Source of the DNA: a virus
Length of the DNA stretch: 64,000 nt
Direction: 5' to 3' (one strand)
Virus record (IMG/VR): IMGVR_UViG_3300023084_000004
This document shows, in pieces, positions 1 through 64,000 of this stretch. The notes under the pieces were generated by a model, which saw nothing but the letters and a program-made list of their open reading frames with translations, did not search any database and was not told the origin of the DNA. Every line of letters starts with the position of its first letter. Positions within the stretch are counted from its first letter, which is position 1. Made by a program: the position numbers and the translations under genes.

Positions 1-1
1 C

Positions 2-667
2 AACATCTTCTGGGTCAACAGGATCTCCGACCTGTCCTAATTCTTGTTCTAAATAGTTAACTGTAACAGCATCTTGTGGAAAAATTGGGTTTTTAAGATT
101 TGATATTCTGTGATCAGTAACGTTAATAACGTCGTCAACTTCTCCAGGAACTAAACGAATATCATCTACACCTAATATTCCATCTTGTGTTAGAGTAAGT
201 TCTCCAACATCAACTCTTGTTAAACCAGTAATTTCTGTCGTTGATTCGCCAATAGTTAATGAAGTATTACCTAATGTAATATCTTTTGCTTGAATATTTG
301 TGCTGTTAGCAGTAAAGTTTAAAGGAGATAAACTTGTATTATAGAAATTTGTGACATGACCAAATTGATCAATATCAACATTTCGTGTAAATTCGAGTAC
401 ATCATTATTTGTTGAGATTTCAACTGATGTATTTGCGTGGGAAATAACGAGATTAGCAAGTTCAGTATCGCTTTCAGGTGTTACAATGATACCTTGCCCA
501 GCATCAACTGCTTGAACATATGCACCAATCGTATCAATACCAAGAACAACTGAATCAGGAACGATTACAGGTTTTCTTTCTCCTGGAGCAACGATACTTG
601 TGGTAGTATCTTGTTTAGGTACTGCTCGAATAGATTTCGAGGAGTTAACCTTAACCTTTATACTCAC
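2..667 (-). CDS. Partial (runs off window start) tail-fibre-like structural protein; not in ORF track
   Basis: Open frame from GTG at 667, overlapping the TGA of the upstream ORF (GTGA), to the window edge. Hand translation MSIKVKVNSSKSIRAVPKQ...HRISNLKNPIFPQDAVTVNYLEQ; the RISNLxxPxxxQDAVTxNY motif is typical of trimeric fibre/adhesin stalk segments. Confidence 0.75.
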   Translation of the reverse strand, partial: MSIKVKVNSSKSIRAVPKQDTTTSIVAPGERKPVIVPDSVVLGIDTIGAYVQAVDAGQGIIVTPESDTELANLVISHANTSVEISTNNDVLEFTRNVDIDQFGHVTNFYNTSLSPLNFTANSTNIQAKDITLGNTSLTIGESTTEITGLTRVDVGELTLTQDGILGVDDIRLVPGEVDDVINVTDHRISNLKNPIFPQDAVTVNYLEQELGQVGDPVDPEDV

Positions 668-999
668 GAAACCTCCGTAATAGTGTCAACTACAATCGCT
701 AAGCCTTCAACTATTTTGGTCAATTCTCCTGTGGTTTTTTCCATGATTACATCATATTGGTATTTACCTGGCTTGAGAGCTGCAGTTTGAGTATCACTCA
801 AAATAAGTGTGACGTCGTTATTTGCTGTTTTCTCGATTGAAAAGGTCGCAACAGGACTTGCGTCTGAGTATAACTTTTTCATCCCACTGTAGAAATTGTA
901 GGTTGAGTGAAAAAGCTCTTGGTCGTCTTCGTCGAACAATTCAATTGTTGTTCTGAAATCCGTACCCTTGTCTATGTAAATATTAGCTCTTGATGCCAT
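664..999 (-). CDS. Small conserved virion-associated protein (111 aa)
   Basis: ORF track. The NIYIDKGTDF...GKYQYDV...KIVEG pattern resembles small structural proteins beside fibre genes in aquatic T4-like phages (recalled). Preceded by a late promoter. Confidence 0.6.
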   Translation of the reverse strand: MASRANIYIDKGTDFRTTIELFDEDDQELFHSTYNFYSGMKKLYSDASPVATFSIEKTANNDVTLILSDTQTAALKPGKYQYDVIMEKTTGELTKIVEGLAIVVDTITEVS

Positions 1000-1030
1000 T
1001 GGTGATGAAACCTTCTAAATCTTTATTAGT

Positions 1031-1038
1031 TATTTATA
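1031..1038 (-). promoter_or_regulatory. T4-type late promoter TATAAATA
   Basis: Exact TATAAATA on the minus strand, 32 nt upstream of ORF 664..999. Confidence 0.8.
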
Positions 1039-1041
1039 AGA

Positions 1042-1062
1042 AAGGGCATATAAAATGCCCTT
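1042..1062 (-). terminator. Rho-independent terminator after collagen fibre gene
   Basis: AAGGGCAT-ataaa-ATGCCCTT perfect 8-bp inverted repeat followed by TTCTT on the minus strand. Confidence 0.6.
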
Positions 1063-1114
1063 CAATGTTTTTATAATTATTGTTGAGCAAGTCACCCTTA
1101 CTGCATAGTATAAA

Positions 1115-4100
1115 TTATTTTGACTTTAATTCGTCAATTTGTTTTTGTTGTTCTTTAATAGCTTCAATCAATAATCCGACAATGTTTCCATAAGAAACTG
1201 ATTTATATCCTTCGCTTGTAAGCCCAACAACTTCAGGAAGAACTTTTTCTACTTCTTGCGCAATTAAACCAATTTCATGTCTTTCGTTATCTATCTTATT
1301 ATATGAAACTCCTCGTAAAGCTTTTACTTTATCAAGCGAACTTTCAAGTGTTTGTATATTTTCTTTTAATCTTTCGTCAGAATTTGTTGTGACGTTACCT
1401 GTTGCTGTAAAATCACCTGTTCCTGTATCGAATGTAAATCTTGTAGTTGTTCCTTCTCTCATTATGAGATCATGAGAGGCGTCAAAATCAATGTACATTG
1501 AAGTACCGTTATCATAGAACTGAACATCTTCACCAGTTCCGAAATATGCTGAACCGCCTCCACCGTTAGAACCATCTTGGAATACAATCTTACCAGAAGA
1601 TACTGTATTTGTAGCGGTTCCATCGAATGAACCACCACCGCCTGATGGCCATGAGGTAATTGTGGATCCACCAAGTGTCATTGATGTTGCTGTTACACTT
1701 ATAAAGTCAGCATTTTCATATATGATAGTATCGGTATTTAAGTTAAGTGTAATATTTCTTGTACCATTGTATCTTACAGAAGACATGATGTATAAGTCAC
1801 GAACACCACTTCCGTTAGTTACAAAGGTTGGCTTCATAGAAGCTGTTGTTTGAAGAACAGAGTTTTGAGTATTAATATCTACAGGATTAACACCTGAAGC
1901 CGAACCAGCTGGACCTTGGAAACCTATTGTACCTTGAGGACCTTGTGTACCGGTCTGACCTTGAAGACCTGAACCAGTAACACCAGAAACACCTTGAATA
2001 CCTTGGAAACCGATATAACCTTGAATACCTCTAAAGCCTTGAACACCAGGTGAACCAGCAAAACCTTGTGGGCCTGCCGAACCTGAACCAAATGCACCTT
2101 GAGTACCAGTATAACCTTGGAAACCTCTAGTACCTTGTGGACCTGCTACACCTGCAGGACCCTGTGTGGCTGCACCAGCTAAACCGTCCGCACCTTGAGG
2201 ACCGGCTGGTCCTTGACCACCTGAAGTACCTTGACCGGAAAAACCTTGAATACCTCTAAAGCCTTGAACACCCTGTGCACCAGCAGTACCTTGTGGACCA
2301 GAACCACCAGAACCACCATCTAGACCTTGCGGACCTTGAATACCTGTTGTTCCTTGGATACCCTGTAAGCCTGTTCCAAATCCACCTTGAACACCTTGGA
2401 ATCCATTTGCACCCTGCGCACCTTGAATACCAGCCCCACCATCGCCACCAACAGTTCCTTGGAAACCTTGGAAACCACGATACCCTTGAACACCAGGAGC
2501 TCCTAAACCAAATGGTCCTTGAACACCTTGAGGTCCTTGAATACCAGTAAGACCTTGAACTCCAGTACCTGTTGTTCCATCAATACCTTGAGGACCTTGC
2601 GTACCTTGAGGACCCACTCCACCTGATCCTTGAGCTCCTATTAAACCTTGTAGACCTAATGGTCCTTGTAAACCTTGAACACCTTGAACACCGATAACAC
2701 CCTGTCCACCAATACCAGATGTTCCTTGAATACCTTGAATACCTTGAGGTCCTGGCGCACCAATTGCACTTGTTCCTTGTAAACCTTGAGGACCTTGTGT
2801 ACCGCCTGAACCATCAGAACCTTGAATACCTTGAATACCTTGAGCACCCGTGGCACCTTGGAAACCACCTGCTCCAACACCACCGATACCTTGAGCACCA
2901 GTTAAACCTTGAATACCTTGAATACCTTGAGCGCCAACACCACCAGGTCCTTGGAAACCACCTGCACCCTGTGCTCCATCAGCACCTTGTAAACCTTGAA
3001 TACCTTGAGGACCAACTCCACCAGTTGCACCATCAGAACCTTGAATACCTGTTGTGCCCTGTAGGCCTTGAATACCTTGTGCACCAGCACCATCGCGACC
3101 TTGTAGACCTTGAATACCTGTTGTGCCTTGTAAACCTTGAACACCTTGAGGTCCAGTTGAACCCGTAGCACCTGTATCACCAGTTCTTGCGAATGTAATT
3201 GTTACGTCTTCGTCATTTGCAAATGTTCCATTACCACTTACAAAAGCACAAGTGATATTAAAATAACCAGTTAATTCTGCTAATGCACTGATCGTAAAGA
3301 TTTGGAATATTTCTGGTTGTGATTTCTTAGTAACTTTAAAGTGTCCTTTAATAGGACTTGTAGAGTCATCAACTGTTCTTATGAATGGCTGAATATCAAC
3401 AAAGTTATCGTCTCTGTCATCAATATACATTGATGTGACAGATGAGTATGAACTATTGTTGAATTTTAAGTAACCAACACCAGGATCGTTATTAATTGTA
3501 TCTGTTGAGAAGGTATAATCGAATGTAACACCACCGAATGAACCTTCAGCACCTTGTAAACCTAATGAACCTTGTAAACCTTGAGGGCCCTGTGTACCAG
3601 CACCAGTTCTTCCTTGTAAACCTTGAACGCCCTGAATACCTTGAATACCTTGAATACCAGCAGGACCGCGTGGAATAAATGTAATTAATGTGGCAGGACC
3701 ATGAACCTGATTAACAGAGATTTCCCAGCTTGTTACATTACCATCTACATAATTAACATCAAAGTAACCGTAGTTCTTAGAACCTGAATCCCAAGTCCAA
3801 TCTGTAATTTCATAAACTAACCAATGGTGACCAGCAGGACCAGACCCATCGTTGTAATTACCTTCTTGAACTTTTAAATAACCTTTAACTGTTCCTGGTT
3901 GAGACGCAATCCAATCTAAGAAATCATCAATCTCTTGAGTATATTGGTCAAGAGGAATATCATCAAGTGTAATTAATGTTGCTAATGTTGGATTAGCATT
4001 ATTGAATTTGAAATTATTTGTACCAGGATCTGTTCCACCAATAATATTATTACTAAAGTTCCATATCCAAGTTAAACCACCATATTGTCCTTGCTCACCC

Positions 4101-6367
4101 TGAAGTCCTTGTAGACCTTGAATACCTGTTGTGCCCTGTAGGCCTTGAATACCTTGTGCACCAGTTGCACCAGCGTTACCCTGTAACCCTTGTAAACCTT
4201 GAATACCAGTCGTTCCTTGAACGCCCTGTACACCTTGAATTGCTTCACCTTGAATACCTTGGAAACCTTGAATACCAGTATCACCTTGGATACCTTTTTC
4301 ACCTTGTACTCCCTGAAGCCCTTGAATACCTTGAATACCTAATAGACCTTGGATACCTTGAATACCCTGTGTACCTTGATCACCAGTTCTTGAGAAGGTT
4401 ACACGAATATCTTCGCCATCTGATAATGAATTAATACCATTCATTTTAGCGACATCAAGTACCCAATAACCTGTTCCATTTACAATGTCATCAATTCTAA
4501 ATGTTACGAAATTATTAACATTAGATGCTTGTATAATTTTTACATAGCCTTTAACACCAGAACTTGAAGCAGCAAGATCGGTCATTAAACCGTCCATTAC
4601 ATTTGTGCTACCATCGTCTTGATCATCGATGTATATTTGCGTTGCTGAAGCAAAGGCGATATTATTAATTCTTAAGAAGCCTATACCAGGATCGGCAGCG
4701 GCTACGTTATCACTATAGGTATAATCATATGTGATTCCACCGAAATCACCTGTGTTACCTTGAACACCTTGTAAACCTGTAATGCCTTGTAAACCTTGAA
4801 CACCTTGAGGTCCTCTTGTACCTTGTGTTCCTTGAATACCAGTATTACCTTGAATACCAGTTGTGCCCTGTGGGCCTTGTAAACCTTGAAGACCCTGTGT
4901 TCCTTGCGGGCCTTGTGTACCTGTAGTACCTTGAATACCAGTTGTACCTTGGATACCTTGCTCACCTTCTTTCATGAAGGAAAGTCTAATATCAGTTCCG
5001 TTAGTTAATCCAGTTACACCTGAAACTCTTACAACATCAAATTGCCAGTAACCTGTTCTGTCTGTAACACCTTCAATTCTGAATAATACTTGGTCATATA
5101 TGTTATTACCGTTAACTGCTCTAACATAACCTTTAATAGGACCACCGACGCCAGCTAATTCAGTGGCGATACCGTCCATAACTCCAACACCGCCATCATC
5201 TTCATCATCAACATACATATAAAGACCAACAGCGGCCAAGTTAGTACTTGAGAATTTAACGATACCAGTTCCTGGATCTGAATCTACTGTATTATTTGAA
5301 TAAGTATAATCATATGTGATACCACCAAAGTCTCCAGTAGCACCTTGAGTACCAGTATCACCTTGAATACCTGTAATGCCTTGAACACCTTGTGGACCAA
5401 TACGTCCTTGTATACCTTGGAAACCTAAATCACCTTGGATACCTGTAATGCCTTGTACACCTTGAGGTCCTCTAAAACCTTGTATACCTTGGAAACCTAA
5501 ATCACCTTGAACACCCTGTGTTCCTTGCCAACCCTGAACACCTTGGAAACCACGGAAACCTCTTTCCCCTTGAATACCTTCATTACCTAAAGGACCTTGA
5601 ACACCTTGAATACCTTGTGGGCCTTGGAAACCTTGAACACCGCGGAATGTACCAATGTTAACCCAAACAGATCCATCATAAACCCAAAGTGTATCGTCAG
5701 ATTGATCAACAACTGCTTGACCTGTTGTTGCACCTGGAAATGCTGTATTTAATGAAGATTGGTCACCAGGACCCGCGATTGAACCGATAATATTAAAACC
5801 AGGACCATAAGAACCTTGTAAACCTTGAGCACCAGTGGCACCTTGGATACCTTGCTGTCCTTGTCCTATTTGACTAACAGGATCAGATGCAAATACCATA
5901 ATAGCAAATGCACTTGATGTAGACGGAGTTGTTACATTACCATTGCTGTCATAGAATGAAGCTTCAAAACCATTTACTGTTTTACTTTGAATTGATACTA
6001 AACGAGCATCATCATTCAATTCACCATCAGTGACAACAGTATAATCAGTATCAGGTTGAGCAGTATCAAAAGTAAAGTCTAATGTGCCATTACCTGCATC
6101 CCAATTCGAAGATGAAATTCCGGTACCTGTAATATTACCTGTTCCGTCAACTCGAATAAATGCGAATGGAAGAATAGCGTCAACTGTGGTTCCTGTACCA
6201 CCGCTTAATAATTCAATCCATTGTGTACCATCAGAAAAATATAATTTATCATTATCAGCATAGACAACCGCACCCTCATAAGCAACTGGGTCGAGTGTAA
6301 TCGGATAGGCTTGAGGATTACCAAAGCCTATTAACTGACTTTTTCCTGTTAGTGTTCCAAAGGACAT
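1115..6367 (-). CDS. Collagen-like (Gly-X-Gln) tail fibre, 1750 aa, with four internal globular repeats and C-terminal S74 intramolecular chaperone
   Basis: Long G-X-Q triplet runs (QGIQGLQG). Four FGG(I/L/V)T(Y/W/F)xxx(Y/F)S...DPG domains. C-terminal SDERLKENI...IGLIAQEVEKVLPEVV...YGNIVGLLIEAIKE is the peptidase S74 pattern. Confidence 0.88.
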   Translation of the reverse strand: MSFGTLTGKSQLIGFGNPQAYPITLDPVAYEGAVVYADNDKLYFSDGTQWIELLSGGTGTTVDAILPFAFIRVDGTGNITGTGISSSNWDAGNGTLDFTFDTAQPDTDYTVVTDGELNDDARLVSIQSKTVNGFEASFYDSNGNVTTPSTSSAFAIMVFASDPVSQIGQGQQGIQGATGAQGLQGSYGPGFNIIGSIAGPGDQSSLNTAFPGATTGQAVVDQSDDTLWVYDGSVWVNIGTFRGVQGFQGPQGIQGVQGPLGNEGIQGERGFRGFQGVQGWQGTQGVQGDLGFQGIQGFRGPQGVQGITGIQGDLGFQGIQGRIGPQGVQGITGIQGDTGTQGATGDFGGITYDYTYSNNTVDSDPGTGIVKFSSTNLAAVGLYMYVDDEDDGGVGVMDGIATELAGVGGPIKGYVRAVNGNNIYDQVLFRIEGVTDRTGYWQFDVVRVSGVTGLTNGTDIRLSFMKEGEQGIQGTTGIQGTTGTQGPQGTQGLQGLQGPQGTTGIQGNTGIQGTQGTRGPQGVQGLQGITGLQGVQGNTGDFGGITYDYTYSDNVAAADPGIGFLRINNIAFASATQIYIDDQDDGSTNVMDGLMTDLAASSSGVKGYVKIIQASNVNNFVTFRIDDIVNGTGYWVLDVAKMNGINSLSDGEDIRVTFSRTGDQGTQGIQGIQGLLGIQGIQGLQGVQGEKGIQGDTGIQGFQGIQGEAIQGVQGVQGTTGIQGLQGLQGNAGATGAQGIQGLQGTTGIQGLQGLQGEQGQYGGLTWIWNFSNNIIGGTDPGTNNFKFNNANPTLATLITLDDIPLDQYTQEIDDFLDWIASQPGTVKGYLKVQEGNYNDGSGPAGHHWLVYEITDWTWDSGSKNYGYFDVNYVDGNVTSWEISVNQVHGPATLITFIPRGPAGIQGIQGIQGVQGLQGRTGAGTQGPQGLQGSLGLQGAEGSFGGVTFDYTFSTDTINNDPGVGYLKFNNSSYSSVTSMYIDDRDDNFVDIQPFIRTVDDSTSPIKGHFKVTKKSQPEIFQIFTISALAELTGYFNITCAFVSGNGTFANDEDVTITFARTGDTGATGSTGPQGVQGLQGTTGIQGLQGRDGAGAQGIQGLQGTTGIQGSDGATGGVGPQGIQGLQGADGAQGAGGFQGPGGVGAQGIQGIQGLTGAQGIGGVGAGGFQGATGAQGIQGIQGSDGSGGTQGPQGLQGTSAIGAPGPQGIQGIQGTSGIGGQGVIGVQGVQGLQGPLGLQGLIGAQGSGGVGPQGTQGPQGIDGTTGTGVQGLTGIQGPQGVQGPFGLGAPGVQGYRGFQGFQGTVGGDGGAGIQGAQGANGFQGVQGGFGTGLQGIQGTTGIQGPQGLDGGSGGSGPQGTAGAQGVQGFRGIQGFSGQGTSGGQGPAGPQGADGLAGAATQGPAGVAGPQGTRGFQGYTGTQGAFGSGSAGPQGFAGSPGVQGFRGIQGYIGFQGIQGVSGVTGSGLQGQTGTQGPQGTIGFQGPAGSASGVNPVDINTQNSVLQTTASMKPTFVTNGSGVRDLYIMSSVRYNGTRNITLNLNTDTIIYENADFISVTATSMTLGGSTITSWPSGGGGSFDGTATNTVSSGKIVFQDGSNGGGGSAYFGTGEDVQFYDNGTSMYIDFDASHDLIMREGTTTRFTFDTGTGDFTATGNVTTNSDERLKENIQTLESSLDKVKALRGVSYNKIDNERHEIGLIAQEVEKVLPEVVGLTSEGYKSVSYGNIVGLLIEAIKEQQKQIDELKSK
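1905..5870 (-). repeat. Collagen-coding tandem repeats (9-nt period, e.g. CCTTGAATA / CAAGGT units) in several blocks
   Basis: Many copies of ccttgaatacc, ccttgaacacc and ccttgtaaacc on the + strand, interrupted by four globular-domain segments. Confidence 0.9.
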
Positions 6368-6395
6368 TTAAATTATTCTCCGTTAATCATTATAA

Positions 6396-6403
6396 TATTT
6401 ATT
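6396..6403 (-). promoter_or_regulatory. Late-promoter variant AATAAATA
   Basis: Intergenic, about 30 nt upstream of the collagen fibre ATG; one mismatch to TATAAATA. Confidence 0.55.
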
Positions 6404-6406
6404 TCA

Positions 6407-6829
6407 TTAAACAACGTCATCTTCCTCAGATTGACCAAGTGTAAATGATAATGTTGAATGTACAGCTAAATCTGTGTCAGCTTTGATTTCTAACGTATCA
6501 CCACTCTTTAAGAATTGGCCATTCAAAGGAATTGGAATTGTTTGATAACCTGGCACAGGCAATAATCTCAAGATATAAAACTCTTGGTTGACATCGTCCC
6601 TATGTACTCTTACGTCAATATTGACTGTGTTTGCGGTTGTGTTACACAAAATTAGAGGTGAAATAACTTCACCAACACCTGGTTCAACAGTTGTTGATCC
6701 ACCAAAAACTAGTTCAGGAACCTCGTACTGAGGAACTTCAATAATGACTTGCCAGTTTGTCGATACTACTAAATTGACGGCAACTGGTTTTGCGTCAGGT
6801 GCCTGAGAAGTTGTAATTGTTGTTGGCAT
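6407..6829 (-). CDS. Hypothetical beta-rich virion protein (140 aa)
   Basis: ORF track; lies between two large structural genes; no recognised catalytic motif. Confidence 0.6.
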   Translation of the reverse strand: MPTTITTSQAPDAKPVAVNLVVSTNWQVIIEVPQYEVPELVFGGSTTVEPGVGEVISPLILCNTTANTVNIDVRVHRDDVNQEFYILRLLPVPGYQTIPIPLNGQFLKSGDTLEIKADTDLAVHSTLSFTLGQSEEDDVV

Positions 6830-6848
6830 TATTTTATCCTATATTAAT

Positions 6849-9800
6849 TTAAATTACTGCTCTACTGTTTGAAGCTCTTCTTGCAAGTTTTCTTACAGAA
6901 GATGTAAATGGTCGTCCTTCAATTCGACCTGTTCTACCATTAATTCTTAGACCTCTTGCGAAGTATTGGTTATTCAATTCATCCGCACCAGACCATCTAA
7001 TTCTACCACCGTCTTCACTTAGTACCGAAGCTACCGCTGATATAGCAGAACCTAAGTTTCTAAAGTTTAGAGGTAGAGCATTTCTGTTAACACCCGCGGA
7101 TGCACCATTAAACTGGTGAGCAATAGATTCTACCAAGGAACCAAATACTAGAGTTTCAGGTCTTAAGATATTATCTTTTAGACAATCATTAAATAATCCT
7201 TCAACCATTAAGTCATGCTGTGAGTTAGGTGATAGATTATCAACAATATAATCTCTCATTCTATCCCAAGCACCAGTGAAGGCATCTAATAACGATGTAT
7301 CATTAGGTCCATCTAGTACCCATGTTGTTCCGTTCCAGTAATATATATCTCCAGCGAAATGATTAGTTGCATAGTTAGATGCAACAATATATGCATGGTT
7401 TGGTTTTTGTCCTGTTATTGCCGCAAGATCTGAAAGTTGTTCAACACTTCCTTGATACTTATAAGCCGCATTAGATGGATTAAATACTGGGAATGTGTGC
7501 TGTCCTTTCTGATCGAAGAATGCTGCAGTAAATGATCTTGTTGATTTTTGAGATCCTGCTACGTCTCCATATACTGGTGTACCTGCAGAAGCATCTTCAT
7601 ATCTGAAGTCGTTTGTAATAGCTTCAAGCAAGTTGTAACCATCTCTTCTTGTTAATCCAATATCGATAAAGTCGTATGTGCTATTAACAAATCTTACAAC
7701 ATCAAATGCAAGATCGAGTTTATTTTGCTCAAGAATAAATTGAGCACTTGTGAATTGATCTCCTGAGTATGTATAATCTGGTTCTTCTTTAGCAGGTAAG
7801 TACTTAGTATCTTTAAAGAATTGTGTCTTATAGAAAATATTAGCAAGATTTTGTACTTTTTCGGCTTCAACTTGAGTTCCAAGTTCGCCAAGAGCAACCT
7901 GATTTGGATATTTTCCTACAACAATATCTTTACAAATTACACCGAGTTGCTTATAAGCTTTTGCTGTTGCAACTCTTTGATCTTCAGGGACTCTATATTG
8001 ATTATTCCAGAAGTAGAAATCTGCATTCCATCTTGATGCGATATTACCGCCATAGTTCAAGTCATAAGAGAATGCGTCAAGTAAGTAACCTACGTCTCTT
8101 CTACACTTATCTCTGTTATAATCAAGAACATCAAATTCTGTATTGATATATTCAATCATATCGTTAGCAAGAATTTCAAGATTATCATCAATCTGTTGAG
8201 CTGCACCTATAACGTCTGAAGCAACCCAAGCTGTTGTAGGTTGTACTAAACCAGGCATTGAATCAAGTGAATTTGCTCTGATAACATCTTCTACAATTCC
8301 GATTAAGTCAGAAACTCTTGCACCTTCAACCGCAGTTGCTGGTGTACCTGTTGTATCAAATGGTGTATCAGTATATGTTGTATTTGCAATACTTCCATCT
8401 TCTTGAACAACCGCATCAAGAACTGTTCCTAAGTAGTTGTATACATCAGCAGTTTGAGTTCTTGTATCTGCAGGTAATACGCTCACACCCCAATCGAAGT
8501 AAATTTGAGCTGCGATACGTGTTGCATAGTTTCCGTCATATTGAATATCATGAGAGATAGCATCGATTAAGTATCCAATGTCTCTTCTACACCTTTGTTC
8601 AGGGAAACTCAATCCGTTATGAACATTAGAAATATAATTTAAGATCGAAGCGGCTAGGTTAACGCTTTCATCTTCAATCAATTCTTTAGATGCTACGTAT
8701 GGAGTTCTTTGCCATGTTTGTACAGGATCTACGCGATCTGGGAATGAAACGTAAGATCCTTTATCTACGACATTGGCAACAATCTTAACTAGGTTTTGAG
8801 CTCTTATTGCGATTTCTGGGCTACCAGCAATTTGTGTCTGATCTTGTTTTTCTATATTACCATCAATTTGTAATATTGCATTAGGTATTGCACTTACAAA
8901 AGTATGTGCACCTGTGTATTGTTTTGCATATCCAGTATTTACAGTAAATGTATTTGAAGTTACTGCTGTAATTTCAAGAGGTTTCTTAAATGCAGGATCG
9001 GTTCTTCTTGGATGAGAAATTTGAACAGCAGGTGAACCACACTCGAATGTTATACCTTCTTCTGCGATAATAATATGATCGCCAACACTCATATAATGAG
9101 GTGAAGTTGTTGTAATAACAGTTTCTCCAGTGGTTGGACTATAAGTTGCTGTACTTACACCAAACTTACGCTTAACCCAATCTGTTTGATCTACATCAAG
9201 TCTTCTTACACATTGCTCAACAAGATTTGATACATGAGTAAATGCTTTCTTACTTGCTTCTCTCTGGAATACTGGTAGTGTACTTACTGCATTATCAAAA
9301 TACATATAAGCGGCATTTAATGTTGCTGCATTACCACCGTATTGAATATCATGTGATACTGCATCAAGAACATATCCAATATCTCTTCTACATTTATCTT
9401 CATCATAAGGAAGAATTTCAAAGAATCTTGCAAGATAAGTAAGAATTCCATCTTGAATACCTGATATTGAAGTAACGAGTTGAGCATAAGCTGTTTGATA
9501 TTCTGCTTGATAACCTGCAAGATTTGGAAGTTCTTCAGCTGGTAAACTATCAATACCATCATTATCTATGGCATCAGAAACTAATTCAAACATTTGTCTA
9601 ACTTTTAATGCCATTGCAGCACCTGCATTACCAGATGCGAATGATTGATTTTCAGCATTACCAGTAGTTTTTGTTACTGCAGAATCTTGAACAACTAATT
9701 CAGCAACCGTTGCGATATGAGCAAATGCTGCAGCGGTTGGAGCTCTTTGATCTTCAGGTAATATTGCTACTGCGTTTTCGAAGTAGATATTAGCATTCCA

Positions 9801-12800
9801 TCTTGAAGCTACATTACCACCGTGCATTGCATCCCAAGTTACTGAATCAATAATATATCCAAGATCTCTTTCACACTTAGCTGAATCATAAACTAGTGAA
9901 CCATAGTTTTGTGCAATCCAAGCAGTCATTTCAGCTTGCATGAATGCTTTGTTATTTTGTAATTGTTCTCTTGCGTTGATGCCATTAGCACCAGCTTGTG
10001 AAGCAGCTCCAAATGATATTGTATCAGGAGTATTATTACCCATAATATCAATAATTTCATTAAATGCTGCTTGTGCTCTTTCTCTTGCACCATCATCAGT
10101 AATCGATCTTACTGCGATGTCTCTAGCGTATTCAACACCTTTAATTGTTTCTGTAAGTTGTTCATTCACAACTAGATTTGTTCCAGCAGTACCTGAACGA
10201 TATGCTAATCCATTAAAGACTGAATTGAAGTTTGAATCTGCTAATACGTCTCTTGCAACTGCTTTAACAATTGTTTCGATATCACGCTTACACTTATCTC
10301 CATCGAAAGTAAAGTATTTGTCTCTTAAGTATGCAATCGTATCGGCAGCAATAAAGTCTTTGTTTAATTGAATTTGCTTACGTGCTTGTGTTCTATTTGA
10401 ATCAACTGTAGGATCAACTTGTGTTGTAGTTAAGTTTTCGTCAGATGCGTCATCTACTACATTAGCAATAATTTCTATAAGATCATGTACCGCAGTACCT
10501 GTTGCCGCGTCAGCCGGTGTTCCAGAAGTATCTTGTGTTGGAACATTATTTGCTGAAGGAGTAATTGAAATTTCTTGTACAACATCGCTTGCAACATCAG
10601 CTAATCTTTGGAATGCAAGTTTTGTAGGTATGCGTTGCTCTTCAGGAAGAATATTAATTAAAGTACGTAAACCTGAAACGTTTGCTGTCTTGTATGTTTC
10701 AGCAGTATCTCTAAATTGTCCTGAAACTTCAATTGGAAGAACGTTAATTGATCTGAGTTGTTCTAAATCAGCAGAAATTTCATTGTCTAATCTAAAGTAG
10801 TATTTTGCTGCTTCGATAGTATTAGCATTACCACCATAGATAATATCTTTAGAAACGGCGTCAATAATAAGACCAACATCTCTTCTACATGTCGCTTTAT
10901 CGTATGGTAAACCTTTCCATTCTCTTCTTACATAACCGATAACGTCATCTTGAAGAACCTCTGTTTGTCCATCAATCTTATTAACTGCATCAGCATAACC
11001 AGTTTCAATAATTGGTTCTACATATTCTGGTAACCAAGTAAGTGTATTGTCTCTAATAACGTTAGTTGTAATTTCTACTAATTCTTTAACTTTATTAGCA
11101 ACTGCAATACCTGCATCTGTTTGTGAAACATCTTGTGTTGCAGCATTACCGCTTGTTACTGAAACTGCTTGGTCTCTAACAATTTGATAACATACTTCTG
11201 CAATGTGTGCCCATGTTTTAGCAGTTGGTAAAATTTGATCACCTGGTAATACAGAAATTGCATTATCATAATACATTCTAGCGAAGTTTACAGAAGCTGC
11301 GTTTGAACCATGTTGGATATCCCAAGAAACTGCGTCGATCAAGAATCCTGTATCTCTTTCACACTTAGCAACATCATATACAAGATTTGGCCAAGTTTGA
11401 GCAATATATGCTGTAACTTCAGCTGCTAGGAATGCTTTGTTTAATTGTAATGCAGTTCTTGCGGTTGTATGATTTGCGCTTACAGTGTTTGTTCCAAATG
11501 TAAGAACATCAGCATTACCAGTACCGTTATTTAGAATATCAATTATTTCATCGAATGCTGCATTTGCTCTTGTTAAAGAATTTCCTGTTAATTCATTTGC
11601 AATTTCTGATTTTAAGAAATTAATCGAACCAGTAGTTTGTGGTAATTGATCTGAAACAACTAGATTAATACTTCCTGAACCAAGTTGATATGAAAGACCT
11701 GCAAACACTGCGTTATAATTTGAACCTGTTGCAACATCTCTTCGTATTGCATCAAGAATTAAACCTGTATCTCTTGAACATTTTGCTCCATCAAATACAA
11801 AATAATTATCATCTAAATAAGCCATGATTTCGTCTTGAATCATGTTCCTATTGATTTGTAATTGCTCTGCAGCTCTTTGTCCGTCTGAATTATATGTTAC
11901 TTTAGCAACAGCATGATTTGCTGCAGATACAAATGTATGAGCACCACCAGCACCAACTCCAACATTTACTGTAATATCATCACCAGCAACAGTTGTAATT
12001 CTCATTGGAGTATTATAGTTGCCGTCACCTTTTCTTGGGTATGAATGTTCTGTTGCATTACCATCAGAAGCACAAGTAAATGTTAAACTGTATGGAGCAA
12101 ATTCAATATAATCATCAACTAATAAATTATGTCCTGGAATCGTTACGACACTGATTCCAGTTACTGGATCGTATGTAGCTGTTGTTGGTGTATAATATTG
12201 TAAGTAATTTGAAGGATCTGTCCAAATGATAGGATCTCCAACAATACAATCGTCATCTGCTCTTACAAAGGTATGTGCACCAGTATAACCGTTAGCATCT
12301 CCAACATTCATCGTAATTGTTGTAGAAGTAATTCCTGTAATTTTTACAGGTGTTTTATACGCTGGATCTGTAGGTCTTGGATGAACGATTTCAATACTAT
12401 TACATTCAAATACAACACTCTCTGGTTTAATTTCTACATAATCACCAACTACAAATGAGTGTTGCCCGATTGTTGCTTCAAATTCTCCTGTGATAGGATC
12501 GTATGTAGCAGTTGATAATGAGAATGTTGGAATATATGTTGCTGCTTTAACACAATCAGCATCAGCAGCTACAAAGGTATGTGCACCAGTATAACCACCG
12601 GCATCTCCAGCATTAAATTCAATTGTGGTTGAGGTAACCTTATTAATTGTTAAAGGAGTCCTGTAGGCAGGATCTGTGGGTCTTGGATGCACAATATTAA
12701 CAGAAGGAGAACCACACTGCCAAGTTAAACTTAAATCATCTAATACAATTTTATCACCTTGTTTAAAGTCGTGAGCACCAATTGTAAGACTTGTAATACC

Positions 12801-15800
12801 AGTTAATGGATCGTATGTTCCATTAGTTGGAGTATATGATTTACCTTTACTTTCTACAATATCAATAAGTTGTCTAAATGACTCGTCAGATCTATGAATT
12901 GATGCAGCATCAGTAATAGTGTTATTAGCAATAAGTTGTTTTAATTCGTTAAAGGCACCAACTGTTTCTGGTCTTTCGTTATACCAGTTTCTTAATGTTC
13001 CTTGATTACCTTGTCTGTATGCAACACCTGCTTGTTTAGCATTAAAGTTTGTACCAGTAATAATATCTCTTTCGATTGCTGGTAAAATGTGCTGAATAAC
13101 ATCTCTTTCACATTTTTCTGAATCATATCTGAAGTAGTTATAATCAATATAACCCATCATATGATCTTGAATAAAGTTTTTGTTATTCTGTAATTGAATT
13201 CGTGCGTTACGCTTACTTGAAATAATATTTGTATTATCAGAGAATCTTATTTTAGAACTTGCAAGAATAACTGAATTTACGTCTGCACTTACAAAAGTAT
13301 GTGGAGCAACATAAGCCGCAGGACCAACATTAATTGTAATTGATGTTGGAGTTGTTGCTTCAATTTCTAGAGGACTTCTGTAAGCAGGATCTCCAACTCT
13401 TGGATGCGATAGTGTTGTGACTGTACCATCACCCTCACAAGAGAATGAAATACTTCCAGGCTTGAGAATTACTTTATCTCCAACACTTAATCCATGTCTA
13501 CCAGCAAGTGTAAGTACAGCAATACCAGTTTCTGCATCGTATGTTCCATCTATAGGAGTCCATGCAACATCAGAAGCTGCAGTTATTGCATCTTTATAAG
13601 CACTCACAAATGTATGAGCACCTGTATAACCATTTGCGTCACCTGCTTGAACAGTTACTGTTGTTGCTGTTTTATTAAGAACAACGTATGGCTTGTTATA
13701 GAAAGGATCGGTTGTTCTTGGGTGAGAAATTGTTACACCACTACCACAACTAAATGTCATTCCATTTGGTTTGATAAAGAATGAATCACCAACTGCAAAA
13801 TTATGTGAACCAATTGTTACTGTCATAATTCCAGTTACTGGATCGTATGTCGCATCTGTAGGTGTATAAGAAGCATCTACTTGTGCAAATCTTCCACCAT
13901 CACCTTCAAGTATTCCAATAATTTCGTCAAATGCTTCATCAGATCTTGCAGAACCAATATAGCTGTTTGCGTCAAGTATTTCGTTTGTTTGATCTTTAAG
14001 TCTTCGATATGCAGAGATTGTTTCATCTCTTTGTTTATCAATAACTTTCTTAGCAGCATTCATGTAATAAGCATTACCTGCAGTTACTGCATTATAGTTT
14101 GTTTCTAATAACATATCGTACTTAACGGCAGGTAAAATATATTCTGTAACATCTCTTCTACATTTTACACTATCGTAAGCAAAGAATTCGTCGTTATTGT
14201 CAATCCAATCTGTAAGTTCATCTTGGATAAATGATCTGTTGTCTTGTAATAATTCTCTAGCTGCTGTTCTTTCAACTTTACCAGAATCAACCCATGTAAT
14301 TGGGTTCATATTTTCTTCACCATATTGAAGAACATTATAGAGTTCTTGCATTGAAGTATTTGCGCGATTAATAATTTCAGTTGAACCTTCAAAAATAGAT
14401 TCAACGCGCGATTGCAAGTATTGGTTAGCGCCAAGAGTTTCTTCTAATTGATCTCCTGGAACAATGTATGAAATTGGTGAGCGATAAGTAATACCAGCTA
14501 ATCTACCCCAATAATTAGAATCAAGTGCAATATCGTATCCTAATCCATCAACAATAATTCTACTATCTCTTTCACATTTACCTGCATCATAACCAGTATA
14601 ACCTAATCCACCATTTGCTGAATTTGCAGTGAGATATTCAACCATATCATCAACGATATCGTCATAAGCATTCTCGATAGTGTCAGCAAATACTGTGTTA
14701 CCAAATATAGTTGCGTTAGTTGATTTAGGTGCGAAGAACTGAGTTGTACCTTTTGCTCTCATTGAGATGTCACCGAACTGAGTACCTGAGTTGTTCAGTG
14801 TCATTTGTCCACCATTCAATGCATAGAATGCGCATCGTACGAAAATGGATAGAGAACCGATACCGTTAACACCAGCACCGTCTCGAGCAACATAACCCAT
14901 ACCGTTTTGAGAACGAGGTGTGAAACCGAAACATAATACGTAAGTATATAATGAATCTGGGTCTAATACTCTTCTATCTGCAAGTAGACATCCACCACCT
15001 CTTCCAACTAATCTGTTAGGGAAGTCGTCGATACCAATTGCGTCGATTGTAGCAGTACCACCAGATTCAGATGTAATAGTATCTCCAACCGCAAAACCTT
15101 TGTTGTTCTTTAAGTTTCTTACGTGAATCTTATTATCAGAAGCAAGTTCAGAAACATAAGATACGAAACCAACTGCACCAGATGAGAATGTAATCTCATC
15201 ATCAACTGCAAATCCGCTAACAGCTGACACATTACTTAATGTAAACTCTCTACCTAAATCGTCGAGTGTACCTTTACTGTTATATGGGTTTAGAGGTGGT
15301 TCAACATCTACCCTGTTAAAGTTAGATAATTGAGAACTGTCTCTGATGTATGGTGAACGGAGTAACTTAGCACCAGGTCTGTAAGCAACGGCGAATCCAC
15401 CTTCTGGATAATCGAAGTTATCGATTTTCCAGTTCATATAAGCAAAACCTTGAACGTAGTTACCAGAACCAACTAACCAACAGTTATTATTTTCATAACC
15501 AGGAAGTGCTTCAATAACTGTAGCATATTGTCCAGCTTTAGAAGTAACCGCACAATCATCTGGAATTGCAAGTTCACCTTTTGTATAATAAGTACCTTGT
15601 CCTACTTCAATATGAACTGCGTTGTTTAATGAGTTTCTATCATAAGAACCACCTGCTTTTTCTAAAGCAAGTTCACATGCTCTTTCAAGTGTACGAACTG
15701 GTTGTAATTCAGTACCTGGATATTCGTCATTACCTTTAGCAGCATCTACAGAAACTTTTAATGCTGATTGAGTAGATTTTGATACTTCGTTGAATAATTG

Positions 15801-16988
15801 TTTGTAAGAAATTTGTTCTGTTTCACCAGTTTTTTCATTTCGAATTGCAAAGTAACTTTCTTCATCAATAGGAGCTTCAAACTCTTTAGTAAGCTCCATA
15901 TCGAAGTCAACAAGTTGAGATGAATCAATTACACCACCTGAGAATGTTGATTGTGAAAGTGTACCATTATCGAATGATGAATTTGTTGAAGATAATCCAT
16001 CAGCTGAAGAACTGGTAATCGTTAAATCGTTAGCAACCACTCCGTCCATTGTACCAGCAAATGAGGTATTTGAAATGGATCCATTTTGGAATACGGAATA
16101 ATCAATTGTTGAATTTGTAAGTACTACATTATTGCCTGTACCATCATTAAATTCTGATTGAGTAATAACTGTATTGTTAACTGTACCATCATTAAATTCT
16201 GAAGTTGTGATAACAGTATTACTAATATTTCCTTCATAGAAATTAGAAGCACTAATATCTGTTGTTGTAATATCTGAATTTGAAAGAGATACATCAACAC
16301 CAACAACAGTAGACATTGTACCGCTATTGAATTCTGAACTTGAAATGACTGTATTATTAACTGTACCATCATTAAATTCTGATTGAGTAATGACAATATT
16401 GTTTGCTGTAGAATTTGAGATTGTGCCATCAGTAAATGATGAATTAGCAAGTCTAATATTATCACCATCAACATTAGACATATCGCCATTTTGGAATGTT
16501 GAACTATCGATGGTTGAATTATTGAGTACTACGTTGTTACCAGTACCATCATTAAATTCTGATTGAGTAATGACAATATTATTTGCGGTACCATCTGAGA
16601 AATCAGAATTGGTAATTGTCATTGTATTTGCTGTTGTAGCAAATATCGTTCCAAGCTGGAACGAAGAGTAAGACATTACAATGTTGTTAGCGTCAGAGTT
16701 TGTTATTTCGGTTCTATCAATACTACCACGAACAAAATCTGTATCTTCAATATCTGAATTGTCAATAATAACATTATCAAGTCTTGAATCTGACATGACA
16801 ACACCGGAGATAGTACCTCCAGTGATGGTGATTCTTGAAAAAATCTCGTATTGAATGGCTTCGACTAATTCTTTACGAGTTATGTTTTTGGTACCATCGT
16901 CACCTTGAACAAGGTTAACAATAACGAACAGGTCTTCCGACCTGGTATTTGCACCTGTAATTGTACCTAGTTCTGAAATTTTTGACAT
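6849..16988 (-). CDS. Giant virion structural protein, 3379 aa, multi-repeat
   Basis: N-terminal S/N/D/T-rich repeats; a beta-helix-like region starting VSVDAAKGNDEYPGTELQPVRT; 11 CxRD helical repeats plus one degenerate copy; 6 TYDPxTG...HPR...HTFV repeats. Confidence 0.8.
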   Translation of the reverse strand: MSKISELGTITGANTRSEDLFVIVNLVQGDDGTKNITRKELVEAIQYEIFSRITITGGTISGVVMSDSRLDNVIIDNSDIEDTDFVRGSIDRTEITNSDANNIVMSYSSFQLGTIFATTANTMTITNSDFSDGTANNIVITQSEFNDGTGNNVVLNNSTIDSSTFQNGDMSNVDGDNIRLANSSFTDGTISNSTANNIVITQSEFNDGTVNNTVISSSEFNSGTMSTVVGVDVSLSNSDITTTDISASNFYEGNISNTVITTSEFNDGTVNNTVITQSEFNDGTGNNVVLTNSTIDYSVFQNGSISNTSFAGTMDGVVANDLTITSSSADGLSSTNSSFDNGTLSQSTFSGGVIDSSQLVDFDMELTKEFEAPIDEESYFAIRNEKTGETEQISYKQLFNEVSKSTQSALKVSVDAAKGNDEYPGTELQPVRTLERACELALEKAGGSYDRNSLNNAVHIEVGQGTYYTKGELAIPDDCAVTSKAGQYATVIEALPGYENNNCWLVGSGNYVQGFAYMNWKIDNFDYPEGGFAVAYRPGAKLLRSPYIRDSSQLSNFNRVDVEPPLNPYNSKGTLDDLGREFTLSNVSAVSGFAVDDEITFSSGAVGFVSYVSELASDNKIHVRNLKNNKGFAVGDTITSESGGTATIDAIGIDDFPNRLVGRGGGCLLADRRVLDPDSLYTYVLCFGFTPRSQNGMGYVARDGAGVNGIGSLSIFVRCAFYALNGGQMTLNNSGTQFGDISMRAKGTTQFFAPKSTNATIFGNTVFADTIENAYDDIVDDMVEYLTANSANGGLGYTGYDAGKCERDSRIIVDGLGYDIALDSNYWGRLAGITYRSPISYIVPGDQLEETLGANQYLQSRVESIFEGSTEIINRANTSMQELYNVLQYGEENMNPITWVDSGKVERTAARELLQDNRSFIQDELTDWIDNNDEFFAYDSVKCRRDVTEYILPAVKYDMLLETNYNAVTAGNAYYMNAAKKVIDKQRDETISAYRRLKDQTNEILDANSYIGSARSDEAFDEIIGILEGDGGRFAQVDASYTPTDATYDPVTGIMTVTIGSHNFAVGDSFFIKPNGMTFSCGSGVTISHPRTTDPFYNKPYVVLNKTATTVTVQAGDANGYTGAHTFVSAYKDAITAASDVAWTPIDGTYDAETGIAVLTLAGRHGLSVGDKVILKPGSISFSCEGDGTVTTLSHPRVGDPAYRSPLEIEATTPTSITINVGPAAYVAPHTFVSADVNSVILASSKIRFSDNTNIISSKRNARIQLQNNKNFIQDHMMGYIDYNYFRYDSEKCERDVIQHILPAIERDIITGTNFNAKQAGVAYRQGNQGTLRNWYNERPETVGAFNELKQLIANNTITDAASIHRSDESFRQLIDIVESKGKSYTPTNGTYDPLTGITSLTIGAHDFKQGDKIVLDDLSLTWQCGSPSVNIVHPRPTDPAYRTPLTINKVTSTTIEFNAGDAGGYTGAHTFVAADADCVKAATYIPTFSLSTATYDPITGEFEATIGQHSFVVGDYVEIKPESVVFECNSIEIVHPRPTDPAYKTPVKITGITSTTITMNVGDANGYTGAHTFVRADDDCIVGDPIIWTDPSNYLQYYTPTTATYDPVTGISVVTIPGHNLLVDDYIEFAPYSLTFTCASDGNATEHSYPRKGDGNYNTPMRITTVAGDDITVNVGVGAGGAHTFVSAANHAVAKVTYNSDGQRAAEQLQINRNMIQDEIMAYLDDNYFVFDGAKCSRDTGLILDAIRRDVATGSNYNAVFAGLSYQLGSGSINLVVSDQLPQTTGSINFLKSEIANELTGNSLTRANAAFDEIIDILNNGTGNADVLTFGTNTVSANHTTARTALQLNKAFLAAEVTAYIAQTWPNLVYDVAKCERDTGFLIDAVSWDIQHGSNAASVNFARMYYDNAISVLPGDQILPTAKTWAHIAEVCYQIVRDQAVSVTSGNAATQDVSQTDAGIAVANKVKELVEITTNVIRDNTLTWLPEYVEPIIETGYADAVNKIDGQTEVLQDDVIGYVRREWKGLPYDKATCRRDVGLIIDAVSKDIIYGGNANTIEAAKYYFRLDNEISADLEQLRSINVLPIEVSGQFRDTAETYKTANVSGLRTLINILPEEQRIPTKLAFQRLADVASDVVQEISITPSANNVPTQDTSGTPADAATGTAVHDLIEIIANVVDDASDENLTTTQVDPTVDSNRTQARKQIQLNKDFIAADTIAYLRDKYFTFDGDKCKRDIETIVKAVARDVLADSNFNSVFNGLAYRSGTAGTNLVVNEQLTETIKGVEYARDIAVRSITDDGARERAQAAFNEIIDIMGNNTPDTISFGAASQAGANGINAREQLQNNKAFMQAEMTAWIAQNYGSLVYDSAKCERDLGYIIDSVTWDAMHGGNVASRWNANIYFENAVAILPEDQRAPTAAAFAHIATVAELVVQDSAVTKTTGNAENQSFASGNAGAAMALKVRQMFELVSDAIDNDGIDSLPAEELPNLAGYQAEYQTAYAQLVTSISGIQDGILTYLARFFEILPYDEDKCRRDIGYVLDAVSHDIQYGGNAATLNAAYMYFDNAVSTLPVFQREASKKAFTHVSNLVEQCVRRLDVDQTDWVKRKFGVSTATYSPTTGETVITTTSPHYMSVGDHIIIAEEGITFECGSPAVQISHPRRTDPAFKKPLEITAVTSNTFTVNTGYAKQYTGAHTFVSAIPNAILQIDGNIEKQDQTQIAGSPEIAIRAQNLVKIVANVVDKGSYVSFPDRVDPVQTWQRTPYVASKELIEDESVNLAASILNYISNVHNGLSFPEQRCRRDIGYLIDAISHDIQYDGNYATRIAAQIYFDWGVSVLPADTRTQTADVYNYLGTVLDAVVQEDGSIANTTYTDTPFDTTGTPATAVEGARVSDLIGIVEDVIRANSLDSMPGLVQPTTAWVASDVIGAAQQIDDNLEILANDMIEYINTEFDVLDYNRDKCRRDVGYLLDAFSYDLNYGGNIASRWNADFYFWNNQYRVPEDQRVATAKAYKQLGVICKDIVVGKYPNQVALGELGTQVEAEKVQNLANIFYKTQFFKDTKYLPAKEEPDYTYSGDQFTSAQFILEQNKLDLAFDVVRFVNSTYDFIDIGLTRRDGYNLLEAITNDFRYEDASAGTPVYGDVAGSQKSTRSFTAAFFDQKGQHTFPVFNPSNAAYKYQGSVEQLSDLAAITGQKPNHAYIVASNYATNHFAGDIYYWNGTTWVLDGPNDTSLLDAFTGAWDRMRDYIVDNLSPNSQHDLMVEGLFNDCLKDNILRPETLVFGSLVESIAHQFNGASAGVNRNALPLNFRNLGSAISAVASVLSEDGGRIRWSGADELNNQYFARGLRINGRTGRIEGRPFTSSVRKLARRASNSRAVI
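16138..16580 (-). repeat. Near-identical coding repeats in the N-terminal region of the giant protein
   Basis: 38-nt GTACCATCATTAAATTCTGATTGAGTAATGACAATATT identical at 16363-16400 and 16543-16580; its first 29 nt recur at 16138-16166. Confidence 0.85.
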
Positions 16989-17012
16989 TGATTAGTCTTC
17001 CCTGTTTCTTTT

Positions 17013-17020
17013 TATTTATT
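17013..17020 (-). promoter_or_regulatory. Late-promoter variant AATAAATA
   Basis: Intergenic, 25 nt upstream of the giant protein ATG. Confidence 0.55.
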
Positions 17021-17027
17021 AGACCAA

Positions 17028-18368
17028 TTACAAATTATCGCCGTTATTAAGACGATTTTCTAAATCATTTACCTTTCCTGTCAATTCTTTTATTGCTTCT
17101 AAAAGAAGAGGTACGATATTACTATATCTTACCGCTTTATATGTTTCATCTTCTTTTTGCACATCATATACTACTTCTGGTAAAACTTTTTCAATTTCTT
17201 GAGCAATTACACCTGGTAATTTTTGCTCTGGGTTGTCTTTATAGTTAAATGTGTAACCGTTAATTCGTTGTACTGTATCTAGCGCATTATTAATTGGTAC
17301 TATATTTTCTTTTAATCTTTGATCTGACAGTGTACCATTTGATGTAATATCGCCTACCGTTACGATATTTCCGTTTTCATAAATTCTTGCTTTTGCTGTG
17401 GAACCTTCATACCAAGCCACATCACCATAAAATATACTTAATTTTGAATTATCGCTTGAAGAACCACAAATTATTCCATTTTCTGATCTAACACCATTTG
17501 CACCGTTAACATAAAGATTTCCTTCTGTTACGAATCTTGTTCCGTCAATAAGTAAAACTTTTGTCCAAGCACTAGTTCCGCCAGGAGTTCCTCTACCTAT
17601 TTCAAGTTCTAATTGAGTTTCACTTAATAGACCTGTACCACTTGATGTGCATAACCAACGAGTACCAAGACCACTTGGATCAAATCCGTTTGTCGCAACT
17701 CCATCTTTAATTGTTACGCTTTCAAATTGTACATCATCTATAGTTTCAATATTACCGCCACTAGTGATGTTAATATTTTGTCCTGCTCCAAACGCTGCTC
17801 TCGCTCTATCATCTGTATAGAATAAGTTTGTTGTACCTTCTGTAAGATCGTCTGAACTTAATCCAGATCCACCACCACCAATTGACAAGCTTCCAACAGT
17901 TAAAGAACCTGTTACAACTGCGTCAGGAACTGTTAATGTACCGGCAGTTGATAGTTGAAACTTATTAGCACCTGTACCAGTATCGATAATGAAGTTTGCT
18001 GGATTGGAATTTTCCATACCAACATCCCAACTTACACTACCATTTGTAAATCTTACTTGTCCGCCTGATGCACCATAATTAAATATTGCTGTTGTTGCTG
18101 ATGAACCATTAACTTGAATTGGTGAATTAAATTGTATTGTTTGTCCACCAGTACGAGAGGCTATTGTGTCAGATGATAATAAAGTACTTGCAATTAAATT
18201 AGTTGCAGTAAAGTCACCAACAAGAGTAGCATCACCTGTTGTTTGGTCGCCTAATGCGGATGCAGTAATTGCATCTGTTCTAAAAATATCAACAAGATCG
18301 TTAGTCTTATCAAACCAGTTTTGAAAAGTTTGCGATGTTGTTATATTTGGTAATGCTGGTTTAGCCAT
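17028..18368 (-). CDS. Tail fibre protein with C-terminal S74 chaperone (446 aa)
   Basis: N-terminal TFQNWFDKTN fibre-anchor-like motif. C-terminal SDQRLKENI...GVIAQEIEKVLPEVV...YSNIVPLLLEAIKEL. Confidence 0.8.
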   Translation of the reverse strand: MAKPALPNITTSQTFQNWFDKTNDLVDIFRTDAITASALGDQTTGDATLVGDFTATNLIASTLLSSDTIASRTGGQTIQFNSPIQVNGSSATTAIFNYGASGGQVRFTNGSVSWDVGMENSNPANFIIDTGTGANKFQLSTAGTLTVPDAVVTGSLTVGSLSIGGGGSGLSSDDLTEGTTNLFYTDDRARAAFGAGQNINITSGGNIETIDDVQFESVTIKDGVATNGFDPSGLGTRWLCTSSGTGLLSETQLELEIGRGTPGGTSAWTKVLLIDGTRFVTEGNLYVNGANGVRSENGIICGSSSDNSKLSIFYGDVAWYEGSTAKARIYENGNIVTVGDITSNGTLSDQRLKENIVPINNALDTVQRINGYTFNYKDNPEQKLPGVIAQEIEKVLPEVVYDVQKEDETYKAVRYSNIVPLLLEAIKELTGKVNDLENRLNNGDNL

Positions 18369-18370
18369 CT

Positions 18371-18556
18371 CTATCTATTTTCCAATTTTTCTATTTTTTC
18401 GTAAATTGTAATAATGCTTCTTTTGATCTCTAGAATATCTTGCTGAAGCTTATCGACCTTTCTATAATAGCTTCTTTCTACTTTATATTTATTCAGAGCC
18501 TCGATATCGTTATTAACTATCGCGTTAGAATGTGGGTCTCGAACTAATTTAGTCAT
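18371..18556 (-). CDS. Small coiled-coil hypothetical protein (61 aa)
   Basis: ORF track; tightly packed between structural genes, same strand. Confidence 0.6.
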   Translation of the reverse strand: MTKLVRDPHSNAIVNNDIEALNKYKVERSYYRKVDKLQQDILEIKRSIITIYEKIEKLENR

Positions 18557-18567
18557 AACAAAATCTC

Positions 18568-21500
18568 CTAGGTTAATGCAATACCGCGATAATCTCTTAA
18601 TGTTGGTGCATTATGCACATTAGGAGATAATAAATCTATTCTAATAGCAAATCTTCTGAATCCTGTCCAGTTGGTTGATGCGTCATTAGAATATGTTAAA
18701 ACTCCATTTCCATCTTTGTTATCATCAGATACTCTAAACTTAAACTCTCTATAATCATGCAGATTAGTATTACTTGAGAATACACCAACACCTTCAAACA
18801 ATTCGAGCTCAATCCAATCTACAGAATCAAAAGGCTCACTATCAAAAGAACTTTGTGGTCTAATATAAGCCTTAATATCAGATCCTGATGGACGATATCC
18901 TGTTACAATTAAGTGTAAATCTTCAGCATCAAGATCAGCAGCTAATTCAATAGATTTTGAAATATATTTAGAAGAAGTTGCTGCGTCATTTGTAATCTTA
19001 TATGCATAAGCTAATAGTTTTGATGTTTCAATATCTACAAATGGAGTTGATGTTACATTAGCATCATTTTCCATTTCAATTACGATATCAAAAGCTTTTG
19101 AACGATTTGGGTCGTTTGATTTACTATAAACAATTACACCTTTTTGACTAAAATGATTATTATCATTAAATGACATTGGCATACTATAAGTTACATTTAC
19201 ATCAGAAGGTGGAACAAAGGTTCCTCTTACTAATGTTCTTGATGTTGAATCAACAGCCTTATTAATAAGCGGTTGAATATAACTAAGATTAATATTATCG
19301 ATACTTACTACGTTTGCTTGTTTACCACTATCTAATCCTAATATATTTGCACCCGCCGCAAATACTGAACCAGATCTAACTGAGCTTTCTTCTAAATGCA
19401 TTTCATAAGGATTATTAATATTGTAGTATGAAAGTTTACCGATAACTACTGGTGTACCTGTTCCATTACTTACTGCAAAAGGTGCAGGTTTGTCAAGTGT
19501 AAGTGTCGTAGCATTTTCAATACTTACAATTTGGAAAATATCTGATTGAGTATTACCTGCATTCGCGATAAGAATATAATCTTCTTCAGCATACGTATCA
19601 TCAAGCGCAGTACCTGTCATCGTACTTGTATTAATAGGTACGTTAACGGTAGCACTTGTTGAACCTTGAAGTGATTTAGTTTGATAAATTGTTTCACCAG
19701 GAATAAATCTTCCAGTAATATTATCAACTGTTAAAAATTCATGATCGTTATTTGTCATTGTGACAGAACCAGTTGCAGTGTTGAAGTTATGTCTACGTAA
19801 AGTAAATTTCATATCTTCATCCTGGTATGACTTCCAAGCACTATTATTGGTAGAGCTGAATAATACCCCATCTCCCCAATCCTGTACAATGGCAGCCCCC
19901 TGAGTGACTCCTGGTGTCAAATCTGTGCCGCCTACCTTAGAAGTATATACTAAGTAGTTAGGATCTGATGCATCTGGTTGAACTACAATTGCATATTCTT
20001 TTTCAACATCAAGTCTTACAGGTGTATCAAACGCAAATGTAGTTGCGATCGAAGCATCGTCAGATACTGAGTTTGTTAAATCAGTTGGTAATTTGTGTAC
20101 AACTGAGAATGGAACGATTTGATTTGAAGGATAACCATTTACAACTTCTCTTACCTGTAATGACACACCATTAGTATCACTTACACGTTTGAAGTATACA
20201 TCAACCTCTGATAAGTAAACAGAGTTTGAACCTTGTCCCATACCTTTCTTAATAAAGAATGTTTGAGCAATTGGGTCACGACCTCTTGGTCTTCTTGCAA
20301 CGTTTCTTGTAGTTGTCGTTGTATTAACATCAAATTCTGGTTGACGAGTTGATGTTGTTAAACTTGTTTTTTCAACGCTAAAGTTGTATGCTCTATAAGT
20401 AACAAACCCTCTTGATGTTGAACCACTTTCAATACTATTATATAAATTAACATCAGCAATTTCTAATACTCTGTCACCAACAAAGAATGTTTCTGGTGGT
20501 AAAGCAAATACTGCTCTTAATACACCATTTGCATCTGTTGTAACAGCGTCACCTTTAGAACCATTACGTTTAATTGATCCTGCAGTATTATCAGGTGAAC
20601 CTGGAATTACGTGAGCATTAACGTCAACACCATCAAAGAAGAAATAATGTCGTACATTTGGACGTAAGCCAGACATATAAACTTTAATGTCACGGCCGGC
20701 CATGTATGGTTTGAAACTAAAATTAGAAACAAAGTCTCCAACAAATTGTTCTTGTGTTGAACCTTGTGATACACTAATTTCGCTTGTTCGAGTTGTTATA
20801 GTCGTAACTTCTGTTCCGCTACGACCGCGACCACCCATACGTCTTCCCCAACTCCAAGCATCTTCTCTAAATTCAGTTGTTTGAGTTGTGTCAGTGAGTG
20901 GTAAAAATTCTTGAATGTTATCAACAAATTCCTCGAAAGCTGTTGACATATCAATGTCAATAGTAACTGGATTTGTTGTTGTATCGTATGCAGCATCATA
21001 AGGTGGAGAAATAACTCCATCACCTTGATATTTGTAGAAGTTACTTACTGCATTACGGAAACCTGAAGCATAAGGTTGATTAATGATTTCAACATTTGCA
21101 TTACGACCGAGTGTTCCAACTTTAGCATCTGATGTTGTTGGGAAGATCGAAGCTCCAGTACTTGTTTTATATTTAAGATCCATAGAATAAGTTTTAACTG
21201 CAGGTGTTAAAATCTTTTGATTAAATGGAACAGCTGCATTAAAAGATGGATCTTGAATATTTGCTAATGAGAGATCATTAAATGGATCAACTACAAAACC
21301 GTTTTTAAATCTGTTTAAACCATTTTCATCTAAAACATTTAGATTTTGTGTTTCTGATTCTAATTGGTTTAATGAAATATAATAAGCCATGTTATCAATC
21401 TTCTTCTCTAAAGAATGAAGATCTTTCATGGTATAATTTTTAATTCCTGTAGAACGTGCTTTAATCGCGTATTCTCTTTTCTTCGCAGTATTAGCAGCTG

Positions 21501-23940
21501 CAGAACTGAGTGCAGGGAAACCAGGAATATTAACTTCAGCAACAACAAGTTTATCTGTTTCTACTCTAGGAGGTGAAGGCTCTTTAGCTTCTTTACCTTT
21601 TATTAAACTTATTTCTCCATAAGAATCACATACGATTGCATCGATTCTTGACAAATAATATTCAATATCTGTTGTTGCACTTGCTGCTGAGGCAGGCACT
21701 AATGGAGAACCTAGATCTGAAAAACTAATTGGATATGCACCAACTGCGGTTGTTACCGTACCAGCAGAAGCTGGAGTAGTATCGTTATAATCTACTACAG
21801 AATCTTTATTGATATATGCTCTAAAGTCAAAGCATTCTCTTAGATTAAATCTATTACCTACAGAAGAAGTATATACTGGAATATCATATTTGTCTAATGA
21901 GTTAGGATAACTGTTTATTGTAAAATAAAATTCTCCAGAAGATGTGCTTACTTGGAAAACTTTTAATTTAATAGTTAAAACTCCATTTGCAGGAAGTGGT
22001 CTTCCTTGGATATATTCCATATATGAAATATCATAGTAAGTATCTTTCTGATTATTTTTAAGTACAAAACTGTTTGTATAATCATCACCGCTTGCATCTT
22101 CTATACTTGTAATAGCAAATACATCAGGAAAACCTAAACTGTATTTAGTTGTCGAACTTGTAAAGTTAACTTTAACGTATGGTTCTGCAACTGTTTTATT
22201 ATAGGGATCAACACCTGCAATCGAACCAATTAATCTTTTATTATAGAATAATGTAACGTTTGTTGCTGAACTTGCAGCAGGATCTAAATTAATTGTGAGT
22301 TGACTATTATTAAGTGCAAGTGAAGTACTTAAAACTGGAATTACTGTATTTGTATTATCAACAACAAGAATATCATTTTGGTGAACATCAAAATCTTCAC
22401 CAGGATTTGCTGTAAGTGTTATAACATTACCTGTTTGTGTTGCCGCAATTTGATCTCTTACTGGAATCAATGTATCTGTTGTTCCAAATACACTTCTCAT
22501 ACCAGTATTAAAGAGTAAAGATTTTCTACCTGCTTCTCTTATTCTTGGATCAACTTCAATATAACCAGAGCCATCGCTGAGTCTTGCAATATTTGATATT
22601 GTATTTGATCCTGTTAAAGTAACTGCTGTTAAATAAACTCTTGTAGGTGTAACGTTAATTGCAATAGCGGTACCAATATTACTTCCACCACTATTTTGCA
22701 CATTAACAGGTGTCCAATCAATATCTACTGTTCCATTAATAGAAACAACTGAAAGATAATTTCCATAATCAAATGAAACTGATTGAGCATTTTGAGTTTC
22801 TGTTGAACTAATCTGATCAATTGTAAATGAACGTTCACCAGAATTTTCTACTCTATAACCTTTTACGTATGCTGTACCTGTTCCTAATAAAACATTTACA
22901 TTACCATCTCTATCATCTGTAGATAATGGAAATTGTTTTAAAACGTAGTTACCTGATTCTTCGTAAGTGCGTCTAGCAAGTTCTTCACCTAATACATTAT
23001 ATTGAGAAACGTCTCTTAAAGTAATAGCGTTTCCGTTTTGGTAACGAATAAGTGTAAAGAAATCAGCGTCAACATCGGCATCTGCTGTATCTAAAACAAC
23101 AAGATTTGGAATTAGTTTTAATCTATCAGCACCAGGCGCATTTTCGTTACTTGAACCGTTTGCATTATCATATAAACTATTATCTTGTAACGCATTAGTA
23201 GTTGATTCTGTTACTGAATAACCTACAGATACTGCATCAGGCGTATTATTATATTTGGATACAACTAATATTTGATCTTGAGCAAATAAGAAATGACCTT
23301 TTTGGAAAATAACACCAGGAGCGGATTGAATACCAAAAGATCTTCCTACATGATTTGCAAGAGATGTTACAGCTAAACCTGGAATGCTTTGTGTTTCTGA
23401 AGCAAATACGGTATTTGTAACACCAACTTTATATTTGTAAAGTGTGACGGTTAATGGCTCACCAGCTCTAAATTCTGTATCTGATGTAGCTGAATTAACA
23501 GGTGTTAAATAATTAATATAAAAAGTATTTAGATCTGGTGGTCTTGTTTCAAAACCTCTTGAAGCAGAAATAATTTGAGCTCTTAATCCAGAGTTTGCAC
23601 CAGTAACTTCGTAAACATAATCAAGTTCTAATTCTTGACCGAGAATAGTTTCTGTAACTCTTCTGCTAATATAAGACGTTGGATCGAACCCTGTAACGTC
23701 AATAAGTTTTACGAATCTAAGATCATCAAGATTTGTAAAAGAACAACCTTTAACAATACTACCTTCTTTAAAGATATTATCGCCAAATTGCTCCACTTGA
23801 TTTTGGAGCATTGATTGTAATTGTGTTAATTCCCTTGCCTGTACAGCAAACCCAGGTTTAAAGAGCACACGATAGTATTGATTCTCGAGATCAAAATCGT
23901 CGAAATATGGTGATTGGTTTAGGTTTGTGTTAATAGGCAT
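18568..23940 (-). CDS. DUF4815-type large baseplate/virion structural protein (1790 aa)
   Basis: N-terminus TNLNQSPYFDDFD...YYRVLFKPGFAVQARELTQLQSMLQNQVEQFG and internal LNRFKNGFVVDPF match the DUF4815 family of aquatic T4-like phages (recalled). Confidence 0.8.
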   Translation of the reverse strand: MPINTNLNQSPYFDDFDLENQYYRVLFKPGFAVQARELTQLQSMLQNQVEQFGDNIFKEGSIVKGCSFTNLDDLRFVKLIDVTGFDPTSYISRRVTETILGQELELDYVYEVTGANSGLRAQIISASRGFETRPPDLNTFYINYLTPVNSATSDTEFRAGEPLTVTLYKYKVGVTNTVFASETQSIPGLAVTSLANHVGRSFGIQSAPGVIFQKGHFLFAQDQILVVSKYNNTPDAVSVGYSVTESTTNALQDNSLYDNANGSSNENAPGADRLKLIPNLVVLDTADADVDADFFTLIRYQNGNAITLRDVSQYNVLGEELARRTYEESGNYVLKQFPLSTDDRDGNVNVLLGTGTAYVKGYRVENSGERSFTIDQISSTETQNAQSVSFDYGNYLSVVSINGTVDIDWTPVNVQNSGGSNIGTAIAINVTPTRVYLTAVTLTGSNTISNIARLSDGSGYIEVDPRIREAGRKSLLFNTGMRSVFGTTDTLIPVRDQIAATQTGNVITLTANPGEDFDVHQNDILVVDNTNTVIPVLSTSLALNNSQLTINLDPAASSATNVTLFYNKRLIGSIAGVDPYNKTVAEPYVKVNFTSSTTKYSLGFPDVFAITSIEDASGDDYTNSFVLKNNQKDTYYDISYMEYIQGRPLPANGVLTIKLKVFQVSTSSGEFYFTINSYPNSLDKYDIPVYTSSVGNRFNLRECFDFRAYINKDSVVDYNDTTPASAGTVTTAVGAYPISFSDLGSPLVPASAASATTDIEYYLSRIDAIVCDSYGEISLIKGKEAKEPSPPRVETDKLVVAEVNIPGFPALSSAAANTAKKREYAIKARSTGIKNYTMKDLHSLEKKIDNMAYYISLNQLESETQNLNVLDENGLNRFKNGFVVDPFNDLSLANIQDPSFNAAVPFNQKILTPAVKTYSMDLKYKTSTGASIFPTTSDAKVGTLGRNANVEIINQPYASGFRNAVSNFYKYQGDGVISPPYDAAYDTTTNPVTIDIDMSTAFEEFVDNIQEFLPLTDTTQTTEFREDAWSWGRRMGGRGRSGTEVTTITTRTSEISVSQGSTQEQFVGDFVSNFSFKPYMAGRDIKVYMSGLRPNVRHYFFFDGVDVNAHVIPGSPDNTAGSIKRNGSKGDAVTTDANGVLRAVFALPPETFFVGDRVLEIADVNLYNSIESGSTSRGFVTYRAYNFSVEKTSLTTSTRQPEFDVNTTTTTRNVARRPRGRDPIAQTFFIKKGMGQGSNSVYLSEVDVYFKRVSDTNGVSLQVREVVNGYPSNQIVPFSVVHKLPTDLTNSVSDDASIATTFAFDTPVRLDVEKEYAIVVQPDASDPNYLVYTSKVGGTDLTPGVTQGAAIVQDWGDGVLFSSTNNSAWKSYQDEDMKFTLRRHNFNTATGSVTMTNNDHEFLTVDNITGRFIPGETIYQTKSLQGSTSATVNVPINTSTMTGTALDDTYAEEDYILIANAGNTQSDIFQIVSIENATTLTLDKPAPFAVSNGTGTPVVIGKLSYYNINNPYEMHLEESSVRSGSVFAAGANILGLDSGKQANVVSIDNINLSYIQPLINKAVDSTSRTLVRGTFVPPSDVNVTYSMPMSFNDNNHFSQKGVIVYSKSNDPNRSKAFDIVIEMENDANVTSTPFVDIETSKLLAYAYKITNDAATSSKYISKSIELAADLDAEDLHLIVTGYRPSGSDIKAYIRPQSSFDSEPFDSVDWIELELFEGVGVFSSNTNLHDYREFKFRVSDDNKDGNGVLTYSNDASTNWTGFRRFAIRIDLLSPNVHNAPTLRDYRGIALT

Positions 23941-23955
23941 ATCGTATTACTTTCC

Positions 23956-25830
23956 TTAAAATTCCAATACAAACTTAAATTCTTCTCTTGATAGGTCTGT
24001 TCTTGCTAATGGGAAGAAATCTTCCATGAAATAAACCTCACCTGTTCTTTGAACATAGTTTGAAAATACAACATTAGATGCTACTGGACTATTTATAGTA
24101 ATTGTTTGACCTGTATCGTTTCTAAGTTGTAATGTTAAATCTAAAGAGGTATCTCCATTTCCTGAGTCTGGATTACTTTCATAAGGACCCATATATTCTG
24201 CTAAATAAGCCGTATTCGCGCTTTCATCTACTTCATGAACTTTAGCAGAAAAAACTACTTCATTATCAGAATTTAATTGAGTTACTGTTGTATTTGCGGT
24301 TAATCTATCTATATCGTCTGTTGTGATGGCAATTCTATTATCAAAAATTGTTGGTGTTGATGTATGAAAACTTGGTGATCTTACAATTCCAACACCTGTA
24401 TAAGTATTTGTATCTCCAATTCTAGTATTATCATCGGCAGAAATATAAGCATAAAAACTAAAATGCTTACATCTAAATTCTTCTAATACGTTATATGTAT
24501 GTCCACCATCTGGTGATAAACGAGGTCTTATGACTGCTCTTACGTCAGTAGTTGTTGTATCTTCAGGATCAAAATCATAAGCTGGATCAACAACTTCTGC
24601 TGTAATATTATCATAACCACTACCTTGATTTAATACAGTGATTGAAGTGATTTGTCCATTTTGAATTTGTGGAATACCAACTGCTCCTCTTCCATTTCCT
24701 TTAATATCTACTCTTGGGAAAATACTAAATGAAGCATTTCCAACAACACCTGAAGCAACTGCATCTCTTTCTGTTATATATGTTCCACCACTAGAATATG
24801 CAGTAAATCCAGTACCGTCTACATTTGTACTTAATCCTCTATCTGCCTTTAAGGCAAATGTATCTGCAGATAAAACTTGTACGTAATAGTTATTTCCATT
24901 TAATTCTGTCATTCCTACGACATTACTAAATGTAATTGATTGGCCATTTACAAACCCGTGTTCTACTGAAGTACATACAACTGGATTTGCTTGAGTTGCA
25001 AAAGTTATTGCACCTCGTGTTTTACCATAAATTTTTTCATTACCTACTCGTATTTCAGCGTTACCAGTATTTTGATTATAAAAATAATATTGTATTTCAA
25101 ATAAATTTGCAACGCCATTTGGATTTACTGTGTAAATATTTTGTCCAACGTAATAACCTGTAATAGGACTCCAAGTTGAAAAAGGATCTACTAACATAGT
25201 GCCATCATAAAATGGAGATGAAATTAATCCACCCGTTTCTTTAACATATCCAGAATTGTCTAATGGATTAGTAACAACAATATCAGATAATTTTGATCCT
25301 TGACCTAAAGTTGGATTAGTATTAAAAGTTCCAATAATTGGTACATAACCTAAAGCATTATAAGCTTCGAATTGTAATTCACTAATAACATACATATATT
25401 TCCATACGTACCCATCAGCTGTTTCATAAACTTGGTTTGTAGTTGTTGGATTATAATTAGGAGGTGATGTTACTGTTGCGCCATTATTATTATTCAAACA
25501 TTTATAAACGCGATAATCACCAGTTTCATTATCGTTAGGTCCAACAACAGCATAGAATTTTTGATCTGTTAAATCTACTGTATCATCATATTCAACATAC
25601 ACTTGACCAACCTGCCAAGGATGATATCTAATCATAAAATGAATATCATTGATTTCAACTTTTTTGCCAAACAAAGTTCTTTCTAAAAATTCATTTTTAG
25701 AAAATTTAGAATCTACTGGATCGAAAGAATCGATAGCGGAAACAAACAAGAAATAATCATTGTTATTAATATCATCAATGAATAATCTTGTGATATCCGT
25801 TTTAAAATTGTTAGATAATACTTCTGGCAT
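23956..25830 (-). CDS. gp8: Baseplate wedge subunit gp8 with internal insertion
   Basis: YRVYKCLNNNNG...TADGYVWKYMY and C-terminal GEVYFMEDFFPLARTDLSREEFKFVLEF are typical of gp8. Confidence 0.85.
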   Translation of the reverse strand: MPEVLSNNFKTDITRLFIDDINNNDYFLFVSAIDSFDPVDSKFSKNEFLERTLFGKKVEINDIHFMIRYHPWQVGQVYVEYDDTVDLTDQKFYAVVGPNDNETGDYRVYKCLNNNNGATVTSPPNYNPTTTNQVYETADGYVWKYMYVISELQFEAYNALGYVPIIGTFNTNPTLGQGSKLSDIVVTNPLDNSGYVKETGGLISSPFYDGTMLVDPFSTWSPITGYYVGQNIYTVNPNGVANLFEIQYYFYNQNTGNAEIRVGNEKIYGKTRGAITFATQANPVVCTSVEHGFVNGQSITFSNVVGMTELNGNNYYVQVLSADTFALKADRGLSTNVDGTGFTAYSSGGTYITERDAVASGVVGNASFSIFPRVDIKGNGRGAVGIPQIQNGQITSITVLNQGSGYDNITAEVVDPAYDFDPEDTTTTDVRAVIRPRLSPDGGHTYNVLEEFRCKHFSFYAYISADDNTRIGDTNTYTGVGIVRSPSFHTSTPTIFDNRIAITTDDIDRLTANTTVTQLNSDNEVVFSAKVHEVDESANTAYLAEYMGPYESNPDSGNGDTSLDLTLQLRNDTGQTITINSPVASNVVFSNYVQRTGEVYFMEDFFPLARTDLSREEFKFVLEF

Positions 25831-25866
25831 TTTATAAGCTCATTGAAAAAATTTGATTGTTAGTTT

Positions 25867-25874
25867 TATTTATC
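25867..25874 (-). promoter_or_regulatory. Late-promoter variant GATAAATA
   Basis: Intergenic, 37 nt upstream of the gp8 start. Confidence 0.45.
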
Positions 25875-25882
25875 TTCATTCT

Positions 25883-28312
25883 CTAAGCTACTCTAATCTT
25901 CCGCCTAGGATATGTTTGTCCTGTTGCTGGTCTAGAAGTATAAGTTATACTTCTTGGTTGCTTTGTTTTTCCTGCTGTTCCCATTCTTATTGACCAAGGT
26001 AACCAAACTCTTGTGTTTGGAGTTGTGCCCATAATTCCACTGCCTGAATAATAATATTCAGTTTCACTTAATATAACAATATAATTAGCCATTGCAGCGT
26101 GGTTCGAACAAATATAATAATAGAGCCCTGCAGGTACAGTGTCGGTGGCCCAAATCATAAATCCTGATTGAGTTCCATTATTTGTTACACCAGTATTATA
26201 AGCATCAGCAGAACCTTGTACTACACTTCCTTTGTATTGTTTAATATACATAGGATGTCCTGTTGCATTAATACTAAAAGTGAGTGTATCACCTTTTCTT
26301 ATAACTAATATTGGATCATTAGTACTACTAAATGTTTCTGCTCCAACAGTTCCTGTAAAGGTATAAGCCGTAGTTCCGTTAGCTCCTACAGAAACTGCCC
26401 AGTTATCGTTATAACTGTTTCTATCTTGTACTCTTTCTGTTAACTGTGTGCGTTGAGTCATAGTTTGGTTTACAAGGTAGCTACCTTGTAATCTATGTCC
26501 CCACATTTCTGTGCCCGCTGCAGGAAAACTTGTTTTACTTACTGCATTACCACTACGATCTTTTCCTAAATCTTCTACTAATGGAAGAGGGTGTTGAGAG
26601 AAAGTACTTCTTATCATGGTTCTTAATTCTGCGATACTTGGCCAAGATGCTCCGCCTTCTCCATGATAATAATGATCAAGCATTAATGCGACTGCACCAA
26701 CCACATTTGGACATGCCGCTGAAGTTCCAGAAAATGTTCCCCACTCAAATCCATTTGAGTCAGTTTTAACATTATAAACAGATGTCGCACACCATGAACC
26801 TCTTCCTTGTCCTATTGCATCAATCGCTGGACCTCTTGCGGGATAATGCTCCATTAATGGGTTTGTTGTACTAAACTGATATGATGAAACATAAAATGAA
26901 TAGCGATTACCGAGATACTCACACCTATGAGTATATTCTGTACCAGTTACAGGAGCATAAGTGTTTTCAGTAGCAGTAACTTTATTACTGCCAGTGGATT
27001 CGTTTAAGTCATAGTAAAAATAATTTGAATCCATAAAGATTTGATTATTATACTGAGGCTGGTCTGTTCTTGCAAAAACAACTGGAGAATTACCAGATGC
27101 GAAGAACATATAAATCCCGTTAACACCATTAAAGAAATTTAAAACAGCATCCCAAACAGTATCCCTAGAAGAGTTTGAACGAAAAGTTGCGATTCCCCAC
27201 TTATCAGTTCCATTAGCACCAGTCGTGTTAACAACATTGAATCCGTTGTCTATGAAATCTGAGTAATCACTTCCCCAACCACCACCTGGTCTAGTTACTG
27301 TTGTTTGATTTCCATCATCATCAAATGCGTTAAAAGAAGAAATTTCTTCGATAGGTATAATATTCTCAGCTCTTACATCATCAGCGTAACCCCAAGAATT
27401 GTTTACGATAGTAGCGTTTCGTTTACCTGTATCTGGGTTAACTGGTTTTGCTTGATGCCATGCAAGAATTGCTGCATAAATTGATAATTCATTATCATAA
27501 GTCGCATCAGCATAATAAAGGTTTGCGTTTTTTGCCCAACCACAATAAGTACCTGCTGCAACTGATGCACATCCAAGTGCGTGTGTACCAAAGTCTGTCC
27601 AACCATTTGTGACTTGATTATTTCTTACGTTGGTTACTCCCGCATCATAATCACCCCAATCAACAGCAACAAATCTAAAATTATTAGATGCGTCTTTGAA
27701 ATCTGGATGTGCTTGAGCCCACGATGGCTGTTCAAGAGCACCACCACTAGGGTCTACAATAACAATATCAACAGTGCTTCCATCAAAATTATGAGATATA
27801 GTCGTATTTGTTGATGCGTAAGTATCTTCTTGAGTTCCACCACCAAACTGAGCGTTATTAAAGAAACCTAAAGGCCTTCCATTTGGTGTTGGTGCTGTTG
27901 TATTTGTATCCCAGAAAAATTTAGCTGGAATAAAATCAGTTCCATCAAAAGTACTTGAAGGATAAGAAGTGTCGAAGTATGTTTCAACAGTCGTTTTACC
28001 GTTACGATTTTGTGGGTTATAACTATAAAGTACTTTATCTTGTTCGACATTTACACTAACAACATCATCTCTTTCTGAAATAGTATTCGCTTCTTCTTCG
28101 GTAAATTTAAATACACATATTCTATGAAACATGCTAGGATTAGCAATACATTCAAATCCTTGTGAATTTAAATCTTCACAAAAAGCGTCGCAGTCGGTTC
28201 CTTCGCTTAAACGGATTGAGTGATTTTTTCTACCATTAGAATCTGCTTCATGAGGAATAACTCTATAAAGTTCTTCTGGTGGTAAAAATTTTAATGACTC
28301 GTCGATTGCCAT
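25883..28312 (-). CDS. Subtilisin-like S8 serine protease with C-terminal cupredoxin-like domain (809 aa)
   Basis: Triad motifs VDIVIVD (Asp), GTHALGCASVAAG (His) and FSGTSAACP (Ser); oxyanion FASGN. C-terminal GHPMYI...YYICSNHAAM. Confidence 0.8.
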   Translation of the reverse strand: MAIDESLKFLPPEELYRVIPHEADSNGRKNHSIRLSEGTDCDAFCEDLNSQGFECIANPSMFHRICVFKFTEEEANTISERDDVVSVNVEQDKVLYSYNPQNRNGKTTVETYFDTSYPSSTFDGTDFIPAKFFWDTNTTAPTPNGRPLGFFNNAQFGGGTQEDTYASTNTTISHNFDGSTVDIVIVDPSGGALEQPSWAQAHPDFKDASNNFRFVAVDWGDYDAGVTNVRNNQVTNGWTDFGTHALGCASVAAGTYCGWAKNANLYYADATYDNELSIYAAILAWHQAKPVNPDTGKRNATIVNNSWGYADDVRAENIIPIEEISSFNAFDDDGNQTTVTRPGGGWGSDYSDFIDNGFNVVNTTGANGTDKWGIATFRSNSSRDTVWDAVLNFFNGVNGIYMFFASGNSPVVFARTDQPQYNNQIFMDSNYFYYDLNESTGSNKVTATENTYAPVTGTEYTHRCEYLGNRYSFYVSSYQFSTTNPLMEHYPARGPAIDAIGQGRGSWCATSVYNVKTDSNGFEWGTFSGTSAACPNVVGAVALMLDHYYHGEGGASWPSIAELRTMIRSTFSQHPLPLVEDLGKDRSGNAVSKTSFPAAGTEMWGHRLQGSYLVNQTMTQRTQLTERVQDRNSYNDNWAVSVGANGTTAYTFTGTVGAETFSSTNDPILVIRKGDTLTFSINATGHPMYIKQYKGSVVQGSADAYNTGVTNNGTQSGFMIWATDTVPAGLYYYICSNHAAMANYIVILSETEYYYSGSGIMGTTPNTRVWLPWSIRMGTAGKTKQPRSITYTSRPATGQTYPRRKIRVA

Positions 28313-28315
28313 CTA

Positions 28316-29995
28316 TTAAGTCTCTAATGTTAATGCTGTTATATCTACTTGTACGGTTCCTGTCGAACCACTTAAATTTGTTACTGAAACTGGAACAGTT
28401 GATTCACTGTTTCCTACCCAGCCAAATACGCCTGGTGTAACTTTAACAGTGGTTGCACCACCTGTAATAAATTCTGCGATTACACCAGATCCTTCAGCCG
28501 GATCTTGACCTTGTGTTCTACTTGCATCAGCTGTTCTTGATGCAACTTCATCATAGATACGTACCCATGCTGCTTTATCAGTTGTAACTTCATATAAAAC
28601 ATATGATTTACCGATATCTGCAAAAGCAACATTACCTGCTGCACCGTCTGCAATTGAAGCCGTTGTTTCTGTTTCTGTATTACGTGTAGCAGAACTTCCG
28701 CCTCCGCCTCCACCACCTGCGGCAGCTTCAACAACGATTGTTCCTGTCATTCCCGAATGTGATGCACATTGATATTTGTAATTGCCAGAAATTGATGCTG
28801 GTATCTTCCAGAATAATGTTCCTGAATAAGTGCCTTGAGCATTAGCTTCTTCGTATATGTTACCTTCTTGTAAAGCAACTAATCCTGTATTATAATCTGC
28901 TCCACCGCTTGTTTGAATTTTAAGCGGGTGTGTACCACCTGAATCGAAAGACATATCAAATCCAACAGTTGTACCAGCTTTTACGTAAATAGTTGGATTG
29001 TCTGTTGTTCCATATTGGTCAAAACGATATGCGGATGTACCATTTGCTGATACTGTTAATACTGTTGCTGCATTACGGAAACTATTTTCAAATAACGCTT
29101 TATCAGCTGAATCTGCTGGTTGTTGGTCTATATCTGCGAAAGATGGAGTGAATGTTACGTTTCTCCATGTACTATCATTTGGGAAATAACTTAGAATATC
29201 TCCACTTTGTGGATTTGTAATTGTCGTATCAGTAATGTCAGTCATAGCAACTGAGCCACCACTACCACCTGACTGTGCTACCCAAGCGTAATCTGAACCA
29301 TTCCAAGAAAGTACATAGCCTGATGTTGGATTACTTTGATTTAGATGCGCGTCAACGTCAGAATTAGAATACATTGTTGGTAATGTAGCAAATTCTAAAG
29401 CATTACCTGCTGAATTTACTCTTGCGTATTGAAGAGCTGAACCTAATGTTCCTGGTGTATCACTTAAACCTACAAAACTTGAAGATCCACTACCACCACC
29501 GCCTGTTGCAGTAATAGTAATAGAATCATTAGTATCACTAGTTGTAATTTGAATTCCAGTACCCGCAATGAATGTTAGAGTATCATCAGCTGAATCTGCT
29601 TCAATATCATTTTGGCCAGAAACTGATATTGTTGTAAATGCTGAGGTTACCGAAATTCCACTAATGTCAGAATAATTCGCAAGTTGTTGCCATGCTCCGT
29701 TGTGAGCATAATAAAGTTTTCCAGTATCATGTGCGTGTCCTATTGCACCATGATATGTACTCGCATCAACAGCTTCAAGATCTGCTATTGTATCATAATA
29801 GAATGATATTTTATGAGAGGCTCCTGGAAAATCAAGTTCTCCTTGAGCATTAAACATTGAAGTAGCGTTAGTAGCGCTACCTAATGCGAAATATAATTCA
29901 TTAAAGTTATCGTTTGTTTTATCGAATGCATTACGTATTGGATCTCCTGATCCATCGTTTGCTGATGCTCCGATATTAATTATTTGCTTGGCCAT
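28316..29995 (-). CDS. gp9/gp10-N-domain fibre-connector-like protein with cupredoxin-like domain (559 aa)
   Basis: N-terminus KQIINIGASANDGSGDPIRNAFDKTNDNFNELY is the gp9/gp10 N-terminal pattern. Internal THPLKI...YKYQCASHSGMTGTIVV. Confidence 0.75.
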   Translation of the reverse strand: MAKQIINIGASANDGSGDPIRNAFDKTNDNFNELYFALGSATNATSMFNAQGELDFPGASHKISFYYDTIADLEAVDASTYHGAIGHAHDTGKLYYAHNGAWQQLANYSDISGISVTSAFTTISVSGQNDIEADSADDTLTFIAGTGIQITTSDTNDSITITATGGGGSGSSSFVGLSDTPGTLGSALQYARVNSAGNALEFATLPTMYSNSDVDAHLNQSNPTSGYVLSWNGSDYAWVAQSGGSGGSVAMTDITDTTITNPQSGDILSYFPNDSTWRNVTFTPSFADIDQQPADSADKALFENSFRNAATVLTVSANGTSAYRFDQYGTTDNPTIYVKAGTTVGFDMSFDSGGTHPLKIQTSGGADYNTGLVALQEGNIYEEANAQGTYSGTLFWKIPASISGNYKYQCASHSGMTGTIVVEAAAGGGGGGGSSATRNTETETTASIADGAAGNVAFADIGKSYVLYEVTTDKAAWVRIYDEVASRTADASRTQGQDPAEGSGVIAEFITGGATTVKVTPGVFGWVGNSESTVPVSVTNLSGSTGTVQVDITALTLET

Positions 29996-30022
29996 AGCAT
30001 TTCCTCTAAAATTCTAAATTAA

Positions 30023-30030
30023 TATTTATT
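30023..30030 (-). promoter_or_regulatory. Late-promoter variant AATAAATA
   Basis: Intergenic, 28 nt upstream of ORF 28316..29995. Confidence 0.55.
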
Positions 30031-30033
30031 TGA

Positions 30034-30885
30034 TTATGCACCGCGTTGTTCTCTTGTACTTAACCCAAAAATATATGGGAAAGCCGGTGTATTAAAATCA
30101 CCATTTGCAAAAGTTAAAAAATACGCGTAAGTTCCAGTTGGATAATCAGGAGTTGACGCAAGGTATCTTCCATTATATTCGTCAAGATCTCCTAATCCAT
30201 CTACAAACTCATAATCGTTTATAAAACTTCCTGCCGGTTCTTGAGCATATGTAAATCCTCTACCCGTCGCTTCTGTTGCAAGAGTTCTCCAACTACTTAA
30301 CATTTGTCTTACTAAACTTGTATTATCTGCAGGATCCGCATAACTGTATGGTCCATATAAAGGATAGCCATCAAAACACCAACCTAATATTTTACTGTGT
30401 CCGTCAGGATGTCTAAAATTATCTCCTGAATAATTGCTATCATTATAATAAGAATTTGAACCATAAAATTTTGCGTTATTCCAACCGTTGATTAAAAATG
30501 AACCTGAGTGATAATGATACTCACCATTTTCCTCAGGATGTCCACCACATGCATCTACACCATACGCAGATTCATTAAATACTGCATTATATGTAAAACC
30601 TTGAGGTGGTTGAATTTGTGATCCTGGTAAAGGTCCAGGTGCAGCACTTGGATTAAATAATACAACACCATTATTAGCGATACCCATTGCTCCTAATGTT
30701 GTCAAATGAGGATTAGACGTATTTTGTCCACCTCTATATTCAAACTGAAAATCGTGAGTTTGATCTGAAATAGTATTACCACCACCAAACCCACTGCGAG
30801 GAGTTGTACCATCATTAGTTAATACAGTAACTCCTGCTCTTGCTGGATAAGGATCTCCATCTGATTGTATTCTCATTACTGCCAT
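30034..30885 (-). CDS. YHYH-domain protein (283 aa)
   Basis: GIANNGVVLFNP...DACGGHP...GEYHYH...HSKILGWCFDGYPLYGPY...LDEYNGR...YAYF...FPY, the complete YHYH family pattern. Confidence 0.85.
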   Translation of the reverse strand: MAVMRIQSDGDPYPARAGVTVLTNDGTTPRSGFGGGNTISDQTHDFQFEYRGGQNTSNPHLTTLGAMGIANNGVVLFNPSAAPGPLPGSQIQPPQGFTYNAVFNESAYGVDACGGHPEENGEYHYHSGSFLINGWNNAKFYGSNSYYNDSNYSGDNFRHPDGHSKILGWCFDGYPLYGPYSYADPADNTSLVRQMLSSWRTLATEATGRGFTYAQEPAGSFINDYEFVDGLGDLDEYNGRYLASTPDYPTGTYAYFLTFANGDFNTPAFPYIFGLSTREQRGA

Positions 30886-30886
30886 A

Positions 30887-33229
30887 TTAAGTTACCGTAA
30901 TTGTTGTTGTACTTGGATAATTACCAGTTGTATTACTTACACCCATAGTTTCGGGATCAGATCCAGCCACACCAGTCCACCCACCATTGTTAACGTGATC
31001 TGCAGTTACTGTTGTTGAATCAACAGTAAAGTTTGTTACAGATGCTTCTAAATCTACTAAGTTTGCAATATCTAATGGTGAACCTGATCCATCATCATTA
31101 AACATTCTCAAGAATCTTGGTTTAGTATTGAAGTTAACTAATGTTTTGTAAATAAAATCACCAAACATTTTTGAACCAGCTAGGTGAACATTTTGTTTTA
31201 ATAATTTTTCATATTGACTTTTATCAAGAGTTGATTTAATTTGATACGAATACTCTTGATAAAAATCGCTGTCTTGTACTCTTTGACCAGATTGATAATA
31301 TACATCTTCGCCATCGGCAGCTAATGTTTTTTGATAACCATTTAAGTGTGAACTATAATCTGACCAATAGCCTGATGTTCTTCCCTGTGAAGACGCACTA
31401 ATTATTCCAACCGCTTGAATTTCTCCAGTTGAATCAACGATTTGTACATCTGCTCCATCAACATAACCAAAACCAGAATTTTCAATGCCTACTGTTGCAA
31501 TTCTACCTGTTGCAAATTGTGTTTCAGTATTCATTATTGCATTATCACCAAGAGGTCTTGTGTTATAATCAATTTCTTTACCAATTACATCAATTTCATC
31601 GCCATTGGCTCTTATAATTGGATTAGATCCAGAGAAGCCATAATAATCAAATGGAATAACACTTATCCATCCTTGTTCTGTATTTGTTTTTGTTATTTCA
31701 CCTTGTATACCAGTTGTTTTTTCTGTAATAATTTCATTTAAGTTGAAAACACCAGCATCACCTGGATCTGTAAATCTTAATATTTGATTTCTTCTATCAA
31801 AGTTAATAAAGACATCGTCTTTTACTCTTGCAAAAACGTCATTTGTATACTCATCACCAGGATTTACATTAATGAATCCTGTAATTTTACCAATTGTTAA
31901 ATCTTGAATATCAAATGCATCTTCTAATGCTGTTGATAAATTAACTGGTGAAGCAGTACCTGACATAGGAGCAGTAGCTTCATAATCAGGAGCATTAATT
32001 AATGTTGGTAAAAATGGTGCTAAAGGATCTGTAATTACAGATGCAACAGAAGTATTTGTTAAACCTTCTACGATAACATCATTAGGATTTGATGTATCAG
32101 GAAAAAGTGCGCCGGGTGAACTTGAATTTAAATCACCGTATACATCAAAAGTTAAAGAGACATTTGGATTTCTGTCGAGCGTTTGAATTGCTCTATCAGC
32201 TCTAAAATTTGTTCCTGTTGTTACATAAACACCAATTGCGCTAGTACTTTGACCAACTACATATCCTTCTGTTCCTGCTGTGTCTTGTATTCTTTCATAC
32301 GGAGTAAATTCTAAATCTTCATTATCTAAAACAAGAGTTTGATTACTTACAATAAGTCTTGTCGTATTAACACTATACCCATATCCACCGTTTTCTAATT
32401 CATATTCAATTTGTCCTGTAAGTTTATCTTGCAATCCAGTAACAATAACTTCACCGCCAGCTCCATATTCTGAATTAAGAGAATACTTATCACCAATTTT
32501 ATTTCCTGTTGTCCCTCTTATTTCATTATCTAAATCAATTGTAATCCCATTAAGCGAACCATTTATTCTACCAAATGAAACAACTTCACCATTAATGTTT
32601 GTAAAAATATCGTCGTATTTTTCAAATTGTCCTTGAACTTCATCGATATAAATGATAGGTGTTTTAATACCATTTAAAATAATAAAGTTAATTTTAGAAA
32701 CTGCAGCTTTTGCTTCTGAAGCTGAACCTGTAATATTACGTGATATTAAATCTGCGTATGTATATTCAACATCGGTTTTTGATAAAAAGTAATTATCATT
32801 AGGAAACATTTGTAAGTAAATACCTTGTTTCCAAACACTGTTAGAAACTTTAAGCATCCTTTTAGCAGGATAGATAATATCAGTATCATATTCTCTATAA
32901 AAAATAGAGAAAAATAATTCTATACCTGCGGGAGTTCCTTTGCGTCTATAAAGATCTAAAATATTTTTAACGAGAATATTTACTACATTAGTTTGTAATT
33001 TAAGGTCTGCAAGATATTTCTTTTGAAAGAATATAAGCATTGACTTAAGAGTTGTATCAACATCTTTATATTCGAACATTCTTCTCGAATTATAATGAGA
33101 TTGTTTTGAATCACTCTCAAGCCATTTATAATAATCTCTAGCAAGTTGTACAAGCTCAGGACCATCTTCCCTATAGATATTAGGAAATTGCTGATTGATA
33201 AAAAATGCTATATCCTTTTGTACATCCAT
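30887..33229 (-). CDS. gp7: Baseplate wedge initiator, gp7-like (780 aa)
   Basis: FINQQFPNIYREDGPELVQLARDYYKWLE...LYRRKGT and C-terminal VQDSDFYQEYSYQIKS...VHLAG; positioned after gp6. Confidence 0.7.
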   Translation of the reverse strand: MDVQKDIAFFINQQFPNIYREDGPELVQLARDYYKWLESDSKQSHYNSRRMFEYKDVDTTLKSMLIFFQKKYLADLKLQTNVVNILVKNILDLYRRKGTPAGIELFFSIFYREYDTDIIYPAKRMLKVSNSVWKQGIYLQMFPNDNYFLSKTDVEYTYADLISRNITGSASEAKAAVSKINFIILNGIKTPIIYIDEVQGQFEKYDDIFTNINGEVVSFGRINGSLNGITIDLDNEIRGTTGNKIGDKYSLNSEYGAGGEVIVTGLQDKLTGQIEYELENGGYGYSVNTTRLIVSNQTLVLDNEDLEFTPYERIQDTAGTEGYVVGQSTSAIGVYVTTGTNFRADRAIQTLDRNPNVSLTFDVYGDLNSSSPGALFPDTSNPNDVIVEGLTNTSVASVITDPLAPFLPTLINAPDYEATAPMSGTASPVNLSTALEDAFDIQDLTIGKITGFINVNPGDEYTNDVFARVKDDVFINFDRRNQILRFTDPGDAGVFNLNEIITEKTTGIQGEITKTNTEQGWISVIPFDYYGFSGSNPIIRANGDEIDVIGKEIDYNTRPLGDNAIMNTETQFATGRIATVGIENSGFGYVDGADVQIVDSTGEIQAVGIISASSQGRTSGYWSDYSSHLNGYQKTLAADGEDVYYQSGQRVQDSDFYQEYSYQIKSTLDKSQYEKLLKQNVHLAGSKMFGDFIYKTLVNFNTKPRFLRMFNDDGSGSPLDIANLVDLEASVTNFTVDSTTVTADHVNNGGWTGVAGSDPETMGVSNTTGNYPSTTTITVT

Positions 33230-33251
33230 TAGTACATTCTCTTTTTAAAAA

Positions 33252-35126
33252 TTAATAACTTCCACCACTAGAGACTGAGCTTAATGAGCCTATAGTAGAA
33301 CTTGAAGTAATATTGCTTGGTGATGTTTCTTCTTCTAACGTCATATTTACAACAACATCGTTATCTCTTATTATAAACACTCGTCCTTGTGGTGCTTTAA
33401 TATCAGCATTACGAGGTCTTACCATAATTTTAATTCCAGAACCGTTATAAGATTCTACAACGAAGTTTGTAAGTTTAATTAAACCTGTATTATAATCAAC
33501 TACTCCGGCTTTCGGATTTACAATCTGTGGATTAGTTGCGTCATCTGTGACAGTCATCATATTTCCTACACCATCATCAGACAAATAAACGCAAACTCCT
33601 GCGATATCAAATGGACTTGATTTAACTGCTGGTTTAAAATCTGAAAAACCATTTGCTGCTCTATATGGGTATGGCTTTATTAATGGTGTTTCAAATTTAA
33701 ATGATGGAGCTGCTTCTACATTAACAACAGGTGAATATTCTATAATAGGTTGAATAACAATATCATTACTTTGAATACCAGAATCCACATCATCGATTAT
33801 ACCTGAAAGTTTAGATTCTCTTAATGTTCTATTAAAGTTTTCAAGCTTATCGTCGGAATATGTTTGTATTGCGTTTCTAATAAGTTGTTCAAGCTCACCA
33901 GGACTTTTATCTGTTAATTTATTACTATATGTTGCATTTACAGTAATATCAGCATAATAGAATTTAGTTTGAACAAAGAATGGTTCAATACCTAATGGGC
34001 TTTTATCTGAAAGATATTTAATATAAGCATTCGCAAGCGTAGAAGATATAAGTGTTGTATTATCTGATATGTAAACTGATATCGCAACTTTACCGTATTG
34101 AGGCGGATCAAGTTCTTCACCACCGTAAGCAGATACCGCAGTAATTTCTGGGAATGCTTGTTGTAATAAAACTTCATAATCACTATTAGTTACTGCACGT
34201 TCTTGAATTTGTAAAGCTTTAGGAGCAAAGTATCTAATTGATTCCATACTTTCTCTTTCTTCACCACCCTGTGCCGCTTCAATTGTTTCAATACTAATTG
34301 TAGCTCCATCAATAAAAGATGCTGAGAAACTATTTGCACCATTGGCTTCAGCACCTGAACAAATACGATATCTTACACGAACATCTTCGTATTCTTCTGG
34401 CTGCAAACCAAATTCATTTTTACCAAAATAAATTGAGTATCTATCATCAAGATAAGGTTCTAAATAGAATACTGGGTCTGTCGCTTTAACACCATAAATG
34501 GTTGTTGCTCTTGTAAATACGTTTTGGTCTTCAGTTGCTTCTGCGTCGACGAATACAACAAGTGAATCCGTATCAACTTCATTATTTGTAAGTTGAACTC
34601 TTAATACGCCATCTTCATCAACAATAAATCCTTCTCTTTGGAATGATGAAAGCATTTGTCCTTCTAAAATTTCTACGTCTTCTGCAATATAAACACCAGG
34701 TGCTGTACGTCTTGCAACGTATGATTTATCTGTTACAAAATTAAATAAATCACCTTGGAAGTTTGAAGTAAAATTTGAATATGTAGGAATGGTAAGTGTT
34801 GATGCAGTTTCATATTCATCTGTAATTGTTACACGAACTTTTGCTCTTGCGCTTTTGCGTGATCTTGGAATATAGTTTAATTCTTTTGCATGAGAAACGA
34901 TTGAGTTCTTTAAGACGGCCGAGTCAAGAAACATTTCGTTAAGAGCCATGTTAGTATAAAAGTTATTTTGGAAAGTATTAAATGCTAGAACATCGAGAAA
35001 TGCACTGAGGTTAGAACCTTCAAAATTATAATCTTTAAATTGAGTTTGTGTACTGAGATAAGTTCTCAGTTGTGTTTTAATTGAATCGAAATCCAATTCT
35101 GTTATAGGTGTTTTTACGCTGGCCAT
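33252..35126 (-). CDS. gp6: Baseplate wedge subunit gp6
   Basis: ELDFDSIKTQL...FKDYNFEGSNLSAFLDVLAFNT; QERAVTNSDY. Confidence 0.92.
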   Translation of the reverse strand: MASVKTPITELDFDSIKTQLRTYLSTQTQFKDYNFEGSNLSAFLDVLAFNTFQNNFYTNMALNEMFLDSAVLKNSIVSHAKELNYIPRSRKSARAKVRVTITDEYETASTLTIPTYSNFTSNFQGDLFNFVTDKSYVARRTAPGVYIAEDVEILEGQMLSSFQREGFIVDEDGVLRVQLTNNEVDTDSLVVFVDAEATEDQNVFTRATTIYGVKATDPVFYLEPYLDDRYSIYFGKNEFGLQPEEYEDVRVRYRICSGAEANGANSFSASFIDGATISIETIEAAQGGEERESMESIRYFAPKALQIQERAVTNSDYEVLLQQAFPEITAVSAYGGEELDPPQYGKVAISVYISDNTTLISSTLANAYIKYLSDKSPLGIEPFFVQTKFYYADITVNATYSNKLTDKSPGELEQLIRNAIQTYSDDKLENFNRTLRESKLSGIIDDVDSGIQSNDIVIQPIIEYSPVVNVEAAPSFKFETPLIKPYPYRAANGFSDFKPAVKSSPFDIAGVCVYLSDDGVGNMMTVTDDATNPQIVNPKAGVVDYNTGLIKLTNFVVESYNGSGIKIMVRPRNADIKAPQGRVFIIRDNDVVVNMTLEEETSPSNITSSSTIGSLSSVSSGGSY

Positions 35127-35127
35127 C

Positions 35128-35544
35128 TTACCTTATCCTTGTTAAAATTAAATCCAAAGTGACTGGAATATCTGAATTTCTTACATAAAATCTTATTACT
35201 ACATCTACTCTATTATCGTCAATACTTGAACTTACAGTTACATCAATTAACTGAGCTCGAGGCTCATAAGTTTTAATTGTAGTTTCTACTCTGCTTTTAA
35301 TAAGATTTAGTGTTCCTGGTGTAATATTTTCAAATAGTAAACCTCTTATGCCTCCACCAATATATGGTTGCATCAATCTTTCACCAGGATCTGTGAGTAC
35401 TAAATTTTTTATAGATTCTTTAACGGCGTCTTCATCTTTAATAAGCGCTAAGTCTTTAGAGATAGGACTAATAGTCAGATCTTTCTTAAAATCTGAATAT
35501 AAGTTCTGCTTTTTAGTAGCAGGTGTTTTAATATCTATTGTCAT
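35128..35544 (-). CDS. gp25: Baseplate wedge subunit gp25
   Basis: AVKESIKNLVLTDPGERLMQPYIG...YEPRA (GPW/gp25 family). Confidence 0.92.
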   Translation of the reverse strand: MTIDIKTPATKKQNLYSDFKKDLTISPISKDLALIKDEDAVKESIKNLVLTDPGERLMQPYIGGGIRGLLFENITPGTLNLIKSRVETTIKTYEPRAQLIDVTVSSSIDDNRVDVVIRFYVRNSDIPVTLDLILTRIR

Positions 35545-37103
35545 ACTACTGGCAACTCTCTTAAGTCTAAATGAATATGCTCGTCATATTCTACAACTGT
35601 TTTAAAACCATGTTTATAAGCAGCTTCAGTGAATGCATTAACATCATCCATGTCCTTTTTAATATCTATAACCAAACCGCTCAAGTGACTGTTATCTGGA
35701 TCATTTTCTTGTGCTTCATTCCATTCTTTACTTACCCAGCCATCAATAATTTCGTATGTTCCACCTATATCATCTCTTATTCTTGTCAGATATACTTTTA
35801 CATCTAAATCAATTTTAAGATAGGCATTGATTCCGACATTATCATTATGAAATGGATCATCTTCCCCACGTGCTACTTTTAACCATTCGTGTGTTCCTTC
35901 ATATACTTGACCACATTTTGGAATGTTTTTATATTCAGCAGCAGTTATAGGTTTAATAGTAACAGGTTGTTCTCCTGTAGGAGTAATTCTTCTTCTACCT
36001 TCATCTTCCCAAAGCGCTCTTAAACTATTTATGGATTCTTGTCGTTTTTCTTCTGAAAACCTTATGCCTCCATTTCTTATAGCTGTTGATGAATTAACAT
36101 TTGAAATTGCTTTTAATCTATTAACAATGCGCGAATATCTAAATCCATAATCGTCCATTGGTTTTTTAATATCTCTAAGTAATAATTCTATATTTGCAGC
36201 TAATGCGCAGAATCTAAACACCATGAATTGGATTTGTTCTAAATTTGGATTTTCAAAAAGACTTACCGCATAGTCAATTAGATTAGATAACTTTCTTTTA
36301 AGTTGGTCTTTATTTTCTTTTGTAAAGTTTTGACACTGAAGTTCTTTAATTGTCATTATTGCTTTAACGCCTTTAGCTTGGCCTGCTTTGATTTCACCTA
36401 CTATTGCTTCAATATCAAAATTAGAAAGAGCATCTTCAACTTCTTGTATAATTTTATCGACAACTTCTAGAATTTTATCTTTAATTTCTTTAATGATTTT
36501 GTCTATAATCTGTTGTGCTGTGAGCTCTGTTAGTCCGTCATATGAACGAATTTTATCAATAAATGCCATCGCATCAGCAATAATTGCATTGACTTCATCA
36601 AGTAAATCATAGAAAGATTCTATTTGTTGAAAGATATTTTGCATGGATTGACAAAAGCCACCCATGATACTTTGCGCAAATGAATCTTTATAATATGCAT
36701 CGAGTGTTCGAGCAAGTTTTACATAATCTCTTTCATTGACTATTCCATCAGGCGTATAATTTTTAACATTTAAAAAATCAGCACCTTCTAAATTTGTAAT
36801 ATTACCAGAGTTCCATCTTTTTTCTAAATCAGGAAAATCTCCTAAAGCACCTTGCATACGATTACGAAATGATCCATTTAAATAATTAACTGAATCATAG
36901 AAAGCATTACCAAATTTATTTTCTGCAATTTGAATCGGATTATTTTCCGCTTCTTTAAGCATATTATCAGCAAGTTCTTGTGCAAATACATCAATTTGGT
37001 TTAAAGTATATGCACCTTCGGAATTTACCGTAGGCCCAGTATTAGATAATAATAATCTATTTCTTACTGTTTGATCTGTATTGTCTACACAAGTCCCTGC
37101 CAT
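35541..37103 (-). CDS. Baseplate-associated protein with C-terminal peptidase M15-like (Zn D,D/L,D-peptidase) domain (520 aa)
   Basis: C-terminal NSHLSGLVIDI and EHIHLDLR match the M15 HxxxxxxD / HxH zinc ligands; long helical N-terminal region. Confidence 0.65.
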   Translation of the reverse strand: MAGTCVDNTDQTVRNRLLLSNTGPTVNSEGAYTLNQIDVFAQELADNMLKEAENNPIQIAENKFGNAFYDSVNYLNGSFRNRMQGALGDFPDLEKRWNSGNITNLEGADFLNVKNYTPDGIVNERDYVKLARTLDAYYKDSFAQSIMGGFCQSMQNIFQQIESFYDLLDEVNAIIADAMAFIDKIRSYDGLTELTAQQIIDKIIKEIKDKILEVVDKIIQEVEDALSNFDIEAIVGEIKAGQAKGVKAIMTIKELQCQNFTKENKDQLKRKLSNLIDYAVSLFENPNLEQIQFMVFRFCALAANIELLLRDIKKPMDDYGFRYSRIVNRLKAISNVNSSTAIRNGGIRFSEEKRQESINSLRALWEDEGRRRITPTGEQPVTIKPITAAEYKNIPKCGQVYEGTHEWLKVARGEDDPFHNDNVGINAYLKIDLDVKVYLTRIRDDIGGTYEIIDGWVSKEWNEAQENDPDNSHLSGLVIDIKKDMDDVNAFTEAAYKHGFKTVVEYDEHIHLDLRELPVV

Positions 37104-37104
37104 G

Positions 37105-39033
37105 TTATCCCTCTATGATATTTCCGTTTGCATCGACAGTTTGTGAAGTACCACTATCAACCGTTATTGTATCGGTATTTCCAGTTTGTACTGAACCATC
37201 TGAATTAAAGCTAAGTAAATTATCTAATCCTTCTATTATGTCATTTCCAATACTTGCTATTGACTCAAAAGGATTTGTTAAATTAGATAATATTGAACTT
37301 TTTTGTCCATCTGATTTTGCAGTATCGCCAGGAGGAGACGACCAACCTGAATTATATCCCATTGCAAAATAACCTTTTGGTTGTATTGTTGTAGCTGCAC
37401 TAACAGGTTCTGGTATTTGAACTCTTGCAATACCATATCCACCTTGTGTTAATGGGTTTGGAATTCCTATTACAGAGAAAGGACTTGTTAATACACCAGC
37501 AAAGAAATCAACTATATTTCCATTAGGTGATGGATATGCATATCCTGAGAATATATTAACTGGTAATGGCGGAACAGCTAATAAACTCTGTGTAGGTGGT
37601 GTTAATAAAGGTATTGTTGGTAATGCAATAGAAGGTGCAGATATACCAACCAGTCTTCCAGGTCCAGGTGCGCAAGGACTTCCTGGTGCTGAACTAATGG
37701 GTAGAGGTGCAGCCAATATCGATGTGTTTACTGTTCCAAAGTTTCCAACTAATGTTGTTGACGCACTAATATTTGCAGTTTCGATATTACCAGTTGTTGC
37801 TGTAAGAATACCGGCATTAACAACTCCTGCATTCCATAATCCTGAGAAACTTCCATTGGCTGATAATATACTTACAAATGGTGTTGTTAAACTAAAACCA
37901 GGCGTTCCTGTAATTGATCCAGATAAAGGTGAAGGTGGTATTAGACCTGTTGCTGTTAATACCATATTCGATGCCTGAGCATGAATATCTCTTAATGTTG
38001 TAAATTTAATACTCTTATTTGAATATACATCATAATTCATTAATGCTGTATTTTTAATATTTGCAGATACAAAATTTAATTGTTTATCTGCTTCAAATTG
38101 AATTTCATCTTTTGCATAAAGCGTCATTACATCTGCGTTTGCTTCGAGTTTTAATGTTGCACCTCTTGCTTGTAAACTTTGTCCAGAAGTCATAAACAAG
38201 TTCTGACCAACATTAAATTCAGAGTTACCATGCACTAAGAGTTTATAATCTCCCATAACCTCTTCGGTTTTATTACCTTTTACATATACATGCGCATTAC
38301 CATTAATAGTAACTACTTGATGTCCTGAAGATTCATGTTTTGTTCCAATATTAATTTCGTATCTATCTGCTTCTGCTCTTTCTGTAACTGTGCCGCGAGA
38401 ATCAATTTGAATAAATGCACCTGAATCATGATGAATCATAATGCGCTCACCACCAGGTGTATCATCTAATTCGATATGATGTCTTGCTGTTTCAATAACT
38501 CTATTATATGGATATTTTGCATTATATGCTGAAGAAGGCTGAGACCATGTTTGATCACTACCAGCTATGTTTTGATTTTGAACGGCATTAATACTTACAT
38601 CTCTATGATATGTTTCATCGATATGTTCTGCTCTTCCAGATTTTGATCTTTGGTGCTCACCAAAATCTTCTGGTGTAAAACCTTTTGCAAGAATATCGCC
38701 ATTTTCTAAAGGAATAACTCCATAACCATCTCGTTCTGGATCCATCTCATCATAATATTGTGTTGGAATCATTCCTAAAATAAGAGGATGCTGAGCTTCA
38801 TCACCATCTAAAAACATACCAAACACAAAAGCATTTAAAGGAGGTAAAGGATCATCAGCAGTATAAGCACCACTAACACAAATTGCCCAAGGCAAATCTG
38901 TTGTGGCTACTTCTTGGTGTGTTCCATGTGCACCAAAAGCACGTACTCGCACACGACCTTGGAATGACGGATCATTATTATCTTCAACTACTCCAATGAA
39001 AAACATTGGATTTCGTATTCCCATTCCTCTCAT
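37105..39033 (-). CDS. gp5: Baseplate hub/spike gp5 (OB-fold plus beta-helix), no lysozyme domain recognised
   Basis: FFIGVVEDNNDPSFQGRVRVRAFGAH...LPWA...VFGMFLDGDEAQHP (Gp5 OB); AKYPYNRVIET...HHIELDDTPGGERI. Confidence 0.85.
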   Translation of the reverse strand: MRGMGIRNPMFFIGVVEDNNDPSFQGRVRVRAFGAHGTHQEVATTDLPWAICVSGAYTADDPLPPLNAFVFGMFLDGDEAQHPLILGMIPTQYYDEMDPERDGYGVIPLENGDILAKGFTPEDFGEHQRSKSGRAEHIDETYHRDVSINAVQNQNIAGSDQTWSQPSSAYNAKYPYNRVIETARHHIELDDTPGGERIMIHHDSGAFIQIDSRGTVTERAEADRYEINIGTKHESSGHQVVTINGNAHVYVKGNKTEEVMGDYKLLVHGNSEFNVGQNLFMTSGQSLQARGATLKLEANADVMTLYAKDEIQFEADKQLNFVSANIKNTALMNYDVYSNKSIKFTTLRDIHAQASNMVLTATGLIPPSPLSGSITGTPGFSLTTPFVSILSANGSFSGLWNAGVVNAGILTATTGNIETANISASTTLVGNFGTVNTSILAAPLPISSAPGSPCAPGPGRLVGISAPSIALPTIPLLTPPTQSLLAVPPLPVNIFSGYAYPSPNGNIVDFFAGVLTSPFSVIGIPNPLTQGGYGIARVQIPEPVSAATTIQPKGYFAMGYNSGWSSPPGDTAKSDGQKSSILSNLTNPFESIASIGNDIIEGLDNLLSFNSDGSVQTGNTDTITVDSGTSQTVDANGNIIEG

Positions 39034-40448
39034 TATCCCTGTCCTCCCATACGACCCGATCTAGTATCTGAACCAGCACCAGCCCAACCAAACTTATATA
39101 AAGATAAAGTTGTTGTAAGTTGATCTTCTGTACACTGATTTACTACATGAGTCACTAAATATTTTCCACTTAATTGAGGGTTATCTTCAATTTGATTTGA
39201 ACCTTGATTTAATTCTCGTATTCTTACATTTATTACATCACCCGCACCAACGTCAAGGCGGCCGTCAGTTGTTGCAGTTACTGCAGTTGAGTGCATGTGA
39301 TGATTATACATAACTCTTCTTGCAATAATATCTCTAAAATGTTTATCTTCTGGAAAACTTATTGAATTTGAAAAATCTCTGTAATCTCTTATCATCATAT
39401 ATTGTTTTGCGTTTTCATCTGTAAATGTATCATTGGCATATTGTTGAGTATGAATATCTGTAGCCCAACTACTCTTATTACCAGTTACATCTGTAAACTG
39501 AGTTCCTTGTCTAGAATCATTGTATCCATAATTATATCTTCTTGCATGATGCTTAAGTAAGTCTACTTCTATGATTGTATTTCTATATGCACCATTTACT
39601 AATGATTGTGCTGGATTTGATCTTTCACTATTTTTAAATGAAGAAAATGATCTAACTTGTTCTTCCGCATTTTCTGGATCCATATCAACTTGAGCACTAT
39701 AATTAAATTGACTTGTTCTTCTTTGAGATGCGCTGATACCTCTTTCATATAACCATTCGTCACTTACACAATAAAATCCGTCCCATCTTTCAAAAAATCT
39801 CCAAGAAGAAGATGATGAGTTAGTATTTGAATGCGCTCTTTTTAAAAGAAAACCAATTGCCTCCGTAGGCATATAGTCTGGTATAATAACATTAGTATTT
39901 CCTTCTGTATCTTGAAGAATAAATTTTCTTTCGCGATTACCTTGAAGACTCCAAACTTGAGTACCTTCGGGATAAGTTTCAACTCTTGAAGGACTATAGT
40001 CTACTAATCTACTAATATATTGTTCAAATACTTCTTTGCACATAGTAGATATTTTTTTATCTCTAAATGCTTTTAAAACACTTCTTTTAAATCCGGCCCA
40101 ACTTTGTGAGCTTATCCAGTGAATTGTATATGTTGTACCTTTATTAGTATTTGATGCAGCGACATCATTAATCTTATGAACTTGTGCTTTAATTTCTCTT
40201 TTTGTTTGTAAATCAGCACATAAAAATTCTAATTCTAAACTTTCTTCACCTCTTAATGGAAGGCCTTCTAATAAACCTTCATTATCTAATACAGTTATAC
40301 TTCCAGATAATGAAACACTACCTATTCCATGTTCAACATGCCAAGCACCAATAATTGTACTAATATCATGAGACACGGCATTTTCTGCTCCATAAGGAGT
40401 AAGTATAGCTTTTGTTATCTCACAATATGAAGGACTAAAATCTGACAT
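39033..40448 (-). CDS. Baseplate hub protein, gp27-like
   Basis: LPLRGEESL...FFERWDGF...LSGKYLVTHV; position between gp53 and gp5. Confidence 0.6.
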   Translation of the reverse strand: MSDFSPSYCEITKAILTPYGAENAVSHDISTIIGAWHVEHGIGSVSLSGSITVLDNEGLLEGLPLRGEESLELEFLCADLQTKREIKAQVHKINDVAASNTNKGTTYTIHWISSQSWAGFKRSVLKAFRDKKISTMCKEVFEQYISRLVDYSPSRVETYPEGTQVWSLQGNRERKFILQDTEGNTNVIIPDYMPTEAIGFLLKRAHSNTNSSSSSWRFFERWDGFYCVSDEWLYERGISASQRRTSQFNYSAQVDMDPENAEEQVRSFSSFKNSERSNPAQSLVNGAYRNTIIEVDLLKHHARRYNYGYNDSRQGTQFTDVTGNKSSWATDIHTQQYANDTFTDENAKQYMMIRDYRDFSNSISFPEDKHFRDIIARRVMYNHHMHSTAVTATTDGRLDVGAGDVINVRIRELNQGSNQIEDNPQLSGKYLVTHVVNQCTEDQLTTTLSLYKFGWAGAGSDTRSGRMGGQG

Positions 40449-40453
40449 AATTT

Positions 40454-40714
40454 TTATTCAGCGCTAATATTAGCAACAAATTCTTTAGTTATTTGACTTG
40501 TGTATCTGTTATCGAATAAGAAAATTTCTTTTTTGTTTTCGTTTAATGCGTTTTCATAATCAAATAACCTATAAGGTTTCCATTCTTCAGGAATAATACG
40601 TTTAATAATAATTTTACGACCTTGTTCTGTACGCATAATAACACGGTCTTCTCTACGTAAATAAATCGTTCTAAACGATTCAGGTGCTAAAATAATTTCG
40701 TCTACTGCTGCCAT
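40454..40714 (-). CDS. Hypothetical protein (86 aa)
   Basis: ORF track; ends YDYENALNENKKEIFL, resembling the C-terminal part of gp53-type proteins. Confidence 0.55.
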   Translation of the reverse strand: MAAVDEIILAPESFRTIYLRREDRVIMRTEQGRKIIIKRIIPEEWKPYRLFDYENALNENKKEIFLFDNRYTSQITKEFVANISAE

Positions 40715-40717
40715 CTG

Positions 40718-41092
40718 TTATACCTGCCTTACGTAGTAAATAATATTTTCATCATTATCAGGATCTCTTAACCAATCAATAACATCCTCGCCAACCTCTC
40801 CAGATAATTCTGTGTATTTTTCTACAAGGTAATCATTAAATGTTTGAGGATCCATTGGCCATTCATGATAAGGATCAACAATGTTATTTGCCATATAAAC
40901 TAACCAAACATAATCAACAGAACCATAATAGAATCTTGCGACATCTTCAGCGCGCTCACCTTCTTTTACAGTATAAGGATAATACACATAAGGATTATTT
41001 GCAATTGCTCTTTTAAAGGCTGTTCGACGAGTAATATCACGTACTCTTCGACCTTGATAATTAATTATTGGAAATTTTTCGAAGTATTTCAT
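40718..41092 (-). CDS. gp53: Baseplate wedge subunit gp53
   Basis: MKYFEKFPIINY...YTVKEGERAEDVARFYYGSVDYVWLVYMANNIVDPYHEWP. Confidence 0.88.
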   Translation of the reverse strand: MKYFEKFPIINYQGRRVRDITRRTAFKRAIANNPYVYYPYTVKEGERAEDVARFYYGSVDYVWLVYMANNIVDPYHEWPMDPQTFNDYLVEKYTELSGEVGEDVIDWLRDPDNDENIIYYVRQV

Positions 41093-42237
41093 TATGGGTT
41101 TCCTGTTCCTGTTGAAGTAGTTGCTGGTCGTACTGGGTTACCTACTTCTTGAAAATCACTTTCATTTGGAGTTTCAGCTGACGCTGTTGTAACTCCAGAA
41201 GGCAATAATTGTTCATAATCATCTGCAGTTTGAATAGAAAGTTCTTTAAATGATATACTAAGCGTAATAGAAGCTGGTACACCACCTTTAATAATTCCTA
41301 CTTTAGCACCACCACCAGTATAATCTACTGTTACATTATCAATCATACATCTTTTAAATCTCATGAAGTGTTTTTCTTGCACACCTAATAAGCTACATTC
41401 AACAACAGAAGGATATTTTAAAAATGCTTTATCTAATCCTTGAACTCCTCCAATTCCTTCAGTTCGTGGTAACATTTTAGATTTTAAGAAGTTTACAATA
41501 TTTGTAATTTGATCAGTATCTGCTTTATTTGCTGGAAATAAATCCCATTCAAAAGAATACTCTCTTAAGTTAACGCCTTCAAATGCTAATGTTTGTTGAG
41601 GATTAACAACACGACCAGTAACAGCACCTGCAGTTTTTGCAAGATCTCCACTTAAATATTTTCGTGCAAGATATGAACCAATAGCCATTGCTTTACCAGT
41701 GTCAACATTCATTGCATCAGAAATAGCACCAGCAAAAGCATTACCAATTCCATTTTGTGCAGCGTTTTGACCATACGCGAGCGCACTACTCAATGCTTGA
41801 CTTGCCATTTCACCAATATTTTTCATTGCTTGGCCAATATCTTGACCACCTGTTGCTCCAGCAAGGCCCGCAGTTATTCTTTCAACAACGAAATCTCTTT
41901 CAAATGCAGTAACTTGTGTACCCGTATTATCTCTTAAAGTTCTAGGAAATGGAAGTTCAATTGAGCCTGTATTGCTATTTGTTACAGAATTTCTTTCTGG
42001 TACTAGTCCAAGATTTCTATTAGATTGAAATCGTGTTGTACTTGTTGTTGAACCATCATCATTATTTGTAGTAGTGGTACCTAAAGCTGTAGTAGAAGCT
42101 GCAAATTTTTCATAAGAATAATCTTGGAAAATCATTTGAAATCCATGAGGCAATGGTTTACTAGGAAACGAAAAGGTTGTTATCCTTGAATCATTGGAGC
42201 GCCTGAAGCGCACTATTTCTGGCATATTGTTAGACAT
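41092..42237 (-). CDS. gp48: Baseplate tail-tube cap gp48
   Basis: VVNPQQTLAFEGVNLREYSFEWDLFP...LKYPS...FKRCMIDNVTVDY. Confidence 0.85.
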   Translation of the reverse strand: MSNNMPEIVRFRRSNDSRITTFSFPSKPLPHGFQMIFQDYSYEKFAASTTALGTTTTNNDDGSTTSTTRFQSNRNLGLVPERNSVTNSNTGSIELPFPRTLRDNTGTQVTAFERDFVVERITAGLAGATGGQDIGQAMKNIGEMASQALSSALAYGQNAAQNGIGNAFAGAISDAMNVDTGKAMAIGSYLARKYLSGDLAKTAGAVTGRVVNPQQTLAFEGVNLREYSFEWDLFPANKADTDQITNIVNFLKSKMLPRTEGIGGVQGLDKAFLKYPSVVECSLLGVQEKHFMRFKRCMIDNVTVDYTGGGAKVGIIKGGVPASITLSISFKELSIQTADDYEQLLPSGVTTASAETPNESDFQEVGNPVRPATTSTGTGNP

Positions 42238-42276
42238 AGAATTCTCTTTTACGTAAAATTATTTTCCAATAGTTTT

Positions 42277-42311
42277 AATAAATAACATTGGATATCTTTC
42301 AATTATTTATA
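42277..42311. promoter_or_regulatory. Divergent, face-to-face overlapping late promoters
   Basis: AATAAATA on + at 42277-42284 (towards gp4) and exact TATAAATA on - at 42304-42311 (towards gp48). Confidence 0.7.
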
Positions 42312-42332
42312 TGGAGTAGTGAGAAGAATATT

Positions 42333-42791
42333 ATGGCTTATAAGGGTAGATTTCGCCCAAAGAATCCTGCAAAGTACAAAGGAGACCCGACGCGCATAAT
42401 TTATAGATCTTTATGGGAATTTAAGTTCTTTAAATTTGTTGATGAGCATCCTGATACAATATGGTGGCAATCAGAAGAAGTAATTGTTCCATACAGATCA
42501 CCTATAGATAGTAGGATACACAGATATTTTCCAGATGTGATAGTACATAAAAAGAGTCCTGATGGTAAACTACAAACTATTATGATTGAAATTAAACCAT
42601 ATAAACAAACATTACCACCAGATCCAAAAAATAGAAATAATACTAAAACAGGAAGAATTTCAAGAAGGTATCTTAACGAAGTTAAAGCTTTTGGTGTTAA
42701 TGACGCAAAATGGAAAGCAGCAAGACAATTTTGTGCAGATAGAGGTTGGGAATTTGTGATTATGACCGAAAAAGAATTAGGAGTAAGATAG
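42333..42791 (+). CDS. gp4: Head completion nuclease gp4 (TnsA-like fold)
   Basis: MAYKGRFRPKNPAKYKGDPTRIIYRSLWE...HRYFPD...IEIKP...NDAKWKAA. Start placed at ATG 42333 after GAGAAG. Confidence 0.9.
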   Translation: MAYKGRFRPKNPAKYKGDPTRIIYRSLWEFKFFKFVDEHPDTIWWQSEEVIVPYRSPIDSRIHRYFPDVIVHKKSPDGKLQTIMIEIKPYKQTLPPDPKNRNNTKTGRISRRYLNEVKAFGVNDAKWKAARQFCADRGWEFVIMTEKELGVR

Positions 42792-42792
42792 T

Positions 42793-43485
42793 TTGGTAGT
42801 AAAAACAGTAGAACAAATACTTGCAGAAGCAGAAGGGATCTCTGGTAATCCTCGTGGTGCTTCAGTATTTACTGATATATTAGCCAAAGGTATTAGAGCC
42901 GGAGAGGTACCAGCGCGTACTAAAGGTGCACGTGAATGGTACAGAAATGCTGCACAAAGTATTAGTAGAACAGGAAGTGCAGCATCTGGTGTTTCAGGTG
43001 AAGCATTCATAACTTCAGCTTCAAGAGATAGAGAGCGTTCTAAAGCTGCAACAAGATTTATGGTTGGAAACATGTATACGTTTGCGTATGATGCTAAACA
43101 CAAAGAAACACTACCTTATTACGATATGTTCCCTTTAATTTTTCCAATAAATAAAGCTAAAGGCGGATTTCTTGGAATTAACTTTCACTATTTGCCACCA
43201 ATGATGAGAGCTCAATTAATGGATGCTCTTTATGGTGCAGTGAACAATAAAAAATATGATGAAACAACAAGATTAACTGTTTCATATAATATTTTAAATA
43301 CTGCTTCGAAATATAGATTTTTTAAACCTGCAGTAAAACATTATTTAACAAAACAAATAAGATCCAAGTTAGTTTATATTAATCCGTCAGAGTGGGATAT
43401 AGCTTTATTCCTACCGTTAGCAAGGTTTGCAGGTGCAACTAAACAAAAAGTATATGCTGACACAAGAAAAGCAATACGAGGATAA
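42793..43485 (+). CDS. gp2: DNA end protector protein gp2
   Basis: GNMYTFAYDAKHKETLPYYDMFPLIF...GINFHYLPP...KHYL. Confidence 0.9.
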   Translation: MVVKTVEQILAEAEGISGNPRGASVFTDILAKGIRAGEVPARTKGAREWYRNAAQSISRTGSAASGVSGEAFITSASRDRERSKAATRFMVGNMYTFAYDAKHKETLPYYDMFPLIFPINKAKGGFLGINFHYLPPMMRAQLMDALYGAVNNKKYDETTRLTVSYNILNTASKYRFFKPAVKHYLTKQIRSKLVYINPSEWDIALFLPLARFAGATKQKVYADTRKAIRG

Positions 43486-43489
43486 TTGA

Positions 43490-44260
43490 ATGTCGTTTAA
43501 TATTAGTCGCTTTAAAACAACTTTGGATAAATTTGGTGGTCCAGGTCGTTCATCGTTATTTGAAGTAAGAATACCAGTTTTTAAAGTAGAAACATCGTCA
43601 GGTATTACTGAAAGAGATTTTTCTTTCTTTTGTTCAGGTGTTAATTTTCCTGGTATTAATATTGAAACAGGTCAATTCAGTGCAGTAGCACAACTCACAA
43701 CACAGTTTCCCTTAGAAATGTCTAGTCAACCTATTAATGCTACATTCATGGTAGATTCAGATCATCAAGTTTTACAATTTTTCCATAACTGGATTCAAAG
43801 AGTATTGAATTATAGTAGTTCAGGAAACTCATTTTCAGCAATTGATGGAGATTTAGATATTGGCCAAATGCCATTTGAATTAGGTTATAAAGATGATTAT
43901 GCTTGTACAATGAATATAAGACATTATTCAGTAGAAAGTACTGGTACTAAATATTATGAAGTAATACTTGAAAATTGTTTTCCATACGCTGTTGGAGACT
44001 TAGACTTAAACTGGCAAAATACTGATTCTTATTTAACTATGCCAGTAACATTTGCATATGATAGAATACGTTATAGTGGTGATAAAACTGGTATACCATC
44101 AAGAAGAAGTAATGGTGGGATTTTAGAAACATTATCAAATTTAGCCGGATTAGTAGACGTATTAAAACAAACTGCAGATCAGGGTAGACCAACCAGTATT
44201 CAAGATGCAATTAATAGATTAAGCAGAATTCGTAATTCGTATGAAAGATTGGGTGGATAA
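43490..44260 (+). CDS. Tail-tube-fold protein (gp54/gp19-like)
   Basis: FEVRIP...FFCSGVNFPG...LENCFPYAVGDLDLNW...MPVTFAYD. Confidence 0.75.
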   Translation: MSFNISRFKTTLDKFGGPGRSSLFEVRIPVFKVETSSGITERDFSFFCSGVNFPGINIETGQFSAVAQLTTQFPLEMSSQPINATFMVDSDHQVLQFFHNWIQRVLNYSSSGNSFSAIDGDLDIGQMPFELGYKDDYACTMNIRHYSVESTGTKYYEVILENCFPYAVGDLDLNWQNTDSYLTMPVTFAYDRIRYSGDKTGIPSRRSNGGILETLSNLAGLVDVLKQTADQGRPTSIQDAINRLSRIRNSYERLGG

Positions 44261-44297
44261 TCCAAGAGATTAAAATTATATTATAGGAGAATATATT

Positions 44298-44999
44298 ATG
44301 GCGTTGCCAAAAATTGATTTGCCAATTATGGAAATTGAACTTCCATCTACTGGTAAAAAAGTAAAATATAGACCGTTTACGGTTAAGGAAGAAAAAATTC
44401 TTCTTGTAGGTCAATCATCAGAAGATCCTGCACAAGAAATTCTTGCGGCAAAACAAGTAGTAAATAACTGTTTACTTGAAACAGATATTTCAACTCTTGC
44501 AATGTTTGATTTAGAATATATTTTGCTTATACTAAGAGCTCGGTCAGTAAATAACATAATTGAATTTAATATTAAAGATTCAGATACAGGTGAAGAAGTA
44601 ACATTAAATTTAGATATTGATAATGTGAGTTTAACAAGACCGGAAGGTCATGAACGTGATGTAGTTATTAATGATACTTATAGATTAGCTTTAAAGTATC
44701 CAACTATTGATGAATACGTTAAAATGGCTCAAATGGATGAAACAGATCCATTAACAAATTATTTAATGTTATGTACTTGTTTAGATTATGTAGCTTCAGA
44801 AGATGAAGTACACTATTTTAAAGATTACAGCCAAGAACAAATTGACGAGTTTATGGATGATTTAAGTGGTGAGGTAATTCATGGAATTCAAAAATTCTTT
44901 GAAACAATGCCAAGACTACGACATGAAATGCCATACACAAATAAAAATGGTGATAAAAAAACATTTGTTATCGAGGGGATGCGAAGTTTTTTTACATAA
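44298..44999 (+). CDS. gp26: Baseplate hub subunit gp26
   Basis: MALPKIDLP...LPSTGKKVKYRPFTVKEEKILL...FDLEYILLILRARSV...FFETMPRL...IEGMRSFF. Confidence 0.92.
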   Translation: MALPKIDLPIMEIELPSTGKKVKYRPFTVKEEKILLVGQSSEDPAQEILAAKQVVNNCLLETDISTLAMFDLEYILLILRARSVNNIIEFNIKDSDTGEEVTLNLDIDNVSLTRPEGHERDVVINDTYRLALKYPTIDEYVKMAQMDETDPLTNYLMLCTCLDYVASEDEVHYFKDYSQEQIDEFMDDLSGEVIHGIQKFFETMPRLRHEMPYTNKNGDKKTFVIEGMRSFFT

Positions 45000-45175
45000 T
45001 GCTGGTCCATTTGAGACTTGAAAATTATTATCAAATTATTTTCAGCTTGGCCCAGCATCATAAATACAGTATAGACGAAATAGAAAGGTTAATTCCTTAC
45101 GAAAGAGATTTGTATTTTGAAATGTTGGTTAACTGGATACAAGAACAAAATGACAAGGCTAAAAACAAAGGTTAA
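44999..45175 (+). CDS. gp51: Baseplate hub assembly catalyst gp51-like (58 aa); not in ORF track
   Basis: TAATG overlap with gp26. Hand translation MLVHLRLENYYQIIFSLAQHHKYSIDEIERLIPYERDLYFEMLVNWIQEQNDKAKNKG contains the QHHKYS..EIE.L.P.ER..Y motif. Confidence 0.85.
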   Translation: MLVHLRLENYYQIIFSLAQHHKYSIDEIERLIPYERDLYFEMLVNWIQEQNDKAKNKG

Positions 45176-45182
45176 ATAAAAA

Positions 45183-47057
45183 ATGTCACCAGAAACAGAA
45201 GCTATTATAGAACGACTGAAAGCGGAAGGCGATCTGCTGCGTAATAGTGGAACTAATTCTATTAAAGAAGTAAAAGTCGAATTAGGTAAGTTTAACAGTG
45301 TTTTTACAGAACTTAATAAAAGCTTTGATGGTTTAAAAGATGTAGCTAAAGGGCAATCTGAATTAGCAAAACAAGATGCTAAATTAAGAGCAATGTCTGA
45401 AAAAGAACGACAAGCCTTTTATGATAAAGAAGCGCAAATGGCTCAGCGTGAACAAGAGCTTAGAAATCAAGATTTAGTCAAACAAGAAAAAGACCGACAA
45501 GCACGAAAGAGACAAGATAATTTCATTTATAAAAAAATGGATGGATTATTTAGTTGGTTTGGAAAAATGTTTAGTATGATCGGTAAAATTCTATTAGTAG
45601 GTGCACCATTCTTATACAATTTTGCTGTTGGATATCTAAATGAAAAATTTGGATTAGAGTTACCAGATATTGCAACAGGAGCTAAAAACTTTGCAACTTT
45701 TCTTAAAAATACAGATTGGGATGCAGTTGGAAATGCTTTAAAAATAATTGCAGGTGTAGGTGTTGCGGCTTTAGCGTTTAGAGGTGCAATGGTTGCTGCG
45801 ACGGCAGCATTGGCAGCAGGAAGATTTTTAGGTTCCATACCCGGCCGGTTGGCTGGCCGCCCGCGTGTACCAACAGTTAATCCAGGTGTTCCGCCAACTC
45901 CACCGAGAGGAGTTCCTACTACTCCAAGAAACTTTACATTAGATGCTGATGGTAATCCTATTAGTAATAAAACGGGACAAAGATTAACCGGTGCCGCTAG
46001 AAATACTGCATTGAGAATAGCAGCTGAGGACGCTGCAGCAAATAAAAGACCGGGCTTCTTAGCTAGACAAGCTTCAAGATTGCGAGGTCCAGGCCTGGTT
46101 GCAAAAGGTGCAGGTTTTCTTGGTGGTGGTTTAACAGCAGCAGCTGTATTAGGTTTATTTGATGAAGAGAATCTTAGTGCAGATGCATTAGAAGCAGAAC
46201 TTTTAGCGCAAGCAGATAGAGGTAGTTTATTAGATCAAGCCGGTGATGTTTTAGTTGATACAACAATAAGTACTGCAGTTGGAGCTGGTACAGGTTCATT
46301 ATTTGCAGGTGTAGGTGCTTTACCTGGTGCAATATCAGGAGCAATCTGGGGATTTGGTTCTTCTATTGCTACTAAAGCCGGTGAGGCCTGGAGAGATTGG
46401 GGTGATAGAGGTATTGATACATTACCTAATACAGTTGAACAAGCTATAAGAAATCAAGGTGAATTCACAGAAGAAACAACCGCGCAACAAGTTATTGATG
46501 CTTTAACAGCAACTAATGATGTAGCTAATCAGTTCCTTAGAGATACCGCAGAGGAATTCAATGGTATGAATTCTGAAATTGAAAGACTTGAAGCTATAAA
46601 AGCCGCGGGTGCAGCAAATGGAATGTTTAATGTAGGTACTGATGGTAGATCATTTACAGTCGGTGAAGGTCGTTTAGATCGCATGATTGAAGACGCGAAA
46701 GAAGAAAGAGATCTTTTACAATCTCAAAGAGAAGCATCTCAAAATGTTATTGACAGAAGACTTGAAGAAATACAAAGACAACAAGCTGCTATTGATGAAT
46801 ATAATAGACAATTAGCAGAATATAATGAAATTCAAAAACAAAGCCAAGACGCTTTAGCTGAACAAATGGATTCATTGGCAAGTGGAGCCGGTGGTAATCC
46901 TATTATGAATAATTATTATACTCAAGGTGGAACAAACGTATTCAATAATACAAGTATGAGTAAGACTAGTGCAAGTAACGTAACTTCTTACGCACTAGGA
47001 TATGGCGGTGGAAGTAATGGCGGACCAGGATTTATTGCAATACCTGGTTTAGTTTAA
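45183..47057 (+). CDS. Tail length determinator / baseplate hub gp29-like
   Basis: Coiled-coil and hydrophobic Ala/Gly-rich segments; follows gp26-gp51. Confidence 0.6.
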   Translation: MSPETEAIIERLKAEGDLLRNSGTNSIKEVKVELGKFNSVFTELNKSFDGLKDVAKGQSELAKQDAKLRAMSEKERQAFYDKEAQMAQREQELRNQDLVKQEKDRQARKRQDNFIYKKMDGLFSWFGKMFSMIGKILLVGAPFLYNFAVGYLNEKFGLELPDIATGAKNFATFLKNTDWDAVGNALKIIAGVGVAALAFRGAMVAATAALAAGRFLGSIPGRLAGRPRVPTVNPGVPPTPPRGVPTTPRNFTLDADGNPISNKTGQRLTGAARNTALRIAAEDAAANKRPGFLARQASRLRGPGLVAKGAGFLGGGLTAAAVLGLFDEENLSADALEAELLAQADRGSLLDQAGDVLVDTTISTAVGAGTGSLFAGVGALPGAISGAIWGFGSSIATKAGEAWRDWGDRGIDTLPNTVEQAIRNQGEFTEETTAQQVIDALTATNDVANQFLRDTAEEFNGMNSEIERLEAIKAAGAANGMFNVGTDGRSFTVGEGRLDRMIEDAKEERDLLQSQREASQNVIDRRLEEIQRQQAAIDEYNRQLAEYNEIQKQSQDALAEQMDSLASGAGGNPIMNNYYTQGGTNVFNNTSMSKTSASNVTSYALGYGGGSNGGPGFIAIPGLV

Positions 47058-47059
47058 AA

Positions 47060-47083
47060 AAAAGAGGACCGAAGTCCTCTTTT
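47060..47083. terminator. Bidirectional terminator between convergent modules
   Basis: AAAAGAGGAC-CGAA-GTCCTCTTTT; on the minus strand the loop is C(UUCG)G; U-tracts on both sides. Confidence 0.9.
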
Positions 47084-47086
47084 AAA

Positions 47087-47620
47087 TTAAGCGACTAATG
47101 TCGTTTTAACATTCTCTAAATAAGATCTTACAGATTCTGGTGAAGTTTCTCCATAAGGATCTGTTTCACAATCATCAGATTTACCAGGCTCAATAAACAT
47201 CTTTTCAACAACACCATCATTTACAACCATAGCATATCTCCAAGAACGCTTACCGAAACCAAGATTATCTTTTGCAACTAACATATCCATACCTGCGGTA
47301 AATTCGCAAGAACCATCAGGAATAAATGTGATATTTTCTGCTCTTTGATCATTTTTCCAAGCATTCATAACAAAAGCGTCATTACAAGAAATACAATAAA
47401 TTGCATCAATACCTAATGCTGCAAACTCCGGCATTAATGCGTTATAACCAGGTACCTGAAAATTAGAACAGGTTGGAGTAAAAGCACCGGGAAGAGAAAA
47501 AGCTACAACTCTTTTTCCTTTAAAAAAGTCATCGGTAGTTTTATGAACCCATTCAAATTCGGCGGTATCAACATTGCGTTGTCTTAGTTTGAATGTTACT
47601 TGTGGTAAAGTTTTTTCCAT
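47087..47620 (-). CDS. Peroxiredoxin, Prx5/PGdx-N-domain type
   Basis: AFSLPGAFTPTCS...SCNDAFVMNAW...FGKRSWRYAMVVNDGVVEKMFIEPG. Start moved to MEKTLP (47620) after GAAAGG. Confidence 0.9.
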   Translation of the reverse strand: MEKTLPQVTFKLRQRNVDTAEFEWVHKTTDDFFKGKRVVAFSLPGAFTPTCSNFQVPGYNALMPEFAALGIDAIYCISCNDAFVMNAWKNDQRAENITFIPDGSCEFTAGMDMLVAKDNLGFGKRSWRYAMVVNDGVVEKMFIEPGKSDDCETDPYGETSPESVRSYLENVKTTLVA

Positions 47621-47652
47621 AATAAATTTCCTTTCAAAACATGTTATAAAAT

Positions 47653-47675
47653 CGGGAGAGCATTGCACTCTCCCG
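47653..47675 (-). terminator. Hairpin terminator after hsp20
   Basis: CGGGAGAG-cattgca-CTCTCCCG, followed by ATTTTAT on the minus strand. Confidence 0.65.
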
Positions 47676-47683
47676 GATTAAAA

Positions 47684-48130
47684 TTAACCTACTAAGAATT
47701 CTTTCTTATTGTCAATTTTGATTTTTTGTGGTCTTTTCTCTTCAGGAATAATCCTTTCGAGTCCAATGACCAACAAACCATTTTTGAAGTTAGCACCAAC
47801 TACTTTTAAGTCGTCAGCTAATGTAAAACTACGAGTAAATTTCTTTTGAGAAATTCCTTTATGTAGTACTACGGCTTCATCATCAGCTTTATCAGTATCA
47901 ACTGATTTTACTGTAAGAACATCTTCTTTCACTTCAATATCAACATCATTAATGTCAAGACCAGCTAATGCAAGTTCAATAGAGAACTTATCGCCGTCTT
48001 TATTTCTTTTGATGTTGTAAGGCGGGAAGCCTTGTGATTGATGTACTTGTGGGAACTCCACTAATCTGTCAAACATTCTATCGAATCCGACAGCAAAAGG
48101 GGTTAAGTGGTTTATATTTAATCCAGTCAT
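47684..48130 (-). CDS. hsp20: Small heat-shock protein (Hsp20/IbpA-like)
   Basis: FAVGFDRMF...FPPYNI...IELALAG...LHKGISQKKFTRSFTLAD...NGLLVIGLERIIPEEKRPQKI. Start MTGLN with AGGAG SD. Confidence 0.92.
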   Translation of the reverse strand: MTGLNINHLTPFAVGFDRMFDRLVEFPQVHQSQGFPPYNIKRNKDGDKFSIELALAGLDINDVDIEVKEDVLTVKSVDTDKADDEAVVLHKGISQKKFTRSFTLADDLKVVGANFKNGLLVIGLERIIPEEKRPQKIKIDNKKEFLVG

Positions 48131-48219
48131 TTTTTTATCTCCTATTAAGCTAGATATTAATATTTGAAGGTATTTACCCTTCACCTTTTCGTATACCCTT
48201 TCGGCGTATACAAAACTAT

Positions 48220-48369
48220 TTATTCAACTTCTTTATTATTCGCAATAAAATTTTTAATAAAATTTCGTACTTCTCTAGATGCAGAAGTATCGATATCTTT
48301 ACAAAGTTGAATGAATTCTTTCTTTTGTTCTTTGTTTATTTTCACTAATAAAGTGTCATCTTTTTTCAT
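48220..48369 (-). CDS. Small ribbon-helix-helix (CopG/Arc-like) DNA-binding protein, 49 aa; not in ORF track
   Basis: Hand translation MKKDDTLLVKINKEQKKEFIQLCKDIDTSASREVRNFIKNFIANNKEVE: beta-strand LLVKI, helix, (D/G)-turn TSAS, helix. Confidence 0.7.
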   Translation of the reverse strand: MKKDDTLLVKINKEQKKEFIQLCKDIDTSASREVRNFIKNFIANNKEVE

Positions 48370-48373
48370 AATT

Positions 48374-48391
48374 TTGTCACCTAATTGTCAC
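48374..48391 (+). promoter_or_regulatory. Pho-box-like direct repeat TTGTCAC-CTAA-TTGTCAC
   Basis: Two identical 7-mers with 11-bp periodicity in the divergent intergenic region. Confidence 0.5.
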
Positions 48392-48398
48392 ATAGTTG

Positions 48399-48406
48399 TA
48401 TAAATA
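48399..48406 (+). promoter_or_regulatory. T4-type late promoter TATAAATA
   Basis: Exact match 36 nt upstream of ATG 48442. Confidence 0.65.
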
Positions 48407-48441
48407 AAAAGTATATACAATATATTTACAGGAGAAATACA

Positions 48442-48807
48442 ATGCTAAAACAATTCTTTAAAAAACTAGACAAACTCATGAAAGCTGGTCGTTTTCATAA
48501 AGTAGCTAATAAGTATTTAGCAACCTTTCTCATTGTTCCTTCATTAGCTTTTGCAGATGAAGTTAATATTCGTAATATTGACCATACAACTATAATGACT
48601 AAAGATGCAATGATCATATTAGACAAAAAAGCTGGTAAATTTTGGAATGCAAATTTAGATTGCGAACTTCCAATTACTACCGACTCTAAAGTCAATTTTA
48701 AGACTGCCACAAGGACAATCAAAAAAGGTTCAGAACTAACATTTATTATTGGTTCTAAACAAAAAGATGAGCACCTATGTAGAGTTATAACTCTAGCGGC
48801 GCTTTAA
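48442..48807 (+). CDS. Hypothetical exported-type protein (signal-peptide-like ...PSLAFA|DE; two Cys)
   Basis: AGGAG SD at 48430-48434 favours ATG 48442. Basic N-terminus, hydrophobic stretch, AxA cleavage-like site. Confidence 0.6.
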   Translation: MLKQFFKKLDKLMKAGRFHKVANKYLATFLIVPSLAFADEVNIRNIDHTTIMTKDAMIILDKKAGKFWNANLDCELPITTDSKVNFKTATRTIKKGSELTFIIGSKQKDEHLCRVITLAAL

Positions 48808-49319
48808 TCTCCAGTACTTCCTATTCCTCCAGCGCGGCTTGTTCGTTGCGCTGGTTTCTTACTTGTTTCTTGTATAGAATACGATAAATTCTTTTCTAAT
48901 TTACATTGAGCTAATCGCTCACCACTTACAACTCGTACTATTGAATCAGATATATTTGTTAAAAGTATATGTGTTTCATGGAAATAATCACTATCAATAA
49001 TACCTACACCATTTGTAAGAACTAAACCTTTTTTAGCTGCTACACTACTACGTACATACATTTTAAGTACGTGATCTGGTGGTATGTTAAAAATAAGACC
49101 AGTGGGAACAAATGCTCTATGAGCAGGATGAAGAAGAAACGCAGTTTCTCCTTGAATTTCTTTTGTTAATACTTCTGTTTCTCTATTAACAGAATTAAAT
49201 ACTCGAATCTTTTGTCCTACTTCAAAGAAAGATTCGACGTCAAAGCATGCGGACTCTTCGGTAGCGAGAGCCGGAAGTTTTACTTTTGGAGATGACTTAT
49301 AAACTAATAAAGTGCTCAT
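48804..49319 (-). CDS. dut: Trimeric dUTPase
   Basis: Motifs: ACFDV, RSS, GIIDSDY, GERLAQ, RAGGIGSTG. Confidence 0.93.
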   Translation of the reverse strand: MSTLLVYKSSPKVKLPALATEESACFDVESFFEVGQKIRVFNSVNRETEVLTKEIQGETAFLLHPAHRAFVPTGLIFNIPPDHVLKMYVRSSVAAKKGLVLTNGVGIIDSDYFHETHILLTNISDSIVRVVSGERLAQCKLEKNLSYSIQETSKKPAQRTSRAGGIGSTGD

Positions 49320-49422
49320 TATATAACCTTCAACTATTTCTAGGATCTTGTTGCTGTTTTTTCTTTTCCTCTAATTTTTCTTTATTTAGAGGACAAGGTT
49401 GCTGTTCTTGCCTAGTCATTAT

Positions 49423-49451
49423 ATTATAATACATTCTTTACAGAATGTCAA
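49423..49451 (-). promoter_or_regulatory. Perfect sigma70-type promoter with palindrome in spacer
   Basis: TTGACA-17 bp-TATAAT; ACATTCT-TTAC-AGAATGT inverted repeat at 49431-49448. Confidence 0.85.
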
Positions 49452-49856
49452 CTATTTTTTACCAATATTATACTTTACTGTAAGATCCCAGTCATCTTTC
49501 TCTTTAAATGCAATAATCTTAATTTGATTAAGAGAAGCAACTGGTTCTTTTGTTTTAGCTGGGTCTACTACTTTAATGAGTTCCCATTCTTCTAATAAGT
49601 TTACTATCGTATTGCGTCTTGCGTGGTCTTCTTCTGTAAACGTATTGTGCTTACCATCTAAAATAAACAATTCTTTAAAATGAAGAATTGAATATCTTCC
49701 TTTTTTATGAAGAATATGACATGACTGAAAAAGTTTCTTTTCTTTACGAGAAGAAATTCCAATACGAGTTAATGTCTCTTTAATTTTTAAGAAGGAGTCC
49801 GGTGTTGGTAAAGTAACCTCTACACCCACTCCTCTAAAAATATCTTCGTTTTCCAT
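49452..49856 (-). CDS. regA: Translational repressor RegA
   Basis: PDSFLKIKETLTRIGISS...LFQSCHILHKKGRYSILHFKELF...RRNTIVNLLEEW. Confidence 0.95.
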   Translation of the reverse strand: MENEDIFRGVGVEVTLPTPDSFLKIKETLTRIGISSRKEKKLFQSCHILHKKGRYSILHFKELFILDGKHNTFTEEDHARRNTIVNLLEEWELIKVVDPAKTKEPVASLNQIKIIAFKEKDDWDLTVKYNIGKK

Positions 49857-49913
49857 GATTTATATTCACCTTTATAATTTTAATTTGTGGCATGGTATAT
49901 AACCATTCATTTT

Positions 49914-49921
49914 TATTTATT
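49914..49921 (-). promoter_or_regulatory. Late-promoter variant AATAAATA upstream of regA
   Basis: In AT-rich intergenic DNA, so a chance match is possible. Confidence 0.35.
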
Positions 49922-49932
49922 TTATTTAAGTT

Positions 49933-50325
49933 TTAGCCACCGATGAAAAGACGATCATGTACCGTTTGTAATTGTTCTTTAGATAATACCTTTAAATATT
50001 GTTTCGCAACAGTTCTATTACATTGATATACTTCTTGTATTGCATCAAGATCTTTGTTTTTATCTGCTTTATGCCATTTAGAAAATCTTTTTCTTTTTCT
50101 TAAGACAGACCTATAATAGTCGAATTGAGCACCAAGGAATAATTCATGACGTTGATTCATTTCATTAGCATGTAATATAGTATCTTCGAAATTTGCGAAG
50201 CCTCTGTTGACGATATATGCGTTATATGTTTTTTCTGTAATTTCTGGATTATCACTATTTCGAATGAGATCTTCTTTACTAAAAGAAGCCGCATTCATAA
50301 AATCAAACGGACTTATCTCTTTCAT
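49933..50325 (-). CDS. gp62: Clamp loader small subunit gp62
   Basis: YNAYIVNRGF...ILHANEMN...LRKRKRFSKWHK. Confidence 0.92.
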   Translation of the reverse strand: MKEISPFDFMNAASFSKEDLIRNSDNPEITEKTYNAYIVNRGFANFEDTILHANEMNQRHELFLGAQFDYYRSVLRKRKRFSKWHKADKNKDLDAIQEVYQCNRTVAKQYLKVLSKEQLQTVHDRLFIGG

Positions 50326-50500
50326 TAATTACGTCCTCTAATTGAATCATTATGTCATTAAAGTCTTTTGCGCATTCTTCGCACATAAGCACTTCATGTC
50401 TACCTTCAAGTGTGTCAAGCTTAATCGTATATTCTTCACCTCCTCGCATACGTTTAGCGCAATTGAAACACTTTTTACCATTACTTAATATGCTTACCAT
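50303..50500 (-). CDS. Small zinc-ribbon-like protein (65 aa)
   Basis: CFNC...CEEC; overlaps the gp62 start and abuts the gp44 stop. Confidence 0.55.
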   Translation of the reverse strand: MVSILSNGKKCFNCAKRMRGGEEYTIKLDTLEGRHEVLMCEECAKDFNDIMIQLEDVINERDKSV

Positions 50501-51453
50501 CAGACAAACTCCGATTCCATCATTACCTCAGTTAAGAATGCAACCATATTAATTTCTTGATCTGCTACAAAGTTTGCTTTGTACATATAGTCAGCAAGTG
50601 TAACTATGAAACCTGGTTGTGTACGGAATTCGACTTTAGATGAAGCCATATCATAGATACGACGAAACATTTCGTTCATATCCTGGTCTGAATTTTTTGC
50701 AACCCATTTGCGCATTTCAGTAAAGTTTTTAGCTTTAAGGAAACCAAAAAGTTCGTCAAGTGCTTCTTGTTTAAGATTAACGAATATACCTTCGTCAATT
50801 CTTCCTGATGCTGCATAGGATTGTAGTTCTGTTAATACTCTTCGAAAATCAGGAAAATGTTTTTCAATTACTTTTGCTACGACACTTTTGTCATAAGGAA
50901 CATTTTCTTGATCGAGAATAGCTGTTACTCTTTTAAAGAACTGCATTGCAAGCGCAGGTCTTTGAGATTGTTCAATAGTAAAGTCCACTTCAGAAAGACG
51001 AGATCGAAGTGGAGAAATGATTCTATTCTTAAAATTACATGTAAAGATAAAGCCGCAATTGGCTGAATATTCTTCGATGAAATTACGAAGAGCAGGTTGA
51101 ACGTTTGCTGCGTTCAAATAATCTGCTTCGTCAAAAATGACATACTTTCGACCTGTACCTGTGAGAGATACAGCAGAAGCGAAAGTAGAAATATCATATC
51201 GAATAGAATCGATGTTAACATTAAGTGAACCATTTTTAATAATATAATCACAACCAAGTTCTTCGAGCATGGCTTTTGCGATTGTAGTTTTACCTACACC
51301 TGGTCCACCTGTTAATAATAAGTTTGGAACGTTTCCGTCTGATACGAATTTGCGGAAAGTTGTTTTGAGTTGCTCTGGAAGAATTGTGTCGTCAACTTTT
51401 TGAGGACGATATTTCTCGACCCAGAGTACTTCATTGTTTTTTGCTTCAATCAT
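50500..51453 (-). CDS. gp44: Clamp loader AAA+ subunit gp44
   Basis: LWVEKYRP, GGPGVGKTT, DEAD, PLRSR, FPDFRR. Confidence 0.96.
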   Translation of the reverse strand: MIEAKNNEVLWVEKYRPQKVDDTILPEQLKTTFRKFVSDGNVPNLLLTGGPGVGKTTIAKAMLEELGCDYIIKNGSLNVNIDSIRYDISTFASAVSLTGTGRKYVIFDEADYLNAANVQPALRNFIEEYSANCGFIFTCNFKNRIISPLRSRLSEVDFTIEQSQRPALAMQFFKRVTAILDQENVPYDKSVVAKVIEKHFPDFRRVLTELQSYAASGRIDEGIFVNLKQEALDELFGFLKAKNFTEMRKWVAKNSDQDMNEMFRRIYDMASSKVEFRTQPGFIVTLADYMYKANFVADQEINMVAFLTEVMMESEFV

Positions 51454-51490
51454 AGATCACCTGTTACATAATATAAAAAAATCGAAAGGC

Positions 51491-51514
51491 GGGGGAAGTC
51501 ATTGACTATCCCCC
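51491..51514 (-). terminator. Possible terminator/attenuator hairpin before gp44
   Basis: GGGGGA-AGTC-att-GACT-a-TCCCCC; the U-tract on the minus strand is displaced by about 10 nt. Confidence 0.45.
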
Positions 51515-51540
51515 TATCTCGAGAAAGGTTGGTAATCTTA

Positions 51541-51822
51541 TTAATCGACTACCTTGTCAGCCAAAGGACCTTGAGCTGGCACATCTACATCCACATCTTT
51601 TTCACCTACACTAGGATCTTGCTGTGGAGCATTCTGACGTAGAAAAGCTTCGATTTTATTCCTAAGCATTCCAACACCGGCTAACTCATTTCCTTGGAAC
51701 CCGCCACGTTGAGAGACAATGTCAATCAATTGTAGAACGGTGCTAAGATCGTTGAGATTAATCACGACCTTCTGCTCTTGGCCTTGAGGTTGGCCAAAGT
51801 TACCATTTACTGTTTCATTCAT
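51541..51822 (-). CDS. Conserved hypothetical protein
   Basis: INLNDL...LIDIVSQRGGFQGNELAGVG pattern. ATG 51822 preceded by AAGGTG SD. Confidence 0.7.
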   Translation of the reverse strand: MNETVNGNFGQPQGQEQKVVINLNDLSTVLQLIDIVSQRGGFQGNELAGVGMLRNKIEAFLRQNAPQQDPSVGEKDVDVDVPAQGPLADKVVD

Positions 51823-51836
51823 ATGAATCACCTTTT

Positions 51837-52493
51837 TTAATTATAAGTTGACTTTGAATCAATTGCCACAAAATATGTGACACCTTTGCCCCTGAATTGT
51901 GAGATACCTTTTGCGCAAAGAGTAACCTCATAATCTAGCGGTAAGAGCTTCAAGTTATCAGTTTTAATAATAAACTTGAAGGTATCGTCAGTTTCACCGA
52001 TTTCAACGCCAAAGTCATCTGCGTTTTCATTCGAACTGTCGATAGCTTTCAGAAATACTTTGCCGCTTTCGCCTACAAAAGCAATTTCCGAAAATTGTAG
52101 TACCCCTGCTGCCTTCAATACAGAAGACAAATCTCCTTGTGATACATTCACAACAACATCTTCGGAAGGAAGAGTAATTTCCTTCTCTGGAGGAGTGTGT
52201 ATCATGGAGATATCGGCGTAGACGTACTTAGTACGACGTTTACCTTCAGAGATAATAAAGTATTTATCTTCGAATTCAACGTCGGGATCATTATAAAGAC
52301 TCAAAATTGAAAGAAATCTTGAAAGATCGTATACACATGCATCAGATGGAATTTCATCTGGAATATCTGCAATTGCAATTAGAGTCTTTTCTGGAGTGAT
52401 AGTCTTTAAAACATTACCTTCTTTAAACAAAATAGATTTGTTAATAGAGCTAAAGCTTTTCAAGACCGTCAAGGTTTCGTTAGAAAATTTCAT
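51837..52493 (-). CDS. gp45: Sliding clamp gp45
   Basis: MKFSNETLTVLKSFSSINKSILF...IYDL-type VYDLSRFLS; upstream of gp44/62. Confidence 0.93.
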   Translation of the reverse strand: MKFSNETLTVLKSFSSINKSILFKEGNVLKTITPEKTLIAIADIPDEIPSDACVYDLSRFLSILSLYNDPDVEFEDKYFIISEGKRRTKYVYADISMIHTPPEKEITLPSEDVVVNVSQGDLSSVLKAAGVLQFSEIAFVGESGKVFLKAIDSSNENADDFGVEIGETDDTFKFIIKTDNLKLLPLDYEVTLCAKGISQFRGKGVTYFVAIDSKSTYN

Positions 52494-52526
52494 TATATAG
52501 ATTCTCCGATATTAAAATACTGGTAT

Positions 52527-52555
52527 ATTATATACCAAGTGAGGTTAAATGTCAA
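52527..52555 (-). promoter_or_regulatory. Perfect sigma70-type promoter for gp45 operon
   Basis: TTGACA-17 bp-TATAAT; TGGTATA-TTA-TATACCA palindrome (52521-52537) overlaps the -10. Confidence 0.85.
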
Positions 52556-52559
52556 CTGT

Positions 52560-53420
52560 TTATTTGCCTTTTGTATATGTTTTCTTATTAGAAGAAGCAT
52601 TGGCTGTTGCAGTAACACCAAGTTGTCCTAATGCTGCCATATTACCTTTAAAGATATATGTACCAACATGATTGATTTGCATCCAAGGACACATCCATAC
52701 TGAAAGTCCCATTTCTCTTGATTTCTTACAAAAGAAATAGTCTTCAGATAAGTACCTATTCGTTTCAGGATCAATAATACAATCAAAGAATGCTGTAATA
52801 TTTCGCGATCCATCAAAGTTTTCAGTACGCGCATGGTCTGGTTTGTATGATAGTTCTGGATAATTATCTCTAAATTTTTCAAGAGCTTCTCTTGGAATAA
52901 GCATAAATCCAGTTCCTGCTTCTGATACTTCAACAGGTTCACTTACTTTAAATTCTTTAGTTCCTTTTACAGGATTAAAAACAAAGTCAGAAGTAAATTG
53001 CTCAAGGTTAAAAGGATTTTCATTTGCGAATCCAAGTTCTGCAGCCTTTGCAATTTTTTCCCAAGCAATTGTTTTCTTAGGATAAGGACCAGTTACAATA
53101 TCATATTTTTCTGGATCAGAAGTTTGAATACCTAAAAGTGCTAACGCATCTCTAGGATTAAACCCAATATCACTATCAATAAACAATAAGTGAGTACAAT
53201 CAGATCTCATAAATTCATCTGCAATATAGTTACGAGCTCTTTGTACTAAACTTTCATTAAATAAGAAATAATATCTCATTGGTATTTCATATTTAGTACA
53301 TAACATACTCAAATCGTTAGTTGATTTTGTAAATAAACCTGAACATTGTCCACCATACATTGGTGCACCAACAAACAGTTTATAGTTTTTGAGATCAGTA
53401 ACGGGTATTTTAAGTTCCAT
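52560..53420 (-). CDS. GT-A-like (glycosyltransferase family 2-like) protein
   Basis: VGAPMYGG...ARNYIADEF...THLLFIDSDI (DxD), GTGFMLI, LSEDYFFC...HVG. Confidence 0.65.
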   Translation of the reverse strand: MELKIPVTDLKNYKLFVGAPMYGGQCSGLFTKSTNDLSMLCTKYEIPMRYYFLFNESLVQRARNYIADEFMRSDCTHLLFIDSDIGFNPRDALALLGIQTSDPEKYDIVTGPYPKKTIAWEKIAKAAELGFANENPFNLEQFTSDFVFNPVKGTKEFKVSEPVEVSEAGTGFMLIPREALEKFRDNYPELSYKPDHARTENFDGSRNITAFFDCIIDPETNRYLSEDYFFCKKSREMGLSVWMCPWMQINHVGTYIFKGNMAALGQLGVTATANASSNKKTYTKGK

Positions 53421-53429
53421 AATATATCC

Positions 53430-54032
53430 TTAATCTAAATCAAATTCTGTTCTGTGTAATAGTTGTAATCTGAGAGTATCGATAAGAATATCCCATGAAC
53501 TATCATGCTTTTTAAATGCTTCTTCCCATTCTGGTAATACGAAATCATTTCTTTCTGGAAGATTTAATTTTGCGTCAATCCACGTGCGGGTGTCACGCAC
53601 GAGATAGTATTTACAATATTCATAGAAATGTTGTTTTTTTCCTTGAGAATCAAAAAGACGTGTCATAATGACTGGATCAAAAGCATTTGATCTTGTCCAC
53701 CAATATTTAACATTTGAATCGATAATAAAATTATGAAAGTCATCTACAAATTCTTTTACAGTTAAATCAGTTTTTAAAGGTTTAACTCTATCACGTACTT
53801 CTTTATCTTGTGATTGCCAAAATTCAATAACAGAATTTTCTACTTTATAACCATAATTTTCTACTTGATCTTTTACTGAAAGTTTCCATCTTCGAACTGC
53901 ATTAATATCTTTAACAGTATAAGGTCGCTTTTCAAATCTATCAAAATCAAATACGAAAGCAGAAACATCAACTACAGCACAATCCATAGGTTCAGTGCCC
54001 ATAGTTTCAAAATCAAATATTAAATGTTTCAT
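53430..54032 (-). CDS. DEDDh 3'-5' exonuclease (DexA-like)
   Basis: LIFDFETMG...WWTRSNAFD...VRDTRTW...KHDSSWD. Confidence 0.75.
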   Translation of the reverse strand: MKHLIFDFETMGTEPMDCAVVDVSAFVFDFDRFEKRPYTVKDINAVRRWKLSVKDQVENYGYKVENSVIEFWQSQDKEVRDRVKPLKTDLTVKEFVDDFHNFIIDSNVKYWWTRSNAFDPVIMTRLFDSQGKKQHFYEYCKYYLVRDTRTWIDAKLNLPERNDFVLPEWEEAFKKHDSSWDILIDTLRLQLLHRTEFDLD

Positions 54033-55222
54033 AGGAATGCCTCAAGTGTATCATGCTTTTCAATATAGTCTGCGGTTTGAGTATTATTATACTGCATTAC
54101 GTAGTCTGTGTCAACCATTTGTAGCTCATTATTTAAATATTTTTTTACTTCTGTCGCCATGTCTGTTGCCGTTTGAACGGGAACATTTTGACAAATATGG
54201 TTGAAAGATTTTTTCGGATTGAGTAACTCGAAGTCCAAAGGTAAACCCATGATTGCCATAGCTTCTCTGTAATTAATATAACGATCATCGTCAGGATGAG
54301 TAAGTTTGACAGGATAATGCCCAACAAAAGCACCGATAAAGTCTTTAGGAACAATGGTACCTCTTCGCATAATGTTTCCACCAGCTTTGAGCTTCTCATA
54401 TCTGTATTTACATTTCTCAACTTCTTTTTCATATCCATGTTTTTCCATCCATTCGCCGACTTGAGCATAGTCATGCCCGTATCTTTCTATGTATGCATAT
54501 ACGCATTGACCTCTTGCACTTTGAGGTTCTACCATATCAGAAAATTCTTTATGAGTAATTCCACCATGAATATGTTCTAAAATATATTTGTAATATAAAT
54601 CATCTTGAGATGGAATTTTTGGATTAATACATTCAGTTTGGAAGTTAGAACCTCCTGCGCTTCTTATAACATCTTCAATAGCTGGTCGTTCTTTATTATA
54701 ATATGAAAGTAATGGAGTTTTTTCGCCGCGCCAAAAGAAATAGAATGAACGTTCTCTTACTTGAGATGAACCATGTAATAACGATTTAGTTCTATAAACA
54801 GTCATTGTATAACCTTGTTCAAGACCAATTCGTCTCATTTCATTTCGTATATTTTCACCAATCTTACCAGCAAAACCTGGAGCGTTTTCACCCCAAAATA
54901 CTTTTGGTTTAATTTCACCAAGAACATATTTTGCTGTTTCGATAAGCCATTTATTATTTGGATTATGATCTCCAAATCCTTGAGAAAGCATACTTAATCC
55001 AGCACAAGGACATACAGAAGATATTACATCAACACTCTCTGTAGGTTTCTCTCCTTTGTCTAGGACATAGTAAGGAACGTCGCTATAGTAATTAAGGATA
55101 TGAGAATCGTTGTCCTTGAAGGCCTCGTATGACATCATATAGGTTGGTTTTTCACCAAACGCATTGACTGATCCAATAGTTTCACCACCTATAAGTGGTA
55201 CGATAGAAGCGTGTTTAATCAT
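54029..55222 (-). CDS. DNA cytosine-C5 methyltransferase-like protein with atypical motif I
   Basis: Motif IV SVCPCAGLS, VI WGENAP, VIII SQVRER, IX YINYREAMAIMGLP, X CQNVPV. Motif I reads IVPLIGG instead of FxGxG. Confidence 0.75.
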   Translation of the reverse strand: MIKHASIVPLIGGETIGSVNAFGEKPTYMMSYEAFKDNDSHILNYYSDVPYYVLDKGEKPTESVDVISSVCPCAGLSMLSQGFGDHNPNNKWLIETAKYVLGEIKPKVFWGENAPGFAGKIGENIRNEMRRIGLEQGYTMTVYRTKSLLHGSSQVRERSFYFFWRGEKTPLLSYYNKERPAIEDVIRSAGGSNFQTECINPKIPSQDDLYYKYILEHIHGGITHKEFSDMVEPQSARGQCVYAYIERYGHDYAQVGEWMEKHGYEKEVEKCKYRYEKLKAGGNIMRRGTIVPKDFIGAFVGHYPVKLTHPDDDRYINYREAMAIMGLPLDFELLNPKKSFNHICQNVPVQTATDMATEVKKYLNNELQMVDTDYVMQYNNTQTADYIEKHDTLEAFL

Positions 55223-56222
55223 TTAAAAATTTACTCACTGATACTAATGATGAATTTATGACTTGGTGCATATCTAAATAGACATACATTCCGCATCTTC
55301 CTATAAAAGTGACTTTAGAGTTTTCGATATCTCGATATTGCTTGTATCTTTCACGATTAATACCATCTACATCATTTATGGGATAATATCTTTCCATGTT
55401 ATTGTCTTTATAATCACATGGTTCCTCATAAGTTACTGTAGTGGTTAAGTCGTTTTTACCATGTTCTGGAATGTTTTTCCATTCTGTTACTCGAGTATAT
55501 GGTCCATCGTGTGTAAAATTGACTGTTGCGGTAGGAAGCACTCTTGTTTGTGGAATACTCATTGTATGAAACTTGAGTGATCTGTAAGGTAATTCTCCAA
55601 AGCAATAATCATAATATACATCAATTGGCATAGAATTAAATACGTGATCGTATTCATCTTCCATACTCTTGTTAAACTCTGTTGAAAGTTGCACTGTTAT
55701 ATTCTCATGATTTAAAATATTTTCAAAAAGTTTTGTATAGCCATCTTTTGGCATATACTGATATTTATCTTTCGGAAAATAGTATTCGTTTAGATCATCA
55801 CGAATAGGTACTCTTGCAATAATACCAGGATTTAATTCATCGAGCTCTTTACCCCACATTTTTCTTGTATAAGGTCTAAAGAAAATATCAAGCACATTTT
55901 CTTCACCAACAATTTCTTTAGTTTCTTTATTTACAGGTAAAGTAACATATTGTCCATCATTTAATAAGGCTTTTACTTTATGCTTATATTCTACCCATTC
56001 ACCATATTGCATTAACCAGTTTACAACTTTTTCATTATCTGTATGAAATAAGTGTGGACCATATTTGTGTACACGAATACCATTTTCATCAGTATAATCA
56101 TAAGCATTACCTGCAATATGATTTCTTAAATCAATAACATGTACTTTATGACCAGCATTTGCAAGTTCTCTTGCGTGAACTGCACCCGCAAATCCTGCGC
56201 CAACTACTAAATAATTTTTCAT
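55215..56222 (-). CDS. glf: UDP-galactopyranose mutase
   Basis: VVGAGFAG...HIAGNAYD...HKYGPHLFHT...PYTRKMWG...LPYRSL...YTRVTEWK...RYYP...GRCGMYVYLDMHQVI. Confidence 0.93.
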   Translation of the reverse strand: MKNYLVVGAGFAGAVHARELANAGHKVHVIDLRNHIAGNAYDYTDENGIRVHKYGPHLFHTDNEKVVNWLMQYGEWVEYKHKVKALLNDGQYVTLPVNKETKEIVGEENVLDIFFRPYTRKMWGKELDELNPGIIARVPIRDDLNEYYFPKDKYQYMPKDGYTKLFENILNHENITVQLSTEFNKSMEDEYDHVFNSMPIDVYYDYCFGELPYRSLKFHTMSIPQTRVLPTATVNFTHDGPYTRVTEWKNIPEHGKNDLTTTVTYEEPCDYKDNNMERYYPINDVDGINRERYKQYRDIENSKVTFIGRCGMYVYLDMHQVINSSLVSVSKFLND

Positions 56223-57310
56223 GCGTTTAATACTATTTCAAATTCACTTCTTGTTTTTTCTTTATCTAGAGGATGATGCTTATATAGTGCATCGCGTTGA
56301 CCTTGAGCAAATTCTTGTAATTGTTTCACATTCATAGCTTCAATATCTTCAGCAATACGTGTAGATAAGTATTCATCCTGATAGTAAACAAATAATTCTT
56401 TAGGATCACCAATAAGAATACTTCCTGCATCAGCAACCTGTAAAGGCCTTGCTCTCCACCAACCAGATCCTGAGTGGAAATATCCAGGCATTAAACATCC
56501 CCATTGTTCTGCATATACTTTACACATTTGGTCTTCAGTAAGTCTTTCTGATTTTTCTTCACCGCGCTTTGCACCATAGATATTCATTGGCCACTCTTGA
56601 ATGTTTTGAAGTTTCAACCATTTTCGAGTTTTCTTTTGTACTAACGAAGCAAAGTTCCATTCTAATTTTTTATCTTTTACTTCTACTCCACCACCAAAAA
56701 GTGTTGATACACCAGAAAGAAAATCATTATCTGGAGTACGATTATAGTGATAAGGGTTAGGATTGAAACGATATATTTTATCAGGATTCCAACCGAGATT
56801 GAGCAAACTTAAATCACCAAGATCAAATGCAGAAATTAACAATCTGTTTTCTTTATTTAGCATAATATCACATGCTGCTACAAAATTGTCTTTGTATTTT
56901 TTCAGAGTGTTAATATCATATTGTGTACATTGAAGATCTAAAAGATATTGTCTAAATGCTTTGTCTTCTGGTTCATCAAGGTTTCCACGAAATCCTTGAA
57001 TACCACCATAAATCTGATCAACCTGCCAATCGTCAAATGCAAGAATAGCATCTGGTCTTTGAGATAGTGCGTAACATCCAGAATATAAATTTTGACAGAA
57101 AGATTGTGGACTATGCATATAAAAGATTACTTCATCATAGTGTGAAATATCTTCGCCTAATGCTACTTCTCTTTGCTCAACTTCATATCCCATTTCTCTA
57201 AGACAACGTAATACTGCATATTGAGAAGGTACTACTTGTAATTGCTGTCTTAGAAAAAAGTCTTCAGTACACTGAGCTTTGTTCATTCCAGTGATTAATA
57301 TTTTTTTCAT
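56219..57310 (-). CDS. Putative GT-B-fold glycosyltransferase (363 aa)
   Basis: N-terminal KILITG beta-strand. C-terminal WGCLMPGY...WWRARPLQVADAGSILIG resembles the GT-B nucleotide-sugar-binding half. Sandwiched by ATGA overlaps between the epimerase and glf. Confidence 0.5.
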   Translation of the reverse strand: MKKILITGMNKAQCTEDFFLRQQLQVVPSQYAVLRCLREMGYEVEQREVALGEDISHYDEVIFYMHSPQSFCQNLYSGCYALSQRPDAILAFDDWQVDQIYGGIQGFRGNLDEPEDKAFRQYLLDLQCTQYDINTLKKYKDNFVAACDIMLNKENRLLISAFDLGDLSLLNLGWNPDKIYRFNPNPYHYNRTPDNDFLSGVSTLFGGGVEVKDKKLEWNFASLVQKKTRKWLKLQNIQEWPMNIYGAKRGEEKSERLTEDQMCKVYAEQWGCLMPGYFHSGSGWWRARPLQVADAGSILIGDPKELFVYYQDEYLSTRIAEDIEAMNVKQLQEFAQGQRDALYKHHPLDKEKTRSEFEIVLNA

Positions 57311-58089
57311 AATTTAACTATATCCTCAAGTGTGTGTTTTGGATTCATAAACATAGAATTGAAAGGTACTTCAGATTTTGCATTATCACCTTCTCTTCTT
57401 TCTCCATATTTTACTTCAAATAATGGACCGTTTACTCTTAAAAATTCTTCAATGTATTCTTTAACTGTATAAGACTGTCCTGATCCAAGCGGTTCATAAT
57501 CTGACATTGCAGCCGGTTCATAAATTGCTTTTACAATTGCATCTGTAAGATCTTCTACGTGAACATAATCTCTTACTGGAGTACCATCTTTAGTATCATA
57601 ATCAGATCCAAAAATTGTAAATGTTCCTGATTGAATTGCATTTTGAGTTGCTGCATATAATCCTTCAGGATTGTTAGGTACTCCACCTCCAACATTATAA
57701 AATCTAAAAATCGTATATTCTTTACAAAGTTGTTTTACAATATCTTCTGCAACTACTTTTGATCTTGCATAAGGTGATGTTGGATCAAATGCCGCTCCTG
57801 TTGAAGCAAATATAAATTTAGCATTTGGAAATGCATCAATTACATTTTTAGTTCCATTAATGTTAGTATTATAATATTCAAATGGATTCTTTACGCTTTC
57901 ACCAACTTTAACTAATGCTGCTAAATGTACAACTACATCTACTGTTGGATTAGTAGGATTAGAATATTTTGTAATATCCCAATCTTTAATATCGTAAAAG
58001 ACCGCTCGAACATTGCGTTCACTTAACTTTTTTCTTAATACTGAACCGATATATCCATCGGCACCTGTTACTACAACTTTTTTATTCAT
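57307..58089 (-). CDS. NAD-dependent nucleotide-sugar epimerase (GalE-like, extended SDR)
   Basis: VVVTGADGYIGS, VVHLAA, FASTGA, YARSK, RFYNVGG, DGTPVRDYVHVEDL, YGERREGD. Confidence 0.85.
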   Translation of the reverse strand: MNKKVVVTGADGYIGSVLRKKLSERNVRAVFYDIKDWDITKYSNPTNPTVDVVVHLAALVKVGESVKNPFEYYNTNINGTKNVIDAFPNAKFIFASTGAAFDPTSPYARSKVVAEDIVKQLCKEYTIFRFYNVGGGVPNNPEGLYAATQNAIQSGTFTIFGSDYDTKDGTPVRDYVHVEDLTDAIVKAIYEPAAMSDYEPLGSGQSYTVKEYIEEFLRVNGPLFEVKYGERREGDNAKSEVPFNSMFMNPKHTLEDIVKL

Positions 58090-58097
58090 AATTTTCT

Positions 58098-58126
58098 ATT
58101 ATAACACAATTAAACTGAAATGTCAA
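58098..58126 (-). promoter_or_regulatory. Perfect sigma70-type promoter directly upstream of the epimerase operon
   Basis: TTGACA (58126-58121)-17 bp-TATAAT (58103-58098). Confidence 0.85.
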
Positions 58127-58562
58127 CAAATTCGTAATCAACTAATGCTTCTTTAAAAAGCTCTTTTGTATTATCAAAAGATTCAATCCATCTTTCTGGA
58201 ACATCTATCATTGAAGGCATTACAATACGTTTAGTACCAACTTGAATAACACCTTTTGCACATTCTGAACAAACTGGTAATCCCCAAACATATAATGTAC
58301 TATTATTTAGTGAAATTCCATTATAAGTCGCATTATATATTGCGTTTTGTTCAGCATGAACTACAAGTTTATACTTTTCTTCTCTATTTTCATATCGATC
58401 TAAAGTATCTTCAATGTTGCGTGGAAAGCCATTATATCCAGTTGCAAGAATGCGTCTTTCGTCAGAAACGAAAACTGCACCAATTTGTTTACTTGGATCT
58501 TTACTCCATGTTGAAATTTCTCTTGCTAAACCGAGAAATCTTTTATCCCACTTGACGCTCAT
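58110..58562 (-). CDS. cd: dCMP deaminase
   Basis: KDPSKQIGAV...GYNGFP...VVHAEQNAI...PVCSECAK. Start probably MSVKWD (58562). Confidence 0.9.
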   Translation of the reverse strand: MSVKWDKRFLGLAREISTWSKDPSKQIGAVFVSDERRILATGYNGFPRNIEDTLDRYENREEKYKLVVHAEQNAIYNATYNGISLNNSTLYVWGLPVCSECAKGVIQVGTKRIVMPSMIDVPERWIESFDNTKELFKEALVDYEFVDISV

Positions 58563-59217
58563 TAATGTAGTCTTGTATAAAGTTGAAATGTCTTTCGTAG
58601 ACATGAAAATTAGAAGCGGTCCAAATTAAATCACCAACTTCTACACCTAGATCATCTGCAAGTTTTGATTGAACATAACGTGCCCATGCATAATCATTAT
58701 TATAACCAAAAACAGCATCATTAGATCTCATAATATAATGAGATATTAATTGCTTATTTCGAATATAGAATGTATTTGCGTAAGTACACATAAAGTCATT
58801 CATATTATTAGCATTATAATCTGTATGCATACTTGGACGATTGTAGATCATTGTTGCTCTACGAGAGTTATGATTCCTAGATAATTCTCTTAAAACGTTT
58901 TCGTATTGATTACCATTTTCTTTAGTAAAAATACACCAACCATAATTTGAATTAATGAATCCATTATCATCAGAAACATCTAACCAAATTTGTGGAGTTT
59001 TACCAGGAATATCATTAACGTTTAATGAACAGCTTTTATACCATTGAAGTTCACGTTCAATATATTCATAAGCTGGTTTACGAATAACATAATCCTCGTC
59101 AGCAATAAATGTCGCACCAAGTACTTCAATTGTTTTAGCACCTGTACGATCAATAACCCAATCACCTTGAAGATAATCGGTTACAATTTGATTACGTATA
59201 TCTTTTACTTTTAACAT
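58543..59217 (-). CDS. gp42: dCMP hydroxymethylase (thymidylate-synthase fold, T4 gp42-like)
   Basis: Collinear with T4 gp42 as recalled: DRTGAKTIE, RELQWY, DIPGKTPQIW, INSNYGW, SRRATMIYNRPSM, DFMCT (catalytic Cys), MRSND..FGYNNDYAW (Asp that selects dCMP rather than the TS Asn), HVYERHF. Confidence 0.9.
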   Translation of the reverse strand: MLKVKDIRNQIVTDYLQGDWVIDRTGAKTIEVLGATFIADEDYVIRKPAYEYIERELQWYKSCSLNVNDIPGKTPQIWLDVSDDNGFINSNYGWCIFTKENGNQYENVLRELSRNHNSRRATMIYNRPSMHTDYNANNMNDFMCTYANTFYIRNKQLISHYIMRSNDAVFGYNNDYAWARYVQSKLADDLGVEVGDLIWTASNFHVYERHFNFIQDYINERQVG

Positions 59218-59420
59218 TAAAACTCCTCAGCCCATTCTGCAAAATCCTCATGCAGAAAATCAAGATCATCTACAAAAGTTCCATAGGATTCCATAGCATC
59301 ATCAATAGATTCACCTTCTTCAAGCTCATAATATTTGACCCAGAATTTACCAGCAACTGCAACTTCTTCTTCATTTGCTTCTGGATCTACTACTTCAATA
59401 ACACAAACTTTTCTAGGCAT
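59217..59420 (-). CDS. Acidic hypothetical protein (67 aa)
   Basis: ORF track; one-base overlaps with both neighbours. Confidence 0.6.
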   Translation of the reverse strand: MPRKVCVIEVVDPEANEEEVAVAGKFWVKYYELEEGESIDDAMESYGTFVDDLDFLHEDFAEWAEEF

Positions 59421-59674
59421 TAAATGGTCTCCAATAGTGTTTCAATATCATCAAGTTCAGCTACAACTGCGGGTAGATTTTGTTTATGATAAATCCTAGC
59501 CATTTTACGTAGAATATTTTTAGGAATATCTACATCTTCGGCTAAAGCATTAATTGCTTCTTTTTGAAAAGAACGTTCGGCTTCTACTCGAGTAAATGAA
59601 TTACTCATTTCTTCCATAGCACCTTTAATTCTTTTTTTATCTTCATCACTTGAAGGAATAATCACATTACTCAT
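59420..59674 (-). CDS. dsbA: T4-type double-stranded DNA-binding protein DsbA
   Basis: EEMSNS...KEAINALAEDVDIPKNILRKMARIYHKQN...ELDDIETL parallels T4 DsbA (LYHKDN) as recalled. This is not the bacterial disulfide oxidase. Confidence 0.75.
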   Translation of the reverse strand: MSNVIIPSSDEDKKRIKGAMEEMSNSFTRVEAERSFQKEAINALAEDVDIPKNILRKMARIYHKQNLPAVVAELDDIETLLETI

Positions 59675-60018
59675 TATTTAATTCTCCTATTGTATACATC
59701 ATTATTAGTATTTTGTCCTGGAATTTTACCACGACAATATGAAACAAAAAATGCAGAATAATTAATTAAATCTTTTGCTGAATCTTCGAGTGATTCGAAA
59801 TTTGGATTATAGTCATCACTTTGCATTGCTTCCATAACTGATTTCATACGGAGCATTTTTGCATTCATAACATCATAGATTGAATCAATACCACGAGGGT
59901 AGTAATCTGCTTGTTGAACAGTTGAATTTGGATTTTGATAATCGCGAGATTTTTTCAACTGTAAGTCGATACATTCTTGAAGAACGTTGACTGCTTCGGG
60001 ATTGGTTTGTTTACTCAT
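59674..60018 (-). CDS. Nucleotide-modification-associated domain 1 (DUF1599-like, all-alpha NTP-PPase-like)
   Basis: LQLKKSRDY...KMLR...ESLEDSAKDLINY pattern. Confidence 0.7.
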   Translation of the reverse strand: MSKQTNPEAVNVLQECIDLQLKKSRDYQNPNSTVQQADYYPRGIDSIYDVMNAKMLRMKSVMEAMQSDDYNPNFESLEDSAKDLINYSAFFVSYCRGKIPGQNTNNDVYNRRIK

Positions 60019-60041
60019 AAGATCTCCATAATATAGACACT

Positions 60042-60071
60042 ATTATACCACACTTTTTCGCAAAAGTAAAC
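60042..60071 (-). promoter_or_regulatory. T4-early-type promoter GTTTAC-...-TATAAT
   Basis: AAAAAAACAGTTTACTTTTGCGAAAAAGTGTGGTATAAT: TTTACT -35, 17-bp spacer, extended TG, A-rich UP element. Confidence 0.8.
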
Positions 60072-60089
60072 TGTTTTTTTCAATTATTT

Positions 60090-60323
60090 TTACGGAAGTC
60101 TTGGTGCTTCAGGTGTGTGAAAGTACTTATCAATCATTGCAATTTTATCATTATAATCTGCAATAATAGCAAGTTCCTTTTCAATTGTTTCCATAACGTC
60201 TGGATGTTCTGCGACACCCACATTATTTTCTAATAGAACTTCAATATTAATTCTATGTTTAGCAACGTGTGCTTCAAAATGCTGTTTTGATACAGCAAGT
60301 AATTCTTTTCTAAATGTTTTCAT
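60090..60323 (-). CDS. Conserved hypothetical protein (77 aa)
   Basis: KHRINIEVLL...VGVAEHPDVMETIEKEL pattern seen in aquatic T4-like phages (recalled). Confidence 0.7.
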   Translation of the reverse strand: MKTFRKELLAVSKQHFEAHVAKHRINIEVLLENNVGVAEHPDVMETIEKELAIIADYNDKIAMIDKYFHTPEAPRLP

Positions 60324-60332
60324 AATATATCC

Positions 60333-60752
60333 TTAAAATAAATCTTGAAAGATACCATGATTATCTTCATGGCTTGGAGCAGTCCACCCCTCAGGTTTTA
60401 CAAGATCTGGTACGCCCAGTGGATTGGGTCTTGTTTCTTTAACACCTACTTCTTTTGCCATATTTGCTTTGAGAACTGTATCCCAAGCTTTATGTGCATC
60501 AATACCATAGGCATCTAATGTACCAATTGCAACAACACAAAGATCAATTAAACCATCTACGATTTCTTCTGCATCTTCATTATTGAATGCTTTTCTTGTT
60601 TCGTCGAGTTCTTCTTGGAGAAAGTTAATTCTAAACTTTAAAAACTCTTTAAGCTTTTCATCGTCTTGCATACTATATCTAACCCATTCACGAGTTTGAT
60701 ATTTAGTCTGCATGTCATGAATATCTTGTACCCAATCTTTACTCATTTTCAA
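60333..60752 (-). CDS. MazG/PRA-PH-like nucleoside triphosphate pyrophosphohydrolase
   Basis: FLQEELDE...EEIVDGLIDL...WDTVLKANMAK (EExxE...ExxD metal ligands). Confidence 0.8.
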   Translation of the reverse strand: MKMSKDWVQDIHDMQTKYQTREWVRYSMQDDEKLKEFLKFRINFLQEELDETRKAFNNEDAEEIVDGLIDLCVVAIGTLDAYGIDAHKAWDTVLKANMAKEVGVKETRPNPLGVPDLVKPEGWTAPSHEDNHGIFQDLF

Positions 60753-60963
60753 AATACTCCATTAGTTCGTTATATCCACCAATATTTTTATCTTCAACTA
60801 CTATCTGCGGAAATGTTCTTGCAGATGGAAATTTTTCAAAAAATTGCGGTGGAGTATAATCCTCATTAAGCATTAAGTATTCATACTCAACACCTTTTTG
60901 CTCGCATAATGTTTTAGCCATATTACAATATGCACAAGACTCTTTACCGTATATAGTAATCAT
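60739..60963 (-). CDS. nrdC: Glutaredoxin
   Basis: IYGKESCAYC...TFPQI...IGGY. Confidence 0.9.
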   Translation of the reverse strand: MITIYGKESCAYCNMAKTLCEQKGVEYEYLMLNEDYTPPQFFEKFPSARTFPQIVVEDKNIGGYNELMEYFENE

Positions 60964-61250
60964 TATACTAATTTAAGTCCTGGGCCTGTGGCTAATTCAA
61001 TACCTGAAGTTGCTCTTACAACTTCTTTTACAAGTTCTTCACCAGGTTCCGCAACAAACATTACGTGTGCTTCACCAATAACAAAGTCTTGTCTTTTTGC
61101 GTAAGGTACAAATGGAACCATTCCAATTTTACCTTCACCGGCCGGCACTAAAAGAATTGCATCTTTTAATGTATAGAATCCTTTATCAAAAACGACTTTG
61201 GCGATTATTTCTTCTCCAGTCGAGAGTCGTACGATTTGTATATCTTTCAT
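60963..61250 (-). CDS. Conserved hypothetical protein, Sm-like fold probable
   Basis: IVRLSTGEEIIAKV...HVMFVAEP pattern common in T4-like phages (recalled). Confidence 0.65.
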   Translation of the reverse strand: MKDIQIVRLSTGEEIIAKVVFDKGFYTLKDAILLVPAGEGKIGMVPFVPYAKRQDFVIGEAHVMFVAEPGEELVKEVVRATSGIELATGPGLKLV

Positions 61251-61280
61251 AAGATAGTCCTTTTTAATTTAATTTCAGCT

Positions 61281-61309
61281 ATTATAACACAGTTTATTTG
61301 AAATGTCAA
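61281..61309 (-). promoter_or_regulatory. Perfect sigma70-type promoter
   Basis: TTGACA-17 bp-TATAAT; shares GTTGACATTTCA and TGTGTTATAAT with the 58098 promoter. Confidence 0.85.
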
Positions 61310-62079
61310 CCTTTTTCTTTAAATAAAGATTCGACATTAAAGTTTTCATATTGTTCTGGCATTGGCATTGGTTTTACCCAAGTGATTTCTCTATTATATG
61401 GATTATATGTTTCACCTTTAAAATAATCTTCCATACAAACAAGTTCACCAGGAAACTCTTTATACATTTTAGCCATTTCTTCATACCGTTCAACAAGACC
61501 ACGAATTAATGGAAATGCTCTTTCGTTCTCACCAAAGTTTGGTTGATCTTCTAAATCAACAGTAATTCTATAAGGTTCATCTTCTTTACCCATTGTTGCT
61601 AAATGAATTTGTCTTTGATTTTCAGTCATGTTTCGAAGATAATCTCTTACATTTCTTTTAAATCCAGTACCACCAAAGTTTCCATCTTGTCTTACTGCAA
61701 CCCAACTTTCACATTGAGCTCTAAAATCTCTTCTATAAAGATAGTAGATTCTATCTACTGCATTCAATATTCTACTTACATGTTCTTCATTTCTTACTTG
61801 AATTGGAATTAATTTAAAACAACATGGGTGTCCGGCTTCAAGTTGTTCTATAAATCTTTCATGACTTATACAAGCTTCTCTTTCTACAGGATCCTGATAT
61901 TTTTCCATCTCTTTCCAAGGTGAATTAATCAATTGCCATTTTGCTCTTGCTTCACCTAGATCATAAGGTCTTGGATCACTAAACATTTCACCTTTATAAG
62001 GCACACCATATTCTTCTGCTTTTTTTAATGTAAACGACGTACTCGCTGTACGATAATTTGCGATAATTGCTATTCTCAT
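61306..62079 (-). CDS. Putative Stf0-like sulfotransferase / P-loop protein (257 aa)
   Basis: IIANYRTASTS (5'-PSB loop, cf. RSGST), GEMF, YLYRRDFRAQCESW (3'-PB, cf. RxDxxxQAVS). Confidence 0.5.
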   Translation of the reverse strand: MRIAIIANYRTASTSFTLKKAEEYGVPYKGEMFSDPRPYDLGEARAKWQLINSPWKEMEKYQDPVEREACISHERFIEQLEAGHPCCFKLIPIQVRNEEHVSRILNAVDRIYYLYRRDFRAQCESWVAVRQDGNFGGTGFKRNVRDYLRNMTENQRQIHLATMGKEDEPYRITVDLEDQPNFGENERAFPLIRGLVERYEEMAKMYKEFPGELVCMEDYFKGETYNPYNREITWVKPMPMPEQYENFNVESLFKEKG

Positions 62080-64000
62080 GTGAAAAAATCCTCGATTGTA
62101 TTTACTTTTTCTGATTTCCAGCCAAGAGGTTCGATAATGTTCTCTACTGGACTGAGAAATACTTTTGAGAATTGTGTATCATAATCAATATACTTGTCTA
62201 AGCCGAGTTCTTTCGGAAGTACACCAGGAAATGAAATCATATTCTCACGTATTGGATTCGGTACTTTAAGGTATAAGAATTTAATCTTATCACCTGACTG
62301 AATCTTTTCATATTTCTTATTCAACTTATGCTGTTCAAGGAAGTGATTATAAAGAATACATCCTCTTACATGCATAGGGCAACCTTTTTTGTATAGGTTG
62401 ACTTTGTCCATATATTTATTGATATTGTCTGTGCCTGAAGTTTTAGCAATTTCTTCAGGTGGAAGTTTTCTAAATTCAGTACGGAAGTTAGCAATAAATT
62501 TTTGTGTTGCTTCTTCATCACCACCGAGTATTACTTCAAATATATCTTTCATCTTATCACGACAAACTTGTGGTGTCGATGATCTTACTGATTCAAGACC
62601 AGTAACAGAAACTTTTGGTTTTTCATAATGAACACCTTCACTATTAAGTGTATTCAAAATGTATCTTTTCTTTGCGATAAAGATAGAACGATCAGTAATC
62701 TTTTCTCGTTTCATTACCATCGCATTACGATAAGCACCCATGTCAGATCGAAGCTTTTCATAACCAGCTTCAATAACTTGTTCAATCTTTGTAGAACAAA
62801 CTTTGTCTAAGAATTCTTCACCTTGCTTACGGTCAATGTCTACTGTACCAAATACTTCTTTTACTAATGGACTAAAGTTTACATAAATCGAATCGGTATC
62901 GATATACACAATATAATCTTTATTTTCTGTGTTGAGTATCTTATTGAGATATTCATTTACAGATTTTTGAGCATATCGAATACTTAATTGACCAGATGTA
63001 GTAATTGCTTCCGCCATTTCGTTAATATAATATAGGAAGTAGATATTTGCTGTTGCGCCATAAAGAGAGTTCATAGCAATCTTGATTGACATTTGAGAAT
63101 TATGAAGTTGATTCATTTCTCGTTTGAGTCTTTTCTTTTCAGCAGGATCTGTTTCAATCTCGAATTGCTGTTCGACTGCAATCATTTGTTTCTTAATTAC
63201 AGAACGATTATTATAGTATTCGTCAATGATACTTGGAATAATACCAACCTTATCGTTTCTAAAACAGACACCATTTGCAGCAACAGACATATTTGGATTT
63301 GTATTTTTAAAATCACCATTGAGTACCATGTCTTGTGTTACTACTTCTCTTTCCTGCGGCATATATGTTTCAGGTGACATATTGTATTGCAACATAAGAT
63401 GTGGATATAGAGAGTTTAAGTCAAATGATACAACCCACGGATACATTCCAGGTTTTGGATCTTTTACATAACCACCTACAAGTTCACCTTGACGAATTCC
63501 AGGAGAGTCTTTAATAGGAGGCACAACTTTATCTTTAATTAATCTACGATAGATAGTTGATTCCCAAATTCCTACAGTACCAAACGCATCACCAAAGTTT
63601 ACACCACCACCATAAGCAACTGTCATAACTAACGCGAGAAGAGATGTTTCTTCTTCCATTCTTTGAATGAGGTGTGTATCTTTTAAGTTATAGTCAAGAT
63701 AGAGTTGTGGGTTTTCATCATATAATGCAGTCAATGAGCCATATTCAGAATAATCAAGTTTCTTTTCACCAAGAATAACATGAGCAATATGGTCAAGTTT
63801 ATATGATTCTTGTGGACCATACTTATAACCAAACTTTTTAAAAGCATCCATGTAGTCAATTACAGACATACCAGAAATTTTGTACGTTGATTGTACTTTA
63901 CCAAATACTTCACGACGTCTTTGATCAATCAATTTCCAAGGTGAAAGTTTCTTTGCAGATTCTTCACCAAGTAGTCTTATGATACGTGTTACGATATATT
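62076..64000 (-). CDS. gp43: Family B DNA polymerase gp43 (5' part outside window)
   Basis: SFDLNSLYP, KIAMNSLYGA, YIDTDSIY, KKRY, GLESVRSSTP. The frame stays open past the track's TTG to the edge (YIVTRIIRLLGEESAKKLSPWK). Confidence 0.97.
   Translation of the reverse strand, partial: YIVTRIIRLLGEESAKKLSPWKLIDQRRREVFGKVQSTYKISGMSVIDYMDAFKKFGYKYGPQESYKLDHIAHVILGEKKLDYSEYGSLTALYDENPQLYLDYNLKDTHLIQRMEEETSLLALVMTVAYGGGVNFGDAFGTVGIWESTIYRRLIKDKVVPPIKDSPGIRQGELVGGYVKDPKPGMYPWVVSFDLNSLYPHLMLQYNMSPETYMPQEREVVTQDMVLNGDFKNTNPNMSVAANGVCFRNDKVGIIPSIIDEYYNNRSVIKKQMIAVEQQFEIETDPAEKKRLKREMNQLHNSQMSIKIAMNSLYGATANIYFLYYINEMAEAITTSGQLSIRYAQKSVNEYLNKILNTENKDYIVYIDTDSIYVNFSPLVKEVFGTVDIDRKQGEEFLDKVCSTKIEQVIEAGYEKLRSDMGAYRNAMVMKREKITDRSIFIAKKRYILNTLNSEGVHYEKPKVSVTGLESVRSSTPQVCRDKMKDIFEVILGGDEEATQKFIANFRTEFRKLPPEEIAKTSGTDNINKYMDKVNLYKKGCPMHVRGCILYNHFLEQHKLNKKYEKIQSGDKIKFLYLKVPNPIRENMISFPGVLPKELGLDKYIDYDTQFSKVFLSPVENIIEPLGWKSEKVNTIEDFFT

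Follow-up and report, generated by a model that had tools for sequence, protein, structure and literature searches.

A giant ORF of an uncultured marine T4-like phage encodes a string of twelve domains that, judging by structure modelling, very probably adopt a phycobiliprotein-like globin fold. Eleven of the domains carry a C-x-R-D motif, and the twelfth has T-R-R-D instead. In phycocyanin alpha, Cys84 binds the bilin, and Arg86 and Asp87 hold it. Common ancestry of the phage domains with phycobiliproteins or with bilin biosynthesis-associated globins (BBAGs) is probable. The explanation proposed here as a whole, namely an appendage protein with globin domains of the bilin lineage that also bind bilin, has a somewhat less than even chance of being correct.

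The ORF of 3379 aa is located on the minus strand of the window, i.e., the whole stretch of 64,000 nucleotides analysed, and spans all of the motif repeats. Its PHROG matches are virion structural protein, tail fiber, and short tail fiber. It lies within a T4-like baseplate and fibre gene block, where the genes beside it match a baseplate wedge subunit (gp6-type), hub and lysozyme, tail tube cap, and tail fibres. The homologues in the Syn9, S-PM2, and P-HM2 phages bear virion, fibre, or baseplate annotations. These matches make it a probable appendage protein of the virion, part of a T4-like baseplate/tail-fibre module. The available genome of this phage (G000) has a length of 101 kb and is 47% complete; the host may not be a cyanobacterium. 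The predicted globin-fold domains occupy the central and C-terminal two thirds of the protein, and the features have the following positions in the window (PBP, phycobiliprotein):

6849..16988, minus strand: giant ORF P0001, 3379 aa, putative baseplate or tail-fibre-module protein.
15894..16820, minus strand: N-terminal pentapeptide-repeat region, residues ~57-365 (Pfam PF13599, E 1.4e-12).
14265..14738, minus strand: PBP-like globin domain 1, residues 751-908; K-C-E-R-D, Cys 805 (codon 14574-14576); the most divergent copy.
13830..14312, minus strand: PBP-like domain 2, residues 893-1053; Cys 943 (codon 14160-14162); short type, followed by two beta domains.
13278..13868 (approximate), minus strand: two beta-type repeats of ~100 aa each, with H-P-R-x-x-D-P ... 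G-A-H-T-F-V and one Cys each.
12801..13268, minus strand: PBP-like domain 3, residues 1241-1396; Cys 1293 (codon 13110-13112); followed by three beta domains.
11919..12833 (approximate), minus strand: three beta-type repeats of the same type, between PBP-like domains 3 and 4.
11544..11936, minus strand: PBP-like domain 4, residues 1685-1815; Cys 1737 (codon 11778-11780); short type.
11079..11522, minus strand: PBP-like domain 5, residues 1823-1970; Cys 1876 (codon 11361-11363); long type.
10482..11042, minus strand: PBP-like domain 6, residues 1983-2169; Cys 2034 (codon 10887-10889); insertion of ~40 aa.
10053..10439, minus strand: PBP-like domain 7, residues 2184-2312; Cys 2233 (codon 10290-10292); short type.
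9588..10034, minus strand: PBP-like domain 8, residues 2319-2467; Cys 2372 (codon 9873-9875); long type.
9108..9548, minus strand: PBP-like domain 9, residues 2481-2627; Cys 2533 (codon 9390-9392); last helix at ~residues 2726-2743, after a beta domain inserted into the G-H loop.
8886..9158, minus strand: one beta-type repeat of the same type, nested inside PBP-like domain 9.
8304..8753, minus strand: PBP-like domain 10, residues 2746-2895; Cys 2800 (codon 8589-8591); first repeat of the structure model.
7845..8267, minus strand: PBP-like domain 11, residues 2908-3048; Cys 2962 (codon 8103-8105); the copy superposing on phycobiliproteins with rmsd 2.0-2.3 Å.
7332..7808, minus strand: PBP-like domain 12, degenerate, residues 3061-3219; T-R-R-D at residue 3113 (codon 7650-7652), with Cys replaced by Thr and Arg and Asp kept.

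The repeats are helical, mutually homologous, and ~140-160 aa in length, and each of them contains one motif (12/12); the HMM domain E-values of the twelve motif-bearing repeats range from 1e-32 to 1e-55. The number of C.RD motifs expected from composition is 0.098 versus 11 observed, and 20000 shuffles gave a maximum of three. The preliminary description, made from the DNA letters, had listed eleven Cys-x-Arg-Asp repeats and a degenerate TRRD copy. This count holds, the codon positions given there are correct within a few bases, and the peptides quoted are found in the repeats with Cys 2533, 2372, and 1737. A Pfam search of the giant protein gave no match for the ~100-aa beta-type repeats.

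The conservation of the repeats was analysed using an alignment of 451 non-identical repeats from 81 giant ORFs of related phages; the copy number per chain is 12 here and reaches 36 in other giant proteins. At a mutual identity of only ~22%, the motif Cys is retained in 91% of the repeats (Thr in 8%), Arg in 99%, and Asp in 100%, and Lys directly precedes the Cys in 78%. Further invariant residues are an Asp located 11 residues past the motif Asp, then Asn, Tyr, Gln, and Thr. They have no recognised counterpart in phycobiliproteins and, from the alignment, could indicate a different function. Possibly, a fold of the phycobiliprotein or BBAG type was captured and multiplied only as a compact spacer or adhesion bead of a long fibre and contains no bilin. 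C-x-R-D and the invariant polar residues would then stabilise the fold, mediate contacts between domains or chains, bind a metal or a host-surface ligand, or form a disulfide. This apo module is a serious candidate, if a doubtful one. Giant phage fibres commonly consist of reiterated domains, and a second, unrelated beta repeat is interleaved in the same protein; the repeat's own invariant residues and the Thr in place of Cys in domain 12 also speak for it. However, such retention of a lone Cys, Arg, and Asp in sequences this divergent is hard to attribute to fold stability alone, and the only relatives in which their role is known use these residues as the bilin site (PMC10151467).

The template-free AlphaFold2 model of two repeats (domains 10 and 11) is all-helical with a pLDDT of 77.3, while an earlier model from 12 sequences reached only 54. 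The AlphaFold training data included phycobiliproteins, and the model is a prediction. The helix arrangement of phycobiliproteins (A/B, E, F/F', G, H) is present in it, and the motif Cys is in the first turn of its helix, the equivalent of helix E; the earlier assignment of the motif flanks to helices B and H agrees with this helix order. In a Foldseek search against PDB, all among the matches listed (through rank 48) were phycobiliproteins or their engineered derivatives, with target-normalised TM up to 0.70 and all E-values > 0.04. The structure-only VIA-align search of 48161 chains returned phycobiliproteins in all top 8 positions (rmsd 2.0-2.3 Å over 116-122 of ~136 residues) at Z 13.2-10.1, a range to be read with the caution that helical models can reach Z ~13 via common arrangements. 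The rmsd was 2.0 Å over 116 residues for 8imk_G and 2.1 Å over 117 for the ApcE bilin domain. The good superpositions span chain residues 33-158 only; those extending to residue 1 do so with helices taken from the repeat before and have an rmsd of 4.9-5.7 Å. The structural matches in BFVD are giant proteins of cultured cyanomyoviruses. The predicted fold is thus globin-like with phycobiliproteins as the best matches, and their first place in two independent structure searches favours the preliminary reading of the phage structural protein as a chain of phycobiliprotein-like globin domains.

The next ranks in VIA-align were occupied by photocobilins, globin-coupled sensors, RsbR, and globins. 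Since globin-coupled sensors, RsbR, and hemoglobins come structurally after phycobiliproteins (Z 6-9.6), the repeats might be sensor globins of the globin-coupled sensor/RsbR type, binding heme or another cofactor and not bilin. This is hardly credible: heme globins are outranked by phycobiliproteins in both structure searches, the conserved motif is the bilin-type C-x-R-D, and no conserved His of the proximal type was found in the columns of the repeat profile, where His reaches at most 38% and 18% of the repeats.

Profile searches had been proposed earlier as a check of the phycobiliprotein relationship. In hhalign, the repeat profile aligned with 198 CpcA/CpcB sequences over 90 columns (probability 86%, P = 5.1e-6), with the repeat Cys on Cys82/84 and the upstream helix on helix B. 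Reversed and column-shuffled controls scored 8.5-17.4 versus 41.7 for the real profile. As for Pfam PF00502, it matched neither ten single repeats at E <= 10, nor the whole giant protein, nor the six frames of the 101-kb genome, whereas the control genome of Synechococcus elongatus did match. A search of PDB sequences with the repeat profile found no phycobiliprotein. When the 8 motif columns were masked, the hhalign P value was 0.08-0.15, and the residual alignment was still in the same helix B register. Because masking the motif removes the signal, the sequence evidence for homology is mainly this 8-residue motif. In another search of PDB sequences, phycocyanin alpha chains were the best 14 matches and 23 of 25 overall, aligned at residues 80-105 and individually non-significant (E 0.18-2.4). 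The match of 12 of 22 positions to the C-phycocyanin alpha chromophore site, pointed out in the preliminary description, is real, as these alignments show.

If there were no relationship with phycobiliproteins, the motif would be convergent or a matter of chance, and the model would be a generic or motif-biased helical bundle; the actual domains might then be extended helical segments of the fibre. The loss of the significant profile-profile signal on masking, the negative Pfam and PDB profile searches, the Foldseek E-values, the Z values that helical models often reach, and the low pLDDT of the first model are in line with this. Nevertheless, it is very unlikely, as two different structure searches put phycobiliproteins first and other globins next in a coherent order, with close superposition over most of the domain; the motif opens the equivalent helix in both families; and the helix B register survives masking, with control scores far lower.

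The search for ho1, pcyA, pebS, and cpeT elsewhere in the genome, also suggested earlier, came out negative: no bilin genes are present in the available 101 kb, and this fragment ends before the position where a relative carries its pair. The relative G001 (77% complete) is collinear and encodes an orthologous 12-domain protein. Its adjacent hemO and ferredoxin-dependent bilin reductase (FDBR) genes are located ~62 kb from the giant gene, which corresponds to ~6-8 kb past the end of the contig studied here; neither CpeT nor psbA was found in G001. The remaining related contigs are 11-26% complete and too small to inform on hemO and FDBR.

The domain was found in 14 of 18 cultured T4-like phages, with 1 to 11 repeat-profile matches per carrier genome. 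In these 18 phages, cpeT is present only in domain-bearing genomes (12/12, uncorrected for shared ancestry), and in S-PM2, S-RSM4, and Syn1 it is located 0.7-1.5 kb upstream of the giant gene on the same strand. Both this association and the proximity, seen in three genera, of cpeT to the giant gene suggest bilin chemistry and argue against the apo module. Together with the hemO-FDBR pair of G001, they lend circumstantial support to bilin binding. In turn, the presence of FDBR genes does not follow that of the domain (P-SSM2 and S-SSM7 encode FDBR and lack the domain), the Syn9 copies lack the Arg (C-x-(D/T)-D), and no report of pigmented phage particles was found in the searchable literature, all of which suits the apo module. 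The motif in S-PM2, S-RSM4, P-HM1, and P-HM2 is K-C-x-R-D ... D ... G-G-N. None of the giant proteins of cultured cyanomyoviruses is annotated as phycobiliprotein-like, and a literature search found no paper on these phycobiliprotein-like virion domains. According to the repeat-profile search, P-HM1 and P-HM2 carry the domain and P-SSM2 does not; P-HM1 and P-HM2 show no adsorption in the dark, whereas P-SSM2 adsorbs in the dark (10.1101/167650).

We propose that the twelve domains belong to the bilin-binding globin lineage, which comprises phycobiliproteins and BBAGs, and that the domains with an intact site would take up a linear tetrapyrrole inside the infected cell. The Cys would form a thioether, and the pyrrole nitrogens and a propionate would be bound by Asp and Arg in the manner of phycobiliproteins. 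Attachment may be autocatalytic, as in BBAG-1/3, or may proceed via a T-type lyase in the cpeT-carrying phages, and the bilin could be supplied by the host or by a phage hemO and FDBR cassette like that of the closest relative. Per particle, the chromophores on the assembled fibre would number tens to hundreds. They would most likely serve a light-dependent change in how the fibre or baseplate behaves, e.g., in adsorption; the alternative is a purely structural cofactor. The preliminary description had put forward light sensing, photoprotection, or mimicry of the host antenna as possible roles. We regard actual binding of bilin by the domains as a tentative possibility. A pigmented particle, in which covalent bilins on the fibre domains are the substrate of phage cpeT, hemO, pebS, pcyX, and pcyA and serve as a virion photoreceptor or light-gated adsorption device, appears rather unlikely, and a light-gated function is clearly improbable.

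For about twenty years, phages have been known to carry genes for making and attaching bilins (ho1/hemO, pebS, pcyA, pcyX, and cpeT), which are usually explained by support of the host antenna. This does not work for phages whose presumed hosts are non-photosynthetic. The purpose of the phage hemO and FDBR genes is 'still enigmatic', and a BBAG-like partner has only been speculated upon (PMC11480375). The mechanism of light-dependent cyanomyovirus adsorption is also unexplained; a light-induced change of the tail fibre has been suggested without a candidate (10.1101/167650). A domain array with the phycobiliprotein fold and intact C-x-R-D, if true, would be a concrete phage-encoded bilin acceptor, and both questions would become testable by standard assays in the cultured carriers S-PM2, Syn1, P-HM1, and P-HM2. 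It would also represent a third branch of bilin-binding globins, after antenna proteins and BBAGs.

When comparing the protein with known systems, the giant proteins of cultured cyanomyoviruses contain the same repeat family: Syn9 gp101 is a 'virion structural protein, putative fiber', the S-PM2 and Syn1 proteins are 'short tail fiber protein' (T4-like gene cluster 734), and the P-HM2 protein is 'gp7 baseplate wedge subunit'. However, they are only 25-32% identical (tblastn) and differ in copy number and flanking domains, and these phages are distant, with DNA polymerase only 47% identical.

Phycobiliproteins (PF00502), among which C-phycocyanin alpha (CpcA) is the nearest by sequence, share with the phage repeats the predicted globin-type helix arrangement, K-C-x-R-D at the start of the helix E equivalent, G-G ending the helix 18 residues past the Cys, and the A..L..N pattern of helix B, which aligns in register. 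Unlike them, the phage repeats do not match PF00502 and have a shorter B-E loop. An N-terminal X-Y hairpin, the helical hairpin that phycobiliproteins use for alpha-beta pairing, is not clearly seen. In addition, the phage domains are fused in tandem within a virion protein, where beta domains separate or interrupt them, and the invariant Asp, Asn, Tyr, Gln, and Thr are particular to this family. The photocobilin/photoglobin domains (PDB 8j2w and 8j2y) are biliverdin binders of the globin fold that match the model at Z 9.6-10.0, but they rank below phycobiliproteins and are fused to B12-binding domains, not virion domains; their lineage includes BBAG-2, which has no CXRD (PMC10151467).

BBAG-1 and BBAG-3 of heterotrophic bacteria and some cyanobacteria (Rockwell, Martin and Lagarias 2023, PMC10151467) have CXRD in common with phycobiliproteins and need no lyase for bilin attachment. 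BBAGs are small cytoplasmic proteins of a single domain, encoded in a cluster with V4R and Fe-S proteins, whereas the phage domains form an array in a structural protein, ~62 kb from the hemO-FDBR pair in G001; the likeness is one of motif and description. Like these non-antenna globins, the phage repeats combine CXRD with a predicted globin fold, and the genomes encoding BBAGs, as well as that of the relative G001, encode heme oxygenase and FDBR.

The product of the giant ORF P0001 is a protein of the baseplate or fibres that contains twelve domains in tandem, and the repeat region lies wholly inside this single ORF. The protein matches the PHROG families of virion structural protein, tail fiber, and short tail fiber, and its sole Pfam match is the N-terminal pentapeptide-repeat region. 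The surrounding genes have matches among T4-type proteins of the baseplate and fibres (tail tube cap, hub and lysozyme, gp6-type wedge, further wedge subunits, and wedge-fibre connector); the other neighbours encode a 446-aa fibre tip and two very large structural proteins. The features of the region are as follows (window coordinates).

6849-16988, minus strand: giant ORF, 3379 aa
15894-16820, minus strand: pentapeptide-repeat region (PF13599, Pfam), N-terminus of the giant protein
1115-6367, minus strand: very large structural gene flanking the giant gene, 1750-aa collagen-like tail fibre
18568-23940, minus strand: very large structural gene flanking the giant gene, 1790-aa protein of phrog_358, a family of unknown function
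13278-13868, 11919-12833, and 8886-9158, minus strand: unassigned beta-type repeat of ~100 aa in six copies, recognised in the sequence, interleaved with the helical repeats and unrelated to them

The C-x-R-D domain is absent from both flanking large genes. Residues ~400-790 of the giant protein, following the pentapeptide region, form a Cys-containing stretch without a family match that appears beta-helix-like by eye. The source contig is a 101-kb IMG/VR virus with an estimated completeness of 47%. At the DNA polymerase it shares just 47% identity with the nearest cultured phages, which are marine cyanomyoviruses, and a megablast search revealed no match to the region in cultured phages.

The eleven C-x-R-D motifs and the single T-R-R-D motif reported in the preliminary description were found at the same codons. 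The number of C-x-R-D motifs expected from composition is 0.098, and the maximum in 20000 shuffles was 3. Conservation is highest at the motifs, within twelve homologous helical repeats whose spacing is 137-162 aa where they adjoin. Two subtypes alternate, a long one and a short one in which only a short loop precedes the final helix. Single helical repeats gave only chance-level matches in Pfam, including a weak match to a gp6-like helical domain (E 0.07). The beta-type repeat follows the pattern Y-D-P-x-T-G ... H-P-R-x-x-D-P ... G-A-H-T-F-V with one conserved Cys per copy, and looks beta-rich from its sequence; none of the six copies matched Pfam, and one of them is nested in repeat 9, between its last two helices.

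A search of 1.84 billion proteins with the twelve-repeat profile revealed 1449 cluster representatives at E <= 1e-3. The best 150 of these are almost all giant; proteins of ~6000-6400 aa among them carry as many as 36 matched stretches. Related IMG/VR loci were gathered with a single repeat as the query, and 80 of them, together with the window, yielded 887 repeat instances (457 non-identical), of which ~451 non-identical repeats cover the motif columns. The identity among these ~451 repeats is only ~22%; nevertheless, the motif is retained in nearly all of them (Cys 91%, Arg 99%, Asp 100%). Thr occupies the Cys column in 8% of the repeats, corresponding to the last, degenerate domain. Lys precedes the Cys in 78%, an Asp 11 residues past the motif Asp is present in 100%, and beyond it Asn, Tyr, Gln, and Thr are conserved at 80-93%.

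The first AlphaFold run, based on a 12-row alignment, gave a pLDDT of 54, and this model was kept out of the fold search because it was too uncertain. The second model, of residues 2725-3075 (window 7764-8816), was built without templates on 150 aligned rows of tandem repeat pairs, taken from the window and related loci. It is all-helical (pLDDT 77.3, pTM 0.62). Its repeats share one set of five to six helices, and the Cys sits in the opening turn of the third long one. The phycobiliprotein-like fold put forward in the preliminary description was supported by this model: in the Foldseek search against the PDB, every match listed (through rank 48) was a phycobiliprotein or an engineered derivative, including phycoerythrin, cryptophyte beta subunits, phycocyanin alpha, and the ApcE bilin-binding domain. 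The target-normalised TM-score reached 0.70 with an rmsd of 2.8-3.7 A, and no E-value was below 0.04. VIA-align, a structure-only search over 48161 chains that is independent of Foldseek, also placed phycobiliproteins at ranks 1-8 (Z 13.2, 13.1, 11.8, 11.5, 11.0, 10.8, 10.1, and 10.1), with the caveat that helical models can reach Z ~13 through a common arrangement. The match at Z 11.8 has an rmsd of 2.0 A over 116 residues, and that at Z 11.5 is ApcE (2.1 A over 117). These were followed by bilin-binding photocobilins (Z 10.0 and 9.6) and then by globin-coupled sensors, RsbR, the pXO2-61 sensor domain, and ordinary hemoglobins. Since this order is coherent and the rmsd is low over most of the 136-residue domain, the predicted fold of the repeats was accepted as phycobiliprotein-like. 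In BFVD, Synechococcus phages and uncultured Caudovirales supplied the matches, giant proteins that are labelled "tail" or "structural" or left uncharacterised; none carries a phycobiliprotein-like name. The ESM Atlas feature and fold searches returned no usable match; a model of two domains is ill-suited to a search by global shape. A heme-globin reading of the domains was rejected, as there is no conserved His: it dominates no column in the alignment of ~451 repeats.

At the sequence level, the relationship proposed in the preliminary description stood only in part. Pfam PF00502 did not match, and the profile of the twelve repeats found no phycobiliprotein among PDB sequences. The best PDB matches of a 62-aa piece of repeat 9 were C-phycocyanin alpha chains, aligned at residues 80-105, with E-values of only 0.18-2.4. 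On the other hand, an hhalign comparison of 440 distinct phage repeats with 198 distinct CpcA/CpcB sequences from cyanobacterial cpcBA loci gave a probability of 86% and P = 5.1e-6 over 90 columns (P = 2.6e-6 against CpcA alone, 0.004 against CpcB alone). This alignment places the repeat Cys at Cys82/84 and pairs the upstream helix (A..L..N...) with helix B; the score is 41.7, compared with 8.5-17.4 for reversed and column-shuffled controls. With the eight motif columns masked, the same helix B register was kept, but the score fell to 15-17 (P = 0.08-0.15). Because the masking abolished significance, we make no claim of homology from sequence alone. Convergent resemblance with a biased model, the smaller of two alternatives, would agree with this loss; against it stands the combination on which the case for a relationship is built, namely agreement in fold, in motif, and in the position of the motif within the fold. 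The motif occupies the position of bilin attachment in phycobiliproteins and in bilin biosynthesis-associated globins (BBAGs). Probably, the phage repeats share common ancestry with the bilin-binding globin clade.

The preliminary description also suggested looking for bilin genes elsewhere in the genome. No heme oxygenase, ferredoxin-dependent bilin reductase (FDBR), CpeT (T-type bilin lyase family), phycobiliprotein, or psbA gene was found in the 101 kb of the contig (47% complete). The absence of bilin genes here is uninformative, because the contig ends short of the position of the heme oxygenase (hemO) and FDBR genes in its relative G001 (170 kb, 77% complete). The 47.6-146.6 kb region of G001 is collinear with 2.6-101.4 kb of our contig (protein identities mostly 40-87%), and G001 encodes an ortholog of the 12-domain giant protein. 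Its hemO (202 aa) and FDBR (247 aa) genes are neighbours at 37.9-39.2 kb, ~6-8 kb past the point where our contig ends, and a corresponding pair would be expected there in the present phage if synteny is maintained; neither CpeT nor psbA was found in G001. In locus L202 (G001:37263-40649), hemO and FDBR are 3 bases apart, and a divergently transcribed class-3 lipase gene adjoins them. The same two-gene cassette is known from uncultured marine phages; the literature calls its purpose "still enigmatic" and does no more than speculate on a BBAG-like partner (PMC11480375). FDBR was not seen in 30 domain-bearing IMG/VR contigs, each just 11-26% complete, and the domain was not seen in five FDBR-bearing contigs, each just 21-42% complete.

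Of 18 cultured T4-like marine phages, the repeat profile detected the domain in 14 (P-HM1, P-HM2, S-PM2, S-RSM4, Syn9, P-SSM4, P-RSM4, P-SSM7, Syn1, Syn19, Syn33, S-SM1, S-SSM5, and S-ShM2) and did not find it in P-SSM2, S-SM2, S-SSM7, or the pelagiphage HTVC008M. The giant carriers are annotated as virion structural protein/putative fiber (Syn9 gp101), short tail fiber (S-PM2, S-RSM4, and Syn1), or baseplate wedge (P-HM2 gp7). The pattern K-C-x-R-D ... D ... G-G-N is found in the copies of S-PM2, S-RSM4, P-HM1, and P-HM2; those of Syn9 gp101 (locus L302, Syn9 72420-75767) read C-E-D-D, C-K-T-D, and C-K-D-D, keeping Cys and Asp and losing Arg. In RefSeq, 14 tRNA features under one locus tag overlie the giant "short tail fiber" CDS of S-PM2 (NC_006820 166300-170300, locus L304), which looks like an annotation error.

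FDBR is not associated with the domain (5 of 14 carriers and 2 of 4 non-carriers), a distribution compatible with the main alternative to bilin binding, in which the phage recruited the fold as a structural bead and its conserved residues have another role. CpeT (PF06206), a lyase family, points towards bilin chemistry: 12 of the 18 genomes encode it, every one a domain carrier, and the 4 non-carriers lack it (one-sided Fisher 91/18564 = 0.005, ignoring shared ancestry). In S-PM2, S-RSM4, and Syn1, the giant gene has cpeT 0.7-1.5 kb upstream in the same orientation, and in S-PM2 and Syn1 a 2OG-Fe(II) oxygenase, which could be part of the same pathway, is located between them. The conserved block consists of a small ORF (T4-like gene cluster 730), cpeT, the oxygenase (cluster 104), and the giant C-x-R-D protein (cluster 734); S-RSM4 has tRNAs and an HNH endonuclease in place of the oxygenase. 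The cpeT-giant gene block was seen at the following loci.

S-PM2 162500-166200 (L307)
Syn1 19000-22500 (L321)
S-RSM4 162000-178500 (L308)

Binding of bilin by the domains is possible, though we lean slightly against it; a light-related function, a step beyond bilin binding, seems unlikely. P-HM1 and P-HM2 do not adsorb to the host in the dark, and P-SSM2 does (10.1101/167650); this pattern matches domain carriage in the three phages with adsorption data, far too few (n=3) for evidence.

Within limited literature coverage, no paper on phycobiliprotein-like domains in phage virion proteins was found. Phycobiliproteins are one branch of a wider bilin-binding globin clade (Rockwell, Martin and Lagarias, PMC10151467). 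The CXRD motif, whose Cys is needed for covalent attachment, is common to phycobiliproteins and to BBAG-1 and BBAG-3 of heterotrophic bacteria, and BBAGs in E. coli took up bilin without a lyase (PMC10151467). This wider clade fits the phage repeats better than the antenna family proper.

Follow-up and report, generated by a model that had tools for sequence, protein, structure and literature searches.

An uncultured marine T4-like phage, represented by the 64,000-nt window of IMGVR_UViG_3300023084_000004 analysed here, encodes a module which is best read as making galactofuranosyl-5-hydroxymethylcytosine (galactofuranosyl-hmC) DNA, a reading that we consider probable on the basis of gene content and conservation. 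The product presumably resists restriction and modification-dependent nucleases. If this is true, galactofuranosyl-hmC would be a natural DNA base so far undescribed and a variant of the sugar camouflage which phage T4 uses against host nucleases. New in the present analysis are a conserved gene core, the accessory nature of the mutase and epimerase genes, a GT-B glycosyltransferase allele that tracks the mutase gene, and the recurrence in cultured phages.

All genes named in an earlier note on this DNA are present where that note had placed them, and all features located below lie on the minus strand. The module is situated between the gene of the DNA polymerase gp43 (C-terminal 640 aa, 62076..63998, 5' end beyond the window; PF00136, 5e-32), which is 47% identical to a cyanomyovirus gp43, and that of the sliding clamp gp45 (51837..52493; PF09116, 5e-17). 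Genes for a gp42 orthologue, a dCMP deaminase and a MazG-like protein are found in it, together with six genes in a row that are predicted to encode a short GalE-like epimerase, a GT-B glycosyltransferase, a UDP-galactopyranose mutase (Glf), a C5-cytosine-methyltransferase (C5-MTase)-like protein, a DEDD exonuclease and a GT-A glycosyltransferase. The best explanation for the window is a replication and nucleotide-metabolism module of a phage making T4-type modified DNA.

According to their coordinates the first five genes of the row overlap by 4, 4, 8 and 4 nt, as had been reported, followed by a gap of 9 nt. Five perfect sigma-70-type promoters (TTGACA-N17-TATAAT) were detected in the window, all on the minus strand, with 0.09 expected by chance, and the block is driven by these early-type promoters. 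One is located at 61281..61309. Those at 58098..58126, ahead of the epimerase gene, and at 52527..52555, ahead of gp45, had been described as the borders of a six-gene unit. Both are real and so is the gene row, but a third perfect promoter (54086..54114) lies inside it, within the 3' end of the C5-MTase-like gene and about 50 nt ahead of the exonuclease ATG, where it serves the exonuclease and GT-A genes. The -10 hexamer of the promoter at 58098..58126 stops 8 nt short of the epimerase ATG, without a Shine-Dalgarno sequence.

The gp42-type dCMP hydroxymethylase (5hm-dCMP synthase; 58543..59217) presumably converts dCMP to 5-hydroxymethyl-dCMP, as suggested by homology and by its active-site signature (SDFMCT / MRSND / NDY). 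It retains the catalytic Cys and the dCMP-specific Asp that the earlier note had recognised, which correspond to T4 Cys148 (FMCT) and Asp179 (NNDY; equivalent to N177D in E. coli ThyA), and both are conserved in 27 relatives. Asp residues occupy the positions of E. coli ThyA L143, D169 and N177 in the window protein, in the 27 related loci and in Aeromonas phage 25 and Erwinia phage FBB1, whereas the thymidylate synthase (TS) homologue of Morganella phage Rgz1 reads MRSQN instead of MRSND. The exchange D169N is a published marker of 5-hydroxycytosine (5hoC) synthases (PMC13326640). Since the best PDB match is the T4 dCMP hydroxymethylase (1b49, 9e-67), far above the HY126 5hoC synthase (9iqu, 4e-12), and since the Asp at D169 is kept, the window enzyme is predicted to be a hydroxymethylase of the hmC type rather than of the 5-hydroxycytosine type.

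The dCMP deaminase (58110..58604; PF00383, 6e-18; phrog_174, 5e-41) and the MazG-like NTP pyrophosphohydrolase (60333..60752; PF01503, 3e-9; phrog_671, 6e-23), whose presence between gp43 and gp45 was likewise confirmed, may adjust the nucleotide pools in favour of incorporating hmC instead of C. The MazG-like gene keeps its place upstream of gp42 in 19 loci, and its product is a candidate dCTP-clearing enzyme. A 114-aa protein (59674..60018), a partner of MazG and gp42 conserved in 24 loci, had been labelled DUF1599-like, but it has no Pfam match at E <= 0.01. It matches positions 169-250 of phrog_18404, and the MazG-like protein matches positions 51-139 of the same profile.

The sugar donor could be supplied by the GalE-like epimerase and Glf, which, judging from family membership and conserved residues, would convert host UDP-glucose via UDP-galactopyranose to UDP-galactofuranose. 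The epimerase (260 aa, 57307..58089) is a short member of the SDR family (PF01370, 5e-29) with GalE structures as best PDB matches (1e-26), and it retains the GxxGxxG motif and the Ser/Thr-Tyr-Lys triad (S/T...YxxxK). It is about 75 residues shorter and reaches 147 bits against TIGR01179, below the cut-off of 262. Glf (55215..56222) matches PF03275 over its full length (positions 2-203 of 203; 1e-54, 185.9 bits versus a cut-off of 26.3) and contains an FAD-binding Rossmann domain (PF13450, 1e-17). It aligns well with solved UDP-galactopyranose mutases (UGMs; PDB 3hdq, 1e-73; 1wam, 2e-69) and keeps the residues aligned to Y155, W160, R174, Y185, R280, Y314, Y349 and D351. The substrate-binding residues R174, R280, Y155, Y185, Y314 and Y349 (numbering of the Klebsiella pneumoniae UGM) all have an identical counterpart in Glf when it is aligned with 1wam. 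In Glf the helical domain is shorter by about 35 residues, and the score against TIGR00031, 288.2 bits, is below the NCBIfam equivalog cut-off of 303.75. Since both Glf and the epimerase fall below their equivalog cut-offs and carry internal deletions, the activity and substrate assigned to each are tentative.

Some members of the GalE family are UDP-xylose 4-epimerases, and UDP-arabinopyranose can be a weak substrate of bacterial Glf. The furanose could therefore be L-arabinofuranose, with the epimerase acting as a UDP-xylose 4-epimerase and Glf contracting UDP-L-arabinopyranose, in line with the low score of the epimerase in the GalE equivalog model and with the occurrence of a GT-B family member in an arabinofuranose cluster (see below). 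This scenario seems very unlikely, since Glf retains every one of the UGM substrate residues, no UDP-glucose dehydrogenase to feed UDP-xylose was found in the fragment, and the Ara5P isomerase, kinase/uridylyltransferase and HAD phosphatase of the known phage route are all absent here.

The step that attaches the galactofuranose to hmC in DNA via its hydroxymethyl group is tentatively assigned, based on gene linkage, to the phage-specific GT-B glycosyltransferase (363 aa, 56219..57310; phrog_14998), which is a candidate DNA hmC galactofuranosyltransferase. The protein has no Pfam match, and its AF2 model (pLDDT 82) adopts a GT-B fold of the size and shape of the T4 beta-glucosyltransferase (BGT; Z 15.3-15.4, 302-308 of 351 residues aligned, rmsd 4.4-4.5). 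The likeness to BGT is one of fold only: BGT is tied at the top of the fold matches with a glycogen synthase, other GT-B enzymes score as high, an hhalign comparison with BGT (GT63, PF09198) gave a probability of 2.9%, and the A1 HMM scored 1.4 bits on T4 BGT. The family, hereafter GT363, was found in viruses only and comprises 596 clusters in metagenomes.

The GT-A glycosyltransferase (286 aa, 52560..53420; phrog_1574) may add a second sugar or serve the remaining hmC. Its AF2 model (pLDDT 70.5) shows a GT-A fold (Z 15-16), and a Foldseek search matched STIV A197 (2e-7). The DxD motif (D82-x-D84) is invariant in 13 sequences, and the C-terminal tail is rich in Lys.

The assignment of these sugar genes to DNA relies on their linkage across related viruses. 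About 30 related viral contigs share a core consisting of gp42, GT-B, the C5-MTase-like gene and GT-A. Among the 80 nearest viral Glf loci GT-B is located directly upstream of Glf in 64. In all 43 GT-B/Glf loci that were informative, i.e. whose upstream flank extends over 4.2 kb or more, the pair is accompanied by gp42 (41 loci) or a TET/JBP gene (2 loci). The pair was also detected in the cultured Aeromonas phage 25 and Erwinia phage FBB1, both with an hmC-type gp42, and in the cultured actinophage DSL-LC01 with an hmC-type TS. In C48C1 it stands behind a TET/JBP gene, and there as well as in loci L106 and L107 TET/JBP, (epimerase), GT-B and Glf form a row. The 43 informative loci and the three cultured lineages thus support the view that GT-B/Glf is a conserved cassette which travels with an enzyme making 5-hydroxymethyl-pyrimidines. 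In this respect comparative genomics supports the core of the earlier note, namely the proposal that the phage makes its own furanose donor and places it on hmC in DNA.

The co-occurrence of gp42 and glf, which the note had suggested as a check, is not universal: of the 80 nearest Glf genes, 14 belong to glycan clusters that lack this GT-B and have no gp42 within 10 kb, but encode transferases of GT8 and GT25 ('LPS biosynthesis') along with sugar O-methyltransferases and a radical-SAM enzyme. Glf is thus used for other glycans in phages too and is not diagnostic on its own. Together with the lack of a sequence-level link between either transferase and a proven DNA glycosyltransferase, these clusters leave room for the proposal that the sugar genes serve to decorate proteins of the virion or to remodel glycans on the host surface, and merely adjoin the nucleotide genes. 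We regard this as unlikely, as the GT-B/Glf pair occurs with gp42 or TET/JBP in every informative locus and with such enzymes in four unrelated phage backbones, a family member is part of an RB69-type DNA arabinosylation cluster, the GT-B family is restricted to viruses, and the block lies between the polymerase and clamp genes and is controlled by early promoters.

Within the module, Glf and the epimerase are accessory inserts outside the conserved core. The epimerase was found in only a subset of the relatives and is lacking in the nearest relatives of the window, and a clade of 13 rows without Glf keeps both transferases and gp42. The transferases can thus work without a phage Glf, which would fit a modification of hmC with a pyranose (glucose or galactose) from the host pool, Glf serving another purpose or only a second sugar added by GT-A being a furanose. 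The galactofuranosyltransferase GlfT2 is indeed among the fold matches of GT-A, although it is one of many GT-A enzymes. This alternative is nevertheless improbable considering that the GT-B allele changes with Glf while GT-A and the C5-MTase-like gene do not: a single change accounts for the presence of Glf when mapped on the GT-B tree (support 90/97), versus four on the tree of the adjacent C5-MTase-like gene. Furthermore, the genes beside Glf in Aeromonas phage 25 and Erwinia phage FBB1 include this GT-B, and the flanks of loci L043-L052 contain no match to the 286-aa GT-A.

Galactofuranosyl-hmC synthesis as proposed here resembles the T-even glucosyl-hmC pathway (T4 gp42, Cd, gp56, gp1, alpha- and beta-glucosyltransferase) in the orthologous gp42, which shares about 50% identity and the same catalytic Cys and Asp and adjoins gp43, in the dCMP deaminase and in the shape of GT-B. 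It differs in that neither transferase is homologous in sequence to the T4 enzymes AGT or BGT and that the phage encodes makers of the donor (GalE-like, Glf), whereas T4 takes host UDP-glucose. GT-A and the C5-MTase-like protein are additional, and no dNMP kinase, gp56-type dCTPase or other homologue of gp56 or gp1 was found in the 101-kb viral fragment (~47% complete).

A role of phage Glf in providing UDP-galactofuranose for DNA glycosylation has already been proposed, on computational grounds, for glycosylated 5-hydroxycytosine in Rhizobium phage RL38J1 and the Pootjesviridae (PMC13326640, NAR 2026), so that the novelty had been overstated. Both systems combine a phage Glf, a C5-oxygenated cytosine from a thymidylate synthase homologue and several transferases. 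In RL38J1 the base is 5-hydroxycytosine, made by a D169N synthase and ether-linked at C5, whereas the window enzyme keeps Asp169 and is of the hydroxymethylase type; the window Glf is only 36% identical to those of Rhizobium and Agrobacterium phages. The parallel drawn earlier to RB69-type arabinose is a weak analogy, because RB69, DLP3 and HY126 carry D-arabinofuranosyl-5-hydroxycytosine and derive the donor from ribulose-5-P via Ara5P isomerase, kinase/uridylyltransferase and phosphatase without Glf (PMC13326640). What they share with the proposal for the window is a T4-like phage background, a furanose linked to a modified cytosine and a cluster beside gp43. Phage clusters of C5-MT, TET (5mYOX) and glycosyltransferases, subclass II of which has epimerase-dependent transferases (PMC8256090; bioRxiv 10.1101/2023.12.21.572611), also pair a sugar-nucleotide-tailoring enzyme with a DNA transferase on 5hmC. 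The epimerase dependence was shown experimentally in the latter study, which makes no mention of a mutase or furanose. These clusters act post-replication from 5mC at specific sites, in contrast to the presumed pre-replicative modification of the nucleotide in the window.

The six genes had been described as a unit, but they do not form a single functional one in view of the accessory nature of Glf and epimerase, of the position of the C5-MTase-like gene in the wider core, and of the DEDD 3'-5' exonuclease (Rv2179c-like, DexA-like; 53430..54032; PF16473, 1e-15; phrog_255, 2e-31). The latter was found only in the nearest clade of the window and is absent from most relatives first compared; it is a neighbour with its own promoter.

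A distant GT363 member occurs in Morganella phage Rgz1 within an arabinofuranose-donor cluster, about 5 kb from the D169N TS homologue, while RB69 has no member of the family. We tentatively suggest, as a generalisation that is plausible though somewhat short of probable, that GT363 is a virus-only family of DNA furanosyltransferases, always beside an enzyme for C5-OH or C5-CH2OH pyrimidines (gp42-type, D169N-type or TET/JBP) and a furanose-donor route (Glf or Ara5P), which here makes galactofuranosyl-hmC, and that the C5-MTase-like protein, with its rebuilt cofactor site and polymerase-like tail, carries out a further post-replicative reaction on such DNA.

The C5-MTase-like gene (54029..55222) belongs to the wider conserved core, whereas the reaction of its product is putative. 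The protein has 2339 homologues. Its match to PF00145 (5e-16) is confined to profile positions 58-324, and it scores 24.6 bits against TIGR00675 (cut-off 100.65). Instead of the SAM-binding motif I (FxGxG) its N-terminus reads IVPLIGGE in 15 of 15 sequences, and no conserved acidic residue was seen by eye at the expected site of motif II. Motifs IV, VI, VIII and X are present as invariant PCAGLS, WGENAP, QxRxR (QVRER) and CQNVP, and the C-terminus (...DTLEAFL) resembles the tail of gp43 (...NTIEDFFT).

The gene block around gp42 and the UDP-galactopyranose mutase gene (Glf) is likely to be a module for the glycosylation of hmC in DNA, and galactofuranose is the sugar that we would, on balance, expect on hmC; we regard the finding as genuine and, as a prediction, well founded. 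Glycosylation of hmC of the T4 type is textbook knowledge. The source is a distant, uncultured T4-like phage: the window comes from a linear IMG/VR virus record of 101 kb with an estimated completeness of ~47%, has a G+C content of ~33% and encodes a gp43 sharing at most 47% identity with the gp43 of cyanomyoviruses, and a megablast search of 50,697 phage records with the 8.4-kb region returned no match, i.e. no near relative. From 64.0 to 50.5 kb the minus strand encodes gp43, a 257-aa orphan, a 95-aa protein, glutaredoxin, a MazG-like pyrophosphatase, a 77-aa protein, a 114-aa protein, a DsbA-like regulator, a 67-aa protein, a thymidylate synthase (TS) homologue, dCMP deaminase (cd), an SDR epimerase, a 363-aa protein, Glf, a C5-methyltransferase-like protein, a DEDD exonuclease, a 286-aa protein, gp45, a 96-aa protein and gp44.

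The overlaps of 4-8 nt claimed for the first five of the six genes from the epimerase to the 286-aa protein agree with the gene coordinates (4, 4, 8 and 4 nt). Perfect TTGACA-N17-TATAAT sites occur five times in the window (chance expectation 0.09), without exception on the minus strand and inside the module, at 49423, 52527, 54086, 58098 and 61281. Both promoters named in the earlier note, at 52527 and 58098, are perfect, but the unit between them contains a further one at 54086-54114, which lies within the 3' end of the C5-methyltransferase-like gene ~50 nt before the exonuclease ATG; this start codon is preceded by a GAGG Shine-Dalgarno sequence. The promoter at 58098 ends 8 nt before the epimerase ATG, where no Shine-Dalgarno sequence is found (58087-58126). 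The epimerase would be expressed either from a leaderless mRNA or by translation from an upstream transcript. The 257-aa ORF directly after gp43 (61306-62079), which has a perfect promoter region nearby, showed no Pfam or PHROG match, and Pfam gave no support to the label “DUF1599-like” used previously for one of the proteins.

The proposal of a gp42-type dCMP hydroxymethylase is borne out at the sequence level, as the TS homologue (224 aa; 58543-59217, minus strand) matches the T4 enzyme with an E-value of 9e-67, compared with ~1e-12 for ordinary thymidylate synthases and ~4e-12 for the “thymidylate synthase” chains of 9iqu/9iqc, which are presumably the HY126 5-hydroxycytosine synthase. Its motifs SDFMCT, MRSND and NDY provide an acidic residue at L143 and Asp at both D169 and N177, and the same residues are kept in 27 related loci, Aeromonas phage 25 and Erwinia FBB1. 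Arabinofuranosyl-5-hydroxycytosine is present in the DNA of RB69, DLP3 and others, whose 5-hydroxycytosine synthases are recognisable by Asn at the position equivalent to residue 169 of E. coli ThyA (PMC13326640). Because the published signature fits, the TS homologue of the window is predicted to be a 5hm-dCMP synthase. The alternative 5hoC reading was discarded in view of the D169 signature and the far stronger match to the T4 dCMP hydroxymethylase than to the HY126 enzyme.

When the 101-kb record was searched by motif for a gp1-type dNMP kinase, the sole hit was a P-loop ORF of 144 aa that lies outside the window; the absence carries no meaning since the record is ~47% complete. A 171-aa dUTPase-family protein encoded after regA (48804-49319; phrog_135; TIGR00576, 92.5 bits) is possibly a dUTPase/dCTPase; a search against T4 and Aeromonas phage 25 for a relation to gp56 gave no match. 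The MazG-like protein and the 114-aa protein (59674-60752) match adjacent halves of phrog_18404 (positions 51-139 and 169-250), and may therefore be fused in other phages and, if so, form a functional pair.

Neither the 363-aa protein (GT-B; 56219-57310, minus strand) nor the 286-aa protein (GT-A; 52560-53420, minus strand) has a sequence match in Pfam, NCBIfam or the PDB, and HMM profiles of both families found nothing meaningful among PDB sequences; their folds were therefore predicted. The AF2 model of the former (pLDDT 82) has a predicted GT-B fold and the model of the latter (pLDDT 70.5) a predicted GT-A fold (Z 15-16) with an invariant DxD motif, consistent with the labels in the earlier note. 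T4 beta-glucosyltransferase (BGT) was tied for the top match of the GT-B model (Z 15.3-15.4, 302-308 residues aligned), with Z 13.4-13.7 to T4 alpha-glucosyltransferase and 12.7-12.9 to the HY126 transferase. Membership in GT63 was dropped, as comparing the profile of the GT-B family with T4 BGT gave a probability of 2.9%; GT-B and BGT are therefore linked by predicted fold and not by family. None of ten distant members of the GT-B family has a Pfam family, and T4 and RB69 possess no member. The family comprises 596 clusters at 50% identity among 1.84 billion metagenome representatives, and its ESM Atlas clusters are exclusively viral. Its C-terminal half also ends metagenomic proteins of 830-1400 residues (P0137, P0174, P0178, P0185, P0195). 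GT-A and its relatives bear a disordered Lys-rich C-terminal tail (...KKKK in many relatives), a composition that would suit the binding of a polyanion such as DNA.

The identification of Glf (55215-56222, minus strand) is supported: the protein passes Pfam PF03275 with 186 bits and aligns with solved mutases (1e-73 and 2e-69), and the Arg, Tyr and Trp residues that bind the substrate are identical. Its helical domain is about 35 residues short, and the NCBIfam equivalog score of 288 bits lies just below the cut-off of 304 bits. The designation GalE-like for the epimerase (57307-58089, minus strand) holds in so far as GalE is its best match and the nucleotide motif and catalytic triad are kept, but the protein is ~75 residues shorter than GalE and scores well below the GalE equivalog cut-off.

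L-arabinofuranose instead of galactofuranose would be a rival sugar. A member of the GT-B family, Morganella phage Rgz1 gp40 (L125, 3941-5008; 105 bits to the family profile), is located in an RB69-type arabinofuranose cluster adjoining the polymerase, where an arabinose-5-phosphate isomerase and an NDP-sugar enzyme flank it, and the second TS homologue of this phage reads MRSQN (D169N), the 5hoC signature. For the window the RB69-type arabinose route was rejected, as Ara5P isomerase, HAD phosphatase and uridylyltransferase are all absent from the block.

A search of IMG/VR with GT-B yielded 31 loci, which were compared by a tblastn matrix. The order kept in this set is MazG, 114-aa protein, gp42, (cd), GT-B, C5-methyltransferase-like protein, GT-A, gp45, gp44. 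Within these loci, besides the window, Glf was detected only in L003-L009, always directly after GT-B, and the epimerase only in L005-L008, directly before GT-B; the exonuclease was in this set restricted to the window. On the GT-B maximum-likelihood tree the presence of Glf requires one change (support 90/97; 92% of bootstrap trees), as opposed to four on the tree of the adjacent C5-methyltransferase-like gene, where well-supported branches force at least two, and therefore the GT-B allele follows Glf and not the phage backbone. It is against this linkage that a pyranose donor has to be weighed as a rival to the furanose.

In a second search, for which a Glf alignment was used, 226 viral relatives turned up; the 80 best-scoring were analysed further. 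Among these 80, GT-B is located directly upstream of Glf in 64, and where at least 4.2 kb of upstream flank was available gp42 was present in 41 of 43 loci, the other two (L106, L107) having a TET/JBP gene instead. The nearest clade of the window (gp44 81-85% identical) contains gp42, cd, GT-B, Glf, the C5-methyltransferase-like gene, exonuclease, GT-A and gp45, and no epimerase. The earlier expectation that glf and gp42 co-occur is thus borne out in the 41 flanked loci but fails as a strict rule, which is ruled out by phage C48C1 (TET/JBP, no TS homologue) and by the 14 Glf loci of the best 80 that have neither GT-B nor gp42. In one of these, L094 (4196-13728), Glf is surrounded by another epimerase, a radical-SAM/SPASM enzyme, sugar O-methyltransferases and transferases of the GT8 and GT25 families; L094 and 13 similar loci have their closely related Glf genes (68-69% identical) in long glycan clusters of this kind, with gp42 not nearby. 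A non-DNA acceptor is the rival to hmC that such clusters bring to mind; the neighbourhood of gp42 in the flanked loci counts against it.

In cultured phages, Aeromonas phage 25 and Erwinia FBB1 (Straboviridae) both have an hmC-type gp42 and encode a GT-B homologue directly after Glf (28-29% identity, E 1e-35 to 1e-37). Aeromonas phages 25, 31 and 44RR possess gene 42 and lack a glucosyltransferase, and the protection of their hmC DNA was left open in 2010 (PMC2993671), a question that the present reading would answer if true. Since phage 25 has the Glf/GT-B pair, the prediction is testable on an existing isolate.

The complete genome of phage C48C1 (Kyanoviridae) lacks any TS homologue, and the gene before its GT-B/Glf pair (L001, 6522-9969) has a Tet_JBP domain (PF12851, 3e-17); C48C1, L106 and L107 share the row TET/JBP dioxygenase, (epimerase), GT-B, Glf. 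In an operon of this type a thymine dioxygenase could feed the formation of a base-J-like galactofuranosyl-hmU. No relative of the C5-methyltransferase-like protein of the window was found in the C48C1 genome, whose one annotated DNA methyltransferase is a D12-class N6-adenine enzyme. In actinophage DSL-LC01 the genes for GT-B, Glf, another GT-B and MazG follow one another, and a TS homologue of the hmC type is also encoded. Gordonia phage Forza combines a GT-B family member (gp130; L127, 3404-4468) with an hmC-type TS homologue, and a search for a phage Glf was negative, with Corynebacterium as positive control. The host order of Forza makes UDP-galactofuranose natively, and a donor supplied by the host would fit. 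In every informative case the GT-B family stands beside an enzyme placing OH or CH2OH on the pyrimidine C5, and every carrier checked except Forza encodes a furanose nucleotide-sugar route.

With the identities of the enzymes established, we infer their substrates, the acceptor and the product as follows. Gp42 would convert dCMP to hm-dCMP, which would then be incorporated into DNA; the epimerase and Glf would lead from UDP-Glc via UDP-Galp to UDP-Galf; GT-B would transfer the furanose to hmC, and GT-A may perform a second glycosylation. Experiments have demonstrated transferases that act on 5hmC and depend on an epimerase (bioRxiv 10.1101/2023.12.21.572611). A phage Glf providing UDP-galactofuranose has been proposed, computationally, for galactosyl-5-hydroxycytosine in RL38J1 (PMC13326640). 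A literature search found no description of a furanose on hmC, and searches on DNA glycosylation in Aeromonas phages and on galactofuranose in phage DNA found only PMC13326640 and the 2010 review (PMC2993671). If the reading is correct, the natural DNA bases would gain a new one, galactofuranosyl-hmC, as the second furanose decoration on phage cytosine, beside arabinofuranosyl-5-hydroxycytosine, and phages would vary the sugar on hmC via imported donor-making enzymes, probably to evade nucleases adapted to glucosyl-hmC. Marine and freshwater viromes commonly contain the module (226 related viral Glf loci, 596 GT-B clusters), and its enzymes could serve as 5hmC labelling tools.

The C5-METHYLTRANSFERASE-like protein (54029-55222, minus strand) is encoded by the best-conserved gene of the module, with 61-67% identity vs 45-57% for GT-B in most loci, and has 2339 metagenome homologues. 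Its label as C5-methyltransferase-like stands as far as motifs IV, VI, VIII and X are concerned, which are invariant, all catalytic motifs being kept, but not for motif I, which is IVPLIGGE instead of FxGxG in every sequence. Cyanophage S-TIM5 (L041) and Pseudoalteromonas phage XG4 (L042) have distant copies close to genes for dCMP-specific TS homologues. The C-terminus of the protein, DTLEAFL, is similar to the tail of the window gp43, NTIEDFFT.
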